A DNA stretch of 64,000 nt from positions 5,280-69,279 of the forward strand of contig JAOTVV010000015.1 of the NCBI GenBank assembly GCA_029863245.1, written 5' to 3'. The notes beneath the pieces were generated by a model. It did no database searches. It was not told where the DNA came from and worked only from the letters and a program-made list of their open reading frames with translations. Source of the stretch: Gemmatimonadota bacterium. GTDB lineage: Bacteria > Gemmatimonadota > Gemmatimonadetes > Gemmatimonadales > GWC2-71-9. A program made the position numbers and the translations under genes. Within the stretch, counting starts at the first letter, position 1. Each line of letters opens with the position of its first letter. Of the stretch, positions 1 through 64,000 are shown piece after piece.

Positions 1-1057
1 CCACAGAAACCGTGACTTGGGCTTGCTCGCCGAGGATATTCGCCGTTTCCGCGACCTCGGCGAGGATTTCCCGGAAGTCCACGTCCTCGAGGTGAAACGG
101 GGCCCGTCCCTCGTCGACTCGCGCCAGCGTGAGCAACGCGTCCACCAGTTCGGCCATCCGGTTCACCTCGAACAACGTCTCCTCCAGAGTGGCCAGGACG
201 TCGTCGGGCGTGTCCGGGTGGGTGATCGAGCGCTCGATCCCGGCTCGCAGGACGGTGAGGGGCGTCTTGAGTTCGTGACTCGCGTCGGCCGTGAAGCGCC
301 GCAGCATCGAGAAACTCCGCTCCAGACGGGCCAACATGCGGTTCAGCGTCGTGGTGAGGCGCGCCAGCTCGTCGCGACCGATGGGGGCGGCGAGCCGCCT
401 ATGCAGACTCCGACCGTCCGTGATTGCCTCGATCTCGTCGACAATGGCTTCGACCGGCTTGAGGTTTCGCCCCACCAGCGCGAAGGCCACGATTAGCGAC
501 GCCGCAATGACGAACGGTGCCGTCCACAGCATGGCCGTCAACAACGGGACGAAGCCCGAGGTGGGCACGCCGGACACGACCGCCGTGATATCGCCACCCG
601 CCTCCGTGATGGGCCGCACGAAGTAGCGGATTCTTCCCACGTCGCCGCCGATGTCGGCGAGTGCGGGCCGGGCCGGCTGCTGCCCCTGCTCCGCCAAGTC
701 GATCAGCGCTTGTGCCGTGGTGAACGGGAGGTCCCGCGCCTCCGCCGACACGAACAACACGTCGCCTTCCCGGCCCAACACGATGACGAGGCCCGGCACG
801 CCCCCGAGCAACGAGGCCACCTCGGGCGTCAACCCGAGATCTCCGGACTGGGGGTCCGGCGCCACGACGCTCTCGCGTGCGCGGTACGCCTCGCCGAGGA
901 TACCGGCGATGAGATCCGATTCCAAACGCACGCGCACGTCGAGGTCGCCGAACGAGCCCGAGCCCTGAACTGCGTAGGTCACAGTGGCAAAGAGCAGGAT
1001 CGTCGCGCCGAGCAGCGCGGCGTACCCGACCGCCAGACGCCACCGGATGGTCTGCAT
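1..1057 (-). CDS. Membrane sensor histidine kinase (TM-HAMP-HisKA), 3' end cut by window edge
   Basis: The minus-strand frame is open from ATG at 1057 to nt 1; it is absent from the ORF track because no stop lies in the window. My translation starts MQTIRWRLAVGYAALLGATILLFATV (TM1). A second hydrophobic segment (FVPLLTAMLWTAPFVIAASLIVAFALV) is followed by a HAMP-like linker and the H-box RFTADASHELKTPLTVL (about nt 250-300). The gene starts 7 nt after the response-regulator stop. Confidence 0.8.
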   Translation of the reverse strand, partial: MQTIRWRLAVGYAALLGATILLFATVTYAVQGSGSFGDLDVRVRLESDLIAGILGEAYRARESVVAPDPQSGDLGLTPEVASLLGGVPGLVIVLGREGDVLFVSAEARDLPFTTAQALIDLAEQGQQPARPALADIGGDVGRIRYFVRPITEAGGDITAVVSGVPTSGFVPLLTAMLWTAPFVIAASLIVAFALVGRNLKPVEAIVDEIEAITDGRSLHRRLAAPIGRDELARLTTTLNRMLARLERSFSMLRRFTADASHELKTPLTVLRAGIERSITHPDTPDDVLATLEETLFEVNRMAELVDALLTLARVDEGRAPFHLEDVDFREILAEVAETANILGEQAQVTVSV

Positions 1058-1064
1058 CAGATGC

Positions 1065-1736
1065 TCAGTCGGATTTCAGGACGTATCCCACGCCGCGGAC
1101 GGTGTGGATGAGCTTGAGCGGGAACCCGTGATCGACCTTCTTGCGCAGGCGGGTAATCACCACGTCCACGATGTTCGTCCCGGGATCGAAATGGTAGTCC
1201 CACGCGTACTCGGTGATGAGCGTCCGAGGCATCACCCGACCCGCGTTGCGCGCGAGGTACTCGAGCACCGTGTACTCCTTCGGGGTGAGGTCCACAGACT
1301 TCCCAGCGCGCTCGACTTGGTGTTTCCCGGTATCGATCACCAGATCGGCGACCGTGATGACGGGCGGGGCTATGCCCTTGGGGCGGCGGGTCAGCACTTC
1401 GACCCGTGCCAGCAACTCTTCCATAGCAAACGGCTTGGTGACGTAGTCGTCCGCCCCGATCCGAAGCGCCTGCACCTTCGACTCCACCGCATCCTGCGCG
1501 GTGAGGACGAGCACCGGGGTCTCCACGCCGCGATCACGCAGGGTCCGCAAGACCTCGCCTCCGGACAACCCCGGCAGCCGCAGATCCAGCACGATCACGT
1601 CGTAGCTGCCCTGGGAGGCCCGCTCCAATCCCGTCTGCCCTTCAGCCACCAGATCCACCACGAAGCGGTGCTCCTCGAGGCCCCGCTGCACAAACTGACC
1701 GACGGTCCGATCGTCCTCGACGACGAGGACCTTCAC
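1065..1736 (-). CDS. OmpR/PhoB-family response regulator
   Basis: Receiver domain ([29 protein letters not shown]) plus winged-helix output domain (LTPKEYTVLEYLARNAG, ITRLRKKV, IHTVRGVGYVL). The GTG start at 1736 overlaps the upstream kinase stop by 4 nt (GTGA). The rest of the 467-aa track ORF is an out-of-frame overlap of the kinase gene. Confidence 0.9.
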   Translation of the reverse strand: MKVLVVEDDRTVGQFVQRGLEEHRFVVDLVAEGQTGLERASQGSYDVIVLDLRLPGLSGGEVLRTLRDRGVETPVLVLTAQDAVESKVQALRIGADDYVTKPFAMEELLARVEVLTRRPKGIAPPVITVADLVIDTGKHQVERAGKSVDLTPKEYTVLEYLARNAGRVMPRTLITEYAWDYHFDPGTNIVDVVITRLRKKVDHGFPLKLIHTVRGVGYVLKSD

Positions 1737-3415
1737 GCCGTGGGCTCCGGCGATTTGACGGGGAGCACGACGTGGAACACGGATCCGCGACCCACCTGCG
1801 AGTCCACGAGCACGCGGCCACCATGTTCCTGCACGATGCCGTAGCAGATGGACAGCCCGAGGCCCGTGCCGCTCCCGGGCTGCTTGGTGGTGAAGAACGG
1901 CTCGAAAATCTTCGGCAGGTCGTCGCGACGGATCCCCATACCCGTATCGCCGATCGCAACGACGACCTCCGACTTTCGACCGAAGCGACCAGTGCGAACC
2001 GACAGCGTCCCCTTCCCTTCCATCGCGTCGATGGCGTTCAGCATGATCGACAGGAAGACCTGGATCAGCTGTTCGTGGTTCGCCTCGATGACCGGCAGGT
2101 CGTCTGCCAGATGCCGCTCCAGCGTGATGCCACGGAACCGATCGTGGTGTTTGACCAGGAACAGGGCATCTTCGACGACCTGGTTCAGCTCGGCTGGACG
2201 CTTTACGCGCGCCTTGGGCCGCGAGAAATCGAGCAGTCCGTCTACGATGGACTTGCATCGCTCGAGTTCCGACTCGATGATGCGCAGGTATTCCTCGAAC
2301 CCCTGCGCCTCGATGAGGGTCAGACTTTCGGCCCGCATCGTCAACGCCTCGACGCACGCCCCGATCGTTGCCAACGGATTGTTGATTTCGTGCATAACGC
2401 CCGCGGCCAACTGCCCTACGGCCGAGAGCTTCTCTGATTGGAAGACATGATCCTGGACCCGCTTCCACTCGGTAATGTCCTCACCGATGGTGATGACGTG
2501 CGTCACGTCGTCATTGTCCAGGCGCATCGGCACCTTGGTGAGCCGATAGTACCGCGGATCTCCCAACGCGGACGACTCGACGTCGATTTGCGTCATCTCG
2601 CCGGTCGTGAAGGCGCGATCGAACTCCTGCTTGAGCATGTCCCGCGGTTGGCGATGCAGGACGTCGAACACTACACGCCCAATCACTTCCTCGCGATCGA
2701 GACCCTGGTTTCCCATTTCGCGTTTTCGATTCCACGCCTGAATCCGATACTCGTTGTCCACGACGTAGATACCAACTGGAAGCGAGTCGATGATCTTCGA
2801 CGTGAACCGGCGTTGGGATTCGATCTCGCGCGTGCGCAGCGCAATCTCGGACGCCAAGTCCTCCGACAGCTCGAACGACCCGATGAGCGGAGCAAGCACG
2901 TTGGCAGTGATCGCCAAGATCTCGCGCAGCTGGCCGGCCTCCGCTCCGTCGCGGAAGTTGACCTCCAACACGCCGAGCCGCTCGCCGTCGGCGATGAGCG
3001 GGAGGCGCGCATGCCAGCGGCCGCCATCCAGGCGGAATGCCTCCGAAGCTCTGAACCACGGTTCGGACTCGTCCGACCGCACATCGGCAGGCTGCGGCGC
3101 ACCTTCCGCTATGATGGCCCGAAAGTGGGAGCCGTCTGGAGTGCGCACCCACACTCGGCAGGACTCGGAGGAGAGGCCTCGGCCGAGCGCGCTCGCCACG
3201 GCGGCCAGCACTCCCTCCGAGCCGAGTCCCGCCGACAGGTATCCCGTGATTTCGGCAAGGAGTCGGAGGCTCCCCGCGCCCAGCGGCTCCCGCAGAGCCG
3301 TATCGAGCGATCGTGAGGGATCCGGATCGGCCATCGGGCTCAACGTACCGGGCTCGGTGCTCGTCGACAAGCACCGGTAACACCGCGGGACCCCCAGGTC
3401 CCCTGGCCCACCCAT
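1733..3415 (-). CDS. Soluble GAF-PAS-HisKA-HATPase sensor histidine kinase
   Basis: 560-aa ORF with no TM segment. It has an N-terminal GAF-like region, a PAS region ([22 protein letters not shown]), the H-box [15 protein letters not shown], and ATP-lid motifs ([16 protein letters not shown]). ATG at 3415 has GGAG just upstream; ATG at 3334 (MADPDPS) is an alternative start. Confidence 0.85.
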
Positions 3416-3691
3416 CGGCTCCGCCCGCCGTGCCAGGTCGATCTACTCACGCGAGCCTCGTAATCTCCACGAGGAGCTCCGGGAGCATGACATGGGGCGC
3501 GCGCCGCCCTACCCGTGGTAGACCTGCACTCATGGCACCTCCGCGTCCGGTTCGAGCAGTCCAGCGGGCCCTGGCGGGCCGCGCCGGCGATCCCTTGTGT
3601 CGAGTCGCGTCGTCGCTCTAATTACGTGGCACCGCCCACGCAGCTGATCGCGGTGAAATGTAGCCAATTCAGCATGGAGAGATATCACATC

Positions 3692-4303
3692 ATGGCGCAT
3701 CAACTTCCCAACCTCCCGTACAAGGTCGACGCCCTCGAGCCACATATCGATGCCAAAACCATGGAGATCCATCATGGCAAGCATCACGCGGGCTATGTGT
3801 CCAAGTTGAATGCTGCGCTCGAAAAGCATGCAGCACTGCAGAAGAAGTCGGTCGAGGATCTTCTGGGCGGTATCGCGACCGTGCCGGAAGCGATTCGGAC
3901 GGCCGTGCGCAACAACGGCGGAGGACACGCAAACCACTCCCTCTTCTGGACGATCATGAGCCCAAAGGGAGGCGGCGACCCATCCGGACCGCTGGCCGCC
4001 GCCATCACCAAGGCATTCGGGGATCTGGCCACGTTCAAACAGCAGTTCTCCGACGCTGCCGGCACGCGCTTTGGCAGTGGTTGGGCCTGGCTGGTCGTCC
4101 ACGGGAAGAAGCTCGCCGTCGAGAGCACCCCGAATCAGGACAGTCCGCTCATGGAGGGGAAAACGCCCATCCTGGGGCTCGACGTGTGGGAGCACGCCTA
4201 CTACCTCAAATACCAGAACCGGCGCCCCGACTACGTCGCTGCCTGGTGGAACGTGGTGAACTGGGATGAGGTTGCGAAGCGGTTTGGCGCTGCTTCCAGG
4301 TAA
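3692..4303 (+). CDS. sodA: Mn-type superoxide dismutase
   Basis: [51 protein letters not shown] and [18 protein letters not shown] are canonical Fe/Mn-SOD motifs with Mn-type residues (GGGHxNHSLFW, Gln in NQD). ATG at 3692 is preceded by GGAGAG about 10 nt upstream; the upstream part of the track ORF is non-coding-like. Confidence 0.93.
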
Positions 4304-4313
4304 ACGCTTTCCG

Positions 4314-4886
4314 GTGCGGCGGTCTTTCATCGTTGCGGCCGGACTCCTGGTGGGGGCGGGCGGCCTTCGCCCGCTCCTCGCACAGGATCAGGCACTCGTC
4401 CTGTTTGTGAACGTCGGGCGCCATGCGCCTCTGGCCAACCTCACGGATGCCGGGGACGATCTCTCACCCGGCTTCTCCTACGGCGGTGGCCTGGCGCTCC
4501 AACTCAGTCCGAGTGTGGCGCTCCGCGCCAGCCTCGGCTATCACCGAGGGAGGTATCGCGGCGACGCCCTCGCAATGGCCGACTCCGGGTTTGCTCGGTT
4601 GGTGTGGGCCGGAGATCTCCAAGTGGGCTGGCCCGCAACCAGTTCGCTGGTCCCCTACGTGTACCTGGGCGGCGCCGTGGTCACGACGGATTTCGATGAC
4701 GACGCGCTCATGAACGTGGCGGGTGGCGGGGGCCGTCTGGGGGTCGGGCTCAACCGGGTGGGGGGACTCGGCGCCTGGTTCTTCGAATTCGGCACCATCA
4801 TTCACAAGTTCTCGGGCAACGGATTCGACCGCGTCCAGTTAGACCTGGAGGCTCGGGTAGGATTCGCGCTGGCATTGGGTCTCTAG
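4314..4886 (+). CDS. Small outer-membrane beta-barrel protein (OmpA-like barrel/porin family), function unknown
   Basis: Signal peptide from GTG 4314 (VRRSFIVAAGLLVGAGGLRPLLAQ). Alternating hydrophobic beta-strand pattern with Gly/aromatic-rich strands (LALQLSPSVALRASLGY, VPYVYLGGAVV, LEARVGFALALGL). ATG 4266 would overlap sodA by 38 nt, so the GTG start is preferred. Confidence 0.55.
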   Translation: MRRSFIVAAGLLVGAGGLRPLLAQDQALVLFVNVGRHAPLANLTDAGDDLSPGFSYGGGLALQLSPSVALRASLGYHRGRYRGDALAMADSGFARLVWAGDLQVGWPATSSLVPYVYLGGAVVTTDFDDDALMNVAGGGGRLGVGLNRVGGLGAWFFEFGTIIHKFSGNGFDRVQLDLEARVGFALALGL

Positions 4887-4987
4887 CGGTCTGACACGAG
4901 GCCCGGGCTGACGCCGAGCGCCCTGCACTGGAGAGTCTCAGCCCAACCAGCTACCGCCCTGCCGCACTGCCCTCCTACCGCCTGTCA

Positions 4988-5060
4988 TGGAGCGGATGGG
5001 ATTCGAACCCATGACCCCCGGCTTGCAAAGCCGGTGCTCTCCCAACTGAGCTACCGCCCC
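4988..5060 (-). tRNA. tRNA-Ala (anticodon UGC)
   Basis: Reverse complement folds by hand into a 73-nt cloverleaf: GGGGCGG-TA-GCTC-AGTTGGGA-GAGC-A-CCGGC-TTTGCAA-GCCGG-GGGTC-ATGGG-TTCGAAT-CCCAT-CCGCTCC-A. It has the G3:U70 Ala identity pair, anticodon TGC and a T-loop TTCGAAT. CCA is not encoded. Confidence 0.95.
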
Positions 5061-5122
5061 GCTTCACAGGGATCTAAAGTAACAGCTCGTGGGCCGGCCA
5101 CGTAGCGCAATTCCCGCCGCCG

Positions 5123-6988
5123 TTACCAGGCGATCCCGTAGTCCTCCCCGTAGTGGCTCGACCCGCCCCAGAACGTGCCGTGCTCCCAATCGAAGAAGAT
5201 CGCGTTGATCGGGCCCGACGTGCGCGACTGGAAGTCCAACCGGTACCCCATACCCGCGAGGTCGCTGCGGACCCATGGCGGAACAGACTCGTTCAGTGTC
5301 AGGCGCCCCGGTTGCTTCTCGTGCTCACCAAACGAGTCGTGGAGCTGGTAGCTCGCAATATTCGGCGCCTCGGCGGCCTCCTGCACGTTCATGCCGAACT
5401 CGACGACATTCAGGAAGAACTGGAGGAGGTTCTGATCCTGCGTATCGCCTCCCTGGACCGCGAACGAGAGATAGGGACGCCCGTCCTTGAGCGCCATTCC
5501 GGGTGTGAGCGTCGCCCGCGGTCGCTTGCCGGGCTCGACTACGTTGAACGGGTTCTCCGCCGGGTCCAGCACGAAACTCTGCATGCGCTGGCTCAACCCG
5601 ACACCCGTGCGACCGGCGATGACTGCTGGGACCCAACCGCCACTTGGCGTCACCGACACGACCCACCCTGCTTCGTCGGCAGCCTGGATGGACGTGGTGC
5701 CGAGGTAGAACGTCTCCATCCAGTCTTTCGACTCCAGGGCGGCTTCAGTGGTCGGCGTCGTGCGTTTCGGCGGCCAGCGTTCGAGGAGGTCGCGATACGG
5801 GTTCGCCCGGCCCATGACCGGGTAGGGATCTCCGGGCTTCACATCCGGGTCGTTCCGCTTCCAGTCGACCTGCTGGGCACGCAGCTTGGCGTATTCCTTT
5901 GAGAGCAGTCCCGCGATGGGCTCTTCCGGCGGGAAGTACGGATCACCGTAGTAGAAATCGCGATCGGCAAACGCCAGGTTCATCGCCTGGTATAGTGCGT
6001 GGATGTATCGCGTGCTGTTGTATCCCATCGCCTGGAGATCGAAGTTCTCCAGGATGTTGAGGGCCTGGAGCATTACCGGTCCCTGTACCCAATGCGTGAG
6101 CTTGTAGACCTCGATCCCCTTGTAGGTCGTCATGACGGGCTCCTCGATGCGCACCCGCCAGTTCGCGAGATCCTCCATGGTGATGAGGGCGCCTTCTTCC
6201 CGCGCACCCCGGACCAGCTCCCGGGCCACGTCTCCGCGATAGAACCGCTCGTACGCGGCGTAAATGGCCTCTTTCCGGTTCTTTCCGGACCGCAGCGCCT
6301 GCCGCTCGGCCTCGACCAGCTTCGTGAGTGTGGCGGCGAGATCGGGCTGCCGAAAGACCTCACCGGCCGCCGGCGCTTCCCGTTCCTCACCAGGATGGGT
6401 GAGATAGATTTCGCGCGAGTACTTCCACTCCTTGATCCGATCCTTGTCGCGCTCGATCGAGTTCGCGGTCTGCGCCTCGATCGGGTAGCCGTCCGCCATT
6501 TCGATCGCCGGCGCCAGTACCTCCGCAAGGCTCAGCGTTCCCCACTCGGCCAGCATCGTCATGAGCCCGCCAGGCGTTCCTGGCGTCACCGCAGCCAGTG
6601 GGCCGTACCGCGGCGGATAGTTCATGCCCTTGCTCTGGAAGAACTCCGGCGTGGCTCCCGTCGGCGCGACACCCAGAGCGTTCACCCCGATCACCTTCTT
6701 GGTGTTCGGGTTGTAGACGAGGGCCTGGGTCTCTCCGCCCCAACTCAGGACGTCCCACATGGTGGCAGTCGCGGCGAGCATCGCGCAGGCCGCATCCACG
6801 GCGTTGCCACCGCGCTGGAACATCATCGCGCCGGCTGTGGCGCCGAGCGGCTTGCCGGTGATGGCCACCCAGTGGCGGCCGTGCAGAACGGGTTTGACGG
6901 TCTGCTGTGCGGTGGCGGTCGGGGCACTCATGGCCAGGGTAAGTGCCGCACCGGCACACACGAGCGTGAGGCGAGATGCCGTGAACAT
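5123..6988 (-). CDS. ggt: Gamma-glutamyltransferase family protein (periplasmic)
   Basis: 621-aa ORF with signal peptide MFTASRLTLVCAGAALTLAMSAPTATAQ. N-terminal GGT motifs (GGNAVDAACA) and the autoprocessing/nucleophile site LGTTSIQAADEAGWVVSVTPSGGW. Strong GGAGGAATC SD precedes the ATG. Confidence 0.9.
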   Translation of the reverse strand: MFTASRLTLVCAGAALTLAMSAPTATAQQTVKPVLHGRHWVAITGKPLGATAGAMMFQRGGNAVDAACAMLAATATMWDVLSWGGETQALVYNPNTKKVIGVNALGVAPTGATPEFFQSKGMNYPPRYGPLAAVTPGTPGGLMTMLAEWGTLSLAEVLAPAIEMADGYPIEAQTANSIERDKDRIKEWKYSREIYLTHPGEEREAPAAGEVFRQPDLAATLTKLVEAERQALRSGKNRKEAIYAAYERFYRGDVARELVRGAREEGALITMEDLANWRVRIEEPVMTTYKGIEVYKLTHWVQGPVMLQALNILENFDLQAMGYNSTRYIHALYQAMNLAFADRDFYYGDPYFPPEEPIAGLLSKEYAKLRAQQVDWKRNDPDVKPGDPYPVMGRANPYRDLLERWPPKRTTPTTEAALESKDWMETFYLGTTSIQAADEAGWVVSVTPSGGWVPAVIAGRTGVGLSQRMQSFVLDPAENPFNVVEPGKRPRATLTPGMALKDGRPYLSFAVQGGDTQDQNLLQFFLNVVEFGMNVQEAAEAPNIASYQLHDSFGEHEKQPGRLTLNESVPPWVRSDLAGMGYRLDFQSRTSGPINAIFFDWEHGTFWGGSSHYGEDYGIAW

Positions 6989-7016
6989 GATTCCTCCGGG
7001 AGCGCGTCGGCTCCGC

Positions 7017-8432
7017 TCATGGGAAGATCCCTAGCTCGAGGTATGACACCGCGATCTTCTCGATGGAGCAGATCATCGCGGCCGTCCGAAGATCGACGTC
7101 GCCTCCCGCGTTGTGCCACGCGTCGCGCATGCTCTGATACCCCACCACCATCGTCTCCTCGAGCCCCGAGTCGACGAGATCGAGCTCCCCGGCACCACGA
7201 GACAGCCGCCGAATGGCCTCCGCTGGGAACTTGCGACCGGTGAGGTCCTCCATCGCGTGCAGCAGCCGCTCGTGCGCCCCGGCCTCGAAGCGACGCTGCA
7301 TGCGGCCGAACCGGATGTGCGAGATGTTCTTGATCCACTCGAAGTACGAGACGGTGACCCCTCCGGCATTCAAGTACATGTCCGGAATGATCAACGCGCC
7401 CCGCTCACGGAGCATTGCGTCGGCCTCCGCCGTCGTCGGGCCATTGGCCGCCTCCGCGATGATCTTCGCCTTGACGTTGGGAGCGTTCTCGGCGGTGATC
7501 TGTCGCTCGAGCGCCGCCGGGACCAGGATGTCACAGTCCAACTCGAGGACACGCGCGGTCTCGGGAATGTCGGTGGCGCCGGGGAAGCCGAGGATCTTCC
7601 CCGTTTCCTCACGATGTGCCACCACCTTCTCCAGATCGAGGCCCTTGGGGTCGTGGACGGCCCCTTCGTACTCGGCCAAGCCGACCAACACCGCGCCCCC
7701 CTCCTGCAGGTACTTGGCGGCGTGATAGCCGACGTTCCCGAGGCCCTGCACAACGACCCGTTTCCCCTCGATGCCGGTGGTGAGCCCGAGGCGCTTCATG
7801 TCCTCGCCGGCGGAACACGCCTCGCGAATGCCGAAAAACACGCCCCGGCCGGTCGCCTCGGTGCGGCCGTGAATCCCCCCCTGACTCACCGGTTTCCCCG
7901 TGACGCACGCAATGCCGTTGAGATCTCCCGACTTGAGCGACATGTAGGTGTCGGCGATCCACGCCATCTCCCGCGCCCCGGTCCCGAAATCCGGCGCCGG
8001 CACGTCCACGCCCGGTCCGAGGAAGTCCTTCCGCACCAACTCGAACGCATACCGCCGCGTGATGCGCTCCAGCTCCGCGTCGGAGTAGTTGTGGCGGGCG
8101 ATCTTGATCCCGCCCTTGGCACCACCGAAGGGCACGTCCACCAGCGCGCACTTGAACGTCATGAGCGCTGCGAGCGCCACGACCTCGTCCTCGTTCACCA
8201 CCATCGAGTACCGGATGCCGCCCTTGGTAGGCTGCCGGTGGTGGCTGTGTTCCGCCCGCCACGCGTGCACCACCTCGATCTTCCCATCGTCCCGGTGGAT
8301 CGGAAAGCTCACGTAGTACACGCTGTTGCATTCTCGGATCTGGGCCAGGAGGGTGGGGTCGTGGTCGGTGTGCGCGGCGGCACGGTCGAAGGCGTGATGG
8401 ACTTGGGCCAGGAAGCCCCCGGTCTTGGTCAT
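7017..8432 (-). CDS. gdh: Glutamate dehydrogenase (Glu/Leu/Phe/Val dehydrogenase family)
   Basis: Catalytic-lysine motif DVPFGGAKGGIKI, dinucleotide fold VVVQGLGNVGYHAAKYL, and overall collinearity with GDH family proteins. GGAG sits 6 nt upstream of the ATG. Confidence 0.92.
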   Translation of the reverse strand: MTKTGGFLAQVHHAFDRAAAHTDHDPTLLAQIRECNSVYYVSFPIHRDDGKIEVVHAWRAEHSHHRQPTKGGIRYSMVVNEDEVVALAALMTFKCALVDVPFGGAKGGIKIARHNYSDAELERITRRYAFELVRKDFLGPGVDVPAPDFGTGAREMAWIADTYMSLKSGDLNGIACVTGKPVSQGGIHGRTEATGRGVFFGIREACSAGEDMKRLGLTTGIEGKRVVVQGLGNVGYHAAKYLQEGGAVLVGLAEYEGAVHDPKGLDLEKVVAHREETGKILGFPGATDIPETARVLELDCDILVPAALERQITAENAPNVKAKIIAEAANGPTTAEADAMLRERGALIIPDMYLNAGGVTVSYFEWIKNISHIRFGRMQRRFEAGAHERLLHAMEDLTGRKFPAEAIRRLSRGAGELDLVDSGLEETMVVGYQSMRDAWHNAGGDVDLRTAAMICSIEKIAVSYLELGIFP

Positions 8433-8569
8433 CGAGTTGCTCCGTGGTACGGGTGGGTGCGGCGCTGCTTGAGGTCCCGGTCTCGATCCATCAACAGTAC
8501 ACGCGCGACCGCGCCGGTGCGATCTCCGGCAGTCGACGCGCGTGGAAGGGGGACAGGCGGTGGAGGGAC

Positions 8570-8602
8570 CCCCCTCCGGTGCAACCCGTGCACCGGAGGG
8601 GG
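8570..8602 (-). terminator. Terminator-like GC-rich hairpin (14-bp perfect stem, 5-nt loop), no U-tract
   Basis: CCCCCTCCGGTGCA-acccg-TGCACCGGAGGGGG lies 12 nt downstream of the BNR gene stop (8615) and upstream of gdh. No T-run follows on the minus strand, so it may be factor-dependent or only a stabilising hairpin. Confidence 0.4.
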
Positions 8603-8614
8603 CCGGTACTCAGG

Positions 8615-11600
8615 CTACCACTGGAACCACTCGAGCGGGAACTCGTCCTCATCGGCGCCGAGGCCGACGCGCTCCACCCGCAGCACGCGACTCAGCGTCT
8701 CACCGTCCACCGTGATGCTCACGCGGTAGTCGCCGGTGTTGACTGCGGGGGCGCCGCCGCCACCGCCGCCGCGGCCACCGAAGCCGGAGCCGCGCCCCAT
8801 GGCGCGACGCACGGCCGTAAAGATCTCCCGCATGGTGTCCTGGTCGGGCATCATCCCGGGGCCCATGCCGGCACCCGGTCCGCCCGGACCCGCCTCGCCT
8901 TCCTGTGCGCCTTCCGGCGGTCCGGCCGGTCGGCGACCGGCGCCTCGAGCTTGGGACTCACCCGGTCGCTCTTGGAAGCCCCGCGCCGCTTGGCCACCAC
9001 CGCCGAATCCGCCAAACGCGCGGAACAGCTCCTGAGTGTTGCCGCTCAGCATCCGCTCTTTGACGCGATCCAGCATTTGCTCATTCATCCCCTCGGCCTT
9101 GAGGGAATCGAACACCACGTCGAGCTTCCGCACGCCAATGATGCTGTCCCGCCGCTGCGCGGGAGAGAGCGGCGGAGAGGGCGGCCGTTGGCCCTGGAAG
9201 TTCCATGTCACCCGGTGGATCCCCGTGCCGCCCGTCCCCTGAATCGTCTGGACCGTGTCGCCCTGGACGTCCGTGATGACGATCTGCGGTCGCGATCGCC
9301 GGTCGCCGGATGCCAGGCGGTAGACGATCTCTGCTCCGTACTGCGGGCTGCGGGCCTCGAACCACTTGTGGCCGGTGGACTCACCACCTACCCGAGAGTC
9401 GCTGTACTGGTACGCCGTCTTGGGCTCGAACAAGAACGCGTTCAGCGCGAGCACCGAGTCATCGACCTGCTCCAGCGCTGCGATGTCCACGATCCAGATG
9501 GACCGGCCGTGCGTGGCCGCGATCAGCTCGCGATCGCGCGGATGGATCTGGAGGTCGTGCACGGGCACGGTCGGCAGACCCTCCATGAATCGATGCCACG
9601 ACGTCCCCCGGTCGAGTGACGCGTATAGTCCCACGTCCGTCCCGACGAACAGCAGATTCGGGTTGTACGGGTCCTCGCGAATCACGTGGAGAAAATCGGG
9701 CCCGCCCGTTGGCAGATCGTTTGCGATCGAGCGGAACGTCTTGCCGAAGTCATTGGTCACGTAGAGGTACGGCGTGAGGTCATCGTCACGGTGCCGGTCG
9801 AACGCCACGTAGAACCGCATGCTGTCGTGGTGCGACGGTTCGATGCGCGCGACCCAGGTTTTCGGGGGCAGTCGTGGGAACCGACCCGTGAGGTTCTCCC
9901 AGGTCCCGCCGTCGTTCTTGGTGACCCACACGTTCCCGTCGTCCGTTCCCGCGTAGAGGACGCCGGGCCTGAACGGTGACTCTGCCAACGCGACGATCGT
10001 GCTGTGCGTCTCGGCCCCGGTGACGTCCGGCGTGATCCCGCCGGTGGTCGTCGTCGAGATCCGGATGCGCTCGGCATCATTCGTGGTCAGATCCGGGGAA
10101 ATGGGATACAGGTCGTCACCCCGCTTGGCCGACTTGAGAACCCGGTTCGCGCCGGCGTAGAACGTGCGCGGGTTGTGCCGCGAGATGAAGAACGGCGTGT
10201 TCCAATTCCAGCGGAGATCCAGGGCCACGGAATCGGCTCGCTGACGGCGGCGAATGTCGTCGATGCGCCGCCGCACGGTCCCACGCGGCTGAACGGTCGT
10301 ATCGGGCCAGTCGATGAGGATGGAGTCCTCGTACACGGTGAACCGCTGTCGCCAATCGGGTCTCTGCAGCGAGGATCGCTCGCCGGTCGCCAGGTTGATG
10401 CGGGCCATGCTGCCGCCCTGCGACTCGGCGAACACGATATTCGGGTCCTCGGGGTCCTGCTGCGTGTAGAACCCGTCTCCGCCGTTCACCGTGAACCACA
10501 TGTGGTTCGTGATCGCCCCTTGCCTGCGGCGGCTCGGTCCACACCACGAACCGTTGTCCTGGAGACCGCCGCACACGCGATAGGGAATCTCCATGTTGTA
10601 GCTCACTTCATAGAACTGCCCCAGCGGGATGATATTGAGTACGTCGTAATTGCCGCCGCGATCCCAGGTCTGAGCGAAGCCCCCGTCGTTGCCGACGATG
10701 AAATGCTCGGGATCGTTCGGGTCGATCCACATGGCATGATGGTCGACGTGCACACCGACCGTCGCGTTTAGCGCATTCTTCCCGCCTTCGTCCGAGAACT
10801 TCACCGGCGTGGAGGACCAGTACACCCGATCCGGATTCGCGGGATCGACGCGGACCTGCGAGTAGTAGAACGGCCGCACGTTGTCGTGGGCCGTCTTCTC
10901 CCAGGTCGCGCCTCCGTCGGCCGACCGGTACAACCCCGACGGACGAGTCGTGTGGCCCTTTCCGGTGTCGGCTTCCACGATCGCATACATGATGTCCGGA
11001 TTGCTCTTGGCGATCGCGATCCCGATCCGGCCCTTCATGGTCTCGGGGAATCCACCACCCTTCACCTCGGTCCATGTCTTCCCCGCATCCGTTGTCTTCC
11101 ACAGGGCGCTCCCCGGTCCACCACTCTTGAGGAAATACGGCCCTCGCACCCGCTCCCAGCTGGCCGCGAACAGCACGTCGGGATTCTCGGGGTGCATCAC
11201 CATGTCCACGAACCCGGCCATGTCACTGATGAACTTGATCAGCGTCCACGTGTCCCCACCGTCAGTCGTCTTATAGAGCCCACGCTCCTTGTTGGGGCCC
11301 CAGATATGACCCAGGGCCGCGACGTACACGATGTCTGGGTTGCTCGGGTGGATGACGATGCGCCCAATCACTTGGGTCGCGGTGAGACCCTTGAGTTCCC
11401 AGGTGAGACCGCCATCGGTGGACTTGTAGATGCCGCCGCCCGGGGAGATCGAGTTCCGGGAATCCTCCTCACCCGTGCCCGCCCACACGATCAGGGTGTC
11501 GGAAGGCGCGATCGCGATGTCCCCCATCGAAATCACGCGCCCCTCGTCGAACACGGGGCGGAACGTAGTACCCGCGTTCGTGGTCTTCCAGATTCCGCCC

Positions 11601-11803
11601 GCCGCCGCCGCCACGAAGAACGTCTTGGAGGGGCTGGGGATGCCCTCGATGTCGGTGACGCGGCCAGCCATGTTGGCTGGACCGATGGAGCGCCAGCGAA
11701 ATGCCGACCAGAGCGTGGAGTCGGGCGTGGTCACCTGGGCCGCGAGCGGCCCGCAGAGCAGCATCCCGCCCGCCGCGATGGAAAGAAGGGTACGTGTGAA
11801 CAT
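8615..11803 (-). CDS. Secreted BNR/Asp-box repeat double-propeller protein (sortilin/VPS10- or GH74-like)
   Basis: Start taken at ATG 11803 (MFTRTLLSIAAGGMLLCGPLAAQ signal peptide). Multiple Asp-boxes are present (YKSTDGGLTWE, YKTTDGGDTWT, WKTTDAGKTWT, YRSADGGATWE, NDGGTWENL). It is a paralog of 12131-15214. A Gly/Pro-rich low-complexity insert lies near the C-terminus. Confidence 0.85.
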   Translation of the reverse strand: MFTRTLLSIAAGGMLLCGPLAAQVTTPDSTLWSAFRWRSIGPANMAGRVTDIEGIPSPSKTFFVAAAAGGIWKTTNAGTTFRPVFDEGRVISMGDIAIAPSDTLIVWAGTGEEDSRNSISPGGGIYKSTDGGLTWELKGLTATQVIGRIVIHPSNPDIVYVAALGHIWGPNKERGLYKTTDGGDTWTLIKFISDMAGFVDMVMHPENPDVLFAASWERVRGPYFLKSGGPGSALWKTTDAGKTWTEVKGGGFPETMKGRIGIAIAKSNPDIMYAIVEADTGKGHTTRPSGLYRSADGGATWEKTAHDNVRPFYYSQVRVDPANPDRVYWSSTPVKFSDEGGKNALNATVGVHVDHHAMWIDPNDPEHFIVGNDGGFAQTWDRGGNYDVLNIIPLGQFYEVSYNMEIPYRVCGGLQDNGSWCGPSRRRQGAITNHMWFTVNGGDGFYTQQDPEDPNIVFAESQGGSMARINLATGERSSLQRPDWRQRFTVYEDSILIDWPDTTVQPRGTVRRRIDDIRRRQRADSVALDLRWNWNTPFFISRHNPRTFYAGANRVLKSAKRGDDLYPISPDLTTNDAERIRISTTTTGGITPDVTGAETHSTIVALAESPFRPGVLYAGTDDGNVWVTKNDGGTWENLTGRFPRLPPKTWVARIEPSHHDSMRFYVAFDRHRDDDLTPYLYVTNDFGKTFRSIANDLPTGGPDFLHVIREDPYNPNLLFVGTDVGLYASLDRGTSWHRFMEGLPTVPVHDLQIHPRDRELIAATHGRSIWIVDIAALEQVDDSVLALNAFLFEPKTAYQYSDSRVGGESTGHKWFEARSPQYGAEIVYRLASGDRRSRPQIVITDVQGDTVQTIQGTGGTGIHRVTWNFQGQRPPSPPLSPAQRRDSIIGVRKLDVVFDSLKAEGMNEQMLDRVKERMLSGNTQELFRAFGGFGGGGQAARGFQERPGESQARGAGRRPAGPPEGAQEGEAGPGGPGAGMGPGMMPDQDTMREIFTAVRRAMGRGSGFGGRGGGGGGAPAVNTGDYRVSITVDGETLSRVLRVERVGLGADEDEFPLEWFQW

Positions 11804-12130
11804 GATCGTGCCGAAGCTCCTCCTCAGCGTTGACAGGGCGAGGGCCACGACGCCTCGGGGCGCCTCGCGACGGACGAGTTCGCATGCTCGGTGCGAGGGA
11901 TCGGAAGTCGGATCAATCCAGAGGGGTGCACGCTCCGACTCAACCCCGTTGACACTACGCACAACCGGCCGGATTCGTTGGGACAGCGGACCGGGGCCGG
12001 CGATTCCGGATCGCCGCGCGAGGCCACCGTGCCAACGCCAAACCCCATCGGGAGGAGATGCCGGGGTTCCGGCTGCGCGTACGTTGCCGCATATCATATC
12101 TCGAACTCCACAATTTGGTCAGGTGCTACC

Positions 12131-15100
12131 ATGCAGATCGCTTCCAACCGCGTCGCCGCAGCGGCTCTCTTCGTCGGTTCGATTACCGTCATCACCTTCG
12201 GCGTGCCCAACTTGGCCGCCCAGGCGACCGGAGACGCCAAGGCCGTGGACGCCCCTCCCCCGTATGCCGGCCTCGAATACCGCATGGTCGGGCCATCGCG
12301 AGGGGGACGCGTGACCGCGGTTGCGGGGCACGCGGCTCAGCCAGGCACCTTCTACATGGGAGCGACGGGCGGTGGGGTGTGGAAGACGACCGACTACGGG
12401 CACACCTGGCACAATATCTCGGATGGGTACCTCCAGACCGGGTCCATCGGGGCCATCCGAGTGGCCGACTCCGACCCGGACGTGGTCTACGTGGGAACCG
12501 GCTCCGACGGGATCCGGAGCAACGTGATCGCCGGCCGCGGCGTCTACAAGTCCACCGACGGCGGACGGACATGGTCCTTTGTCGGGCTGCGGACCGCGGG
12601 CCAGATCGGCGCCGTCGTGATCCATCCGACGAACCCCGATGTGGTGCTCGTCGCTGCCATCGGTCACGCCTTCGGGCCAAGCCGGGAGCGCGGCGTCTAC
12701 CGCTCGACGGACGGGGGAGCGACCTGGCGCAACGTGCTCTTCGTGTCCGACTCGACGGGGGCCGTGGATCTCGAGTTCGCTCCCGACGATCCCATGACGG
12801 TCTACGCAGCCATGTGGCGGGCGGAACGCAAGCCGTGGACGATCATCAGTGGCGCGCACGAAGGGGGGATCTACCGATCGACCGACGGGGGCACCACCTG
12901 GTCGAAGCTGGACGGCGGCCTTCCGACGCGCCTGATCGGGAAGAGCGACCTCGCCGTGTCGATGGCCGATCCCAGCCGTCTCTACGTGCTGATGGAGGCC
13001 GATCCGGGCGGCGGGCTGTATCGGTCCGACGACCGCGGTGAGCGGTTCACGTTGGTGAGCACCCAGGCAGGACTCCTCAACAGGCCCTTCTACTACACGA
13101 ATGTGGATGCCGATCCCAACGACGCTGACGTGGTGTACGTCAACAACGAGGGGTTCTACAAGTCCACAGACGGCGGGCGCAGTTTTCAGCGTCACTCGAC
13201 GCCGCACGGCGACAACCACGACATGTGGATCGACCCCACCGACTCGCGAGTGTTCATCCAGTCCAACGACGGCGGCGCCAACGTGACGCGGGACGGCGGC
13301 GCCATCTGGTCCACCCAACACAATCAGCCTACGGCCGAGCTGTATCAGGTGGACGTGGATGACCAGTTCCCGTATTGGCTCTACGCGGGCCAGCAAGACA
13401 ACTCGACCATCGCCGTGCCGAGCCTGCCACCGTACGGCGCCCCCGGTGGGACCACGGCGCACTGGCTCGCGATTGGCGGGTGTGAGACCGGTCCAGCCGT
13501 GCCGAAGCCCGGCAACTCCGACATCGTATACGCCAACTGCAAGGGTCGCTTTGGGCGATACAACAAGCGGACGGGTCAAGAGTGGCAATACTATGTCGGT
13601 GCGGCCAACATCTACGGTCACAACCCCAGCGACCTCACGTACCGGTTCCAACGGGTCTCCCCCATCGAGGTTTCCCCCCACGACCCCGACATCGTCTATC
13701 ACGGCTCGCAATACGTTCACGCGACGCGAGACGGCGGCAAGACGTGGGAAACTATCTCGCCCGACCTCACGGCGTTCGAACCCGACAAGCAGGTCATTTC
13801 CGGCACCCCCATCACGCGGGACATCACCGGTGAGGAGACCTATTCCACGCTCTATGCCATCGAGGAGTCGCCGCTCGAGCCGGGCGTCATCTGGACGGGC
13901 GCGAACGACGGCCCGATCCATGTAACCCGCGACGGTGGCACGACGTGGACGGCGGTCACGCCTCGGGGGCTTCCCCCGGGCGGGCGGGTCCAAACCATCG
14001 AGCCCTCCCCACATCGCCCGGGCAAAGCCTACGTCGCCGTGTACCGATACCTCCTAGGCGACTGGCAGCCGTACATCTATCGCACCTCGGACTACGGTCG
14101 CTCATGGACACGGCTCACGTCCGGGAAGAACGGTATACCGGCCAACTACCCCACTCGCGTGGTGCGCGAGGATCCGGATCGGGAAGGCCTGCTCTACGCG
14201 GGAACCGAGTTCGGTATGTTCGTCTCGTTCGATGATGGTGGCCGGTGGCAGCCATTCCAACAGAACCTCCCGATCACTCCGATCACGGACATCAAGGTGC
14301 ACCGGCAGGATCTCGTGCTGTCGACCATGGGCAGGTCATTTTGGATCCTGGACAACGTGACACCGCTCCACCAGATGACGGCAACCGTCGCCGGGGCACG
14401 CTATCACCTGTTCCAGCCGCGAACCGCCTACCGAATGCAGTACGGATCGTCCGGTCGCTCGCCAAGCGATCCCGAGTACCCGCCACCGGGGGTGATGATC
14501 GACTACGTCATCTCCGGCTCGGTCGGCGGCACGATGCGGCTCGAGATCCTCGATCGATCGGGGTCGGTGATCCGGACGTTCGTTCCCGACAGCGCGCGCC
14601 CAGCGGAAGGGGCCGGACAGGGAATGCGCGGGCCTTTCGGGGCGCGTCGCCCACCCGCCCGGCTGGAGCGTGCAGTCGGGATGCATCGTTTCGTGTGGGA
14701 CATGCGGTATCCGGGGCCGCTCGGCCCCCGGACGGGCAACGCCGACCGCGGTGGGCCAGTGGCTGCTCCCGGGCAGTACCAGGCGCGCCTCACGATTGGT
14801 GACTGGAGCGCGGCTCGCACCTTCGAGATCGCGATCGATCCTCGCGTGGCCGCCGACGGCGTGTCGGAGCAGGACCTGGTGGAACAGTTACGAGTGGCGC
14901 TCGAGGTGCGCGACCTCATGAGCGAGGCGGCGGCAACGCTCTCCCGTGTTCGGACGGCACTGAGCGCCGCCGACGTTTCTGCCGGCACCCGGGAAACGCT
15001 TCGAGCCCTCGACGCAGAGCTCGCCACCGCCGCCGACATGGCCTATCCCCAACCAATGCTCGTGGATCAGATCCGATATCTGTCCGGCATGCTGTCGCGG

Positions 15101-15214
15101 GCAGACCAAGCGCCGGGCGGCGAGGCGTACCAACGTCTCGCGGAGCTCTCGGTGTGGCACGCACGCATCGTCACTCGGCTCGATGCTGCCCTGGGTGCGG
15201 CGGGAGAACGCTGA
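12131..15214 (+). CDS. Secreted BNR/Asp-box repeat double-propeller protein (paralog of 8615-11803)
   Basis: ATG 12131 gives the signal peptide MQIASNRVAAAALFVGSITVITFGVPNLAAQ. Asp-boxes include YKSTDGGRTWS, YRSTDGGATWR, YRSTDGGTTWS, ATRDGGKTWE and VTRDGGTTWT. It aligns by eye with the divergent neighbour (e.g. GGIWKTTNAGTTF vs GGVWKTTDYGHTW; HPSNPDIVYVAALGH vs HPTNPDVVLVAAIGH). Confidence 0.85.
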   Translation: MQIASNRVAAAALFVGSITVITFGVPNLAAQATGDAKAVDAPPPYAGLEYRMVGPSRGGRVTAVAGHAAQPGTFYMGATGGGVWKTTDYGHTWHNISDGYLQTGSIGAIRVADSDPDVVYVGTGSDGIRSNVIAGRGVYKSTDGGRTWSFVGLRTAGQIGAVVIHPTNPDVVLVAAIGHAFGPSRERGVYRSTDGGATWRNVLFVSDSTGAVDLEFAPDDPMTVYAAMWRAERKPWTIISGAHEGGIYRSTDGGTTWSKLDGGLPTRLIGKSDLAVSMADPSRLYVLMEADPGGGLYRSDDRGERFTLVSTQAGLLNRPFYYTNVDADPNDADVVYVNNEGFYKSTDGGRSFQRHSTPHGDNHDMWIDPTDSRVFIQSNDGGANVTRDGGAIWSTQHNQPTAELYQVDVDDQFPYWLYAGQQDNSTIAVPSLPPYGAPGGTTAHWLAIGGCETGPAVPKPGNSDIVYANCKGRFGRYNKRTGQEWQYYVGAANIYGHNPSDLTYRFQRVSPIEVSPHDPDIVYHGSQYVHATRDGGKTWETISPDLTAFEPDKQVISGTPITRDITGEETYSTLYAIEESPLEPGVIWTGANDGPIHVTRDGGTTWTAVTPRGLPPGGRVQTIEPSPHRPGKAYVAVYRYLLGDWQPYIYRTSDYGRSWTRLTSGKNGIPANYPTRVVREDPDREGLLYAGTEFGMFVSFDDGGRWQPFQQNLPITPITDIKVHRQDLVLSTMGRSFWILDNVTPLHQMTATVAGARYHLFQPRTAYRMQYGSSGRSPSDPEYPPPGVMIDYVISGSVGGTMRLEILDRSGSVIRTFVPDSARPAEGAGQGMRGPFGARRPPARLERAVGMHRFVWDMRYPGPLGPRTGNADRGGPVAAPGQYQARLTIGDWSAARTFEIAIDPRVAADGVSEQDLVEQLRVALEVRDLMSEAAATLSRVRTALSAADVSAGTRETLRALDAELATAADMAYPQPMLVDQIRYLSGMLSRADQAPGGEAYQRLAELSVWHARIVTRLDAALGAAGER

Positions 15215-15303
15215 GACGGGTTGAACGGCTGAGCACCTGCCGCGGCGGGCTGCGGAAGTGGGGCGGAAGCATCGTGCGCGACCAGGGCCCACAGAACTCG
15301 AGC

Positions 15304-15939
15304 CTACTCGTTGGGCGGTCGCACCTCCCCGAACACCTGGACACGGAGCCCGTTGGGGCCGCGTTCTCCAAACACCCACACCCGGCGCCCCACGAGCGCG
15401 GTGAGCTCGCGCGGCAGCGCCGCGAGCCGTACGATCTCGGTGCGCGATAGCTCGATGAAGTGGGAGTCCTCGCGTTCCACCAGCTTGCCGACCACCGGTC
15501 GCTGGCCGTTGAGCTGGACCACCTCGTAGGCCGACACCTCCACCGCCCGCGACGGCGCGGGCGGGGCGTTGGCGACCGCCTTCCCCCAGACGCGCACCTC
15601 GGCGCCTACGACCCGGGCCAGCTCGTCTCGGTACGGTCCCACCAGTGCAACCTCTCCTGACGCCGTCTGCACCACGGTCTGCGTCAGCGGCATCGCCCCC
15701 ACGGCTCGGACCACTCCGGTCACCGTCGTGTCGCCTGATCGCGGGTCTCGCGCCGGGGCCGCCGCGACCGCTGGAGCGGCGGCGGCCGGTGCGGACGGGG
15801 TCGTCGTATCGGGTGCGGCGGCCGTCACCGGGGGGAGCGTGTCCGACGCCTCGCCGGGTGGCGCCGCCTCCTGCCGGCGTTCTCCGCTGCACGAAACTAC
15901 CACGCACACCGCTGCCACTACAACGCACAATTCACGCAT
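15304..15939 (-). CDS. Lipoprotein of unknown function (coupled to upstream metalloprotease)
   Basis: Lipoprotein signal MRELCVVVAAVCVVVSCSG, then a Pro/Ala/Thr-rich linker and a ~130-aa C-terminal domain. It starts 9 nt after the stop of 15949-18855. Its amino-acid composition looks coding rather than Arg/Pro-rich, unlike the competing 346-aa ORF 14888-15928. Confidence 0.6.
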   Translation of the reverse strand: MRELCVVVAAVCVVVSCSGERRQEAAPPGEASDTLPPVTAAAPDTTTPSAPAAAAPAVAAAPARDPRSGDTTVTGVVRAVGAMPLTQTVVQTASGEVALVGPYRDELARVVGAEVRVWGKAVANAPPAPSRAVEVSAYEVVQLNGQRPVVGKLVEREDSHFIELSRTEIVRLAALPRELTALVGRRVWVFGERGPNGLRVQVFGEVRPPNE

Positions 15940-15948
15940 GTCGCTGCC

Positions 15949-18855
15949 TCATTTGGTGCGAACGATCCAGATCTGCGGCCTGGTGGCGGTGCCGAGCGGT
16001 GCGTCGACCAGGTCCCGGACTCTGATGGCCAGCGCCGGACGGCTGGCTGCCGCGGCGAGCAAGGTGTACACGGTGCTGCCGGGCCGGACCTGCTCGGTGA
16101 TCGCGAAGTTTCCAAAGGTCTGCTGCGCCGGCGCCAGTGGCGCCGCCGCGCTGCGTGAGCTCAGGACGTCGTGCACGTTCCAGCTCGCCATTTGGATGCT
16201 GGTATCGGATGCCACGCCGGGGCGACCATCCACGTAGTTCTGTGCCGCCCATCGCGCAAAGACCGAATCGAATTGCACCCCCAGAAGGGCCTCGACGTTC
16301 TGCACACCTGACAAGTCGCTCTTCGCAATCCAGTCCTTAGTGAGCGCCGTCTCACCACCCGGATAGCTCTGGCCGAACCGATCGGCCACGTACCGCTGGA
16401 ACGCCCACGAGGCTCCGTAGAACCAGAAGGGTTCGCACGGCGTGCCGCTGTTGAGCGCCTGCGTGCCGAAGAGCGTGCACTCGTCCGGCGCGTTCGCGTT
16501 CCTCACCCCGCCGCCGGCCCACCCGAAGTACCAGGCCAGGCGGTCGAAGATGAACCGGTACCACGACGCCCCTGGACCCGAGAGCGCCACCGATGCCCCG
16601 TAATCCATGCCCGGCGTGTTGCCAAGAATACTGTGCCCGACCACCTCTTCGGCCAGGGTCGCCTGCCCCTCGGCCTCCCACGTCGACAACGATCTCGACC
16701 GTCCGAGGACAACGATGCGGCGGCTCTGTTGGATGTTGTGAGTGAACTCGTGCGCGATCAGTGACGGCATCTGGAACAGCACGTTGCTCTTTTGCCGCGC
16801 TCCCATGCCGGCGACGTTGCCGGGATCGGGGACATGGCCGTAGAACAGCTCTCCCTCATCGGAGGATGCGCAGCTCGCCGCGGAAAACAGGTCGCCCGCG
16901 AACACGAACCCGGCGATCTGCCCGCTCAGGAGCTTGTTCACCTCGATCGTGAGCACGACGAACACGCGTTGGTTGATGTCGAGGTCGCTGGGCGTGCCGA
17001 AATAGGTGGTGTCGGCGGCGTAGATGTGGAGGTCGAATGTGTCACTATGCGCCTGGATCTCCGCGTCCGTCAACGAGTCGGCGGCCGGGTTGTTGAGGTC
17101 GGTCACGAAGATCCCGGCCGACCCTACCGTCTTCACCACCGCGTCGATGCCGATCGAGTCACACGCGCCCGTAGTGTTCCCCGTCCCGCCCGTGTTGTCG
17201 ATGTTCGGCACGTGGAGATGGAGCGTGTCGCCGACGTTCGGGACCGCCATGGTGGCCGCCGGGCTCCGGGCCGCCGCCGGACGCAGGGCGGCGTTCGTCG
17301 CCGGGTCCAGGAACTGCCGCTCGAATGCGCGGATCCGCTGTTCCGCCCGATCGTGGGCCACGCGGCGCTCGATCTCCTGGAGATTCACTGCCGAGGGCGC
17401 GGAGCGAACACTCCGAGGAGAGAACGCGGGAACCATCGCGACTGGCGCGGGGGCCGCCGCTCCCTGCACGGCGGTCATCGTGTACGAGAGGGTGAGCGTG
17501 GGGGATTCGGCGGCCGCTCCAACGCCGACCAGATACTCGTTTCCTCCCGTCGAGGACGGAGCGAACTGGAGACAGAAGCTCGTCGGGTCCTGGACCAGCA
17601 TCATCTCGCCGGGCGCGAGAGCCAGCAGGCTGGCAGGACGCACCGGGTGGCTCACCGTGTTGCTGTTGGTCCCGCCGACCGTGACCTGCACATTGACGGT
17701 ACGGACCGGCTGACATGCAAAGGTCGGGACTGTGATCCCAAGGGTCGTCGCCGTGGCCGACGTCACGGTCGCCTGCAGCCCACCGATCGTCACCGTGTTG
17801 TTGGCCGGCGTCGTGCTAAAGCCCGTGCCGGTGAGGGTGGCCGAAGCCCCTTCCACCATCGTGTCGGGGCTGACGGCCGCGACGGACAGGTTGCTACCCG
17901 TTGCGGTGAAGGTCACGGGATCGCCCTTGAGGCCGGCGGCGCTGGCCTCGACGGACTGCGAACCGAGCGTGGCCCCGATGGTCCAGGTCGTGGACGCCTC
18001 ACCGTTCGCGCCGGTCTGAACGTTGGTCGGGTTCACCGACCCGCTGCCGGCGGCAGGCGTGAACACGACGTCCGCGCCCGCAACGCCGTTGGCGTACTGG
18101 TCGATGACCTTCACCACGAGGGGGGCGGGAAGCGCCGCACCCACGGTGCCAGTCTGCGCATTGCCGGACGCGGCGAAGACCGAGTCTGCGGCGGCCGCGG
18201 TGGCGGTGGCGCCAAACTGCGCGGTAGTGGTGCCACCGGCCGGCGTCGCGGTGACGGTATGCGCGCCCGCCGCCGTTCCAAAGGTCCACTGGGCGGCCAC
18301 GCGTCCCCCTGCACCGGTGGCCGCGCTCCCCGGCGAGACACTCCCGCCAGAGGCCGACGCGGCGAAGGCCACGCTCACCCCTGCGATCGCGTTCCCCCGG
18401 CTGTCATTGACGATGAGCACCAGGGAATCGGCAAGGACGGTTACCACCGGCGCGGTCTGCGCATCGCCGGACAGCTTCTGTAGCTGGGCCGCCCGCTGGG
18501 CCACCGTGACGCTCGCCTGCCCGTTCGCCACTCCCGACGACGCCGTGACCGTCGCCGACCCGTTGGCGACGGCGGTAACGACGCCACTCGCGCTCACCGA
18601 GGCGACGGCCGGGCTCGACGAGGTCCAGGACACCGATGCGCCCGACATGATGTTGCCGTTCTGATCCCGGACGGTGGCCGATAAGGCATCGGTCGCGCCG
18701 AGCGCATCCAGGGCCACCGTGGCCTTGTTGAGCGTGAGCGTTGTCGGCACCGGATTGGGCCCGGTCCCGCCGCTCTCGGAACAGGCCAGCTGCACAGTCA
18801 CGCTCAGCACGAGGCCGAGCACGGCGAGACGAAGCAGGGGGAATGAACGCGTCAC
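15949..18855 (-). CDS. Secreted/lipid-anchored zinc metalloprotease with N-terminal tandem Ig-like (Big_2/IPT) repeats
   Basis: Lipoprotein signal MTRSFPLLRLAVLGLVLSVTVQLACS. Several ~80-90-aa Ig-like repeats follow (ATVTASSGVANGQASVTV, HTVTATPAGG, SVEASAAGLKGDPVTFTA, NTVTIGGLQATV). The C-terminal catalytic region carries an HExxH site (SLIAHEFTHNIQ) followed by STWEAEGQATLAEE, a gluzincin-like third ligand resembling M30/hyicolysin. Confidence 0.75.
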   Translation of the reverse strand: MTRSFPLLRLAVLGLVLSVTVQLACSESGGTGPNPVPTTLTLNKATVALDALGATDALSATVRDQNGNIMSGASVSWTSSSPAVASVSASGVVTAVANGSATVTASSGVANGQASVTVAQRAAQLQKLSGDAQTAPVVTVLADSLVLIVNDSRGNAIAGVSVAFAASASGGSVSPGSAATGAGGRVAAQWTFGTAAGAHTVTATPAGGTTTAQFGATATAAAADSVFAASGNAQTGTVGAALPAPLVVKVIDQYANGVAGADVVFTPAAGSGSVNPTNVQTGANGEASTTWTIGATLGSQSVEASAAGLKGDPVTFTATGSNLSVAAVSPDTMVEGASATLTGTGFSTTPANNTVTIGGLQATVTSATATTLGITVPTFACQPVRTVNVQVTVGGTNSNTVSHPVRPASLLALAPGEMMLVQDPTSFCLQFAPSSTGGNEYLVGVGAAAESPTLTLSYTMTAVQGAAAPAPVAMVPAFSPRSVRSAPSAVNLQEIERRVAHDRAEQRIRAFERQFLDPATNAALRPAAARSPAATMAVPNVGDTLHLHVPNIDNTGGTGNTTGACDSIGIDAVVKTVGSAGIFVTDLNNPAADSLTDAEIQAHSDTFDLHIYAADTTYFGTPSDLDINQRVFVVLTIEVNKLLSGQIAGFVFAGDLFSAASCASSDEGELFYGHVPDPGNVAGMGARQKSNVLFQMPSLIAHEFTHNIQQSRRIVVLGRSRSLSTWEAEGQATLAEEVVGHSILGNTPGMDYGASVALSGPGASWYRFIFDRLAWYFGWAGGGVRNANAPDECTLFGTQALNSGTPCEPFWFYGASWAFQRYVADRFGQSYPGGETALTKDWIAKSDLSGVQNVEALLGVQFDSVFARWAAQNYVDGRPGVASDTSIQMASWNVHDVLSSRSAAAPLAPAQQTFGNFAITEQVRPGSTVYTLLAAAASRPALAIRVRDLVDAPLGTATRPQIWIVRTK

Positions 18856-19029
18856 GGGTCGAATACCTCGCTGTGGGGTCGCTGGGGCGCCTTCCTATGG
18901 TACGACGGCTGCCGCCGACAAACAACGCATGTTACCTGCTGCGGCGGGACCGGCTCCGTGACCCGGCGCACGCCGGACACACACTGATGCCCTCCCCTCC
19001 CCGGCACCGCATCATTAGTCTAGACACCT

Positions 19030-19506
19030 ATGTCCCTTCGCTCGAAGGCCATTCGGAGCTGGCACCACCTGGCGCTCGGCGTCGGGATGCTGGCGGCGGC
19101 CGGGTGCGGCAACCGCCCGGCGTCCGAGGAGACCGCTCCGCGCGCTGCCGTCGACCTCAAGGGGTCGTGGGAGTTGGACGTCCAGCCGCCCGCCGACAAC
19201 CCGACGTTCCGACCCTGGCTCACAGTAGCGATCGATTCCGTGAGCGACGGCATCCTCCACGGACGGCTGCAGCACTACCTCGTCGGCAACATGGGCATCG
19301 ACACCAACGAGTTCACGCACTTCGACGGCCAACTGGGCCAAGGCGATACGGTGCGGATCGACATCCGCCATGCGGATCCCTCATTCTTGGGGCTCAGATT
19401 CGTCGGGCAGGTCGCGGGTGACACCATCCGCCTAGACACCCTGGCGGTGGGACCTCAGATCCTGGTCGGGAACGGCACGCAGTGGCTGCTGGTCCGCCGC
19501 CGCTGA
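19030..19506 (+). CDS. Lipoprotein of unknown function
   Basis: Signal plus lipobox (ALGVGMLAAAGCG). 158 aa with no recognisable domain and a coding-like composition. It lies between the two protease operons. Confidence 0.6.
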   Translation: MSLRSKAIRSWHHLALGVGMLAAAGCGNRPASEETAPRAAVDLKGSWELDVQPPADNPTFRPWLTVAIDSVSDGILHGRLQHYLVGNMGIDTNEFTHFDGQLGQGDTVRIDIRHADPSFLGLRFVGQVAGDTIRLDTLAVGPQILVGNGTQWLLVRRR

Positions 19507-19514
19507 GGACAGCC

Positions 19515-19916
19515 CTACTTCACCGGGAACGAGAGGCTCGACCCAAACAGCCCCATGAGTTCATAGGTCGGCAACGCGAGATCCATGAGCGTCACCGAGT
19601 ACGCGTTCTGAGCATTACGGTCCGAGACCAGGACGCGGAGCAGCGGGCCCGCCGAAAACGTGCCGGTCACAACCCCTCGCAGTTCGCGCTCGGTCGTCTG
19701 GAGGGTGAACACGCTGCAGCCCGTGCACGCCTCCGTCACGGACTCGATCGAATACGGCTCGATCGCATTGACCCGGAACATCGCCGCCCCGAGGCTCGAG
19801 TGCGGGGTGGTGAGCTCGGCAACGATCTCGCCGGACTTGGGACCCGAGTCGCAGGAGCCGACGAGCACCGCGGCAACGAGGACCGCAGCCAGCCGACGCG
19901 TTCCACGGCGGTTCAT
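19515..19916 (-). CDS. Small lipoprotein of unknown function (coupled to upstream M6 protease)
   Basis: ATG 19916 overlaps the M6 protease stop (ATGA at 19913-19916). Signal plus lipobox MNRRGTRRLAAVLVAAVLVGSCDS. 133 aa. The longer 255-aa track ORF prefix is an out-of-frame overlap. Confidence 0.6.
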   Translation of the reverse strand: MNRRGTRRLAAVLVAAVLVGSCDSGPKSGEIVAELTTPHSSLGAAMFRVNAIEPYSIESVTEACTGCSVFTLQTTERELRGVVTGTFSAGPLLRVLVSDRNAQNAYSVTLMDLALPTYELMGLFGSSLSFPVK

Positions 19917-22423
19917 GGCCGTTCTCCTCCTTCGCGCCCCAACTGGACCGCGAGCTCCGGCGCCACGCTCTGTCCTGTCGCATTCACCCAGGCCAGAAAA
20001 TCTCCCACATCCGCCCGTCCATTGCGGTTCCCGAGCAGGTCGAGGTACGCAATATCGTCCGCGGTAAGGGGACGGGCGGACGTCACGAGGTGCGAGAGCA
20101 CGTCCGCCATCGCAAGTGCCGGGGCACTCACCTCGAGCTGAACGTCGGCGGCTTGCGTTTGGGAGCCCGACACCACCGTCAAGGTGAGGGGGAACGTGCC
20201 GGTTTCCGCCGGCCGGCCCTGCAGCTCGCCGCTCTGGCCGAGAACCAGGCCCTGCGGGAGAGTCCCGGCAGTCACGCTCCACACGTGGGCTCCCGTGCCG
20301 CCCACTGCCTGGAGCTGGACGCGGTACACGGCGCCCATCACGGCGGCCGGAAGACTCGACGACGAAACGGTGAGCGGCGCCGCAAACGTCGCGGTCAGCT
20401 GAAACGGACGGGTCACGTCGAGTTGCAGCGTGTCCGCCATTGCACTGGTGTCGCCCGACCAGCCCTCGAAGACGTGCGCCGGACCGGTCGGCTCAGCAAT
20501 CAGCGTGACGGCCGTCCCGGCGATCACGAACTCGCCCGCGGCGAGGTCCAATGTCGGCTGTGCCGTCACCACCCCGCTCCCGGTACCGCCAGCGGCCACG
20601 GCCACGCGATGCTCAGCCCGAACCGTGGCGATGATGGAGTCACCCGCCGCGGACGCCGTGAACGTGTGCGAGCGATCCTGCCCGTTCGACCACGACAACC
20701 AGGCGTAGCGGGTCTGTCCGGTCCCCGCCAGCTGGACCGAATCCATTTCGAGCGCATGCTGGGACCCGGCGGGGAGGCACGCCTTGAAGCTCGCGTATGA
20801 CGTCCCGTCCACGCGGAGCACGGCGGCCGTGTCGCTCGCCTGCACCACCGATGGCCGATGGAGGCATAGGCGCGCTACCATTCCCAGCGACGCGGGCACC
20901 TGGTAGATCGAATCCACCATGATGTAGGTCGGTGTCCCGTCGTTGCGGGCGCTCGGCGGATTCGTGTTCAGCCCGAACACGCGCCTCAGCGTGCTGCCGG
21001 GGAACGGATCGCCGGAGTCTCCGCGATGGCTCGAGCCGTTCAACATGTCGTTGCGGCCGTCGGCCTGCTCCAGCGCGAGCGCATGCGGCAGCGAGGCGTT
21101 CACGTAGTTGCCTCGGGTGCGCATCAGCACGGAATCGACGTGCCAAATGAGCAGGCCCGGCGCGTGGAGGGCCGAGTCGGAGCCGAGTTGCTGGCGGTTC
21201 TCGAGCAGGAAATACTCGTTCGAGCTCGTGATCGGCACCACGTACACCGTGTCGGAGGCCTGCACCGGGGTGATTTGGAATGTCGTGTCGGCCGCGATCA
21301 GAACCTCAGACACCCAACCGAGCTGGGCGCGGGACCACGCCTCCATGTGGGCCGGTCGGTGGGCCCTGTTCCAGTTCCCCGACCCCATGAGCCCCCAGTG
21401 CCCGATGCCGGCAGAGTTCCCGAGCACGTCGTAGAGGTCGGGCAGGCCAAGGATGTGCCCCGTCTCGTGGGCGACTACGCCCATGGCCTGCGGCTCGCCA
21501 CCCGTGCATCCTCCGTCGCCCCCCTGGCCCCCTTGGATGATGTAGTCACGGATCTTGACCATCCCGCCACCGACCGCATTGGATGGATCGCCGGTGGAGA
21601 CATCGGGGCTCACCACATACTTGTGGGCCCAGATGTTGTTCTCCGAAGTCGGGGTGATGTTCTTGCAGGCTCCATCGACCTCCGGGTGCATGAGCACGAT
21701 GGCATCGACAAAGCCGTCATCGTCCCCGGAGTTGGGGACGCCATCGGGGCCATCGTTGTCGAAGGTCCCGAAGTCAACGCTGTCGTCATGTGCCGCGACG
21801 AGTTCCTGCACCATCGACCGCAATTGGGATTGCGCGCACAGCCCGTTGCAGCCTGCCTCGTAGTACGTATCGGGTTGCGAGACCCGGGTCCAATCGAACA
21901 CGCTGCCGGTCACGAGCAGCCTGTCGTTCGACAGCTCGCGGTAATAGGTGTGGATCGAGTACGGCGGGGCCGGACTGGTGCCGTACAGCCGGTCGGCGAG
22001 GGCCTGCCGCGGCACCACGCTTTGGAGCACGGCGGAGTCGGTGTTGGCGTACATCACGAGAAACACCGGCACCCGCAGCTCGCCGCCGTAGACTCCGCTG
22101 GGGTCGAAGCCGGCGAGCGGCGCCAAGCTCACCCCCGATGCTGCAGCCTGCGCCCGGAACGCGTTCCGCCGCCTGGCCACCTCGCGGCCCCGCCGGATCC
22201 AGCCGTTGTCCTCTGAGAACTGAAACGCCGTGGGATCCCGGCGCAGCATGTCGTAGTACGCAGCGGGTGGACGGGCCCCACCCAGCACGCGGCCAAGCTC
22301 CTCGACATCGGTCTGGGCGGCCGCCGGACCCGCCACGAGCAGGGCCACGACGAAGCCCGCCGCGGTCGGGCCGAGCCGCACGAGCCGGCGGCGGCCGAGC
22401 CATGGTCGATGAGCCGTTTGCAT
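19913..22423 (-). CDS. Secreted M6-family (immune inhibitor A-like) zinc metalloprotease with C-terminal Ig-like/beta-repeat modules
   Basis: Signal peptide (RRRLVRLGPTAAGFVVALLVAGPAAAQ). M6 N-terminal signature HTYYRELSNDRLLVTGSVFDWTRV. Zinc site VVAHETGHILGLPDLYD. C-terminal repeat modules (HVFEGWSGD; LPAAVMGAVYRVQLQAVGGTGAHVWSV..LPQGL) and a terminal dockerin-like Ca-loop. Confidence 0.85.
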   Translation of the reverse strand: MQTAHRPWLGRRRLVRLGPTAAGFVVALLVAGPAAAQTDVEELGRVLGGARPPAAYYDMLRRDPTAFQFSEDNGWIRRGREVARRRNAFRAQAAASGVSLAPLAGFDPSGVYGGELRVPVFLVMYANTDSAVLQSVVPRQALADRLYGTSPAPPYSIHTYYRELSNDRLLVTGSVFDWTRVSQPDTYYEAGCNGLCAQSQLRSMVQELVAAHDDSVDFGTFDNDGPDGVPNSGDDDGFVDAIVLMHPEVDGACKNITPTSENNIWAHKYVVSPDVSTGDPSNAVGGGMVKIRDYIIQGGQGGDGGCTGGEPQAMGVVAHETGHILGLPDLYDVLGNSAGIGHWGLMGSGNWNRAHRPAHMEAWSRAQLGWVSEVLIAADTTFQITPVQASDTVYVVPITSSNEYFLLENRQQLGSDSALHAPGLLIWHVDSVLMRTRGNYVNASLPHALALEQADGRNDMLNGSSHRGDSGDPFPGSTLRRVFGLNTNPPSARNDGTPTYIMVDSIYQVPASLGMVARLCLHRPSVVQASDTAAVLRVDGTSYASFKACLPAGSQHALEMDSVQLAGTGQTRYAWLSWSNGQDRSHTFTASAAGDSIIATVRAEHRVAVAAGGTGSGVVTAQPTLDLAAGEFVIAGTAVTLIAEPTGPAHVFEGWSGDTSAMADTLQLDVTRPFQLTATFAAPLTVSSSSLPAAVMGAVYRVQLQAVGGTGAHVWSVTAGTLPQGLVLGQSGELQGRPAETGTFPLTLTVVSGSQTQAADVQLEVSAPALAMADVLSHLVTSARPLTADDIAYLDLLGNRNGRADVGDFLAWVNATGQSVAPELAVQLGREGGERP

Positions 22424-22498
22424 CGGATTCAGATCATACTCCTAGTCCGCCGTTAGTACCCACGTTCGCCCGCCTGGTGCCCCGAAGGCTACCATAGC

Positions 22499-23197
22499 TC
22501 AAAATCGGATGGTGTGGACAGCGAGGGCGACCCCCGTGCCGACGACCGCACCCACCACGACGTCCGACGGAAAGTGCTTGGCCGACGCGACCCGGAGTAC
22601 GCTAATCCCTACTGCCGCAGCGACCGCCGCCAGCTTCGGTGCGAGCCCCCGTTCGGGGTTGTTGAGCCAATAGCTGGTGGCCGTGGCGAAGGCGATCGCC
22701 GCGTGACCCGACGGCATCGAGCGCTGATTGATCACCTGGTTGGCCACGTCCGGCGCGACCTCTGTGTAGAGCACGGGCCGGTTCCGCCCGATCAGCGACT
22801 TGCTCAACCCGACGACGCCCATCGTCCACGCCATGGTCTCCAACTCGGTCAGCACCCGCCGCTGGCCCCGCGGGCCGAACGCGGTGTGGATCAGAGTCCC
22901 GCTGGCCAGACCCAGTATGAGCAGGTCGCTCCCGGTGGCATAGGCACGGACCGGGGGCCGGATGATCCACCGATCGAAACCCGGCACCGACCCGGGGTCG
23001 CATGGCGCACACGGAGGGGGCCCCTGGTAGTGATCCAGCAGCAGCGAAACCCCGAACACCGCCACGGCACCGCCGAACGACAAGGCTTGGTCGGTGCTTA
23101 CCCACGGGTCCCGGCCAACTTCTTGTGACGCAGCCGATTGCGCGCCACCCGCTACGAGAGTGGCTAACAGCAATAAGGAGGCGCACTTGTGCGACAC
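22499..23197 (-). CDS. PAP2-superfamily lipid phosphatase (membrane)
   Basis: All three PAP2 motifs are present: KSLIGRNRP, MPSGHAA and SAKHFPSDVVVG. Start uncertain: GTG 23197 (VSHKCASLLLLATLVAGG, signal-like) is preferred over ATG 23332, which would run into the divergent spt gene. Confidence 0.8.
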   Translation of the reverse strand: MSHKCASLLLLATLVAGGAQSAASQEVGRDPWVSTDQALSFGGAVAVFGVSLLLDHYQGPPPCAPCDPGSVPGFDRWIIRPPVRAYATGSDLLILGLASGTLIHTAFGPRGQRRVLTELETMAWTMGVVGLSKSLIGRNRPVLYTEVAPDVANQVINQRSMPSGHAAIAFATATSYWLNNPERGLAPKLAAVAAAVGISVLRVASAKHFPSDVVVGAVVGTGVALAVHTIRF

Positions 23198-23285
23198 TGT
23201 GGCGATCGGTACTATGCTACGATTCAGAACGCCCCCTCTGGGCACCAGGGTTCCCCTACCGTCTCTTTCACCGAGTCGAGGGCTC

Positions 23286-24488
23286 GTGGGTACGCAGACA
23301 TTACAACAGGTCGCGCTGTTCGAGAAGTGCAAGAACTTTACCCGGGCGCGCGAGTTCCAGGCGGCGGGCCTCTATCCCTACTTCAAGCCGATCTCGAGGG
23401 CGGAGGACACGGTCGTCGTCATCGAGGGCAAGGAGCGGGTGATGATGGGCTCCAACAACTACCTGGGACTCACGCAGCATCCCAAGGTGTTGGAGGCCGC
23501 CCGGAACGCCCTGGAGCGGTATGGCTCCGGGTGCACCGGAAGCCGTTTCCTCAACGGGACGCTCGACCTGCACGAGCTCCTGGAGATCCGTCTCGCCGAG
23601 TTCTTCGGCAAGGAAGCGGCGCTCGTGTTCTCGACCGGGTATCAGGCCAACCTCGGCCTCATTTCGGGTTTGGTCGGCCGGGGTGAGGTCGTGCTGATCG
23701 ACAAGCTCGACCATGCCTCGATCGTCGACGGCGCCCAGATGTCGTTCGGCAACACGCAACGGTTCGGGCACGGCGACCTGAAGCAGCTCGAGTTCTTGCT
23801 CCAGCGGTATCAGGATCGGGGCACCCTGGTCATCGTCGACGGCGTGTACTCGATGGAAGGGGACATCGCCGACGTGCCGTCGCTGCTCAAGTTGACGCAG
23901 CGGTACGGGGCGGCCCTGGCCGTGGACGACGCCCACTCGGTGGGTGTCCTGGGTCCGAAGGGCGACGGGACGGCGGCCCACTTCGGGCTCGCCCAGGAGG
24001 TCGAGCTGATCGTCGGGACGTTCTCGAAGTCGCTGGCGTCGATCGGTGGCTTCGTTGCCGGCTCCGAGTCGGTCATCCACTTCCTCAAGCACCATAGCCG
24101 TCCGTTGATCTTCACGGCGGCCCTGCCCCCGTCCAACACCGCGGGCGTCTTGGCGGCTCTGGAGATCCTGATTGAGGAGCCGGAGCGCCGCACCCGCCTC
24201 TGGGAGAACACTCGGCGGTTCCAGGACGGGTGTCGGAGCCTCGGCTTCGACATCGGGCACACGCAGACCCCCATCGTTCCCGTGTTGATTGGTTCGCTCG
24301 AAAGCACGTTCATGTTCTGGCGTCAGCTGTACGACGCGGGGGTCTTCACCAACCCGGTCGTGCCACCGGCCGTGCCACCCGACGAATGCCGCCTCCGGAC
24401 GAGTCTCATGGCGACGCACACGACCGACCAGATCGACACCGCCCTGGAGATCTTCGGACGGTTGGGAAAGCAATCGGGGGTCATTTGA
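23286..24488 (+). CDS. spt: Alpha-oxoamine synthase, serine palmitoyltransferase-like (PLP-dependent)
   Basis: GSNNYLGL, GSGCTGSRFLNGT, STGYQANLG, DDAHS, the PLP-lysine motif GTFSKSLASIGGFV, RLWEN, and a C-terminal ...GKQSGVI. It is collinear with Sphingomonas Spt as I remember it. Start uncertain: GTG 23286 is preferred; ATG 23214 is the alternative. The symbol is tentative. Confidence 0.8.
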   Translation: MGTQTLQQVALFEKCKNFTRAREFQAAGLYPYFKPISRAEDTVVVIEGKERVMMGSNNYLGLTQHPKVLEAARNALERYGSGCTGSRFLNGTLDLHELLEIRLAEFFGKEAALVFSTGYQANLGLISGLVGRGEVVLIDKLDHASIVDGAQMSFGNTQRFGHGDLKQLEFLLQRYQDRGTLVIVDGVYSMEGDIADVPSLLKLTQRYGAALAVDDAHSVGVLGPKGDGTAAHFGLAQEVELIVGTFSKSLASIGGFVAGSESVIHFLKHHSRPLIFTAALPPSNTAGVLAALEILIEEPERRTRLWENTRRFQDGCRSLGFDIGHTQTPIVPVLIGSLESTFMFWRQLYDAGVFTNPVVPPAVPPDECRLRTSLMATHTTDQIDTALEIFGRLGKQSGVI

Positions 24489-25603
24489 GCGATCCGGCGG
24501 TCGTGCGGCGCGTCGAGCGCGCCGCCGACCTCGACCGATTCATCGCCTTTCCATATCGCCTCCACCGGGGCGACCCGAAATGGGTCGCCCCGTTGCGAAT
24601 AGACGTCCGCACGCTGCTCTCCCGCACGAAGAACCCGTTCTTCCAACGAGCCGAGGCGGACTACTTCCTCGCCGAGCGCGGTGGCAAAGTCGTGGGGCGG
24701 ATCGCCGCGATCCACAACCGCGCCCACAACGAGTTCCACGAAGACCAAGTCGGCTTCTTCGGCTTCTTCGAATGCGGCGACGACCAGGCAGTGGCAAACA
24801 CGCTGCTCGACCATGCGGCGGCCTGGCTCAAAGAGCGCGGGCTCGACACGATGCGCGGCCCGGCGTCGTTTTCGACCAATGACGAGTGCGGCCTGCTCGT
24901 CGAGGGCTTCGAGCACCCTCCCACCGTCCTCAATCCGCACAACCCCCCGTACTACCAGCAACTCGTCGAGGGGGCGGGGTTCCGGAAATCTAAAGATCTG
25001 ATGCTGTATCAGAGCACGGGCACAGAGCTTCCGGAGCGGCTCGGGCGGGTGGCGGCGAGGGTCGCCCACCGCATGCAGATCACGCTGCGATGCCTCGACA
25101 TGAAGCGGTTCTACGAGGAAGTGGAACGCATCAAGCCGCTGTACAACCAGGCCTGGGAGAAGAACTGGGGCTTCGTGCCCATGACCGATGCCGAGATCGA
25201 CCATCTGGCCAAGCAGTTGAAACCGATCGTGGATCCCAATCTCGTCGTGTTCGCCGAGCGCAACGGGGAGCCGATCGGCTTTGCCGCCGCGATTCCGGAC
25301 ATGAACGTCGCGCTCAAGGCCAATCCGTCCGGTCGGCTCTTTCCCGGCATCCTCAAGGTGCTTTGGCGCGCACGTCGCATTTCACGGCTCCGCATCCTGC
25401 TCCTCGGGGTGATCAAGGAGTTTCGCGGCGCCGGGGCCGCCGAGTTGATGTACCATCACATCTGGACGACCGGCGTGGGGCGTGGGTACAACTGGGGTGA
25501 AGGCGGCTGGGTTCTCGAGGACAACACGCCTATGAACAAAGGACTCGAGTTCATGGGCTTCGAAGTGTACAAGCGACTCAGGATGTACGACCGCCCGTTG
25601 TGA
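24485..25603 (+). CDS. Two-lobed GNAT-fold acyl-CoA N-acyltransferase (candidate N-acyltransferase of the lipid operon)
   Basis: About 372 aa. Conserved-looking blocks are DPKWVAPL, KNPFF, VGRIAAIHN..H, VGFFGFFE, MRGPASFSTNDECGLLVEGF, PYYQQL, and the C-terminal GNAT signature FRGAGAAELMY..WVLEDNTPMNKGLEFMGF. The TTG start at 24485 overlaps the spt stop (TTGA); GTG 24503 is an alternative. Confidence 0.7.
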   Translation: MSDPAVVRRVERAADLDRFIAFPYRLHRGDPKWVAPLRIDVRTLLSRTKNPFFQRAEADYFLAERGGKVVGRIAAIHNRAHNEFHEDQVGFFGFFECGDDQAVANTLLDHAAAWLKERGLDTMRGPASFSTNDECGLLVEGFEHPPTVLNPHNPPYYQQLVEGAGFRKSKDLMLYQSTGTELPERLGRVAARVAHRMQITLRCLDMKRFYEEVERIKPLYNQAWEKNWGFVPMTDAEIDHLAKQLKPIVDPNLVVFAERNGEPIGFAAAIPDMNVALKANPSGRLFPGILKVLWRARRISRLRILLLGVIKEFRGAGAAELMYHHIWTTGVGRGYNWGEGGWVLEDNTPMNKGLEFMGFEVYKRLRMYDRPL

Positions 25604-26604
25604 GGGTCTTCGTCACCGGCGCCACGGGATTCGTCGGTTCCCACCTCGTCCACACCCTGCTCAACCGGGGCCATCACGTCTCCTGCCTGGTCCGGAGCCC
25701 GGAGAAGGCTGCCCGGACGTTCCGCCACGCCTCGCCCACCATCGTTCACGGGGACCTGGATCATCCGACCGCGCTCCACACCGGCGCGAAGGAAGCCGAC
25801 CTCGTGTTCCACGTTGCCGGCCTGACGGCCGCACGAGACCTCGACGAATTCCTGACGGTGAACAATGGTGGCACGGAACGCGTCCTGGCAGCCGCTGCAG
25901 AGGTCGCACCGCATCTCCAGCGGTTCGTGTACGTGTCGTCACTGGCCGCCGTGGGTCCGACACAGCGCGGTTCGCCGGCAACCGAAGCCAGCGGCCCGCA
26001 CCCTGTGAGCAACTACGGCATGAGCAAGCTCGCCGGCGAGGCAGCAACGCGCGTGAGCTCTCTCCCGTGGACCATCGTGCGACCACCCGCGGTTTACGGC
26101 CCCCGAGACGTCGAACTCCTGAGGGTGTTCAAGCTCGCTCGGTTCGGCTTCGCGCCCGTGTTCGGGGACGGGACGCAGGAACTCTCCTTCGTGCATGTCA
26201 CCGACCTCGTGGACGCCCTGATCTTGGCAGCGACCGACACCGATCCCGGGAAGGTGTACTTCGCCTGTCATGGCGAGATCGTGACGGTGCGGGACTTCGT
26301 AGAGCAGGTGCACGAGGCGGTGCGCCATGTCACCTCCCCCCGCCACCGTCAGCCTCGCCCACCCCGTCGGATACGGATTCCGGTCTGGATCGCCAAGAGC
26401 GTGCTGACCGCCAACGGGACCCTCAGCAGAATGCTCGGGCGACGAACGCTGCTCTCGGCCGACAAGAGCCGGGAGCTTCTGGCCGACGCCTGGACCTGTG
26501 CGGCGGCTGCCTTGGAACGGGATACTGGTTGGACGGCACGCATCCCTCTTCACGAGGGACTGGCGACCACGGCCCAGTGGTACCGCGAGAACGGGTGGCT
26601 GTGA
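25600..26604 (+). CDS. NAD(P)-dependent epimerase/dehydratase-family (extended SDR) oxidoreductase
   Basis: Rossmann motif VFVTGATGFVGSHLV and catalytic YGMSKLAGE. The GTG start overlaps the upstream stop (GTGA at 25600-25603). Confidence 0.85.
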   Translation: MRVFVTGATGFVGSHLVHTLLNRGHHVSCLVRSPEKAARTFRHASPTIVHGDLDHPTALHTGAKEADLVFHVAGLTAARDLDEFLTVNNGGTERVLAAAAEVAPHLQRFVYVSSLAAVGPTQRGSPATEASGPHPVSNYGMSKLAGEAATRVSSLPWTIVRPPAVYGPRDVELLRVFKLARFGFAPVFGDGTQELSFVHVTDLVDALILAATDTDPGKVYFACHGEIVTVRDFVEQVHEAVRHVTSPRHRQPRPPRRIRIPVWIAKSVLTANGTLSRMLGRRTLLSADKSRELLADAWTCAAAALERDTGWTARIPLHEGLATTAQWYRENGWL

Positions 26605-27467
26605 GACCGGTCGACTGGCTCCTCGGCGCGTATGTCGCCTTCGTCACCGGACTCATTGTCCTCCGGGGTGGGGTGGGCGCCGCCACCCCATGGATCCTGT
26701 CTGGACATCTCCTCTTCTTCGTACTGCTCGTCCTGTTTCAACGGCGACCCCCGCGGGGGCGACTGGGCGGCACGCTCCACGATCTCTACCCGCTCATCGT
26801 GCTGATGCCATTCTATACGGAGCTCGGCTTCCTCGGCATGGAGCAGGGTGCCGAACGCATCTTCGCCAATGATGCCGTCGTGCAGGGATGGGAACAGTGG
26901 CTGTTCGGAAGTCAGATATCGTACCAGTGGATTCGGCATGCTCCATCGGTGTTCTGGTCGGGATTCCTGCATGTCTCGTATCTCAGCTATTACCCGCTCG
27001 TCGTGGTGGGTCCTATCCTGCTGACGATTCGCGGCCAACGGCCCGAGGCGCAGCGAGTCTTGTTCACCACGATGATGGCGTACGTCACGTGTTACCTCGT
27101 CTTTCTGTTGTTTCCCGTCGCGGGGCCGAACTACGCCTTCCAGCACCCAACGGGCCCGGTGCGCGACGTGTGGAGCGCCGAGGCGGTGTATGCCTTTCTC
27201 GGAGGCGGGTCCTCGATCGGCACGGCGTTTCCCTCGTCCCACGTCGCTGCGACGCTGGCGGCGGTGTTTGCCCTCTGGGGGGAGTGGAAGTGGCTCGCCG
27301 CCGCGCTGACGGTACCCGCGGCGTTACTGGTGGTCGCGACCGTCTACTGTCAGATGCATTACGGCATCGACGCGCTCGCGGGCATCGCGGTCGCGGTTGG
27401 CGCCGCGATCGCAGGACATCGCATTCGTCGCCATTCGCGGGACTCTGCCACCAGTCTTGCCTTTTGA
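26601..27467 (+). CDS. Polytopic PAP2_3/Aur1-like membrane protein (candidate phospho-headgroup transferase)
   Basis: The GTG start overlaps the SDR stop (GTGA at 26601-26604). Six or more hydrophobic segments. Motifs AFPSSHVAATLAA and QMHYGIDALAGI match the PSxH / HYxxD motifs of the inositol-phosphoceramide-synthase / sphingomyelin-synthase branch of PAP2. Confidence 0.7.
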   Translation: MRPVDWLLGAYVAFVTGLIVLRGGVGAATPWILSGHLLFFVLLVLFQRRPPRGRLGGTLHDLYPLIVLMPFYTELGFLGMEQGAERIFANDAVVQGWEQWLFGSQISYQWIRHAPSVFWSGFLHVSYLSYYPLVVVGPILLTIRGQRPEAQRVLFTTMMAYVTCYLVFLLFPVAGPNYAFQHPTGPVRDVWSAEAVYAFLGGGSSIGTAFPSSHVAATLAAVFALWGEWKWLAAALTVPAALLVVATVYCQMHYGIDALAGIAVAVGAAIAGHRIRRHSRDSATSLAF

Positions 27468-27494
27468 GTGCAATCGGAGAACTTGTCAGGCACC

Positions 27495-27890
27495 ATGCGA
27501 TGGATGTCCCTCGTCACCGCAGCTGTGTTTCTCCAAGCGTGCGTACCCGGCAGCCCGGTGTACTTCGGCCCGCCCGTGGTCACGCTGGAGGGTGACGTGG
27601 CCGTGTTCGAAACCGGACAGGCTCTACCGGAAACCGAAGTATGCGTGTTCGGGGCGGACACGCTGTGCCTGCCGGCCGACGCCAAGGGGCATTACTGGGC
27701 GCAGTTCCGCGAGCAGACGCTCCTCGAGAACGGCTCGGTGACGGTGCGGTTCCGCGCGCCGGGGCTCCCCGCGGCCGTCGCCGAGCTTCACGATCTGGTA
27801 CTCGGGCAGAAAACCACCTTAGACTGCGCCATCAGCGACCGGGTGACGCTTGCCGGCGGTCCACTGGCGTGCCGCCCCATCCAGCGTTGA
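27495..27890 (+). CDS. Small lipoprotein, unknown function
   Basis: MRWMSLVTAAVFLQACVPGS signal/lipobox. 131 aa with several additional Cys. It starts 27 nt after the PAP2-like gene in the same orientation. Confidence 0.5.
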   Translation: MRWMSLVTAAVFLQACVPGSPVYFGPPVVTLEGDVAVFETGQALPETEVCVFGADTLCLPADAKGHYWAQFREQTLLENGSVTVRFRAPGLPAAVAELHDLVLGQKTTLDCAISDRVTLAGGPLACRPIQR

Positions 27891-27895
27891 GCCGT

Positions 27896-28708
27896 ATGGC
27901 CACTCCTCCACCCTGCACGGGCCTCGGTCCCCAATGCCGCGAACTCGCCGTCACGCTCCATATCGCCGACCTCGAAGAGGACAACCCGACGTTTCACGAT
28001 GCGGCCGCCACGTGGCTGCTGGGGCATACGGAGCGCATCCACATGGGTCGCCCCTACGTGCTCGGTACCGATATGCTGGTCGACGCCGTCATTCGTATTC
28101 CCTGCAAGTACTTCTCGCAGCAAGAACCCGGCGTCAACGGCGGCAGGACCGCCGGCGCGACTGGCCGCTCGGCCCAATGCACAGCTCACGGCTTCACCGC
28201 TGCCCCACCTCGCCTACCCGCTCCGCACCCCAACGGGACCCAAGAACGTCAGCTGCGGAACGGCAAGTACGTCGTGGTGTTCAAGGGGCGGCAGCGAGCC
28301 TTACCCCTGCCCCTCAAGCGAGCCGCGCAACGCGCGCTGCCTGTGATGCAGGGAGACAACCCCTGCATCGGGGCCGCGTGCCGAACGGCCGACAATCGGC
28401 GGGGGGCAGCCTGCTGCCGGGACCTGACGCTGGACGTGGTGGTGCACGAGTCCGAGACCGCACTCGAGCTGCTGCTCCGGGCCCGGAAGCCGCCCTACTT
28501 GTGCAAGGTCAAGCGAACGGGACCCGATCTCGTCGAGTGCGAGGTGATCTCGGCGTGCGGCTATCTCGCGGAGGACGGCATCAGCTGCGCCCTGCACGAC
28601 CGGACCCTCCCCAATGGTCGCCCGGCCAAACCGCCCATCTGCTCGGAGTGGCCGGACCTGGAACCGGACGACACCGGTCACCCGGGGTGCGTGTTGTTGA
28701 AGGATTGA
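27896..28708 (+). CDS. Cys-rich putative Zn/Fe-chelating protein (YkgJ/UPF0153, CxxCxxCC-family-like) with N-terminal extension
   Basis: ATG 27896 lies 5 nt after the upstream stop. The C-terminal half has GAACCRDL...VVVHESE and CGYLAEDGISCALHDRTLPNGRPAKPPICSEWP, resembling the YkgJ family pattern (C.FL..dg.C.iy..RP..C..fP). High GC3 supports this frame over the Arg-rich ORF 27850-28731. Confidence 0.5.
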   Translation: MATPPPCTGLGPQCRELAVTLHIADLEEDNPTFHDAAATWLLGHTERIHMGRPYVLGTDMLVDAVIRIPCKYFSQQEPGVNGGRTAGATGRSAQCTAHGFTAAPPRLPAPHPNGTQERQLRNGKYVVVFKGRQRALPLPLKRAAQRALPVMQGDNPCIGAACRTADNRRGAACCRDLTLDVVVHESETALELLLRARKPPYLCKVKRTGPDLVECEVISACGYLAEDGISCALHDRTLPNGRPAKPPICSEWPDLEPDDTGHPGCVLLKD

Positions 28709-28738
28709 CGTCTCGACCCGGCCCTCCCTGAGAGGGGG

Positions 28739-29887
28739 TCAGCGGCGGCGTATCTCCCTGCGAAGCAGCGATAGCACCTCCGGGTCGAGCGGATAGGTCT
28801 GCTCAAACGCGGCAGCTGTTCCCTGTTCGGCCGACTCGTAGCCCACCGCCTCGAGGAACGCTCGACGGTAACCGGACAGATGCTCCGGCGCGAAGAACTC
28901 CAGGAGCATAGCACCGAACCGCACTGCGGCGCTGGCGCGAACGTCCTCGAGCTCGGACCGATCGTAGCGCTCCGGATCGACCAGCCGGTCCACAACAGTG
29001 AATCCCAGCTCCCGCACTGCTCCGTACAGCGGCGCGTCCACGCCTCCCTCGAGCGGCATCCAGACGGCTAGGAGCCGAGCCCGACCCTCGAATGGATCAC
29101 CCTGGAACAGCCGGCCTTCCGGTCCAAGGGCCGGTGATGGGATCAGGACGCCAGACTCGAGTCCCACGCGTTCCAGGAAAGCCGCGAGATCGAGCGCGAG
29201 GCCATACGTCCAGCGACGTTCCAGATCCGCGAGCCGGTCGCGGTGTTCGGCGCGATGACGCTCCCGAAACTCGTGGAAGAAGACGCCGTACTCGTCCTCC
29301 ATGGCCTCGACCAGCTTCCTCACCGCCCGTCGCTGACCTGCCGTCTGCAACATCTGCGTCATGGCGATGGCGCCGAACCGCACCCGCGGGCTGGCGACGG
29401 CGACGTCACCGGCGCGCCGGTCGGCTACGGCACCGAGCGCGTGGAGCATCTCCAGAGGATCAGCCGCGTGGAAATACAGCGGCGCGAAGTGCAGCAGGGA
29501 GAGCGCCTCGTCGCTCTCTATGGCCCGGCTGATCTCCTCGCCAATCTCATCGAGCTTGGTCGGATAGATCCCGAGCCGCTCCTTTTCCTCGCGAACCCTG
29601 CTGGCGTAGGCCGCGCTGTAGAGCGGCAGCATGCCCTGTTGGGCCACACCGATCACTGCCAGCCCATGGTACCAGAGATCGACTGTGGTATTCGGCTCGA
29701 GTTGCCACCCGCCCTGCCCCGGACGCGCGGGCTGCTGGACAGCGGAGCGCGCGCCGCGCCGCGGCGGAGGCTGAACCTGGGCATCCACGGCACGGGCACT
29801 GGCCGTGAGCGCCACGACCAGAATGCTCACGATCCGGCAAGGTGTTGTTCGGCCCAACAAGGGGAACCAGCGTCGCACGATCCTCAT
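28739..29887 (-). CDS. Secreted hypothetical protein
   Basis: ATG 29887 gives MRIVRRWFPLLGRTTPCRIVSILVVALTASARAVDAQ (signal peptide). The ~380-aa helical-looking protein has no domain I recognise. It is divergent from the VIT-vWA gene. Confidence 0.55.
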   Translation of the reverse strand: MRIVRRWFPLLGRTTPCRIVSILVVALTASARAVDAQVQPPPRRGARSAVQQPARPGQGGWQLEPNTTVDLWYHGLAVIGVAQQGMLPLYSAAYASRVREEKERLGIYPTKLDEIGEEISRAIESDEALSLLHFAPLYFHAADPLEMLHALGAVADRRAGDVAVASPRVRFGAIAMTQMLQTAGQRRAVRKLVEAMEDEYGVFFHEFRERHRAEHRDRLADLERRWTYGLALDLAAFLERVGLESGVLIPSPALGPEGRLFQGDPFEGRARLLAVWMPLEGGVDAPLYGAVRELGFTVVDRLVDPERYDRSELEDVRASAAVRFGAMLLEFFAPEHLSGYRRAFLEAVGYESAEQGTAAAFEQTYPLDPEVLSLLRREIRRR

Positions 29888-30003
29888 GGCATCGGAAGTA
29901 TCGAGGGCCTGCGGCCGCCGGGCAAGCAACCTGGGATCCGGGGATGTGTGCAAGACGGCGGGCCTGCCTCGTCCTTCTGGGTAGACCATACAGCGAGGAA
30001 CTC

Positions 30004-32205
30004 ATGAAAGTCCTGCTCAGCACACTGGTTATGAGCCTGCTCGCCGCCCCGCTCCTGGCGCAAGGCTGGATCGAGCCACCGCCCGATCGCCGTCCCGAGT
30101 TTGGCGTGATGAAGGTCCGGACGGTGGTCTCCGTGCGGGTCACGGGCCGGGTGGCCGCGATCGAGGTCGAGGAGTGGTTCCGGAACAACGGCGGCGGTCT
30201 AGGGGAGGGCGACTACCTCTATCCGCTCCCGGGCGAGGCGGTGTTCTCCAACTTCTCGCTGTTCCAGGGCGACGAGGAGCTGCGCGGCGAGACCATGGAT
30301 GCCGCTGAGGCGCGCGCGATCTATGAAGAGATCGTTCGTCGCAAGCGTGACCCCGCACTCATCGAGCTCGCCGGCCACGGGCTGATTCGAGCTCGGGTCT
30401 TTCCGATCGGGCCGGGCGAGACCCGCAAGATCACGCTGCGCTACACGCAGGTCCTGCGGCGGAGCGGAGACGGACTCCAGTTCCGCTATGCCACTGGCGG
30501 GCGCACGGGCAGTCGCACACCGGTCGAGGGCAGTGATGGTCTCCAGCCACAGCGCGGGGGCGCCGTTCCGTTGGCATTCACCCTCTGGACCGATAACGCC
30601 GACCAGTTCCGTGATCCCTTCTCCCCGACCCATCCCGTCGATGTGACACGCGATGACGGCACACTGCGCGTGCGACCTCGGGGCGAGCTCAGTGGAGATT
30701 TCTCCCTGTTCCTTCCGTTCGCTCGACCGGTGGTAGGCATCACGCTGGCCACACACCGTGCCTCGGGCGAGGATGGCTACTTCATGCTGACGCTGTCTCC
30801 AGGCCGGCCCGAGGGACGAACCGTGCCGAGGGACCTGACGATCGTGCTCGACGTCTCAGGATCGATGTCCGGCAGCAAGCTGGACCAGGCCAAGGCCGCA
30901 CTCCATCAGCTGATCGGCTCACTCGACGGCACCGATCGATTCCGGCTCATCGCGTTCAGCAGTGGAGTGCGCACGTACGCCGCCGACTGGTCGAGTGGCG
31001 GATCGCGCGATCTGCGCGCTGCGCGTCGGTGGGTGGACGACCTGTCAGCCGACGGCGGCACGAACATCGCTGGCGCGCTCCAGGAGGCCTTCCGCTCAAC
31101 CAGCCCGAGCGGGCGGCTCCCTCTCGTGGTGTTCCTCACCGACGGCCTCCCTTCGGTGGGCGAGCGTGATCCCGAGCGCATCGCCGCTCAGGCCGAAAGC
31201 GATCGCGGACGCGCTCGCGTGTTCGCCTTCGGCGTCGGCCATGACGTCAACACCTACCTGCTGGACCGGCTGTCCGCAGCGGGACGGGGGAGCACCCAGT
31301 ACGTGCAACTGGGCGAGGACGTAGAGGCGGCTCTCGGCGTGCTCACCGCGAAGATCCGACACCCCGTACTTGCCGATCTGGAGATTGCCGACGCACCGGT
31401 GGAGCTGACCGAGGTCTATCCCTCGACGTTGCCCGACCTGTTCGCCGGTGAGGAGCTGGTCGTGTTCGGGCGCTACCGTGCAGGGAATCGAGAACGCCCT
31501 GGCACCATCTCGATCCGAGGCCGACGCAACGACCGGCCCGAGCGCTACGCGACCCAGGTGACGTTTCCCGGGCATCAACTCGATAATGATTTCATTCCGC
31601 GGCTCTGGGCGTCGCGAAAGATCGGCGTCCTGGCACAAGAAATCCGCCTCAGCGGTCCGAACGCCGAGCTCGAGGAAGAAATCCGTCGGACGGCGTTGCG
31701 CTACGGTTTGCTGAGCGAGTACACGTCGTATCTGGTGCAGGAGCCGGCCGACGTGGCAAACGTGCCGCGAGGCGGGCCCCGGCGGCAAGTTGCGGGCGTT
31801 CCGTCCAGCATGGTGGGTGCCGGGGCCGTGGCCGCCGCGGAGCAATCACGCGCGCGGCGCGAGGCCAAGTCGTCACTCGAACTGGAGGCCGCCGACGAGG
31901 TGTTACTCCGCCGCGGTCACGTCCCGCAGGCTCGGCATGTCGCCGGCCGCTTGTTCAAAGACCTCGACGGGGTCTGGACCGACCTTCAGCACGACACCGA
32001 CAAGCGCGTCGTGCAGGTCGCCATGTTCAGTAAGGCGTATTTCGCCGTGCTCGACGCCCTACCGGAGCTCAAGCCGTACGTGACCGAGTTCGGGTCGGTG
32101 ATCGTGTCTGGAGACCGTGTCGCGATCCAGATCGGCGATGTTGGCGCCGAACGACTGTCGACACAGGCCCTTCAGCGGCTAGTGCACGAGTTCCGCGGAC
32201 GCTAA
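30004..32205 (+). CDS. Secreted VIT + von Willebrand factor A domain protein
   Basis: Signal MKVLLSTLVMSLLAAPLLAQ. VIT-domain blocks VRVTGRVAAIEVEEWFRN, FSLFQGDEELRGE and ARVFPIGPGETRKITLRY. vWA MIDAS motif IVLDVSGSMSGSKLDQAK, plus FLTDGLPSVGE. A C-terminal region of ~200 aa is of unknown function. Confidence 0.85.
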   Translation: MKVLLSTLVMSLLAAPLLAQGWIEPPPDRRPEFGVMKVRTVVSVRVTGRVAAIEVEEWFRNNGGGLGEGDYLYPLPGEAVFSNFSLFQGDEELRGETMDAAEARAIYEEIVRRKRDPALIELAGHGLIRARVFPIGPGETRKITLRYTQVLRRSGDGLQFRYATGGRTGSRTPVEGSDGLQPQRGGAVPLAFTLWTDNADQFRDPFSPTHPVDVTRDDGTLRVRPRGELSGDFSLFLPFARPVVGITLATHRASGEDGYFMLTLSPGRPEGRTVPRDLTIVLDVSGSMSGSKLDQAKAALHQLIGSLDGTDRFRLIAFSSGVRTYAADWSSGGSRDLRAARRWVDDLSADGGTNIAGALQEAFRSTSPSGRLPLVVFLTDGLPSVGERDPERIAAQAESDRGRARVFAFGVGHDVNTYLLDRLSAAGRGSTQYVQLGEDVEAALGVLTAKIRHPVLADLEIADAPVELTEVYPSTLPDLFAGEELVVFGRYRAGNRERPGTISIRGRRNDRPERYATQVTFPGHQLDNDFIPRLWASRKIGVLAQEIRLSGPNAELEEEIRRTALRYGLLSEYTSYLVQEPADVANVPRGGPRRQVAGVPSSMVGAGAVAAAEQSRARREAKSSLELEAADEVLLRRGHVPQARHVAGRLFKDLDGVWTDLQHDTDKRVVQVAMFSKAYFAVLDALPELKPYVTEFGSVIVSGDRVAIQIGDVGAERLSTQALQRLVHEFRGR

Positions 32206-32215
32206 ACTGGTCTAC

Positions 32216-32716
32216 GTGAGTACCGATTGGGCCGGAGTATATCGAGAGACGTTTGCGGACCTGGTCCGCTTCCTCCACCGAAAGGTGTGGGACGCGGACC
32301 GGGCCCAGGACCTCGCGCAGGAGGTGTTCGTGCGGGCACTCGGGCAGGATCCGGACAATCCTCGCGCTTGGCTATTCACGGTCGCGGCCAACCTTGCGCG
32401 GGACGAGGCGCGAGCGGCGGTACGGCGACGCCGGCACCTCACGCTCATCCGCGGCGACGCGGAGCAGATGACCACGAGCGATCCGGCCGAGGAGTTCGAG
32501 CACGCGCAGCAGGTCGAGGCGGTGCGCCGCGCCCTCGGGCAATTGAACGAGCGAGATCGAGAAGTCCTGCTCCTGTGGGACGCAGGGTTCAACTACGAGG
32601 AGATCGCGGAGCAGACGGGATTGGCCGCAGGGGCCATCGGTACGACGCTCGCCCGTGCGCGGCGACGCCTGGTCGAAGCCCATGAAGCGTTGGAGAAGAG
32701 AGATGTCGCACGCTGA
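32216..32716 (+). CDS. ECF-type RNA polymerase sigma factor (sigma-70 family)
   Basis: Region 2 (DLAQEVFVRAL, WLFTVAANLARDE) and region 4 HTH (REVLLLWDAGFNYEEIAEQTGLAAGAIGTTLARARRRL). The GTG start lies 10 nt after the vWA stop. Confidence 0.9.
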   Translation: MSTDWAGVYRETFADLVRFLHRKVWDADRAQDLAQEVFVRALGQDPDNPRAWLFTVAANLARDEARAAVRRRRHLTLIRGDAEQMTTSDPAEEFEHAQQVEAVRRALGQLNERDREVLLLWDAGFNYEEIAEQTGLAAGAIGTTLARARRRLVEAHEALEKRDVAR

Positions 32717-33743
32717 CGAAGGCACGCTCCACGCCTACCTCGACCAGGGCCGCCAGCCCAGCGAGGACTGGCGCGAGGTCGAGGACCATCTTGCCGCCTG
32801 CGCGGAGTGCCGGCAGCGGCTCGAGGAGGCCCGAGCGCTCCGCGAGCGCGCCGCCACCATTCTCAGGGCGTCTGGACCCGCAGCTGTGCCTGTACCCCCG
32901 TTCGACGCGGTGCTGGCTCGGGCGGGCGGGAGGCGACCGCGGCGCGTGCTCAGCCTCAATCGGCTCACCGCGCTCGGGTGGGCGGCCTCGATCGCATTGG
33001 CGGTGGGGGTGGGGTGGATGGCACGGGGGACACTGAACCCGCTCCGGAGTCCCGATCAGCCGCTCACGCTGAGGACGTCGCAGACAGCGCCGGTCGATAC
33101 GGTCACGCCGAGGTCGTCGGTCGACGCCCGACCCGGAACCGCGTCCGTCGCGAAGGATGCAGGGAGTACGGAGACAGCGGCCGAACGACTGCGAAGCGCG
33201 TATGAGGTGCCGGCCGACGAGGCCCCGGCCGGTCGGCGGGATGCGTTGCAGCAGAACGCCGCGGCTGAACCGGCCGCGCAGGGGGCTCCTGCCGCCGCAG
33301 CACCCCGGGCCAGGCTTGCCAGGGACATCGGGGCCGTCGCGGAACGACGTGAGCAGCCCACCAGGGAGCTCGCGGCCGAGCTCGAGGCCGACCGGACACC
33401 TGTGCAATGGGTCCAGTCCGATCGCGCAGACGCCGCCACTCGATTGGGAGAGACGCCTCACACGGTACCAGGCGTGCCCGTGGTAAGTATCGATCGGGAC
33501 GCGCAAGGGGACGGCCGGGGCGTCCGGGTTCTTCAAGACCTCGACGGGGTCATGCTCGAGATCATCCAGCGACCCGTGAGCACCCTCGAAGGCCGGGTGG
33601 AGGATGCAGTAGCGGCGGACGCGCCAAGGATGGCCGATACGGCCGCCACGGCGATCACGGTAGTCCGTGGCAACGCGGTGCTCACCCTGCGGGCGAACAT
33701 TCCACTGGATTCGCTGCGATCACTCGCGGCCCGGATTCCCTAG
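32703..33743 (+). CDS. Membrane anti-sigma factor (zf-HC2 type)
   Basis: ATG 32703 overlaps the sigma gene by 14 nt. N-terminal HC2 zinc-finger pattern (HAYLD...HLAACAECRQRLEEA), a single TM (LTALGWAASIALAVGVGWM), and an extracytoplasmic Ala/Pro-rich linker plus a C-terminal domain. Confidence 0.7.
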   Translation: MSHADEGTLHAYLDQGRQPSEDWREVEDHLAACAECRQRLEEARALRERAATILRASGPAAVPVPPFDAVLARAGGRRPRRVLSLNRLTALGWAASIALAVGVGWMARGTLNPLRSPDQPLTLRTSQTAPVDTVTPRSSVDARPGTASVAKDAGSTETAAERLRSAYEVPADEAPAGRRDALQQNAAAEPAAQGAPAAAAPRARLARDIGAVAERREQPTRELAAELEADRTPVQWVQSDRADAATRLGETPHTVPGVPVVSIDRDAQGDGRGVRVLQDLDGVMLEIIQRPVSTLEGRVEDAVAADAPRMADTAATAITVVRGNAVLTLRANIPLDSLRSLAARIP

Positions 33744-34742
33744 CCGCCGCACTCGGATCAGCTCAGCCACGACCGATACCGCGATTTCGGCCGGTGTGTC
33801 AGCACCGATCCGTTCCCCGATCGGCACGCGAACACGCTCCAGGGCCGCGCGGGGAACGCCCAGGCTCTCCAGTGCCTTCCAGATCACGGCTTTCTTGCGC
33901 GCACTCCCCAGCATGCCCACGTAGCGGGCACTCGACGCGGCCGTTGCCTCGACAATCTCCGCATCGAATTGGTGGCCGCGCGTCGTCGCCAGGACATAGT
34001 CGTCGGCGTCGAGCCGTACGCGGCCCAGCACAGTTCGAAGGTTCTCGACGATCACCTCGTCCACACCAGGAAGGCGGCTCGGGTCGGCGAATTCACGCCG
34101 ATCGTCGATCACCACCACATAGAAACCCGCCCGCGCTGCGAGCCGCGCGATCTCGTTCCCGACATGCCCCGCCCCGAAGACGATCACGCGGGGGAGGCGC
34201 GGCACCGGCTCGACAAAGAGGCCCCGCTGCTCGTCGACCGTGGGCGTCAACGGCAGGTGTTCGACACCCGTGAGGATCCCGGGCACGTCTGTCCCTACCA
34301 CGCGATCACCGACCCGTGCCGCCTTGGCCGGTCCGGCCGCCCAATCCAGCGCGGTCGACACGAGGGTCGGTATCCGCTCGGTGATCGCCCTGGCGACGGC
34401 GCGATACAGCCCGTCGAGCTCCGCCACGACCGGTTCGAGGAAGAACTCCGCGGTCCCGCCGCAGGACAGCCCGACATCACCCGCGAGGTCGGCGTTCAGC
34501 GTGTGACGGACGACAATCGGTGCGCCGCGTTTCGCGGCCTCCAGCGCCTGCGCCATCACATCCGCCTCAGTGCACCCGCCACCGATTGTCCCCCAGTACT
34601 CGCCGTGTTCGGCCACCACCAGCTTCGCGTCACGGGCCATGGGCAGCGACCCACGATGGCGGGACACCGTTGCCATGGCGCCCGGTGCACCCTTCGCAGC
34701 CAGCTCGGCGGCTGCCAACCACACGGCCGCTCGGTCGCTCAC
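33720..34742 (-). CDS. XdhC/CoxI-family accessory protein (Mo-cofactor insertion chaperone family)
   Basis: N-terminal XdhC_CoxI block (ATVSRHRGSLPMARDAKLVV...WGTIGGGCTEADV) and C-terminal Rossmann block (VIVFGAGHVGNEIARLAARAGFYVVVIDDR). The GTG start overlaps the upstream stop (GTGA 34739-34742). Confidence 0.85.
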   Translation of the reverse strand: MSDRAAVWLAAAELAAKGAPGAMATVSRHRGSLPMARDAKLVVAEHGEYWGTIGGGCTEADVMAQALEAAKRGAPIVVRHTLNADLAGDVGLSCGGTAEFFLEPVVAELDGLYRAVARAITERIPTLVSTALDWAAGPAKAARVGDRVVGTDVPGILTGVEHLPLTPTVDEQRGLFVEPVPRLPRVIVFGAGHVGNEIARLAARAGFYVVVIDDRREFADPSRLPGVDEVIVENLRTVLGRVRLDADDYVLATTRGHQFDAEIVEATAASSARYVGMLGSARKKAVIWKALESLGVPRAALERVRVPIGERIGADTPAEIAVSVVAELIRVRRLGNPGRE

Positions 34743-35098
34743 GCGCGCGGCAGCTCCTCGAGCGTCGCGACCGCGCGCCGAAGGTGGGGAATCACGATCG
34801 AGCCCCCGACCACGAGGCCCACGGCGAACACCTCAAAGATCTCGTCATTGGTCGCGCCCTCCTCCCGACACCGGACCAGATGGTAGGTGATGCAGTCATC
34901 GCATCGGAGCACCATCGACGCCGTCAGTCCCATGAGCTCCTTGGTCTTGGCATCGAGGACGCCCGCCTCATACGTGCGGGAATCGAGCGCGAAGAACCGA
35001 TTGATCGTGAGATTGCCGGCGGCATTGATGGCCGCGTTCATCTTCTCGCGAAAATGGCGGAACGCCTCGAGGCTGTCGTCGGGTGGGTTGGGAGGCAT
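34739..35098 (-). CDS. Carboxymuconolactone decarboxylase/AhpD-like family protein
   Basis: CMD-family core with a CxxC motif (ASMVLRCDDCITYHLVRCREEGATNDEI). ATG 35098 is preceded by GGAG 5 nt upstream; ATG 35122 is an alternative. Confidence 0.8.
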   Translation of the reverse strand: MPPNPPDDSLEAFRHFREKMNAAINAAGNLTINRFFALDSRTYEAGVLDAKTKELMGLTASMVLRCDDCITYHLVRCREEGATNDEIFEVFAVGLVVGGSIVIPHLRRAVATLEELPRA

Positions 35099-35222
35099 GC
35101 AAACTCCGGAGGTGCGGGTCACCGATGCGAAATCTAATCGGCGGGGCAGACCGGCGTCTTGTGAACGGCGAGCGATTCCCAGCGGCTACCGAGGCGAGGC
35201 ACGAAGGCACCGCCGCGGCCGG

Positions 35223-36479
35223 CTAGTGGTGACCCGTCAGCTCAGCCTTTGCCAGGAGCCGCGGGCTCACCATCGGGAACGTTCGAGCAAACAGCCCGTA
35301 CGCCAGCAGGAACAGCCCCAGGAACCCGAGAGAGATGGCTATTTCAGGCGCGCCGAACATGGGCCCGGCCTCGGTGAGCGATGGCTGGACCAGCAGATAG
35401 CGTTCCAGCCACACACCGACGAAGCTGATGGCGAGAAACGTGGTGAAGGTCACGCGGTTGATCTTCGCCTTGACCCAGATGAGGCCCCAGAACGGGATGA
35501 GGAAGATCATGAGCCCGACCAGAATCGCAATCGGTCGCCAGTCGCCCCACAGCCGGAGAAACACGAACGACGTCTCTTCCCGCAGGTTGCCGTACCAAAT
35601 CACGAGTAGCTGGCTGTACATGAGGTACGCCCAAAAGATTGAGAACGCGAATACCAGCTTGCCGAGATCGTGAAGCTGCTCACGCCCAATCACGGCGCCC
35701 ATATCGAGCTTCCAGCGCCAGAACACACTCATCAAGCCGAGCATCGTGAGCCCGGTGAGGAAGGCACCCATGAAGAAGAACGCGCCGAACAGGTTGCTCA
35801 TCCAGTACGGGGCGAGCGACATGATCAGATCGAACCCGAGCAGGGAGAAGAGGTACGCGTAGAGCAGGCACAAGAGGGGCGCGAGCCAGTTGATACGGCG
35901 CTCCACGGCTTGGAGCTGTTCGGGACTCCCCACGTAGTCGCCGGCGATGCGGTCGTACAGCGCGCGCTTCCAGCCCGTCACGTGATCGCGGAGCTCGGCC
36001 ACGTCCGGCTTGAGGTCATGGTAGACGAATGCCACGCTCGTCACCATCAGGGCGAGCAATGCCGCCAGATCGCGCCAGAACACCCAGGGGACCGTGAGCC
36101 AGTTCCCTCGCAGGGGCGTGGGATGCTCGATCCAGGGGAACAGGTGGTGCTTCCCGAGGAACAGCACCAGGAAGCACACCACGGAAACCGGCAGGAACAA
36201 GGCTGCCGCTTCCGCAAAGCGGATAATCGGGCCGGCCCACACGCCTTTCGTGATCTTCTGTGTCGCCGCGAAGACGATGGCGCCCTGGGCGACACCCGTG
36301 AAGAACAGGAAGTTGATGAGAAACAGGCGCCAAGCGCGACCGGGATCGTCACCCATCGCGAGTGCCACGAACGTGCCTAGTCCGACGATAGCCAGCACGA
36401 TGCCCGCCACGAATAGCGACGCCGTCGGAGCGTTGGCGCCGCGCCGGTGGATCTCGTGGTGGACCGTTGCCGGGCTCAC
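35223..36479 (-). CDS. actF: Alternative complex III subunit ActF (NrfD/PsrC-like membrane subunit)
   Basis: Polytopic NrfD-like protein, paralogous in architecture to ActC. The GTG start at 36479 overlaps the ActE stop (GTGA). Its position as the last gene of the actABCDEF order supports the call. Confidence 0.8.
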   Translation of the reverse strand: MSPATVHHEIHRRGANAPTASLFVAGIVLAIVGLGTFVALAMGDDPGRAWRLFLINFLFFTGVAQGAIVFAATQKITKGVWAGPIIRFAEAAALFLPVSVVCFLVLFLGKHHLFPWIEHPTPLRGNWLTVPWVFWRDLAALLALMVTSVAFVYHDLKPDVAELRDHVTGWKRALYDRIAGDYVGSPEQLQAVERRINWLAPLLCLLYAYLFSLLGFDLIMSLAPYWMSNLFGAFFFMGAFLTGLTMLGLMSVFWRWKLDMGAVIGREQLHDLGKLVFAFSIFWAYLMYSQLLVIWYGNLREETSFVFLRLWGDWRPIAILVGLMIFLIPFWGLIWVKAKINRVTFTTFLAISFVGVWLERYLLVQPSLTEAGPMFGAPEIAISLGFLGLFLLAYGLFARTFPMVSPRLLAKAELTGHH

Positions 36480-37030
36480 CGTGCCGTTCCCCCCAACGTG
36501 CGCATGTAGTTCACGATGTGCCACTTGTCTGCCGGCGTGATCCGACCGCCGTATTCGGGCATCAAGGCACCGAAGCCGTTGGTGATCACACCGTAGACCC
36601 AACCGTCGGAGGACCGAACCACGCGATCGTCGGTGAGGTTCCGGACCGCATTTGCCAGCGACGGTGCCACGAGCCCATCACCAAGGCCCTCGGCGCCGTG
36701 ACAGACCGAACAGTAGATCTCGTAGCGATCGCGCCCGCGCTCCAGCGACTCGGCGGTGACCTGCACCGGATTGACCAGTCTATCGAGTTGGGCCTGGTGC
36801 TGCGGCACGGCCGCCGGCACGACTTCTCGCCCAGTGATGGGCACCGCGCCCTCGACCGGCTGAAGGGGCATCTTGTACGGTTGGATCGCGATTCCTCGAT
36901 GCATCACGGAAAACCACGGCACGGCCGCCACGAGGTCATCGGGACTCGGAAAGCGATGCCATTGCTCCCGGGTACAGCCGGCCACCACGGCCACCAGCAC
37001 CAACACCGCTGCCGCGCGCCTAGGACTCAA
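36476..37030 (-). CDS. actE: Alternative complex III subunit ActE (monoheme cytochrome c, lipoprotein)
   Basis: Single CxxCH (CSVCHG) with a distal Met context (FGALMPEYG). Lipobox VLVAVVAGC. The probable TTG start at 37030 overlaps the ActD end by 11 nt; the exact start is uncertain. Confidence 0.75.
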   Translation of the reverse strand: MSPRRAAAVLVLVAVVAGCTREQWHRFPSPDDLVAAVPWFSVMHRGIAIQPYKMPLQPVEGAVPITGREVVPAAVPQHQAQLDRLVNPVQVTAESLERGRDRYEIYCSVCHGAEGLGDGLVAPSLANAVRNLTDDRVVRSSDGWVYGVITNGFGALMPEYGGRITPADKWHIVNYMRTLGGTAR

Positions 37031-37526
37031 CCCGCACCTCCTCGGCGCCCGCGGCCCGCAAGAGCGCCTCGACCTCGGCCCGCCGCTCGGTCGGACATCG
37101 CACGAAGATCCCAATGTGGTCGTCGGTGAACCGCCCCTCGTATGCCCCCATCTGCCGGTTCCGCCAACTGTGGAAGATCAAGCCTAGAATGGTGGCGCCC
37201 GCCCCGAACAGGATCGTCAACTCGAACGCGATGACGACGTAGGGAATCACCGACCCGATCGGCTTGCCGCCGACCACGAGCGGCCAATCGAACGACATCC
37301 AGAGGGTGAGCGCGAATCCCGACGCACACCCGAGCAGCCCACCCAGGAGGGTCCAGAGACGCACGGGACTCACCCGGTGCCCCACGGCCTGCGCGATCTC
37401 GACGTTGGGCACCGGCGTGTACACCGTGAAATCACGGATACCCTCCGCCTTCAGCGTCCGGATCGCCCCAGAGGCTGCGTCGACGAAGCGATACGATGCG
37501 AGGACCCCACCAGTCATGGTGCTCAT
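37020..37526 (-). CDS. actD: Alternative complex III subunit ActD (small membrane subunit)
   Basis: Only the last 168 codons of the 548-aa track ORF are used. ATG 37526 overlaps the ActC stop (ATGA). The product has a soluble N-domain, two hydrophobic helices (LWTLLGGLLGCASGFALTLWM; VIPYVVIAFELTILFGAGATILGLIF) and a C-terminal tail, at the expected ActD size and position. Confidence 0.7.
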   Translation of the reverse strand: MSTMTGGVLASYRFVDAASGAIRTLKAEGIRDFTVYTPVPNVEIAQAVGHRVSPVRLWTLLGGLLGCASGFALTLWMSFDWPLVVGGKPIGSVIPYVVIAFELTILFGAGATILGLIFHSWRNRQMGAYEGRFTDDHIGIFVRCPTERRAEVEALLRAAGAEEVRVES

Positions 37527-38872
37527 GAATGGGCCCGCTGCTTGCGCGGCATCGGAATGATCTCCTTCACCTCGGTGATCGACACCGTGGGGAAGTTCTT
37601 TGCGAACAACAGGAACCACATGAAGAACCAGGCGAAACTGCCCGCGAGAATCGCCCATTCGACCCACGACGGCGTGTAGTGGCCCATCGCGTACGGCTCG
37701 TACTCGAACGAGAGCGACACCACAATGATCACGAACCGCTCGAACCACATGCCGAGGTTCACGAAGAGCGACAGCACGAACAGCGCGGGGATGCTCTGCC
37801 GCACTTTCCGGAAGAACAGGATGAGCGGCAGCACCCCGTTGCAGAGAATCATGGTCCAAGTGGCCCACCAGTAGTCGCCGAATGCCCGGTTCCAGAACGC
37901 CGCTCGCTCGTACGGGCTCCCGCTGTACCACGCCATGAAATACTCCACGGCGTATGCGTAGCCCACGATCAGGCCGGTGAGGAGCAACAGCTTCGCCAGG
38001 TTCTCGAAATGCTCGACGGTGATGTAGCGTTGGACCCTGAACACCTTCCGCAGGGGGACGAGCAGGGTCACCACCATTGCGACACCGGAATAGATCGCGC
38101 CAGCTACGAAGTACGGCGCGAAGATGGTCGCGTGCCACCCCGGCACGATCGACATGGCGAAGTCCCACGACACGACGCTGTGGACGGACAGCACGAGGGG
38201 GGCGGCCAGTGCCGCCAAGTACAGATACGCACGTGTGTAGTGCCGCCACTGCTGGTCGGTGCCGCGCCAACCGAGGGACGTGATCTCGTAGAGCTTGCGT
38301 CGCCAGCCGGTTGCCTTCTCCCTCACGGCCGCAAGGTCTGGCACCAGGCCGACGATGAGGAACAGCGTGCTCACCGTGAAGTAGGTGGAGACCGCAAAGA
38401 CGTCCCACAACAGGGGCGACTTGAAGTTCACCCACAGCTGCCGCTGGTTCGGGTACGGAAACAGCCAGTACGCGTACCAGAGACGTCCGACGTGGATTAC
38501 GGGGAACAGCCCGGCGGTCATCACGGCGAAGACCGTCATCGCCTCGGCGGTTCGGTAGACCGATGTTCGCCATGCCGACCGGAAGAGATAGAGGATCGCT
38601 GAAATCAGCGTTCCGGAGTGTGCGATACCGACCCAGAAGACGAAGGTCGTGATGTACACGCCCCACATGACCGGCGGCGTGTAGCCGGCCACCCCGAGCC
38701 CGAACCTGATCTGGTAGAGGAGCGCGGCCGCGCCGATCGCGAGCACCACCAGCACGAAGCCGAGCAGGACGTAGTACCCGCGCGACGGCCGACCCAGCGT
38801 GGCCGTGATGTCGCGCGTGATCTCCTGATAGGTGGGCCGAGTGATCTGGTCCTCGCGCGCGATCGTCGCCAT
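37523..38872 (-). CDS. actC: Alternative complex III subunit ActC (NrfD/PsrC-like quinol-interacting membrane subunit)
   Basis: 449-aa polytopic protein of NrfD/polysulfide-reductase type (YYVLLGFVLVVLAIGAAALLY, WGVYITTFVFWVGIAHSGTLISA). It starts 6 nt after the ActB stop. Confidence 0.85.
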   Translation of the reverse strand: MATIAREDQITRPTYQEITRDITATLGRPSRGYYVLLGFVLVVLAIGAAALLYQIRFGLGVAGYTPPVMWGVYITTFVFWVGIAHSGTLISAILYLFRSAWRTSVYRTAEAMTVFAVMTAGLFPVIHVGRLWYAYWLFPYPNQRQLWVNFKSPLLWDVFAVSTYFTVSTLFLIVGLVPDLAAVREKATGWRRKLYEITSLGWRGTDQQWRHYTRAYLYLAALAAPLVLSVHSVVSWDFAMSIVPGWHATIFAPYFVAGAIYSGVAMVVTLLVPLRKVFRVQRYITVEHFENLAKLLLLTGLIVGYAYAVEYFMAWYSGSPYERAAFWNRAFGDYWWATWTMILCNGVLPLILFFRKVRQSIPALFVLSLFVNLGMWFERFVIIVVSLSFEYEPYAMGHYTPSWVEWAILAGSFAWFFMWFLLFAKNFPTVSITEVKEIIPMPRKQRAHS

Positions 38873-38878
38873 CTCGCC

Positions 38879-41800
38879 CTATCCCTCCACCAGGTTCCGG
38901 ACCTTCTTCAGGTACGTCACCGCCGGTCTGGTGTTGAGTTCGCCAAGCGCGTGATAGCCGCGCGTCTCACGTGCGAGCGCGCTCACCCGAGAGTTCGGGT
39001 CGTTGAGATCCCCGAACACGATCGCGTCCGACGGGCACGTTTGCTGACACGCCGTCAGCACCTCGCCGTCGGCGAGCCGGTCCCGATCCTCTAATTTGGC
39101 CTGGTTCTGCTTGTCACGGATGCGCTGAACGCAGAAGGTACATTTTTCCATCACGCCCTTGGAGCGGACCGTTACATCGGGGTTCAACAGCCAGTGCAGC
39201 GGCTCCGGCCACGCAAAGGTCGGATCGGCCGGCTCCTGATAGTCGAACCAGTTGAAGTACCGCACCTTGTACGGGCAGTTGTTCGAGCAGTACCGCGTTC
39301 CCACGCACCGGTTGTAGATCTGCCCGTTCAGGCCGTCGGGAGTGTGATAGGCCGCGAACACGGGGCACACCGTTTCGCACGGCGCGCTGCCACACTGCTG
39401 GCAGAGCATGGGCAGGACCCGGGCCTCGAACGGTTCGCCGTTCTCCCCACCTTCGAAGTAACGCTCGATCCGAAGCCAGGACATCTCCCGCCCCCGCCGC
39501 ACGCTCTCGGGACCCACCGTGGCAATGTTGTTCTCAGCGTAGCAGGCCGTCACGCAAGCGCTGCACCCGGTGCACCGCGAGAGATCGACCGCCATCCCCC
39601 AGCGTGGATGCTCGCCTTCGTAGGCGCCGTATTTCGTGGCCTCGTCCTGCCCTTCCTGCCAGTGATCGAGGATTTCCTCGATGCGCTCAGGGACTGGCGC
39701 GGCGTGAGCACCATGTTCCCCATGGCCCTCCCCGCGTGCCAGCTCCTCCAGCGTGACCATCTGGGCAATCCCGCGTCCCATCTGTCGCGGCTTCCCCTCG
39801 GTCTTCGGCAGCGGCGCGTGTTCGCCCGTGGCGCGAAGCGTCACACCGGTGTAGGTCGCGACGCCCCCGAACGCCGTCGGCTCCGCATCGAGCAGGTGCA
39901 ACACGTTTGCACCGCGTCCCTCGGCGTAGCGCCCGAACGCCGTGTGACCCTGCCCCATCGGCACCGCCACCGTGTCGCGCCGCAACCCGGGATACAGGTA
40001 GGCCTGCGCCCGGATCGTCGCCATGTCCGACGCGATCTCCACGACGTCGCCCTCGGCGATCCCGAGCTCGGCACCCGTCTCGGGGTGGATCTCCACCCAC
40101 GTCGTCCAGGTGGTCTTCGTGACCGGGTCTGGCAGCTCCTGCAGCCACGGGCGGTTCGCTCCGCGTCCGTCATAAAGCGCGGACGACGGGTAGGCGATCA
40201 AGGCGAGCCGGCCTTCGGGGAGCCGCCACGTCGATGATCCCTCCAAGGACCCGGCGCTCGCAGCAAGCGTGACTCGCTGCGTCGACGGCTCACGCCACAC
40301 ACCACCGCGTTGCAGGGCCTCGGTCCAGAAGGTCGCGAACGGACGGCGATCCCCGACTCTTGCCTGCAGCGCCGCCCAGGACCGCTGCAGGTAGTCCTTG
40401 AATGACGTCACCGTAAGCCGGGCGGAGGCCGGTCCGCCGACGCGGGCGGTCACTTGCAGCAGCACGTCGCCGGTGGCCCGCGTATCGAAGACGGGTTGCA
40501 TGACCGGCTGTTGCAGCGCATGCACCCCCGGACGGGTCTCGAAGTCGTTCCACTGCTCGAGCGGATCATGATCCGGCAGCACGAGGTCGCATGCCTGCGC
40601 CGTCTCATCCATGAAGCGGGCAAAGCTCACTTTGAACGGCACCGCCTGCATCGCGTCTCGGAATCCGAGTCCCGGCGGCGTTCCGTGAACCGGATTCGCG
40701 CCGTGCATGAACAGGGCGCGAACCGCTCCACCTTTCATGTCGCTCGTCAGCTCCACGAGACGGCTGTAGGGAGCCGGGCGCCCCGTGGGCGTTCCCTCGA
40801 AGCGTACCGTGCGGCCCACGTTGCCAGCCACGTAATTCAGGAGGTTCACCGCCGCGGCGGTTACATGAGCGGCAGCGTGCTGTATTCCCATGCCGCCGGC
40901 CAGCGCAACACTCGGCCCAGCCGTGAACTCACGCGCCAATCGCGCGACGGTGTCCGCTGGCACGCCCGTTTCCGCCGCGACCGTCTCCGGCACGTGTCGA
41001 TCGAGCAACGGGCGGACCCGGTGCACGTCGGCGGGGGTCGACGCGAGGCCATCGCGCACGATCACGTGGGCGACGCTCAGCGCCAGGAGACCTTCGGATC
41101 CCGGCCTGGGTGCGACCCACTCGTCCGCACTCATCGCCGTCATGCTGAGCCGCGGCTCGACATGGACGTAGCGCCCCATGTGTCCGTCGCGGTAGCCGTG
41201 TCGCGCCCCGAAACCGCGCGCGTGCTCGACGGGACTGAGCCAGGTATCGAGGAAGTCGGCCCCGAAGGAGAGCACGTAGTCGGCCGCCGCAAAATCGTGG
41301 CGCGCAAGGCCGTCAATGCCGAATACCGTTCGGTTGGCGTGCCGTAGCGCCTCGTAGCCAAGGGGCTCGAAAGCAACTCGCCCGCGGGACCCGAAGGCCG
41401 CGAGCCACTCGTCCACCAAGCGGTCGAAGCTGCCTGCTTCGTGCCCGGTGAGAAACCGGACCCCATCAGACGGCGATCCCCCGAGCCTCTCGGCCACCTG
41501 GGCGATTGCATCCTCCCAGGCAATGGGCTCGAACTTCCCATCGGCAGTCCGGGACAGCGGTTGTCGCACACGGTCGGGATTGTAGAGACCCTGGAGCGAT
41601 GCCTGACCGCGCGCACAGAGGCGACCGGCGTTCACCGGGTGGTCGGGGTTGCCTTCCACCTTGACGGCCCGTCCCTCACGTACGCGCACGTGCAGCCCAC
41701 ACCCTGCCGGGCACTCCCTACATGTCGACGCGTACCAGGTGGCGACACCGGGAACCTGATTTTCGGGAGGAACGAGGTATGGGATGAGTTTCTCGACGGA

Positions 41801-41899
41801 GTCGCTCGAGCAGCCGGATAGCGCGGCTGCCCCACCGCCGGTCACGCCAAGGACCGTGAGGAACTTTCTCCGGTTCATGCCATTCGAGTTCTCAGCCAT
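38879..41899 (-). CDS. actB: Alternative complex III subunit ActB (fused molybdopterin-oxidoreductase-like + 4Fe-4S ferredoxin domains)
   Basis: 1006 aa. Twin-arginine signal followed by a lipobox-like Cys (MNRRKFLTVLGVTGGGAAALSGCSS). The N-terminal MopB-like domain carries the cluster motif CRECPAGCGLHV. The C-terminal domain has four Cys clusters (CTGCSACVTACYAENNI, CQQCGSAPCETVCP, CVGTRYCSNNCPYKV, CTFCVQRI). Confidence 0.9.
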   Translation of the reverse strand: MAENSNGMNRRKFLTVLGVTGGGAAALSGCSSDSVEKLIPYLVPPENQVPGVATWYASTCRECPAGCGLHVRVREGRAVKVEGNPDHPVNAGRLCARGQASLQGLYNPDRVRQPLSRTADGKFEPIAWEDAIAQVAERLGGSPSDGVRFLTGHEAGSFDRLVDEWLAAFGSRGRVAFEPLGYEALRHANRTVFGIDGLARHDFAAADYVLSFGADFLDTWLSPVEHARGFGARHGYRDGHMGRYVHVEPRLSMTAMSADEWVAPRPGSEGLLALSVAHVIVRDGLASTPADVHRVRPLLDRHVPETVAAETGVPADTVARLAREFTAGPSVALAGGMGIQHAAAHVTAAAVNLLNYVAGNVGRTVRFEGTPTGRPAPYSRLVELTSDMKGGAVRALFMHGANPVHGTPPGLGFRDAMQAVPFKVSFARFMDETAQACDLVLPDHDPLEQWNDFETRPGVHALQQPVMQPVFDTRATGDVLLQVTARVGGPASARLTVTSFKDYLQRSWAALQARVGDRRPFATFWTEALQRGGVWREPSTQRVTLAASAGSLEGSSTWRLPEGRLALIAYPSSALYDGRGANRPWLQELPDPVTKTTWTTWVEIHPETGAELGIAEGDVVEIASDMATIRAQAYLYPGLRRDTVAVPMGQGHTAFGRYAEGRGANVLHLLDAEPTAFGGVATYTGVTLRATGEHAPLPKTEGKPRQMGRGIAQMVTLEELARGEGHGEHGAHAAPVPERIEEILDHWQEGQDEATKYGAYEGEHPRWGMAVDLSRCTGCSACVTACYAENNIATVGPESVRRGREMSWLRIERYFEGGENGEPFEARVLPMLCQQCGSAPCETVCPVFAAYHTPDGLNGQIYNRCVGTRYCSNNCPYKVRYFNWFDYQEPADPTFAWPEPLHWLLNPDVTVRSKGVMEKCTFCVQRIRDKQNQAKLEDRDRLADGEVLTACQQTCPSDAIVFGDLNDPNSRVSALARETRGYHALGELNTRPAVTYLKKVRNLVEG

Positions 41900-41943
41900 C
41901 CGTCCTCAGCTCCGCACCCCCATGATGCCGTCGACCACCGGAC

Positions 41944-42552
41944 CTAGTAATGGCACACGGTGCAGTCGGTCGAGACGTCTTCCTTCTCGTGACACGTGAT
42001 GCACCAGCCCATTTTCAGCGAAGCATGCTGGTACACCTGCGGCATGCGTCGAATCGGCCCATGACAGGTTTCGCACTTCTCGACGATCTCGAGATCCTTG
42101 AAGCTCCCCTCCTCCGATTGCACGTGACGGCTGTGCGGGAAGCGCACGAACGGGGACAGCACGTGGATCTCGGCCCACTCGATCGGCCTCCGCTCGTTCC
42201 AGTACTCCCGGAGCTTCTGCACCTCGGGATTGGCCGCCCCAGCGATGATGTGACAGCCCATGCACTGCGAGACGGTCGGCAGTCCGGCGCTCGAACTCAC
42301 CTCGACCGCGAAGTGGCAGTACCGGCAGTCCATCTGATACTCGCCGGCGTGGACATCATGTCGGTAGAGAATGGGCTGCACCGGTCCGGGAAGTCCGGCG
42401 GTATCGACGTCCACGGGCGCTTTGTATGGCGCTTGGTCTTGTGCGGGGTCGGCCTGGGCACGAAGCGCGCTCTCCGGCCGGGTGGTCACGAACGCAACGA
42501 CGGCGGCGAGCGCGGTGAGCGTGCCGACGGCAGCGAGGGCGCGCCTTGTCAT
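41944..42552 (-). CDS. actA: Alternative complex III subunit ActA (pentaheme cytochrome c, N-terminal membrane anchor)
   Basis: Five CxxCH motifs (CRYCH, CMGCH, CETCH, CITCH, CTVCH). ATG 42552 gives the anchor/signal MTRRALAAVGTLTALAAVVAFV. Confidence 0.85.
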   Translation of the reverse strand: MTRRALAAVGTLTALAAVVAFVTTRPESALRAQADPAQDQAPYKAPVDVDTAGLPGPVQPILYRHDVHAGEYQMDCRYCHFAVEVSSSAGLPTVSQCMGCHIIAGAANPEVQKLREYWNERRPIEWAEIHVLSPFVRFPHSRHVQSEEGSFKDLEIVEKCETCHGPIRRMPQVYQHASLKMGWCITCHEKEDVSTDCTVCHY

Positions 42553-42691
42553 GACCCAGCTGTGCGAGGCATGAACACGCTCCGTCCGTGTGTGATGCCG
42601 TGCCAACCGACCGATGTGACTCGTCCTGAGAAGCCGCACCGGACATCATGAACGAGGCGTGTGCGACCGAGGGTCCGGCGCGGCCGCAAGT

Positions 42692-42719
42692 AAGATAGCC
42701 GATGAAAGATCTAGCACAA
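42692..42719 (-). promoter_or_regulatory. Candidate sigma-70-like promoter upstream of the act operon (TTGTGC-N16-TATCTT)
   Basis: A locally AT-richer island in the 231-nt actA upstream region. The minus strand reads TTGTGCtagatctttcatcggcTATCTT. This is pattern recognition only, and promoter consensus for this lineage is unknown to me. Confidence 0.25.
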
Positions 42720-42783
42720 CCGGCGCGGACGGGCACTCCGTGACGCTCCAAAACTCGGGCAGCACTGACCCTGGGGGCGCCGG

Positions 42784-43581
42784 CTACCGACCCCCATCCC
42801 GCCGGCCCAGCCACCGCCCCAAGTGTCCGCCTCGAATGCCGGCCAGGGTGTCTGGCTCCAGATCGGACAGCTCCAGCTTGACCACCGTTGCGTCGGGAAT
42901 CCGTAGCGGCGTCCCAGTCCCGAACACGAACCGTTCGGGACCTACGGTGCGGACGAGATGTTGCAGGTGATCGTCCGGCGGTCCCCAGAGCCACGAGATG
43001 TCCCAGACCACGCGATCGGCCTCCTCGGGAGTGAGACCGAAGTGCACCTCCTCGATAAACGTGCGATCGGCGTGCGTGACCACCAGCCGGAGTCCGTCCA
43101 CCGCCCGAATCAGTGCCCGTACCTCGTGCGGCTCGAGTTCACCCGCCCGGTCGAGAGGATGCCGCTGTCGCAGATCCTCGAGCCGCACGCTCAGCACCAC
43201 GGCCAATCCGGCCTTCACACACGACTCCGCAACCGCTCTGCTCTCCGGGCCCGCCGTGGCAACACCCTGGTACTGCGGAAACAGGCGGATCGCAGGCGCG
43301 CGCAGGAGCGCTGCCGCATTGACGTCTTCTTGCCACAGCGCCTGCTCCGGATTGATGGTCGGCACGGGCTCGAGACGGTCGCGCACCTGGGCCACCGCCT
43401 TCTCGAGCTCGCGATTCCCGGGAGCGGGGTCACTGTGGAGGATGGTCGGCAGGTATCCGACCCAGGCCACGTCGATGCCCAAACGATCCATCTGTGCGAG
43501 GAGCCACTCGGGGCTCGCGGCCGACCCGAGGTGCCGATACGGGTAAGCACCGAGAAACGCTCCGACGTCAGTGACCGGCAT
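42784..43581 (-). CDS. Amidohydrolase-fold (PF04909-like TIM barrel) protein, N-terminal HxH metal motif not evident
   Basis: 265 aa, collinear with amidohydrolase_2-type proteins (RFVFGTGTPL near the C-terminus) and with the neighbouring paralog-like gene. ATG 43581 overlaps the upstream gene by 14 nt. Confidence 0.6.
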   Translation of the reverse strand: MPVTDVGAFLGAYPYRHLGSAASPEWLLAQMDRLGIDVAWVGYLPTILHSDPAPGNRELEKAVAQVRDRLEPVPTINPEQALWQEDVNAAALLRAPAIRLFPQYQGVATAGPESRAVAESCVKAGLAVVLSVRLEDLRQRHPLDRAGELEPHEVRALIRAVDGLRLVVTHADRTFIEEVHFGLTPEEADRVVWDISWLWGPPDDHLQHLVRTVGPERFVFGTGTPLRIPDATVVKLELSDLEPDTLAGIRGGHLGRWLGRRDGGR

Positions 43582-44377
43582 GGCCTACCTCCAACCGGAA
43601 TAGCTCCAGGGCGTTGTCGGACCTGATCAGCTCGAGCCGATCGGCGGCAAGCCCGGCTGCCGTTTCGAGATAGCGGAGCTTGGCCCAGCCGGTACACATG
43701 GTGGCGTCGGTTCCCCAGACCAACCGGGTCGGGTGGACATCTCCGATCACCGCGTGCAGCATGTCGACATCCACCCCGCTTCCTGAGAGATCCACCCAGA
43801 TGTTTGTCGTCTTCCGCACCACGCGCAGGGAATGGGACCAGTCGCCGCCGCCCCCGATGTGCGCCAGGATGAACTTCGTACGAGGGTGCCGCACAGCCAG
43901 CGCCGCCAATTCCGCGGCGTCAGACGCCTCCTGACCCGGCCAGTCGCGTCGTCGATGCTGCCAGACGTGGTGGAGAATAGGGACACCGTGCTTCGCAGCT
44001 GCCTCGGCGATGGGGTCGAGGAGTGGGTCGCTGGCACGTCGGCTGGCGGCGAGCTTGATGCCCACCATGCCTTCGCCGAGCCAGCGATCGATTTCCTCGA
44101 GTGCGTGCTTCCCGTAGTTGGGGTTGACGGTGCAGTACCCAAAGACCAGGCCCGGGTGCGCGCGCTGGACTTCGAGCATCGCGGCGTTCCCGAGCGTCAC
44201 GTGGTCCGGCGCTGGGAAGTAGGTCGGTGAGAGCCGACCCCACGTGCCCAGGACAGACGCAATGTGAGCGGTGATCCCTAGCCGTCCACCAACCTCGAGA
44301 CGCCGAGCGTCGCGCTCCCGCCAGTCCCAGCGTCCGGAGACCGCCGTGTAGAAATGCGCATGGACATCGATCAGCAC
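43568..44377 (-). CDS. Metal-dependent amidohydrolase (amidohydrolase_2/TIM-barrel family)
   Basis: GTG 44377 gives VLIDVHAHF (HxH metal motif). Other blocks are GIKLAA, ILHHVW, FILAHIGGG and RLVWGTDATM. The start overlaps the aminotransferase end by 7 nt. Confidence 0.75.
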   Translation of the reverse strand: MLIDVHAHFYTAVSGRWDWRERDARRLEVGGRLGITAHIASVLGTWGRLSPTYFPAPDHVTLGNAAMLEVQRAHPGLVFGYCTVNPNYGKHALEEIDRWLGEGMVGIKLAASRRASDPLLDPIAEAAAKHGVPILHHVWQHRRRDWPGQEASDAAELAALAVRHPRTKFILAHIGGGGDWSHSLRVVRKTTNIWVDLSGSGVDVDMLHAVIGDVHPTRLVWGTDATMCTGWAKLRYLETAAGLAADRLELIRSDNALELFRLEVGHAGH

Positions 44378-45525
44378 GTGCGCTCTACCTCCGTCAGGGC
44401 CGCCTCCAGTCGCCGCACGACGTCGATGACGACGTCGTCGGTGTGCGCCAGTGACACGAAATTGTAGGCGTTGCGCTTGAAGAGCAGGCCGTGTCTGGCC
44501 GCTGCAACAGCAACCGCCGCGGACACTTCCTCCCTCGAGAAGGTGAGATAGCACATCTGCGGCATCCCCCGCACCCCCCGAACGGCTTTCGGGAATGCGG
44601 GCGCGAGTCGTTCAAGTCCGGCCAACAAGACGGTACCGGCCGCCTCGAGATGATCGCACACGCGCTCCCGCCGGTAGATGTCGAGCACAGCCAAGGCGGC
44701 GGCGAGGCTCACCCATTCGGTGGCCAGGGTGGAGGAGATCCACGTCCGCGTGGCCGTCTCCATCAGATCGCGATGTCCGCACACGGCCGCCAGTGGAAAC
44801 CCGTTCGCCATCGCCTTACCAAGCACCATGAGATCGGGCTCGACCTCCCAGCGCTCCGCCGCGCCGCCGAGTGCAATGCGAAACGCGGTCTTGATCTCGT
44901 CGAGCACCAGCACCGCCCCGCATCGGGTGGCGACGTCGCGCACGGCGCGGAGCCACACCGGATCCGGCGCGACCTCTATGACTGGCTCGACGACGATGGC
45001 TGCCGGAAGTGAGTCCCCAGTCGCGATGCCGCGCAGGGCCGCTACGTCGTTGAATGGGATCTCGGTCCGGAGCGAACGGACCGCTGCCGGCACGCCGAGC
45101 CCGTGTTGACACCAGTCGTGCCAACCGTGATAACCGCAGGTCAGCACCCGCTCGCGACCCGTGTACGCTCTGGCGAGGCGAACGGCGGCTGCGACCGCTT
45201 CCGCTCCCGTCTTGAAGAACAGGACCCGCTCGGCTCCCGGCATGACGAAGCACAGCTCCTCGGCGAGCATCGCTTCCGCCACCGGGGCCAATGAACCGAC
45301 CCCACCATCCCGCATCGCCCGCTCGGCAGCCTCCGTAACGGCCGGGTGCGCATACCCGAGCCCCACGGCACCGAGCGCCATCACGGTGTCGAGGTATTCC
45401 CGCCCCCCCTCGTCCCACAAGCGGCATCCGTCCGCACGCACCAGCCGCATCGGAACATCGCCCACCGATCCGAACAGCGCCTCGGGTCGCTTGCTGCGAG
45501 TCGAGGTGAAGCCCGGGATTCTCAT
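44371..45525 (-). CDS. Class-III PLP aminotransferase (glutamate-1-semialdehyde aminomutase-like)
   Basis: FTSTRSKRPE, YLDTVMALGAVGLGYAHP, FFKTGAEAV, VLVLDEIKTAFR and the PLP-lysine context MVLGKAMANGFPLAAVCG. ATG 45525 overlaps the trmJ stop (ATGA). Confidence 0.85.
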   Translation of the reverse strand: MRIPGFTSTRSKRPEALFGSVGDVPMRLVRADGCRLWDEGGREYLDTVMALGAVGLGYAHPAVTEAAERAMRDGGVGSLAPVAEAMLAEELCFVMPGAERVLFFKTGAEAVAAAVRLARAYTGRERVLTCGYHGWHDWCQHGLGVPAAVRSLRTEIPFNDVAALRGIATGDSLPAAIVVEPVIEVAPDPVWLRAVRDVATRCGAVLVLDEIKTAFRIALGGAAERWEVEPDLMVLGKAMANGFPLAAVCGHRDLMETATRTWISSTLATEWVSLAAALAVLDIYRRERVCDHLEAAGTVLLAGLERLAPAFPKAVRGVRGMPQMCYLTFSREEVSAAVAVAAARHGLLFKRNAYNFVSLAHTDDVVIDVVRRLEAALTEVERTC

Positions 45526-46247
45526 GCCACGCCTTTCCGCTCGAGAAACCGCAGGACCTCGATGCACATGGCCTTGACCAGCTTCGCCTCCCGCGCGTCC
45601 AACGGCACCCGATGAGCCATCTCTCGAATCGTCCGCATGATCGGCTCTGGGTTGCGCGTTTTGAAGAACTCGATCGCGCTCAGGGTATCACGTGCAGCCC
45701 CGAACACCTCCTCGAGCTGCTCTGCCGACGCCTGCGGCGCCTCGCGTCTCGGCGTCTTGAAGACCGGGACTCCCTTGGCCATGAAGAGCTCGTACGCCAT
45801 GACTGTGAACGCCTGCGCCAGGTTCAGCGACGAATGGCCTGGATTGGTCGGGATCACGATGCTGCGGTGGCAGCGATCGAGCTCGGCATTCGTGAGGCCG
45901 CGATCTTCCCGTCCCAAGACAATCGCAACGACCCCCGATTCGGCCGCAGCCAGCAGTTCGCCGACAGCCTCTCGCGGTCGGCGCACGTTGCGCTTCGCCG
46001 TCCGCTGCCGGGCAGTCAGGCCGACAACGAGTGCGCAATCCGCAATCGCACCGTCGAAGTCGTCGAAGAGCTTCACCCGCTTGAGTAGATCCCCCGTCTT
46101 GTGGGCAATGCCTTCGATCCGTCGAGGCTCGTACTCGACCGGATCGACCAACCTGAGGTCGCGGAGACCGAAGTTCTTCATCGAACGCACGACCCCCGCG
46201 ATGTTCACGATGTCTCGCGTTCCCACCAGCACGACGACGATACTCAC
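45522..46247 (-). CDS. trmJ: tRNA (cytidine/uridine-2'-O)-methyltransferase TrmJ (SPOUT/SpoU family)
   Basis: IVVVLVGTRDIVNIAGVVRSMKNFGLRDLRLVDP and AIVLGREDRGLTNAELDRCHRSIVIPTNPGHSSLNLAQAFTVMAYEL are collinear with E. coli TrmJ as I remember it. GTG 46247 overlaps the upstream stop (GTGA). Confidence 0.85.
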   Translation of the reverse strand: MSIVVVLVGTRDIVNIAGVVRSMKNFGLRDLRLVDPVEYEPRRIEGIAHKTGDLLKRVKLFDDFDGAIADCALVVGLTARQRTAKRNVRRPREAVGELLAAAESGVVAIVLGREDRGLTNAELDRCHRSIVIPTNPGHSSLNLAQAFTVMAYELFMAKGVPVFKTPRREAPQASAEQLEEVFGAARDTLSAIEFFKTRNPEPIMRTIREMAHRVPLDAREAKLVKAMCIEVLRFLERKGVA

Positions 46248-48913
46248 GTCACCTCCGCGTTGGCCGCACCCTGCCACGCCTCCCGATCGCCCCGGAGATA
46301 TACCCATCCGCCACCACCCGACAGGGCCAGCTGTCCAGCACGCCGCTGACGATAGCTGTACATCTCGTTCACCACGAGGTTGACCCGAAACGTGTCGCCC
46401 TGGCGAAGCCGGTGGCCGATCTCGATAGCCACGACTACGGCATACCCCGTGGACGTCTTGGACCACGTGCCTCGCACCCGCGATGGCTGACCCACGGTTC
46501 CTGCCACGGCACGGACCCGCACGGTGTCGGACCGGGTATCGGGCACCACCAGGTAACCGGCCCACCCACCCACATCGTGAAAACACTCGATGCCGTCGGA
46601 GTGGATGTCGGGATGCTCGTTGTCCCACCGCGGGTCCGGGGCGTCGTGAGGTCGGAAACAACACTCGGCCTTCGAGACGTCGACAGCAAAGCAGAGCGAC
46701 GTCCCGACCACGAACACGGCGCCGACCGCGTTGAATTCGCCCGGCCCATCTGCCTCCGACCGCCGGTACTGCGCCATCCCCAACGTATGAACCACGTCCG
46801 GCGGGAACATCGCCCGCCAGGTCAAGGGCTGCGGGAGACGCGGTAGTACTGGACAGCGGACAGGGGGAACCGAGCGTGTGCCCGGCGGCGACCGGAACCG
46901 GGGCCGAGGTCGCACGCCGCCGAGCGCGATGGCCTCGTGACCCGAGCGAGCGACGATCGCAGCTTCGGCAGACACCTGGAGGTCTACCGTCGTGCCATCG
47001 GTCATCTCAACCCGCAGCGGCCCGCCATCGTCGCGGGCCGACAGCACCTTCGTTCCACGATACACATAGACGTGGACCCATCGGCCGGGTCCCGCAGCGC
47101 GACGAACCAGGTACGGCAACGCCGATCCCGGAGCGAACTGTCGCGTCGGCGGGCCGCTGGCAGACGCGCCAAACAACTCCTCGCCGTGACGGTCGACCAG
47201 GATGAGCTCAGCCAAGCCGGCAGGGTGCATGCGAAACCGCCGCGGCAGATCATCGAATCTGACCGGCAAGGGACTCGTCACCTCCACCGGAAGACCTCCC
47301 AACGGATGGACCGGCAGATCGACGGAAACATGGGTCGGCACCTCGACCTCCAGGAGGTCCACGGCGAAGTCTGGCCCGGCCAGAATCGTCCGCGTCGCCT
47401 GCGTTCCATCGCCGAAGAGGTCCTCGGCCACGCCGCGGCACCACCACCACCCTCCTTTCCCGTCGAACGCCGCACACCAACCGTGCCGCACGAGCTGGTC
47501 ACCGTCGGCGAGGGAGGGAGCATTGTGGGCGCGAGTCGATCGATACCAGGCCAGCGTCGCATCGACGTACGACCCGGTACCCGGATCACCAAGACAGAGC
47601 CCGTCGCTATACAGCGTGAGATGCAACAGATCCGGATGTCCATGCCCCCCGGGAGCGCCGCCGCATTCGAGACCCACGTACCGTCCCTCGCCGGGTTTGA
47701 GCACCACCAGTCCTGCGCCCGGGAGGCACCGCGAGCCGCCGTCCCACACCCCATCGTCATTCGGAGGGTCGGGTCGCATCCAGAGCAGCGCCTTCCACCC
47801 CAGTCGGTCGCGCCGGATGCGGCCCGGCTCCCGATTGATCTCTTGCTCGGCGATCTCCCGAAACCCCGGGTCCGCACGCTCCGGAAGGTCGTCCGCATAC
47901 AGGCCTGTGAGCACGCGCTCGATCCTGGCCTCCCGAAAGCGGGCACGGGCGACCTCCCACAGTTCGGCAAATCGCTCCTGTCGGAGACTCACTCCGAAGG
48001 GTGAGTCACCGCGAGCCGGAAGTGTGAGATCGGGGAGCACTGTATCCAGGGGGGCGAGAAACATCGACCGTAGCTTCCGGCCGCTCCGAGGATCGTCATA
48101 GAGATCCAGCCCCACGGCGCGCACTACTTCCGCTCCCAGCAGAAATCCTCGCAGCGCAAAGAAGTGATAGTTCTCGCCCTCGAACCAGAGCCCGTCCTCG
48201 GTCACGCACTGGCGCAGTTGCAGCCTGAATCCATGTGGCCCGTCGACAGCACGGTGAACGAGATCGTCGTCGCCCAACCACAGTCCAGCGGAGGCGAGGG
48301 CGAGGTTGTTCCACACTTGCCGATTGGACCACCCTTCATCGAAGGAGCGAATCAGATCCGCTGAGGCACGTACCATGGGCGCCAGGTCCGCGCGAAGGCC
48401 CGCTTGTTCCTGCAGAAGCGATCCGGCCACAATGATCTGGGTGAGCCAGATGGACTCGAGATACGTGGAGAAGAACAGGCGCGTGGGACCGAGGACGTTG
48501 TCGAGGTTCGGCAGTGTGGGGTAGAGCTGAGTGTAGGCCTCGAGGATTTCCCCCGCGCGCGTGACCAGCTGAGCCTCCTCGGCGAAGAGGGAAAGGTGAA
48601 TGGCCCGCTCCGAAAGCCAGAGGTGGTATCGCCAGATCCAGGCCCAGTCGTGACGCTCACCGTCGTAGGTGCGACCGCACTGTGGGCAGCGATGCCGTTT
48701 CGGGAACAGCGGATCGAACTCCAGGCGCGACGCATCCTCTGCACAGATCCCCCCATCCTGCGTGAGTGCCGGCTTGCGATCGGGGACAAAGAGGGGCCGA
48801 TCGAGGAGCGGGTCGAGATGGCCGCGGAGCCGATCGCGAAGGCGGGACAACTCGGCGGCGGCGCGGATCTCCTGCTGTCTCGTGAGCAGGGCCTCACGCG
48901 TTAGGAGCGGCAC
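46244..48913 (-). CDS. Heparinase II/III-like (polysaccharide-lyase fold) protein with C-terminal CBM9/DOMON-like module
   Basis: Hepar_II_III signature GGAPGGHGHPDLLHLTLYSDG...DPGTGSY...WYRSTRAHNAPSL after an alpha/alpha-toroid-like N-half. The last ~220 aa carry DPRWDNEHPDIHSDGIECFHD, resembling the CBM9-like pattern (sD.vE.f.D). No signal peptide is evident. Start is GTG 48913 (20-nt overlap with the GHMP gene) or ATG 48973 (80-nt overlap). Confidence 0.75.
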   Translation of the reverse strand: MPLLTREALLTRQQEIRAAAELSRLRDRLRGHLDPLLDRPLFVPDRKPALTQDGGICAEDASRLEFDPLFPKRHRCPQCGRTYDGERHDWAWIWRYHLWLSERAIHLSLFAEEAQLVTRAGEILEAYTQLYPTLPNLDNVLGPTRLFFSTYLESIWLTQIIVAGSLLQEQAGLRADLAPMVRASADLIRSFDEGWSNRQVWNNLALASAGLWLGDDDLVHRAVDGPHGFRLQLRQCVTEDGLWFEGENYHFFALRGFLLGAEVVRAVGLDLYDDPRSGRKLRSMFLAPLDTVLPDLTLPARGDSPFGVSLRQERFAELWEVARARFREARIERVLTGLYADDLPERADPGFREIAEQEINREPGRIRRDRLGWKALLWMRPDPPNDDGVWDGGSRCLPGAGLVVLKPGEGRYVGLECGGAPGGHGHPDLLHLTLYSDGLCLGDPGTGSYVDATLAWYRSTRAHNAPSLADGDQLVRHGWCAAFDGKGGWWWCRGVAEDLFGDGTQATRTILAGPDFAVDLLEVEVPTHVSVDLPVHPLGGLPVEVTSPLPVRFDDLPRRFRMHPAGLAELILVDRHGEELFGASASGPPTRQFAPGSALPYLVRRAAGPGRWVHVYVYRGTKVLSARDDGGPLRVEMTDGTTVDLQVSAEAAIVARSGHEAIALGGVRPRPRFRSPPGTRSVPPVRCPVLPRLPQPLTWRAMFPPDVVHTLGMAQYRRSEADGPGEFNAVGAVFVVGTSLCFAVDVSKAECCFRPHDAPDPRWDNEHPDIHSDGIECFHDVGGWAGYLVVPDTRSDTVRVRAVAGTVGQPSRVRGTWSKTSTGYAVVVAIEIGHRLRQGDTFRVNLVVNEMYSYRQRRAGQLALSGGGGWVYLRGDREAWQGAANAEVT

Positions 48914-49946
48914 CGGGCTCCTCCCAGACGCGAACACCCTCCGACGCAAATCCCACGTCGAGCACGTCCGCACCGGCTTCCTCTGCGGCGCTCACCACTG
49001 ACCGCCGGGATGAAGGGCCACACAATGCGATCAAGCAGCCGCCAGCGCCGGCTCCTGTCGCCTTTACGCCCCACGCCCCCGCTCGCCGCATGGCGTGCTC
49101 GATACCGTGCATGCCTTCGGTGGCGATCGTCGGATCCAAGCGTTGCTGCGCACACCAGTTCGCATCCACGACCTCGGCCAAGCGGCGCCAGTCGGCCGCC
49201 TCGAGCGCGTCGGCGGCCGGGTCGGCCAGCTCCCGCATGGCCTGCAGCGCCTCCACGACGCTGGGATCCCGAGCCCGGAATGCACGCCAGACGCGCTCAT
49301 GAGTCGCCGATGAAAAATGGGAGTGACCCGTATAGGCGACCACGAGATGCCTGGCGAGGTCCTCGGCGGTCGCGCCATCCACCGACAAGGGGCGCACGCC
49401 GACGGCCGACCTCCCGAACTCGTACAGATGGAAACCGCCCAGTGCCGCTGCGTATTGATCCTGTCGACCGCCCAGGAGCCCGAGCTCCCGCGCTTCGAGC
49501 TGGAAGCCGAGCTCAGCCAACTCCTCGGGCGTAAAGTGCTCTTCTCGGCAGTGGGCCAGGCCGGCCAGCAGGGCGACGTCGAGTGCACCGGACGCCCCGA
49601 GCCCCGAGCCGCCGGGCGCGTCAGACCGCGTCAGCACTTCGATGCCGCCCGTCACTGGCAGCATGTTGAGCGCAGCCTTATGCAGATCGAGGGTACCGTC
49701 GTAGGTGAGGTGCCGCGACGAAGGCAGCGTCACACGGTGACCCAGGTCCTCCGCGTGCAGCCGAATCCGGCTGTCGCCGAGCAGACACTCGACACGCACT
49801 CGTCGTTCGATCGCAGCGTTGACGACGGCGCCGCCTTGGTCATCGGCGTAGATCGGGACGTCCGTCCATCCACCCACGAAATCGACGCGCATCGGCGCCG
49901 TGGCACGCACTCTTATCGCCTTCTGGGCCCCTTCTCGATCTCCCAC
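48894..49946 (-). CDS. GHMP-family sugar kinase (HddA/fucokinase-like)
   Basis: APMRVDFVGGWTDVP (motif I), RSDAPGGSGLGASGALDVALLAG (motif II) and KATGAGAGGCLIAL (motif III). Start is ATG 49946 (34-nt overlap with the SBP gene) or GTG 49910 (2 nt after the SBP stop). Confidence 0.8.
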   Translation of the reverse strand: MGDREGAQKAIRVRATAPMRVDFVGGWTDVPIYADDQGGAVVNAAIERRVRVECLLGDSRIRLHAEDLGHRVTLPSSRHLTYDGTLDLHKAALNMLPVTGGIEVLTRSDAPGGSGLGASGALDVALLAGLAHCREEHFTPEELAELGFQLEARELGLLGGRQDQYAAALGGFHLYEFGRSAVGVRPLSVDGATAEDLARHLVVAYTGHSHFSSATHERVWRAFRARDPSVVEALQAMRELADPAADALEAADWRRLAEVVDANWCAQQRLDPTIATEGMHGIEHAMRRAGAWGVKATGAGAGGCLIALCGPSSRRSVVSAAEEAGADVLDVGFASEGVRVWEEPGAAPNA

Positions 49947-51502
49947 TCCGTCACTCCTGCCAGCTCGCCCCGCAGGTCGGGCGGCTCACTCCGGATCCGG
50001 TTGTTGGCGCCCTGCACGCCGCGCGCATGATACAACCAGGTCGTTGGGAACTCGCCGTCGAGAATCCGTTGTGCAGTTCGCCAGGCGGCCTCCAGCGCAT
50101 CCTCCGTTTCGGCCCCTCGGACGGCTTCCATCGCCGCATCGAACTGCGCGCTTCGGTACCCCGGATAGGCGAGTGGCCCCGGCGTCACTCCGTCGAACAT
50201 CGCTGCGACGTGACCCAGCGCAAGATCGCCGGGGATGCCCGTCACGAGTGCATCGAAGTTCCGCGCCTCGCCCTGCGCGGTGGCGAGAAAGCTCGTGAGC
50301 TCCAGTTGACGAATGGTCACGGCCGCGCCCACAGACCGCAATTGCGCCTGGATCATCTGCTCCAGGACATTGTCGCCGCTGCCGACCGTCAACAACTGGA
50401 ATGCGAGCCGCCGGCCTCGCCGGCGACGTATCCCGTCAGATCCCGTCTCCCATCCTGCCGCCTCGAGCAGACTCCGCGCCGCCACCACACCGTGCCCTAC
50501 CCCGGCCACCGGTTCGAACCACGGGTGCTCCGGCGGAACCGGGCCGTCGGCGGGTGTCCCGAACCCGTAGAGGGCTGCGGCGACGATCGCCTGTCGATCC
50601 AGCGCCATCGTGAGCGCCCGTCGCACCCTGACGTCGTCGAACGGCTCACGCCTCACGTTCCAGACGAGGGCGTACGAAAAGATCATCGGATAATCGAAGA
50701 CCCGCAGCGCCGGATCGCGGCGCACGAACCCCGCGTGCGCCGCTGTGATCCCCGCAAAGTCCACTTCGCCGGACGTGAGGGCGGCAAGCTTCGTCGACGG
50801 CTCGTCCACCACTGCAATGACGAAACGCTCGATCGCCGGGCGCCCGAGCGAGACCGGGAAGTCCTCGAAGCGACGGAATACCCATCGTTGGTTCGGCCGG
50901 TACTCCACGAACGCGAATGGCCCGTTGCCTACCGGCGCCGTATTGAACGCCGCCCGTCGAATCTCTTGTGGCGGGACGCCTTCGAAGCGATGCGCCGGCA
51001 ATATTGCCAGGTCAGTGAAGACGTCGGGGAACGTCGGCTGGACATGATCGAATCGCACGCGCACGGTGAGCGAGTCCACCAGAGCCATTTGCTCGACAGT
51101 GGCGAGGTCGCGCGCGCGGGGATAGGCAACCTCGGGATGCCGCGCCATCGTGAGCGTCCATACCACGTCGGCGGCCCGCGTCGGGACGCCGTCGTGCCAC
51201 CGCACATCGGATCGTAAATGGAAGACGAGCGCCCTGCGGCCATCCTCCCATTCCCAGCTGGCGAGCCGCGGCACCGGCTGGAGCCGTACATCGTACGTCG
51301 CCAGGGTTTGAAACAGCAGGTGCTTTTGCACGGCCTTGGCCAGCGGATGGACCGCGACCAGCGGATTGATGCTCTGCAGATCGGCGCCCGAAGCATAGAA
51401 GACGGTGGCGTCACGCCCCGGGCCGGCGGGTGGGCTGCACGCCACGCCCCATGCGAGCCACAGGGTTGACGCCAACAGCTTCGGCGGGCGACTGTAGCGC
51501 AT
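49913..51502 (-). CDS. ABC transporter substrate-binding protein, family 5 (peptide/oligosaccharide/nickel type)
   Basis: 529 aa with signal/lipobox-like MRYSRPPKLLASTLWLAWGVACS and SBP_bac_5-type blocks (FYASGADLQSINPL, RWHDGVPTRAADVV, GNGPFAFVEY). Its ATG (51502-51500) overlaps the ATG of the divergent permease gene. Confidence 0.85.
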   Translation of the reverse strand: MRYSRPPKLLASTLWLAWGVACSPPAGPGRDATVFYASGADLQSINPLVAVHPLAKAVQKHLLFQTLATYDVRLQPVPRLASWEWEDGRRALVFHLRSDVRWHDGVPTRAADVVWTLTMARHPEVAYPRARDLATVEQMALVDSLTVRVRFDHVQPTFPDVFTDLAILPAHRFEGVPPQEIRRAAFNTAPVGNGPFAFVEYRPNQRWVFRRFEDFPVSLGRPAIERFVIAVVDEPSTKLAALTSGEVDFAGITAAHAGFVRRDPALRVFDYPMIFSYALVWNVRREPFDDVRVRRALTMALDRQAIVAAALYGFGTPADGPVPPEHPWFEPVAGVGHGVVAARSLLEAAGWETGSDGIRRRRGRRLAFQLLTVGSGDNVLEQMIQAQLRSVGAAVTIRQLELTSFLATAQGEARNFDALVTGIPGDLALGHVAAMFDGVTPGPLAYPGYRSAQFDAAMEAVRGAETEDALEAAWRTAQRILDGEFPTTWLYHARGVQGANNRIRSEPPDLRGELAGVTEWEIEKGPRRR

Positions 51503-52496
51503 GCTTCGTCAGCTCGGCGGGCGGCTCGTGGCGGGAGCCGGCATCGTTTTGCTCGTGGTCACCCTCACGTTCTCCCTCATTAGCCTCGCACCCGGTGATC
51601 CCGCAAGGTTATGGGTGGGCCCGGGCGCTGGCGAGACCGAGCTCGCGGCGGCTCGGCGTGCGCTGGAACTGGACCGTCCTCTCGCCGTCCGGTATGTGTC
51701 CTGGCTCGTCGACTTCGCGCGTGGAGACTGGGGAGCGAGCCTCGCGCAGCAGCGGCCCGTTGCGCATGTCCTCTGGGACGCTCTTCCGCACACCCTCGTC
51801 CTGACCGGCGCGTCCCTGCTTCTCACGTATGTGGGGGGCGTCGTCCTTGGCCTGCTGCAGGCGATCACGCGTCGTTCGGCCCTCGACACCGGTCTCACCG
51901 TGACGAGTCTACTCGTATATGGCATGCCGGCCTACTGGCTCGCGATCATGCTGGTTCTCGTGTTCTCGTACGGAGCGGCCAGGTTCGGCTGGCCCGCGTG
52001 GCTCCACTTCCCGGCACTGGGCGTCGCCGGGTTGGACGCCGATTTCCTGTCACCGTGGGGCCGGGTGGTAGACCGCCTCCGCCATCTCGCGCTGCCGCTC
52101 GCCACGCTCGGTGCCATCGGCATTGCGGGCACCGCACGGTTCGTGCGCGGCGCCGTACTCGATGTGCGGGGTAGTGGCTTTGTTCGCACGGCCCGGGCCA
52201 AGGGCCTGTCGCCTCAGACGGTGGAAACCCGGCACGTCCTACGCAACGGGTTGCTCCCGGTCATCACCCTCCTCGGTCTGTCGCTCCCGGCCCTGGTCTC
52301 TGGAACCGTGTTCGTCGAGGTGGTCTTCGCCTGGCCCGGGATGGGGAGGGTGATGGTCGCCGCGGTGGGGGCGCGGGACTATCCGGTCGTCATGGCGGTG
52401 ACCGCCCTCTTCGCGGTGCTCGTCGTGCTAGGCAACCTCCTGGCCGACCTTCTGTACGCGGTGGCGGACCCGAGGCTCCGCCGAGGACTCTCGTGA
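51501..52496 (+). CDS. ABC transporter permease (DppB/OppB type)
   Basis: The N-terminus MLRQLGGRLVAGAGIVLLVVTLTFSLISLAPGDPA has the same spacing to PGDP as E. coli DppB as I recall it. Conserved loop FVRTARAKGLSPQTVETRHVLRNGLLPVITLLG. Confidence 0.9.
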   Translation: MLRQLGGRLVAGAGIVLLVVTLTFSLISLAPGDPARLWVGPGAGETELAAARRALELDRPLAVRYVSWLVDFARGDWGASLAQQRPVAHVLWDALPHTLVLTGASLLLTYVGGVVLGLLQAITRRSALDTGLTVTSLLVYGMPAYWLAIMLVLVFSYGAARFGWPAWLHFPALGVAGLDADFLSPWGRVVDRLRHLALPLATLGAIGIAGTARFVRGAVLDVRGSGFVRTARAKGLSPQTVETRHVLRNGLLPVITLLGLSLPALVSGTVFVEVVFAWPGMGRVMVAAVGARDYPVVMAVTALFAVLVVLGNLLADLLYAVADPRLRRGLS

Positions 52497-53431
52497 CCAG
52501 CGTGCGCGCACTCCTGACCGACTCGCGGTCGGTGGTCGGCTTGGCACTTCTCGCCGGTTTCGCCCTGTTCGGCGTCTTCGCCCCATTGCTGTCGCCGATA
52601 GACCCCCTGGCCCAAACCGACGTGGTCACCACACGCTTCCTGCCGCCACTCACCGTCGGTCAGGATGGAATTCGCCGCCTCTTGGGAACCGACGCGCTCG
52701 GGCGAGATCTCTTCACGAGGCTGGCGTACGGGGCACGCATTTCTCTGGCAGTGGGTCTGCTGGCCGTGGCGGTCTCGTTGGCGGTCGGGGGGATGGTCGG
52801 CGTGACGGCGGCGATGATCGGAGGCCTCCCGGAGCGCGCCCTCATGGCCGTCACGGATGCGGCGCTAGCGATGCCGAGGATCGTGCTGCTGTTGGTACTA
52901 GTAACCCTCTGGCAACAGTCGCTCCTGTTGGTGGTGCTGGTCCTCGGGTTCACCGGATGGATGGGCGTCGCCCGCTTGGCGAGAGCCGAGGTGCGTGGGC
53001 TCCTTGGCAGACCGTTCGTCGAGGCTGCCCGCGCATCCGGTCAAGGCGCGGCTAGGCTCCTCATGCGCCACCTCCTCCCCAATGCGGCCACCCCCCTTAT
53101 TGTGGCAGCCGCCCTCGGGGTGGGAAACGCGATCATGCTCGAGGCAGGCCTCTCGTTTCTCGGCCTCGGGATTCCCGCCCCGGCCCCGTCCTGGGGCAAC
53201 ATGATCGCGAACGGGCGTGACGCTCTGGTGAACGCACCGTGGGTGGCGACGCTTCCGGGTCTTGCCGTGGCTGTCACGGTCGTCGCGTGCAACCTCCTGG
53301 GAGACGGACTGCGTGACGCGCTCGACCCGCAGAGCCGATTGGCCTCGCGTGCTACTCCTCGTCGCCCAGCGGCAGGGTCGTCAGTCCCTCCCGCAAGGCC
53401 GGATGCAGCCGCAGCAGGTACCAGCCCATGA
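52493..53431 (+). CDS. ABC transporter permease (DppC/OppC type)
   Basis: The GTG start overlaps the upstream stop (GTGA 52493-52496). Blocks LGTDALGRDLFTRLAYGARISL, FVEAARASGQGAARLLMRHLLPNA and GDGLRDALDP. An unusual ~30-aa tail follows the usual C-terminus and overlaps the convergent gene. Confidence 0.88.
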   Translation: MTSVRALLTDSRSVVGLALLAGFALFGVFAPLLSPIDPLAQTDVVTTRFLPPLTVGQDGIRRLLGTDALGRDLFTRLAYGARISLAVGLLAVAVSLAVGGMVGVTAAMIGGLPERALMAVTDAALAMPRIVLLLVLVTLWQQSLLLVVLVLGFTGWMGVARLARAEVRGLLGRPFVEAARASGQGAARLLMRHLLPNAATPLIVAAALGVGNAIMLEAGLSFLGLGIPAPAPSWGNMIANGRDALVNAPWVATLPGLAVAVTVVACNLLGDGLRDALDPQSRLASRATPRRPAAGSSVPPARPDAAAAGTSP

Positions 53432-53924
53432 CCACTGCCGCCGCGAGGCTCACCACACCGATCTGCCACCATGCCCCACCGGTGAGGAGCGACTGGCCGA
53501 ACAGCAGCAGCGCGGCGTAGATATGCGCTCCGACGAAGATCAGCACGAACAGGACCGCATATCGGAAGACCGGGTAACGCTCGGCCTTCGCCACGAGCCA
53601 CGATGCAACAAAGCCCAGCGCCAAGAACGCCAGCACGTGGACCATGTTGTACGCCAAGACCGGCCCCGGCGTGATCTCGAGCGCGCTCGGGTCGCTCAGT
53701 CCATAGAAGAGAACCCCTCCAAACATGGCGGGGGTGTAGAAGGGAGACTGACCCGCTAGCACGTTGATCAACGCAAACAGTACGACCACCGTCCCGTACC
53801 CCAACAGGCCGGCAAACAGACCGCCGTTGAGCACCAGCTTGGTCTCGGATCGCGTAGGCACCTCCCGTGCAATGGGACCCGGAGTTCGCGTCTCGTCGCC
53901 GCGAGCCGCGATCGATCCCCACAT
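53352..53924 (-). CDS. Integral membrane protein, unknown function
   Basis: 190 aa with about five clear hydrophobic helices (LFAGLLGYGTVVVLFALINVL, VLAYNMVHVLAFLALGFVASWLV, AVLFVLIFVGAHIYAALLLF, WWQIGVVSLAAAVVMGWYLL). No recognisable family. Confidence 0.55.
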   Translation of the reverse strand: MWGSIAARGDETRTPGPIAREVPTRSETKLVLNGGLFAGLLGYGTVVVLFALINVLAGQSPFYTPAMFGGVLFYGLSDPSALEITPGPVLAYNMVHVLAFLALGFVASWLVAKAERYPVFRYAVLFVLIFVGAHIYAALLLFGQSLLTGGAWWQIGVVSLAAAVVMGWYLLRLHPALREGLTTLPLGDEE

Positions 53925-53931
53925 TAGGGAG

Positions 53932-56586
53932 TCAGGAAGGGCGATTCAAGAGCGGCTCCACCTGGACGGTCACTACCGCCCGAGGGGACGCGAGAAACTC
54001 GACTCGCCGCCCGCCCTCGATCGGCACGAGCGGCGCGACCGCCGACTCGTCCAGAGCCGTCAGCCGAGCCGCGGCGATCGGCTGGGCGAACACCCATGCG
54101 CCGCGCACCGGCCGGTCGGTCACGTTGACACATCGCAATACCACGCCACTGCCCGACTCGCTCGGCTTGGCGGCCTTGAACACCAGTCCGGACCCGTCGA
54201 GCAATGGACCCACCACCCGGCGCGGCGGGTCGATCGCCCAATTCAGCATGAGCCCGCCCAACGGTGCGTGGAACTCCTCGGCCAGGGTCTCGACGGTGAG
54301 TAGGTCGTCGTGCGAGGTCCCGGATCCTATCCGGCGGGGCGCCACAGCCATCTCGGTCCGGAACGGCCCGAGCTCCTGCGCATCGGGGATCGCGGCTGGC
54401 CATGCCGCGTGACCCGGCCTCGCCGCCAAATCGTCACGGGAGAGCTCGCCAACCGCCCGCAGTAGCGTGACCGCCACCTTCCCGTCCGGCGTGAGCTCGT
54501 ACTCGTACGTCCCGCGGCCGAAGACTGTGAGCCCACCCGCCACGCTGACATAGCGATGCATCGGAGCCGTCGCCACCGGGTACTCCATCGGCGAGTGCTC
54601 TGCCGCATGACCAGCGACTCGGCGTTGGACGGGGCCGTACTGCATGTCGGCAAGCACCTCCGGCCCACCCGACCCCTGCGGAAGGGGGAAGAGCACGCGG
54701 AGCCGGTGATGACCGCTGTGATTCCAGCCCTCGATCACGAACCGCACCAACCGGGAGCGCGCATCGAGCCGCGCATACACCACACCATGCGCCCGACCCG
54801 GCACGTGAAAGTCCCGAGCCGCCGCCGCGACCAGCGGGCCTCCCCGCACAGTCCGGCACGGGCCGAACTCCGCCGTCAGCGGCGGTGTGGACCCGTCGAG
54901 CTGATGGGTGTACGCGTCACCAACGTCGCGCTCGCTCACGAGGGATCCCAGTCCGGTGAAGGTGCGACCGCTCTCATCATCCACGAGGGCAAAGCCCCCA
55001 CCGGGATCGGGTGCGACGCTGCCCCACTCAGCGGCGAGCCTCCGGCCACTGAGCCACACGTGGGGTGTAGGCTCGACGCTGGATCGGCTCTCGACCACCC
55101 GCAGCTGCGAGAGCCCCAGGGGCGGCACCCCCTCGGCGAGACACGCCACGCGAAAGGCGGCGACCGACCACTGGACCGGGTAGTCATCCGGGGAGTCCAG
55201 ACGCTCGTAGCCTCGATACTGCTCGAGCACCTGGAGCGGAAGGAGTCTGCCCTCTTCATCCATGAGCCCCGGTGCCCGCGGCCAGCCCGGAGATCGGCCT
55301 CTGCGGCGCGCCGGCGGAAACCCGACCGACAGCTGTTCCCTCGGCACGGTGATCGTGCATTCGCACACCCCACCTCGCGCGTAAGGAGACGGGTTCATGA
55401 CCGCGACGACCGGCTCCCAGTCCGCGGGCTTCGCTCGCACGGCGGCCCGATCGATGCCGAGGCGATCGTGAATCGCGTCGACCAAGATCCCGTGCGCTTG
55501 GGTGATCACACCGGCGGCACGCCGGCCCACGTCGCGAGCCACCTGGTCCGTGGTGGTGCCAGCGAGGGAATCGTGGAATCCGTTCTCCAGATGGTCGCGC
55601 CACGCGGAGGCGAGGACCGGCATGCGAGTCGGCCCGCCACGAAGCGCCGCCAGAGCGGCGGCGGGCTCCGCCCAGCGAAGCAAGAGCCGCTCGCCCTCGG
55701 CAATACGCCGCTTGAGTCGAGAACGGGTGGCGTGCACACCTTGCAGTGTCCACGTGTAGCCGTAGGACTCGCGCAATTCCCCCCAGACCTCCGGCGGGGC
55801 TGCGTCGTCTGGGACAGCCTCGAAGTAGTGAACCGGAGAGGCCAGCTGGGCGTGCACCGTCGGGTCGATCGCGCCGAGCGCGTCCACGGCGTCGGGTAGG
55901 GTGGTTTGGTACCGGTGGTGATCGGCGCCGCTCAGGAGCAGCCACGGACCTTGAGATGCGCGCCGCGCGAATGCGGCCCGGAGTCGGGCCCAGCGTTCGC
56001 GGAGCGCGTGAGGATCGGTGGGCAGCTTGGCTCCCACCTCGTAGCCTTCCGGCGGGAGGTGATGCACCAGGACGAGCGATCCGTCCGGACCGCGCCAGCG
56101 AAAGAGATCCGGGTTCGAGTCCGACCCGCCGTAGCCACGCCACAGGATGGCGTGGCGAATGCCGAAGCCAGAGAGAACCGTAGGCAGAGCGGCGGGATGG
56201 CCAAACGCATCGGGGCTGTATCCGACAGGAAGCCAGCCACCCAGAGCCTGGCCGTCGGCCCGACCGAGCAGGAGATTGCGGACGAGCGTCTCGTCGGCCG
56301 GCAGCAACTCATCGGTCAGCACGTACCACGGGCCGACCAGCAATCGGCCTCCGCGAACCAGCGCCTCGACCCGGGATCGCTGGTCGGGCCGCACTTCGAG
56401 GTAGTCCCGTACGATCACTGTCTGCCCGTCCAGGAGAAACGGACCGGCACGCTCGGAGGTCTCGAGCGCCTCGATGGCCGCATCGAGCGTCTCCACGAGC
56501 CGCTGGCGAAACCGCACCTGGGGCTCGAACCACTCGCGGTCCCAGTGAACGTGGGGGACGACGAACAGCTCGACCGTGTGCGCCAC
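53932..56586 (-). CDS. Glycoside hydrolase family 38 alpha-mannosidase (cytosolic type)
   Basis: GH38 N-terminal metal/catalytic signature FVVPHVHWDREWF and large collinear central and C-terminal domains. Start uncertain: GTG 56586 (VAHTVELFVVPHVHWD) is preferred; the track ATG 56712 adds an Arg/Pro-rich 42 aa and overlaps the upstream gene by 31 nt. Confidence 0.85.
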   Translation of the reverse strand: MAHTVELFVVPHVHWDREWFEPQVRFRQRLVETLDAAIEALETSERAGPFLLDGQTVIVRDYLEVRPDQRSRVEALVRGGRLLVGPWYVLTDELLPADETLVRNLLLGRADGQALGGWLPVGYSPDAFGHPAALPTVLSGFGIRHAILWRGYGGSDSNPDLFRWRGPDGSLVLVHHLPPEGYEVGAKLPTDPHALRERWARLRAAFARRASQGPWLLLSGADHHRYQTTLPDAVDALGAIDPTVHAQLASPVHYFEAVPDDAAPPEVWGELRESYGYTWTLQGVHATRSRLKRRIAEGERLLLRWAEPAAALAALRGGPTRMPVLASAWRDHLENGFHDSLAGTTTDQVARDVGRRAAGVITQAHGILVDAIHDRLGIDRAAVRAKPADWEPVVAVMNPSPYARGGVCECTITVPREQLSVGFPPARRRGRSPGWPRAPGLMDEEGRLLPLQVLEQYRGYERLDSPDDYPVQWSVAAFRVACLAEGVPPLGLSQLRVVESRSSVEPTPHVWLSGRRLAAEWGSVAPDPGGGFALVDDESGRTFTGLGSLVSERDVGDAYTHQLDGSTPPLTAEFGPCRTVRGGPLVAAAARDFHVPGRAHGVVYARLDARSRLVRFVIEGWNHSGHHRLRVLFPLPQGSGGPEVLADMQYGPVQRRVAGHAAEHSPMEYPVATAPMHRYVSVAGGLTVFGRGTYEYELTPDGKVAVTLLRAVGELSRDDLAARPGHAAWPAAIPDAQELGPFRTEMAVAPRRIGSGTSHDDLLTVETLAEEFHAPLGGLMLNWAIDPPRRVVGPLLDGSGLVFKAAKPSESGSGVVLRCVNVTDRPVRGAWVFAQPIAAARLTALDESAVAPLVPIEGGRRVEFLASPRAVVTVQVEPLLNRPS

Positions 56587-56681
56587 GGGGCGCCCTACCG
56601 CGTCCCGGCGCCGAGCAGGGCCGGTCCAATCGGGACGGTGAGGCAGGCGGCGAGACGGACCCGGCAGCGGCGCATCGCGTG

Positions 56682-57671
56682 TTACGATCCTTCCCGGCGT
56701 GCGGCGTCCCACGACATCACGATCGATCCCACGCTACGGTTCGACTCCATGTACCGATGGGCCTCGGCGGCGTCCTCGATTCGAAAGATGCGATCGACGA
56801 CGGGGCGGATGCGGCCCACCTCGAACAACGGGAGTACCACGCGTCTGAATGTGGCAACGAGCCGCCCCTTCTCCTCGACGCTGCGATGGCGCAGCGTCGT
56901 GCCGACCAATGTGAGCCGCTTCCGCAGCAGGAGCCCCATGTCGAGCTCGGCGGCCCGTCCACCGGTGAGCCCGATGACGATGATTCGGCCCTTCGGGGCA
57001 GCCGCCAGGAGATTCCCGGGCAGGTAGCCGCCGCCAACCAGATCGCAGATCACGTCGGCCCAGTTCGTCAACTCGCCGTTCGGGGAGAACGCCCCAGATA
57101 CCGCGATCGGCCGATCGAGTCCCTCGCCGAGCATCCGCTCGAGCTTGGCAGGCGTGCGAGAGGTACCAGCGACGACCGCCCCTCGTGCGCGACAAAGGTG
57201 AACGAGCGCGACACCGACGCCGCTCGCGACCGCGTGCACTAACACGCGTTCTCGTTCACGAGTCCCAACTTGCTCGAGGGCATCGAACGCCGTGAGGTAG
57301 GCTTCCGGCACCGCCGCCGCCTGCTCGAACGTCCAGCCGCCCGGTATGGGAAGGAGCTGCGCGGCCGGCACTGAGGCCAATTCGGCGTACGCCCCACCCG
57401 CGAGCAGGGCCATGGCGCGGTCGCCCGATGTCCACTCGGCCACCTCGCCGCCAACAGCCTCGACCACGCCGGCCGCCTCGAGGCCCGGGATGTCAGCCGG
57501 AACGCCGGCCGGCGCTGGGTAGCGACCCAGCCGCTGGAGGATGTCCGCACGGTTCACCCCGACGGCGGCCACGCGGAGGAGCACCTCGTTCACCGACGGA
57601 GTCGGCTCGGGCACTGTGGTCACCCGCAGCGTGTCTGGTGCACCGGGAGACGAGATACGTACTGCACGCAT
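56682..57671 (-). CDS. NADPH:quinone oxidoreductase / zeta-crystallin-type medium-chain dehydrogenase
   Basis: MRAVRISSPGAPDTLRV, GVNRADILQRLGRYP, PGLEAAGVVEAVG, cofactor motif HAVASGVGVAL. No zinc-ligand Cys pattern, which is typical of Qor. Confidence 0.88.
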   Translation of the reverse strand: MRAVRISSPGAPDTLRVTTVPEPTPSVNEVLLRVAAVGVNRADILQRLGRYPAPAGVPADIPGLEAAGVVEAVGGEVAEWTSGDRAMALLAGGAYAELASVPAAQLLPIPGGWTFEQAAAVPEAYLTAFDALEQVGTRERERVLVHAVASGVGVALVHLCRARGAVVAGTSRTPAKLERMLGEGLDRPIAVSGAFSPNGELTNWADVICDLVGGGYLPGNLLAAAPKGRIIVIGLTGGRAAELDMGLLLRKRLTLVGTTLRHRSVEEKGRLVATFRRVVLPLFEVGRIRPVVDRIFRIEDAAEAHRYMESNRSVGSIVMSWDAARREGS

Positions 57672-57728
57672 GGCAGGAAGGTCGGCAGCGAGGCCGTGGT
57701 CCGCCAGAGGGAGTGTATCTTACGTGCC

Positions 57729-59495
57729 ATGCCGCACCGTGCACCGCCACACCCCCCGCTGATCGCTCCCGAGGTGGACAGCGTGGCCCTGTTTGACGCG
57801 GTCCAGCAAGAGTTCGCGGGCACGTTCGAAACCCTCGAGCTCGTAGCTGCGTCGACCGCCCGTTGCCTGTTCATGGCCCGGGACGTGGTGCTGAAACGTC
57901 ACGTCGGCCTCCGAGTTCACGTGCAGGCGGAGGCACCGAGCCGACGGTGGTTCGAGCGAGAGAATGAGCTCCTCGCCACACTGGACCATCCCGCGGTCCG
58001 CGCGGTGCTCGCAGCGGGGTATCGTAACGAGTGGGCGTATCGGATCGTGAAGTGGATCGAGGGTGAGAGCCTAGCCGATACCGTTGCCAGAGGTCCACTG
58101 ACCATTCCCACCGTCCTGCGGCTCGCCCGCAACCTGGCCAGCGTGCTCGACTACGTGCACACCCTGGGCATCGTGATCCGCCGGCTGGCGCCGCCGACGA
58201 TCATGATCGACAACAGCGAGCGCGCGCATGTCATCGATCTCCGGTATGCGAACGTGTTACTGGAGGTAGCGAGCCCCGAAACCGACCCCGGGCAGGAGCC
58301 TTTCATCGCTCCGGAGATCCGCGGCGGCGAACCGGGGGATCCGTCGTGCGACATGTATAGCGCTGCCGCCCTCCTGTATTTCGCGGTGACGGGCACAGCC
58401 CCGGATCTCGAACCGGAGCGTGTGACCGGCCCTCGCTCGATCCGCGAGGCCTGCCCGATGGCGCTGGAGCGGGTGATCATGCGCGGTCTCCGGCGGGATC
58501 CGACAGACCGTTTTCTCACCGCCATCGAGATGGTGGAAGACCTCCTGACTGATTTCGACGTGCAGTCACCGCTGGCCTCGGAGCGCGCCCCGCAGGTAGA
58601 CGACCCTCGGGCCTGGGAGAAGCGCCTGCGCCGGGCGCTCGGTGACGAGTACGAGTTGCTGGAGGAACTCGGTGCGGGTGGGTTCGGCCGCGTGTACCGC
58701 GTCCGCGACCTGGCGCTGGAACGCCAAGTCGCGCTCAAGGTCCTGCATCCGCACCTCGTAATCGACCCGGATGTGGTGGAGCGGTTCCGGCGCGAAGCGC
58801 GCATGGCCGCGCAACTCGTGCATCCGTATATCGCCAACACCTACGATATCGGACAACGCGGCGGCCTGCTGTGGTACACCATGGAGTACGTGCGAGGGAG
58901 GAACCTGGCCAGGACCGTGCAAGCCGAGGGTGCGCTTCCGGCAGAGCGGGTGGTTCGGGTGCTGCGGGAGACCCTCTCCGCCCTCGACTACGCGCATGCC
59001 TTCGGGCTCGTCCATCGAGACCTCAAGCCCGAGAACATCCTGATCGACAAAGCCACCGGCAACGTGCGCATCGTCGACTTCGGGCTCGCGATCGGGCTAC
59101 GGGGAAAGGACGGCTCGGGACCGACAGCCTCGCAGTCGGGAACGCCCGATTTCGCCGCGCCGGAGCAGCTCCTCGGCGAGCATGTGGATCATCGGAGCGA
59201 CCTGTATTCGCTCTCGCTGGTCGGCCTGTACGCCCTCACAGGGCGGCTCCCGTTCGGCTCGGGCACAGTGGAGGCCACGCTGGCGCTGCGCGCTACCGGC
59301 GATCCTCCAGAGCTCGACGACGTGCGCAAGCGGCTGCCGGTTCCTTTGGCACGCGTGTTGGCGCGCGGAGTCGCCGCGCAACCCGCCGAGCGGTTTCAGT
59401 CTGCCGCCGAATACAGCCGCGCCCTGGCTGCCGCGACCCGTAAGAATGGGAGCGTGCTCAGCGGCCTCTGGCGGAAGATCACCAAGGGGAACTGA
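57729..59495 (+). CDS. Cytoplasmic tandem-kinase protein: N-terminal degenerate (pseudo)kinase domain + C-terminal canonical Hanks-type Ser/Thr kinase
   Basis: The C-terminal domain has all catalytic motifs (LGAGGFGRVY, VALKVL, E in RFRREARM, HRDLKPENILID, VDFGLA, DFAAPE, DLYSLS). The N-terminal domain is kinase-fold-like but has LVAASTARCLF (no Gly loop), VGLRV (no Lys), IVIRRLAPPTIMID (no HRD Asp/Lys/Asn) and IDLRYA (no DFG). ATG 57729 is preferred; GTG 57696 is an alternative. Confidence 0.85.
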   Translation: MPHRAPPHPPLIAPEVDSVALFDAVQQEFAGTFETLELVAASTARCLFMARDVVLKRHVGLRVHVQAEAPSRRWFERENELLATLDHPAVRAVLAAGYRNEWAYRIVKWIEGESLADTVARGPLTIPTVLRLARNLASVLDYVHTLGIVIRRLAPPTIMIDNSERAHVIDLRYANVLLEVASPETDPGQEPFIAPEIRGGEPGDPSCDMYSAAALLYFAVTGTAPDLEPERVTGPRSIREACPMALERVIMRGLRRDPTDRFLTAIEMVEDLLTDFDVQSPLASERAPQVDDPRAWEKRLRRALGDEYELLEELGAGGFGRVYRVRDLALERQVALKVLHPHLVIDPDVVERFRREARMAAQLVHPYIANTYDIGQRGGLLWYTMEYVRGRNLARTVQAEGALPAERVVRVLRETLSALDYAHAFGLVHRDLKPENILIDKATGNVRIVDFGLAIGLRGKDGSGPTASQSGTPDFAAPEQLLGEHVDHRSDLYSLSLVGLYALTGRLPFGSGTVEATLALRATGDPPELDDVRKRLPVPLARVLARGVAAQPAERFQSAAEYSRALAAATRKNGSVLSGLWRKITKGN

Positions 59496-59507
59496 GCCGG
59501 ATTGCGG

Positions 59508-60599
59508 ATGCACATCGCCATGATCACCGCCACCCCTCGATCCGTGCGGCAAGGGAGCGGCACCTTCGTGGCGCTCGAAACGTTGGCCCCGGGCCTCGAG
59601 GCGCTCGGCCATCGGGTCGAAGTTGTGGCACCCGCGCGCGGACCAGGCATGCTGGGCTACACGCTGCACCGCTTCCGGTTCAATCGCTCCTTGCGGGCCG
59701 CGCAGGTCGCCTCGGCCGACCTGGTCGTGGGGTGGGACATGGATGGGTACCGACTGGCTGGCCAGCTCCCCTGCCCCTTCGTCACCTATGTGCACGGCCA
59801 GTTGGCCGATGAAGCACGGTTCGAGCGTGGGCTCGTCGCGCACTCGATGCGCCTACAGGCGAGGGCCGAGCGGCGGAGCGCCTGGCGGGCGGACCATGTC
59901 CTGACCGTCAGTCAATACGCGCGCCGGCGGCTCATTGAGTTATATGCGCTGTGGCCAGCACGGGTTTCCGTAGTGCCGCCGGCCTTCGACGTCGCGCGGT
60001 GGCGTGAGGCTCTCGACCGTCTCCCGTCGCCCGCGGCCCCGTCACGACCCACGGTGCTCAGTGTGGCCCGCATGTACCCGCGCAAGAACCTCCACGTCCT
60101 GGTGACGGCCGCAGGGCTGCTGCGCGCTCGGGTTCCCGACGTGCGCGTTCGCCTGATCGGGGACGGACCGGAGCGAGGCCGACTGGAGCGGCAGGTCCGC
60201 CGGCTGAAGCTGACGGGCTGCGTCGAGCTCGCGGGTCAGGTGACCTACGCGAGCTTGGTCGAGGCGTATGCCAGCTGCGACGTGTTCTGCCTGCCGAGCC
60301 GGCAAGAGGGCTTCGGAATCGTCTTCCTCGAGGCCATGGCCGCCGGGAAGCCGGTGGTGGCGTGTCGCGGGACCGCGGCGGAAGAGCTCGTCGACCCGGA
60401 TCTGGGCATCCTCGTTCCCACCGACGACGCGCGGGCGCTTGCCGACGCGCTGCATCGGCTCCTGACCGATCCGGCCGAGCGGGCGCGCCTCGGGTCGCGG
60501 GGCCCGGCGCGCGCCGAGGCCTTTGCCCCACTCCCAACGGCGCGGCGGTTCATGGAGGCTGTGACAAGCGCTTCCACGCCCGCACCGCGCACTCCATGA
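59508..60599 (+). CDS. GT4-family (GT-B fold) glycosyltransferase
   Basis: The ATG lies 12 nt after the kinase stop. The N-terminal domain is MHIAMITATP...GSGTFV. C-terminal signature RKNLHVLV, RLIGDGPERGRLE and PSRQEGFGIVFLEAMAAGKPVVA (E-x7-E-type motif). Confidence 0.85.
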   Translation: MHIAMITATPRSVRQGSGTFVALETLAPGLEALGHRVEVVAPARGPGMLGYTLHRFRFNRSLRAAQVASADLVVGWDMDGYRLAGQLPCPFVTYVHGQLADEARFERGLVAHSMRLQARAERRSAWRADHVLTVSQYARRRLIELYALWPARVSVVPPAFDVARWREALDRLPSPAAPSRPTVLSVARMYPRKNLHVLVTAAGLLRARVPDVRVRLIGDGPERGRLERQVRRLKLTGCVELAGQVTYASLVEAYASCDVFCLPSRQEGFGIVFLEAMAAGKPVVACRGTAAEELVDPDLGILVPTDDARALADALHRLLTDPAERARLGSRGPARAEAFAPLPTARRFMEAVTSASTPAPRTP

Positions 60600-60606
60600 G
60601 GTGCCC

Positions 60607-61440
60607 ATGACCGTGCGTATCGCGCTCGCCCAGCGTGCAGCCACTGACAACCACGACCTCAACCTCCGCGGAGCGCTCAGGACGATGGAGGAGGCCGCGC
60701 AGCGCGGGGCGCAGTTCTTCTGCGTCCCGGAGCTCGCTCTCACACCGTTCTTTCCGCAGTACGCGCGGCACTCCCACGCGCAGGCCTACGCGGAGCCCAT
60801 TCCGGGACCCACGACCGATCGGGTGGCTGCCAGAGCACGCGAGCTCGGTTTAGTGACCGTGTTCAACTTGTACGAGCAGGCGGGTGATCGGTATTTCGAC
60901 AGCTCGCCCGTGATCGATGCGGACGGCACGATCCTCGGCGTCACGCGGATGGTTCACATCACGGATTACGCCTGCTTTCACGAGCGTGCCTACTATGCGG
61001 AGGGTGACCGCGGAGCCCCCGTCTACGATACGGCGGTCGGCCGTGTAGGCGTCGCCATCTGCTACGACCGCCACTACCCCGAGTACATGCGGGCCCTCGG
61101 CGTCGGCAGGGCCGAGCTCGTCGTCATTCCGCAGGCCGGGACACCGGACGAGTGGCCGGACGGCATGTACGAAGCGGAGGTGCGAACCGCGGCGTTCCAG
61201 AACGGCTACTTTGCCGCCCTGTGCAATCGGGTGGGGCACGAGGAGCGGCTGACGTTTGCCGGCGAGTCATTCGTGGTGAGCCCAACGGGCGAGGTCCTCG
61301 CCCGAGGCAAACGCCTCGACGAGGACCTCGTCATTGTCGACCTCGATCTCTCGGCCTGCGCCGCGTCGCCGGCACGAACGTTGTTCTGGAACGACCGTCG
61401 GCCCGAACTATACGGCGATTGGCTTCACCCCCGGTCGTGA
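60607..61440 (+). CDS. Carbon-nitrogen hydrolase (nitrilase superfamily) homolog lacking the canonical catalytic Lys
   Basis: The catalytic Glu context FFCVPELALTPFF and Cys context VGVAICYDRHYPE are present. At the expected Lys position the sequence reads GVTRMVHIT (Met, codon 60949-60951). The only Lys in the whole protein is in ARGKRLDE near the C-terminus. ATG 60607 is preferred; GTG 60601 is an alternative. Confidence 0.85.
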   Translation: MTVRIALAQRAATDNHDLNLRGALRTMEEAAQRGAQFFCVPELALTPFFPQYARHSHAQAYAEPIPGPTTDRVAARARELGLVTVFNLYEQAGDRYFDSSPVIDADGTILGVTRMVHITDYACFHERAYYAEGDRGAPVYDTAVGRVGVAICYDRHYPEYMRALGVGRAELVVIPQAGTPDEWPDGMYEAEVRTAAFQNGYFAALCNRVGHEERLTFAGESFVVSPTGEVLARGKRLDEDLVIVDLDLSACAASPARTLFWNDRRPELYGDWLHPRS

Positions 61441-64000
61441 TTCCCCACCGACACCACGGTACACCCCCGAGCCTTTGACCGATTCCTCGACGACGGGTCG
61501 GGAGAAGGTCCGCTTCACAAAGTCGTCGAAATCGTCCAGGAGCGAGTACATGACCGGGACGAGCACCAGCGTCACTAACGTGGCGAATGTCAGCCCCGCG
61601 ATCACCGCGATGGCCATCGGTCCCCACCAGGACGCCTGCTCACCGCCCCAGAAGAAGTCCGGCTGCAGCCGGCCGTAGAGACCCAGGAAGTCGATGTTCA
61701 GGCCGATGGCAAGCGGCACGAGCCCGAGCACCGTGGTCACGGCCGTGAGCATGACCGGCCGAAAACGGGTCATGCCCGCCCGCACGATCGCTTCCCGACG
61801 CTCCATCCCGTCGCGGACGCGCAAGATGTCGATGTAGTCGATCAGAATAATGGCGTTGTTCACGACGACCCCGGCCAGACTGATCACCCCGACGCCCGTC
61901 ATGATGATCCCGAACGGCATGCGGAACAACATCAGCCCGATCAGTACGCCGATCGTCGACAGAATCACCGAACTCAGGATGATCAGCGGCTTTGTGATCG
62001 AATCGAACTGGGTGATGAGAATGAACCCCATGAGGAGGATGGCGAGCATAAATGCGCCACCCAGGAACGCCTGCGACTCCTGCTGCTCCTCTTGCTGTCC
62101 GGCGTACCGCAGGCGATAGCCACTCGGCAGGGTAGCGGCAAAGTCCGCCAGCTCGATCTGGACCTCCGCCAGCACCGCATTGGCGTTGTATCCTGACCGG
62201 ACGTCCGACGAGACCGTCACCACGCGGTCGAGATCCTTCCGTCGCACGTCGCCGAGGCCAGTCCCGACGCGCCAGGTCGCGATCGACGACAGGGGAACCT
62301 GTCCGAAATCGCTCTGCACCGTCAGGTCCCCGAGAGAGGTGAGGTCGTCCCGGTAGGCCTTGGCGAGCCGCACGGTGATGTCGTACTCGTCCTTTCCATC
62401 CCGATACTTCGACGCTTCGGTCCCATTGATCGCGCTGCGGACGGTCGATCCCGCCTTGCGGGTGCTGAGTCCGTAGAAGGCCGCCTTCTCCCGGTCCACG
62501 TCGATCACGACTTCCGGGCGACCGCCCTCCATATCGCTCTCGAGTCCGTCGAGTTTCGCGAAGATATCCGAGTTCTGGAGCTGCTGGATTACCGCATCAC
62601 CGAACTGCTTCAGCCCCACGGGATCCGGCCCGCTGATCTCGATAGCGATGGGGAGGCCGGTCGGGGGACCCATGTCCGGCGATTCAACCGAGATCTCCGC
62701 CCCTGCCACCCCGCGTCCCACCGTTCCTCGGATGCTATCGAGGGTCTGGAACGCGTCCGCCGCCCGATCCTCATAGTCGAGGAAGTTCACGGCGACGGTC
62801 GCCAGGTGAGTGCCGCTGCCACCCGAGAAACCCGCCGTGACTCTCGAGCCGACCGTCGACACCACCGACTCGACGTCGTTCTTGCCGGGGATCGACCCCA
62901 GCTGTCGCTCGAGCGCCCGTGCGATCCGGTCGGCCTCCTCGACTCGCGTGCCCAGGGGGGCCTCAGCCTGCACGTATACGGTGGACGGCGGAATGTCCTC
63001 CGGGAAGAACTCGATCCCCGCATTGAGGAACCCGAACACGATGATCACGAAGACCAGCGAGAAACCGGCAGCCGTGACCATGCGCCAGCGATGGTTCAGT
63101 GCCCAGCGGAGCAGCACCTCGTAGCGATCGATGACCCGCGGCAGCCCCGTGCTCATGAACCAATGCCCTGCGGGGTGTCCGACGTAATGATGGAAGCCGT
63201 AGACCGCAGCTCCCGTGAGGAGCAGCAGCACCGCCGTCAGCCAATTCACGACCAACACCGCCAGCACCGTCAGCACGGCCATGCCGATCAGCAGCTTCCG
63301 GAGTCCGGGAGCGAGGCCGACCGGGGCGTCTTCGGTGTCCAGCATCCGGGCAGCGAGGGTCGGCAGAATCACAATTGCCACGAACAACGAGGACGACAGG
63401 GTGATGATCAGCGTATACGGGAGATACTTCATGAACTCCCCGGTGATGCCGGGCCAGAACAGCAGCGGGAAGAACACCGCCAACGTCGTAGCCGTCGACG
63501 CGATGATCGGGACTGCCACCTCACCTGTCGCGTACTTCGCCGCCCGCACCCGGTCGAACCGCCGCTCGCGGAAACGGTAGATGTTCTCGATCACGACGAT
63601 CGCGTTGTCGACGAGCATGCCCAAGGCCAGGATCAGGCTGAATAGCACGACCATGTTCATCGAGAACCCGGCCACCTGGATCACGCTGAACGAGATGAGC
63701 ATGGAGAGGGGGATGGCGAGCCCGACGAACGGCGCCGTCCGGACACCGAGCACGAAGACCAGAATCGCGATCACCAAGATGAGCCCCGAGATGATGTTGT
63801 TCTCGAGCGAACTCACCATTTTCTCGATCTCCTCCGATTGATCGGAGGTGATCTTGACCACCGTGCCCGGCGGGAAGTTCGCCTCCGCGTCGGCGAGGAC
63901 GCTCCTGACGGCACTGGCGGTCTCGATGATGTTCTTTCCGCTCCGCTTCACCACGGCGAGCGAGATCACCGAATTGCCGTCGAGACGTGCGAAGGAATCG
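61408..64000 (-). CDS. RND-family efflux transporter (AcrB/HAE1-like), 5' end cut by window edge
   Basis: The frame stays open to nt 64000 (upstream residues ...DSFARLDGNSVISLAVVKRSGKNIIE). Typical 12-TM RND organisation with two large periplasmic loops (VVLFSLILALGMLVDNAIVVIENI; VISLAGVVVNNAILIDY). The stop at 61408 overlaps the convergent hydrolase gene by 33 nt. Confidence 0.9.
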   Translation of the reverse strand, partial: DSFARLDGNSVISLAVVKRSGKNIIETASAVRSVLADAEANFPPGTVVKITSDQSEEIEKMVSSLENNIISGLILVIAILVFVLGVRTAPFVGLAIPLSMLISFSVIQVAGFSMNMVVLFSLILALGMLVDNAIVVIENIYRFRERRFDRVRAAKYATGEVAVPIIASTATTLAVFFPLLFWPGITGEFMKYLPYTLIITLSSSLFVAIVILPTLAARMLDTEDAPVGLAPGLRKLLIGMAVLTVLAVLVVNWLTAVLLLLTGAAVYGFHHYVGHPAGHWFMSTGLPRVIDRYEVLLRWALNHRWRMVTAAGFSLVFVIIVFGFLNAGIEFFPEDIPPSTVYVQAEAPLGTRVEEADRIARALERQLGSIPGKNDVESVVSTVGSRVTAGFSGGSGTHLATVAVNFLDYEDRAADAFQTLDSIRGTVGRGVAGAEISVESPDMGPPTGLPIAIEISGPDPVGLKQFGDAVIQQLQNSDIFAKLDGLESDMEGGRPEVVIDVDREKAAFYGLSTRKAGSTVRSAINGTEASKYRDGKDEYDITVRLAKAYRDDLTSLGDLTVQSDFGQVPLSSIATWRVGTGLGDVRRKDLDRVVTVSSDVRSGYNANAVLAEVQIELADFAATLPSGYRLRYAGQQEEQQESQAFLGGAFMLAILLMGFILITQFDSITKPLIILSSVILSTIGVLIGLMLFRMPFGIIMTGVGVISLAGVVVNNAIILIDYIDILRVRDGMERREAIVRAGMTRFRPVMLTAVTTVLGLVPLAIGLNIDFLGLYGRLQPDFFWGGEQASWWGPMAIAVIAGLTFATLVTLVLVPVMYSLLDDFDDFVKRTFSRPVVEESVKGSGVYRGVGGESRPGVKPIAV

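Follow-up and report, generated by a model that had tools for sequence, protein, structure and literature searches.

The window, by which we mean the whole 64-kb stretch of DNA that was analysed, contains a four-gene array on the plus strand (23286-27467), together with a divergently transcribed gene and two co-directional open reading frames:

22499-23197, minus strand: classical PAP2 lipid-phosphate phosphatase, from PF01569 and its C1, C2 and C3 motifs
23198-23285, no strand: divergent intergenic region of 88 bp, presumed from position only to be the promoter region of both transcription units
23286-24488, plus strand: Spt-type alpha-oxoamine synthase (AOS), 400 aa, from NCBIfam, PDB scores and a neighbour-joining tree
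24485-25603, plus strand: tandem-GNAT N-acyltransferase of a YghO-like family, bCerS candidate, 372 aa, from fold, homology and linkage
25600-26604, plus strand: extended SDR, CerR candidate keto-reductase, 334 aa, from PF01370, homology and linkage
26601-27467, plus strand: eight-helix PAP2_3 (Aur1-like) membrane protein, candidate ceramide phospho-head-group transferase, from PF14378, fold and triad
27468-27890, plus strand: lipoprotein-like ORF, 140 aa, membership of the array uncertain
27893-28708, plus strand: Cys-rich conserved hypothetical protein, 271 aa, co-directional, membership uncertain

As the initial annotation had described, the four genes are all joined by 4-nt start/stop overlaps, at TTGA 24485-24488 (AOS stop TGA at 24486-24488, GNAT start TTG at 24485), GTGA 25600-25603 (GNAT/SDR) and GTGA 26601-26604 (SDR/PAP2_3). 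Gene 4 has an alternative start, an in-frame GTG at 26595, which public gene callers use (P0121, 290 aa, 100% identical) and which would make the last overlap 10 nt rather than 4; the 4-nt form recurs in two relatives, L092 and L093. These start/stop overlaps suggest that the four pathway steps are translationally coupled. No sigma-70-type consensus site was found within 22300-28000.

The array probably extends past 27467. Both downstream ORFs lie on the same strand as gene 4, with gaps of 0-2 nt, and both correspond to called genes at the equivalent position in L092. The first of these begins one base past the gene 4 stop codon, carries an N-terminal lipobox-like LQAC motif and has a weak CarboxypepD_reg match as its sole domain match; it has a homologue in L005 and a 133-aa gene at the matching position in L092, and its counterpart is missing from the L093 locus. 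The second has no Pfam or NCBIfam match; 14 Gemmatimonadota loci carry a homologue of it downstream of PAP2_3, and L092 has a 274-aa gene at the matching position. On the other side of the array, the divergent gene encodes a classical PAP2 protein, as had been claimed, with a PF01569 match of 77 bits (Pfam), a signal-peptide-like N-terminus and a complete set of motifs read from the translation (C1 KSLIGRNRP, C2 PSGH, C3 RVASAKHFPSD). Of 31 genome loci from Gemmatimonadota, only 6 have a homologue placed divergently in the equivalent position, as do L001 and L092. This protein may act as an accessory lipid phosphatase, with an uncertain role in the system.

Pfam searches bore out the gene types previously assigned to the array, with matches to PF00155 (AOS, 186 bits), PF00583 (GNAT, weak), PF01370 (SDR, 127 bits) and PF14378 (gene 4, 69 bits). 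The AOS had been judged closer to serine palmitoyltransferase (SPT) than to BioF or Kbl, a view with which NCBIfam scores agree (SerpalmtaseCFB 526 bits, BioF 398, Kbl 371), the first of these lying below the SPT equivalog cut-off of 640. Against PDB sequences, the AOS scores 438 bits with the Sphingobacterium multivorum SPT, 306 with the best Kbl or BioF enzyme, and 244 and 231 with solved enzymes of the cysteate acyltransferase type (CapB-type). It is 51% identical to the crystallised S. multivorum SPT over 389 columns, with DHAS, DDAHS and GTFSKS conserved between the two, and in a neighbour-joining tree all 100 of 100 replicates place it with the two characterised SPTs, away from E. coli BioF and Kbl. 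An assignment as BioF or Kbl was rejected on the basis of these scores and this tree. On sequence criteria, gene 1 is a serine palmitoyltransferase-type AOS, clearly distinct from BioF, Kbl and CapB, and its NCBIfam scores mark it as a Bacteroidota-type Spt rather than one of the alphaproteobacterial type.

The initial annotation had also remarked on the lack of genes for ACP and acyl-ACP synthetase. Neither tblastn with Sphingomonas and E. coli cluster proteins nor Pfam, run on some 30 main ORFs, detected an ACP, an acyl-AMP ligase or a paralogue of LptF/G in the 64-kb window. This absence is normal, since the Spt most resembles the acyl-CoA-using SPT of the Bacteroidota type. The same Pfam screen detected no ceramide or long-chain-base kinase gene in the operon or window and no inositol genes in the window; the operon contains no cysteate synthase gene.

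Gene 2, described as a two-lobed GNAT, yielded an AlphaFold2 model (pLDDT 95.3) whose best-matching folds are tandem GNATs, and it is a tandem-GNAT protein of a large YghO-like family. Full-length identity with the GNAT of the Sphingomonas parapaucimobilis SPT cluster is 37% (E 5e-73); identity is 35% with E. coli YghO and 40% with a Streptomyces cluster GNAT. The gene 3 product, an epimerase-family SDR with GATGFVG and YGMSK motifs, is 34% identical end-to-end to the NAD(P)H-binding protein of the Sphingomonas cluster (E 8e-41), 40% to the Streptomyces cluster SDR (E 1e-58) and 30% to the SDR of the E. coli yghO cluster (E 1e-32). A signal peptide is absent from this SDR; CerR in Caulobacter is reported to be periplasmic (PMC11087976). 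The AOS of the Sphingomonas cluster scores 907 bits with 2JG2, the crystallised SPT of S. paucimobilis, and is practically that enzyme. The trio is also found in Streptomyces, where its genes overlap, and in E. coli, next to yghO. Because the GNAT and SDR have full-length homologues in clusters around a validated SPT, as their proposed bCerS and CerR types would predict, genes 1-3 are identified by homology as the known Spt/bCerS/CerR trio, likened through the Sphingomonas, E. coli and Streptomyces clusters. Ceramide synthesis by this operon is well supported.

Conservation of the neighbourhood was surveyed in 80 species genomes, including 31 from Gemmatimonadota, with adjacency defined as a distance within 5 kb. 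The linkage is kept far beyond the source genome: the AOS adjoins the GNAT in 64 of the 80, the SDR lies near the GNAT in 57, and PAP2_3 accompanies the trio in 35, among them 28 of the 31 Gemmatimonadota and also members of Eisenbacteria, Acidobacteriota and Latescibacterota. PAP2_3 linkage survives changes in gene order (SDR-PAP2_3-GNAT-AOS in L080, for example), AOS-GNAT and GNAT-SDR fusion ORFs exist, and a reverse search from PAP2_3 homologues on long contigs (L092, L093) led back to the same cluster. Loci in Ignavibacteria, Bacteroidota and Zixibacteria possess the trio without PAP2_3, implying that PAP2_3 is not required for ceramide synthesis.

The gene 4 product scores higher with PF14378 (PAP2_3) than with PF01569, carries FPSSH and MHYGID motifs, and has a PAP2_C (PF14360) score of 19.8, below the cut-off of 27. 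Its AlphaFold2 model (pLDDT 91.6) has eight helices, and in a Foldseek search of the PDB the only matches with E<1e-3 were to the Aur1 IPC synthase (9vj4_A and 9ivc_A; TM 0.58-0.60 over about 290 columns). Residues H214, H253 and D257 align with Aur1 H255, H294 and D298, which are essential in that enzyme (PMC13133130), and do not vary among 40 close or among 18 diverse homologues; the same homologues show no invariant Lys or Arg matching C1 or the C3 Arg. When a profile of the diverse set was used, Aur1 aligned over profile positions 59-272 (214 positions, E 4e-5), and the top-scoring PDB sequences, LpxE (E 2.8e-6) and B. subtilis PgpB/YodM (E 1.7e-5), aligned over 66 residues only. The phosphatase matches are restricted to the C2-C3 core, leaving Aur1 as the only full-length match by both fold and profile. 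Among the 18 diverse members, 11 match the SMS-type PAP2_C profile and 4 match PF24788 (AtPDCT1/2), weakly in both cases. At 18% identity the resemblance to Aur1 is modest, yet the family assignment, fold match and intact His-His-Asp triad bear out the earlier description of an Aur1-like PAP2 protein, and we infer that gene 4 transfers a phospho-head group to ceramide.

It is unlikely that genes 1-3 make ceramide and gene 4 instead encodes a lipid phosphate hydrolase, acting for example on ceramide-1-phosphate, a long-chain-base phosphate, phosphatidylglycerophosphate or undecaprenyl-diphosphate. Bacterial members of the PAP2 superfamily are mostly phosphatases, the best PDB sequences for the diverse profile are of this kind, and JGI labels the gene 4 homologues 'membrane-associated phospholipid phosphatase'. 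However, these matches cover the 66-residue core where Aur1 matches 214 positions and the whole fold, the family lacks invariant Lys/Arg for the C1 motif and the C3 arginine, no kinase gene that would supply a ceramide or long-chain-base phosphate lies in the operon or window, and the neighbouring divergent gene already supplies a classical PAP2 with all its motifs.

We regard as very unlikely a head-group transferase with a non-ceramide acceptor (PDCT-like glycerolipid exchange or another envelope lipid), linked to the ceramide genes only through shared membrane-lipid regulation. The weak AtPDCT1/2 matches and the trio loci without PAP2_3 would fit such an activity; against it stand the overlap with the SDR gene kept in relatives, a linkage that outlasts rearrangement across four phyla, and the return of the reverse search to the same cluster. 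Highly improbable, too, is an operon making a non-serine amino-ketone lipid (a capnine-type sulfonolipid or a 1-deoxy alanine- or glycine-derived N-acyl base) and no true sphingolipid. Sequence gives no secure choice of AOS substrate, the AOS falls under the SPT equivalog cut-off, and 1-deoxy- and sulfono-ceramides have been linked to 'Spt-like' clades of environmental bacteria (PMC11334938). Nonetheless, the AOS shares half its residues with a biochemically characterised SPT and scores poorly with cysteate acyltransferase-type enzymes, the operon lacks cysteate synthase, and a co-translated Aur1-like transferase would need a base with a C1 hydroxyl, and only one derived from serine has it.

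In Caulobacter crescentus, ceramide synthesis reportedly involves Spt (CCNA_01220), bCerS (CCNA_01212) and CerR (CCNA_01222) (Stankeviciute et al. 2022; Olea-Ozuna et al. 2021). The locus there comprises cerR, acp, spt, lptF/G paralogues and then the acyltransferase (PMC11324152, PMC9393093), a gene set also carried by the Sphingomonas SPT cluster. The window shares the clustered types (AOS, YghO-like tandem GNAT, extended SDR; 42%, 37% and 34% identical, respectively, to the Sphingomonas proteins), but lacks ACP, acyl-ACP synthetase and an LptF/G/C paralogue, has a Bacteroidota-type instead of an alphaproteobacterial Spt, and has all its genes overlapping in one operon. The head group would be added by the PAP2_3 transferase proposed here, and not by ceramide kinase and CpgABC-type enzymes as in Caulobacter (PMC11324152). 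BT_1522, the Bacteroides thetaiotaomicron Aur1 homologue, makes PI-dihydroceramide, and its knockout loses only that lipid (PMC9246714). Likened by description, both are bacterial PAP2_3/Aur1-like proteins, and BT_1522 puts a phospho-head group on dihydroceramide; BT_1522, however, is not clustered with spt: its neighbours are inositol-lipid genes (MIPS, PIP synthase, PgpA-like), and no inositol genes were found in the window. Fungal Aur1 (PDB 9vj3/9vj4, 9ivc), the best and sole significant full-length fold match, has in common with gene 4 the H-H-D triad, FPSxH, HYxxD and the lack of a C3 arginine, but is longer (401 versus 288 aa); no Kei1-like partner is evident for gene 4, and its donor is probably not PI. 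Animal SMS/SMSr (PAP2_C) belong to the LPT-type transferase branch, which moves a head group from PC or PE to ceramide; SMSr is a weak fold match to gene 4 (E 0.19, TM 0.30).

Taking homology, fold and gene context together, we consider, on balance, that these genes of an uncultured soil-type Gemmatimonadales bacterium form an operon for sphingolipid biosynthesis, running from Spt to head-group transfer. The PLP-dependent Spt would condense L-serine with acyl-CoA to give 3-ketosphinganine without ACP, as does the Sphingobacterium-type enzyme; the tandem-GNAT protein would N-acylate the long-chain base, and the SDR, with NAD(P)H, would reduce the 3-keto group to yield dihydroceramide, and these two steps may follow either order, as in Caulobacter. 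The His-His-Asp site of PAP2_3 is predicted by the positive-inside rule to face the periplasm, where a phospho-alcohol head group could pass from a glycerophospholipid via His253 to the C1 hydroxyl of ceramide, freeing diacylglycerol, as Aur1 does with PI. Since PE, PG and cardiolipin (DPG), and not PI, have been reported in cultured Gemmatimonadota, the donor is probably PE or PG and the product most likely ceramide phosphoethanolamine or ceramide phosphoglycerol, the head group not being readable from sequence. Of the compact ceramide-phospho-X pathway first proposed, ceramide synthesis stands on homology and linkage and the transfer step is inferred. A literature search found no report of sphingolipids, or of phosphosphingolipid production, in Gemmatimonadota, as had been supposed; since the trio's wide distribution was established earlier and BT_1522 has been characterised, the novelty is lower than the initial annotation implied. 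The operon points to phosphosphingolipid production in Gemmatimonadota.

The four plus-strand genes are joined by 4-nt overlaps as the initial annotation claimed, all three overlaps being present in the sequence, and Pfam upheld its gene assignments (PF00155, weak PF00583, PF01370 and PF14378 for genes 1 to 4, and PF01569 for the divergent gene).

Features of the operon region, by window position and strand
22499-23197, divergent: classical PAP2 phosphatase
23286-24488, plus: gene 1, alpha-oxoamine synthase (AOS), serine palmitoyltransferase (SPT) candidate
24485-24488, plus: AOS/GNAT overlap TTGA, read from the sequence
24485-25603, plus: gene 2, GNAT, bCerS candidate
25600-25603, plus: GNAT/SDR overlap GTGA, read from the sequence
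25600-26604, plus: gene 3, SDR, CerR candidate
26601-26604, plus: SDR/PAP2_3 overlap GTGA, read from the sequence
26601-27467, plus: gene 4, PAP2_3, Aur1-like candidate
27468-27890, plus: lipoprotein-like ORF, 140 aa, packed directly behind gene 4
27893-28708, plus: Cys-rich ORF, 271 aa, no Pfam or NCBIfam match

Gene 4 has a second in-frame GTG start at 26595, which is the one chosen by public gene callers (database protein P0121, 290 aa). The divergent gene likewise proved to be the classical PAP2 that had been proposed, scoring 77 bits against PF01569 and carrying all three phosphatase motifs in its translation (C1, Kx6RP, as KSLIGRNRP; C2 as PSGH; C3, Rx5Hx3D, as RVASAKHFPSD). The co-directional array probably continues past gene 4 into the two downstream ORFs, which follow with gaps of 0-2 nt. 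In 14 Gemmatimonadota loci a homologue of the 271-aa protein is encoded downstream of PAP2_3, and both ORF positions are called genes in the relative L092 and absent in locus L093. A sigma-70 scan of the operon region (22300-28000) gave no promoter, and a single weak terminator-like hairpin (27437-27460), lying within the 3' end of gene 4, was treated as uninformative. The G+C content of the window is ~66%, and the nearest relatives of its proteins carry Gemmatimonadales or Gemmatimonadota names.

Gene 1 has an AOS fold (PF00155, 186 bits) and had been judged closer to SPT than to BioF or Kbl, a placement on which family scores, PDB scores and a neighbour-joining tree agree. Among NCBIfam models it scores highest against the Bacteroidota-type SPT (SPT-CFB, 526 bits, as against 398 for BioF and 371 for Kbl). 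This score falls under the NF047600 equivalog cut-off (526.3 versus 640 bits), and the scores against the BetaP and AlphaP models fall under the cut-offs of those models; since the SPT equivalog models are lineage-specific, this argues for a separate lineage rather than a different function. Among PDB entries, S. multivorum SPT scored 438 bits, the Sphingomonas SPTs ~300, Kbl/BioF 306/260/226, the CapB-type enzyme (cysteate-C-fatty acyltransferase) 244, ALAS 194 and CqsA 145. The alignment with S. multivorum SPT runs end-to-end at 51% identity, and the two proteins have identical DHAS, DDAHS and GTFSKS motifs, those of the PLP-lysine, histidine and aspartate. In 100/100 replicates of the tree, gene 1 fell into one group with the two characterised SPTs and every cluster-linked AOS, and E. 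coli BioF and Kbl, the only outgroups used, lay outside it. On the scores and the tree a BioF or Kbl identity was rejected, and gene 1 is predicted to be an SPT-like enzyme condensing L-serine with a long-chain acyl thioester. No ACP or acyl-ACP synthetase was found when the reference-cluster proteins were searched against the window by tblastn, in keeping with the initial annotation; this absence is consistent with an acyl-CoA-using, Bacteroidota-type SPT.

For gene 2, searches with the single sequence returned no PDB match and no curated NCBIfam family, and the single-sequence PDB search with gene 4 was also empty, so profiles and predicted folds were used for these proteins. Gene 2 is modelled as a tandem GNAT (pLDDT 95), and its family, which includes E. 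coli YghO, comprises 8,963 cluster representatives (50% identity) at E<=1e-3. Gene 3 belongs to PF01370, and its GATGFVG and YGMSK motifs satisfy TGxxGxxG and YxxxK. The annotation of both as ceramide-type enzymes was borne out by full-length homologues in a cluster around a validated SPT. This Sphingomonas parapaucimobilis cluster encodes an NAD(P)H-binding protein, an ACP, an AOS that is practically the same protein as the crystallised S. paucimobilis SPT (2JG2, 907 bits), lptF, lptG, a desaturase and a GNAT. Gene 2 matches its GNAT over the full length (37% identity, E 5e-73), and gene 3 matches its SDR end-to-end (34% identity, E 8e-41), including the C-terminal WYRxNG. Gene 3 is also 40% identical to the SDR of a Streptomyces AOS-GNAT-SDR operon and 30% identical to that of the E. 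coli yghO cluster. When the Sphingomonas, E. coli and Streptomyces cluster proteins were searched against the window by tblastn, only the corresponding window genes were matched. A sugar-nucleotide epimerase role was considered for gene 3 and rejected; no curated family reached its cut-off (HpnA, 120 against 368), and similarity to such enzymes is of the generic SDR kind, the specific full-length matches being to the cluster SDRs. Gene 3 is therefore a CerR candidate, predicted to reduce 3-oxo-ceramide or 3-ketosphinganine.

In Caulobacter, bcerS (CC_1154/CCNA_01212) adjoins LptF/G paralogues, and spt, acp and cerR are CCNA_01220-01222 (PMC11324152; PMC9393093). The Sphingomonas cluster has the same gene set, and from its position beside the lptF/G paralogues we infer that the Sphingomonas GNAT is orthologous to CC_1154. 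Judged by sequence, genes 2 and 3 are assigned to the known ceramide trio (Spt, bCerS and CerR). A further example is locus L087 (E. coli PN43, NZ_MG591698.1, 1337-9116), where the genes around yghO encode an ACP, an AOS, an epimerase-type SDR, a fatty acyl-AMP ligase and paralogues of LptG and LptF, a gene content shared with the sphingolipid loci of Caulobacter and Sphingomonas. This record is labelled a plasmid yet carries the chromosomal glc operon. On a Streptomyces sp. NBC_01001 plasmid (locus L086, 6760-11286), genes for an AOS, a GNAT, an SDR and then a condensation-domain protein all overlap, which suggests that actinomycetes carry this core on to a different modification. Several GNAT homologues in Roseomonas plasmid records (H4-H15, H20) are annotated 'dATP pyrophosphohydrolase', apparently a misnaming of a YghO-family N-acyltransferase.

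The extent to which the four genes are linked elsewhere was measured by searching one genome per species with the narrower GNAT alignment (A4) and recording genes within 5 kb of the GNAT in the best 80 of 598 relatives. An AOS was found near the GNAT in 64/80 of these genomes, spanning >12 phyla, an SDR in 57/80 and a PAP2_3 gene in 35/80.

PAP2_3 linked to the GNAT, by phylum, within the best 80 of 598 relatives
Gemmatimonadota: 28/31
Eisenbacteria: 2/4
Acidobacteriota: 2/4
Latescibacterota: 1/1
Unclassified: 2/5

Gene order depends on lineage (locus L080, for example, reads SDR-PAP2_3-GNAT-AOS), and Ignavibacteria, Bacteroidota and Zixibacteria loci hold the trio without PAP2_3. When long contigs were instead entered through their PAP2_3 homologues, this cluster was reached again, its 4-nt overlaps included. 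Linkage of the trio with PAP2_3, which the initial annotation had proposed to examine, is kept in related genomes and in other phyla, and a chance adjacency of gene 4 was rejected on the 35/80 count and the PAP2_3-seeded loci. No match to PAP2_3 was found by tblastn in the plasmid collection. Four metagenomic proteins (P0252, P0319, P0337 and P0242) are predicted fusions, of the types AOS-GNAT (780 aa; the ORFs of P0252 and P0319), GNAT-SDR and GNAT-GNAT; these may be either Rosetta-stone evidence that the functions are coupled or artefacts of gene calling where start and stop sites overlap.

Gene 4 had been called Aur1-like, an assignment that held for the domain, the putative catalytic triad and the predicted fold of the whole protein. 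It scores 69.1 bits against PAP2_3 (cut-off 27), which 18/18 diverse cluster-linked homologues also match. In searches with its AlphaFold model (pLDDT 91.6, pTM 0.90), the sole PDB matches at E<1e-3 were to yeast Aur1, the IPC synthase (9vj4_A and 9ivc_A; E ~2e-4, TM 0.58-0.60 over 292-293 columns, a moderate similarity). Profile alignment equates the histidine of FPSSH(214) with Aur1 H255, and H253 and D257 of MH(253)YGID(257) with Aur1 H294 and D298; H214, H253 and D257 are invariant among 40 close and 18 diverse homologues (alignments A1 and A5). In Aur1, mutation of any one of H255, H294 and D298 abolishes IPC synthesis (PMC13133130). A Bacteroides homologue of Aur1, BT_1522, offers a bacterial precedent for gene 4: it is a PI-dihydroceramide synthase, and its deletion leaves PE-dihydroceramide in place (PMC9246714).

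A lipid phosphatase is the principal alternative for gene 4. The next PDB matches to its model are the phosphatases LpxE, PgpB and PhoN, at E>=0.02 and with partial coverage, and with a more diverse gene 4 profile LpxE and YodM gave better E-values than Aur1 but over a 66-residue core only, Aur1 being matched over positions 59-272. Absence of C1 (Kx6RP) and of the C3 arginine separates transferases from hydrolases in the SMS/IPCS literature. The 18 diverse homologues share no invariant Lys or Arg, and none matching the phosphatase C1 or the C3 Arg; the C3 context of gene 4, TVYCQMHYGID, is without Arg, as in Aur1 (STMYLTHHYFVD). SMS-type PAP2_C and PDCT models weakly match some members of the gene 4 family. 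The C-terminus of the protein and its loops at residues 46-57 and 141-150 are rich in Arg, from which, applying the positive-inside rule to the model helices, its active-site loops are predicted to face the periplasm.

On this evidence Spt, GNAT and SDR very probably make dihydroceramide, a well-supported step. The reading we favour by a small measure for PAP2_3 is that it would form a phospho-histidine intermediate in moving a phospho-alcohol from a glycerophospholipid onto ceramide. Cultured Gemmatimonadota contain PE, PG, cardiolipin and an 'aminolipid', which is counted among their major polar lipids, and PI is not reported (PMC7844134, PMC11651109). Neither an inositol-phosphate synthase nor a PI synthase was found within the 64-kb window. 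With PI unreported in cultured strains and no inositol genes in the window, ceramide phosphoethanolamine (CPE) or ceramide phosphoglycerol (CPG) is a more likely product than IPC. Tentatively, PAP2_3 could be a bacterial counterpart of sphingomyelin synthase/SMSr, that is, a periplasmic-leaflet CPE/CPG synthase with PE or PG as donor.

Two further groups of minus-strand genes lie in the window. Upstream of the operon are genes for two large secreted proteins, one with Big/TIG domains and the other a metallopeptidase of the M6 (immune inhibitor A-like) type, and at 35223-42639 there is a respiratory-type gene cluster resembling an alternative complex III-type module.

Other features of the window, by position and strand
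15949-18855 and 19913-22423, minus: large secreted proteins (Big/TIG-domain; M6 metallopeptidase)
35223-36602 and 37523-38872, minus: two NrfD-type membrane subunits
38879-41899, minus: molybdopterin oxidoreductase with 4Fe-4S domains
41944-42639, minus: multihaem cytochrome c7-like protein

In many Gemmatimonadota loci (L001, L003, L005 and others) the M6 peptidase gene is found in synteny with the operon, which probably reflects shared lineage rather than shared function.

Bacterial ceramide synthesis by Spt, bCerS and CerR was elucidated only in 2021-2022, and to our knowledge attachment of a phospho-head-group to bacterial ceramide is known only for Caulobacter (a kinase route) and Bacteroides (inositol). 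The trio, predicted in about 40 phyla (PMC11334938), and bacterial Aur1 homologues are already known. A literature search found no paper tying Gemmatimonadota to sphingolipids or SPT, no description of an spt-bcerS-cerR-PAP2_3 operon and no identified bacterial CPE/CPG synthase; nor is the phylum named in the text or supplements of a study of Black Sea sphingolipids or of its preprint. In the operon, overlaps that suggest translational coupling tie the core trio to a candidate head-group transferase, and almost every Gemmatimonadota genome sampled has this arrangement, as do some Eisenbacteria and Acidobacteriota. Being a compact set of four genes, the cassette lends itself to direct testing in E. 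coli; it supplies a candidate for the head-group step still missing and could reveal the enzyme for CPE or CPG synthesis. If the proposed pathway is correct, Gemmatimonadota, Eisenbacteria and some Acidobacteriota would be phosphosphingolipid producers, and the 'aminolipid' of cultured strains might be a sphingolipid. A major and abundant soil phylum would thereby join the sphingolipid producers, which would affect both the reading of environmental lipid biomarkers and the understanding of envelope biology.
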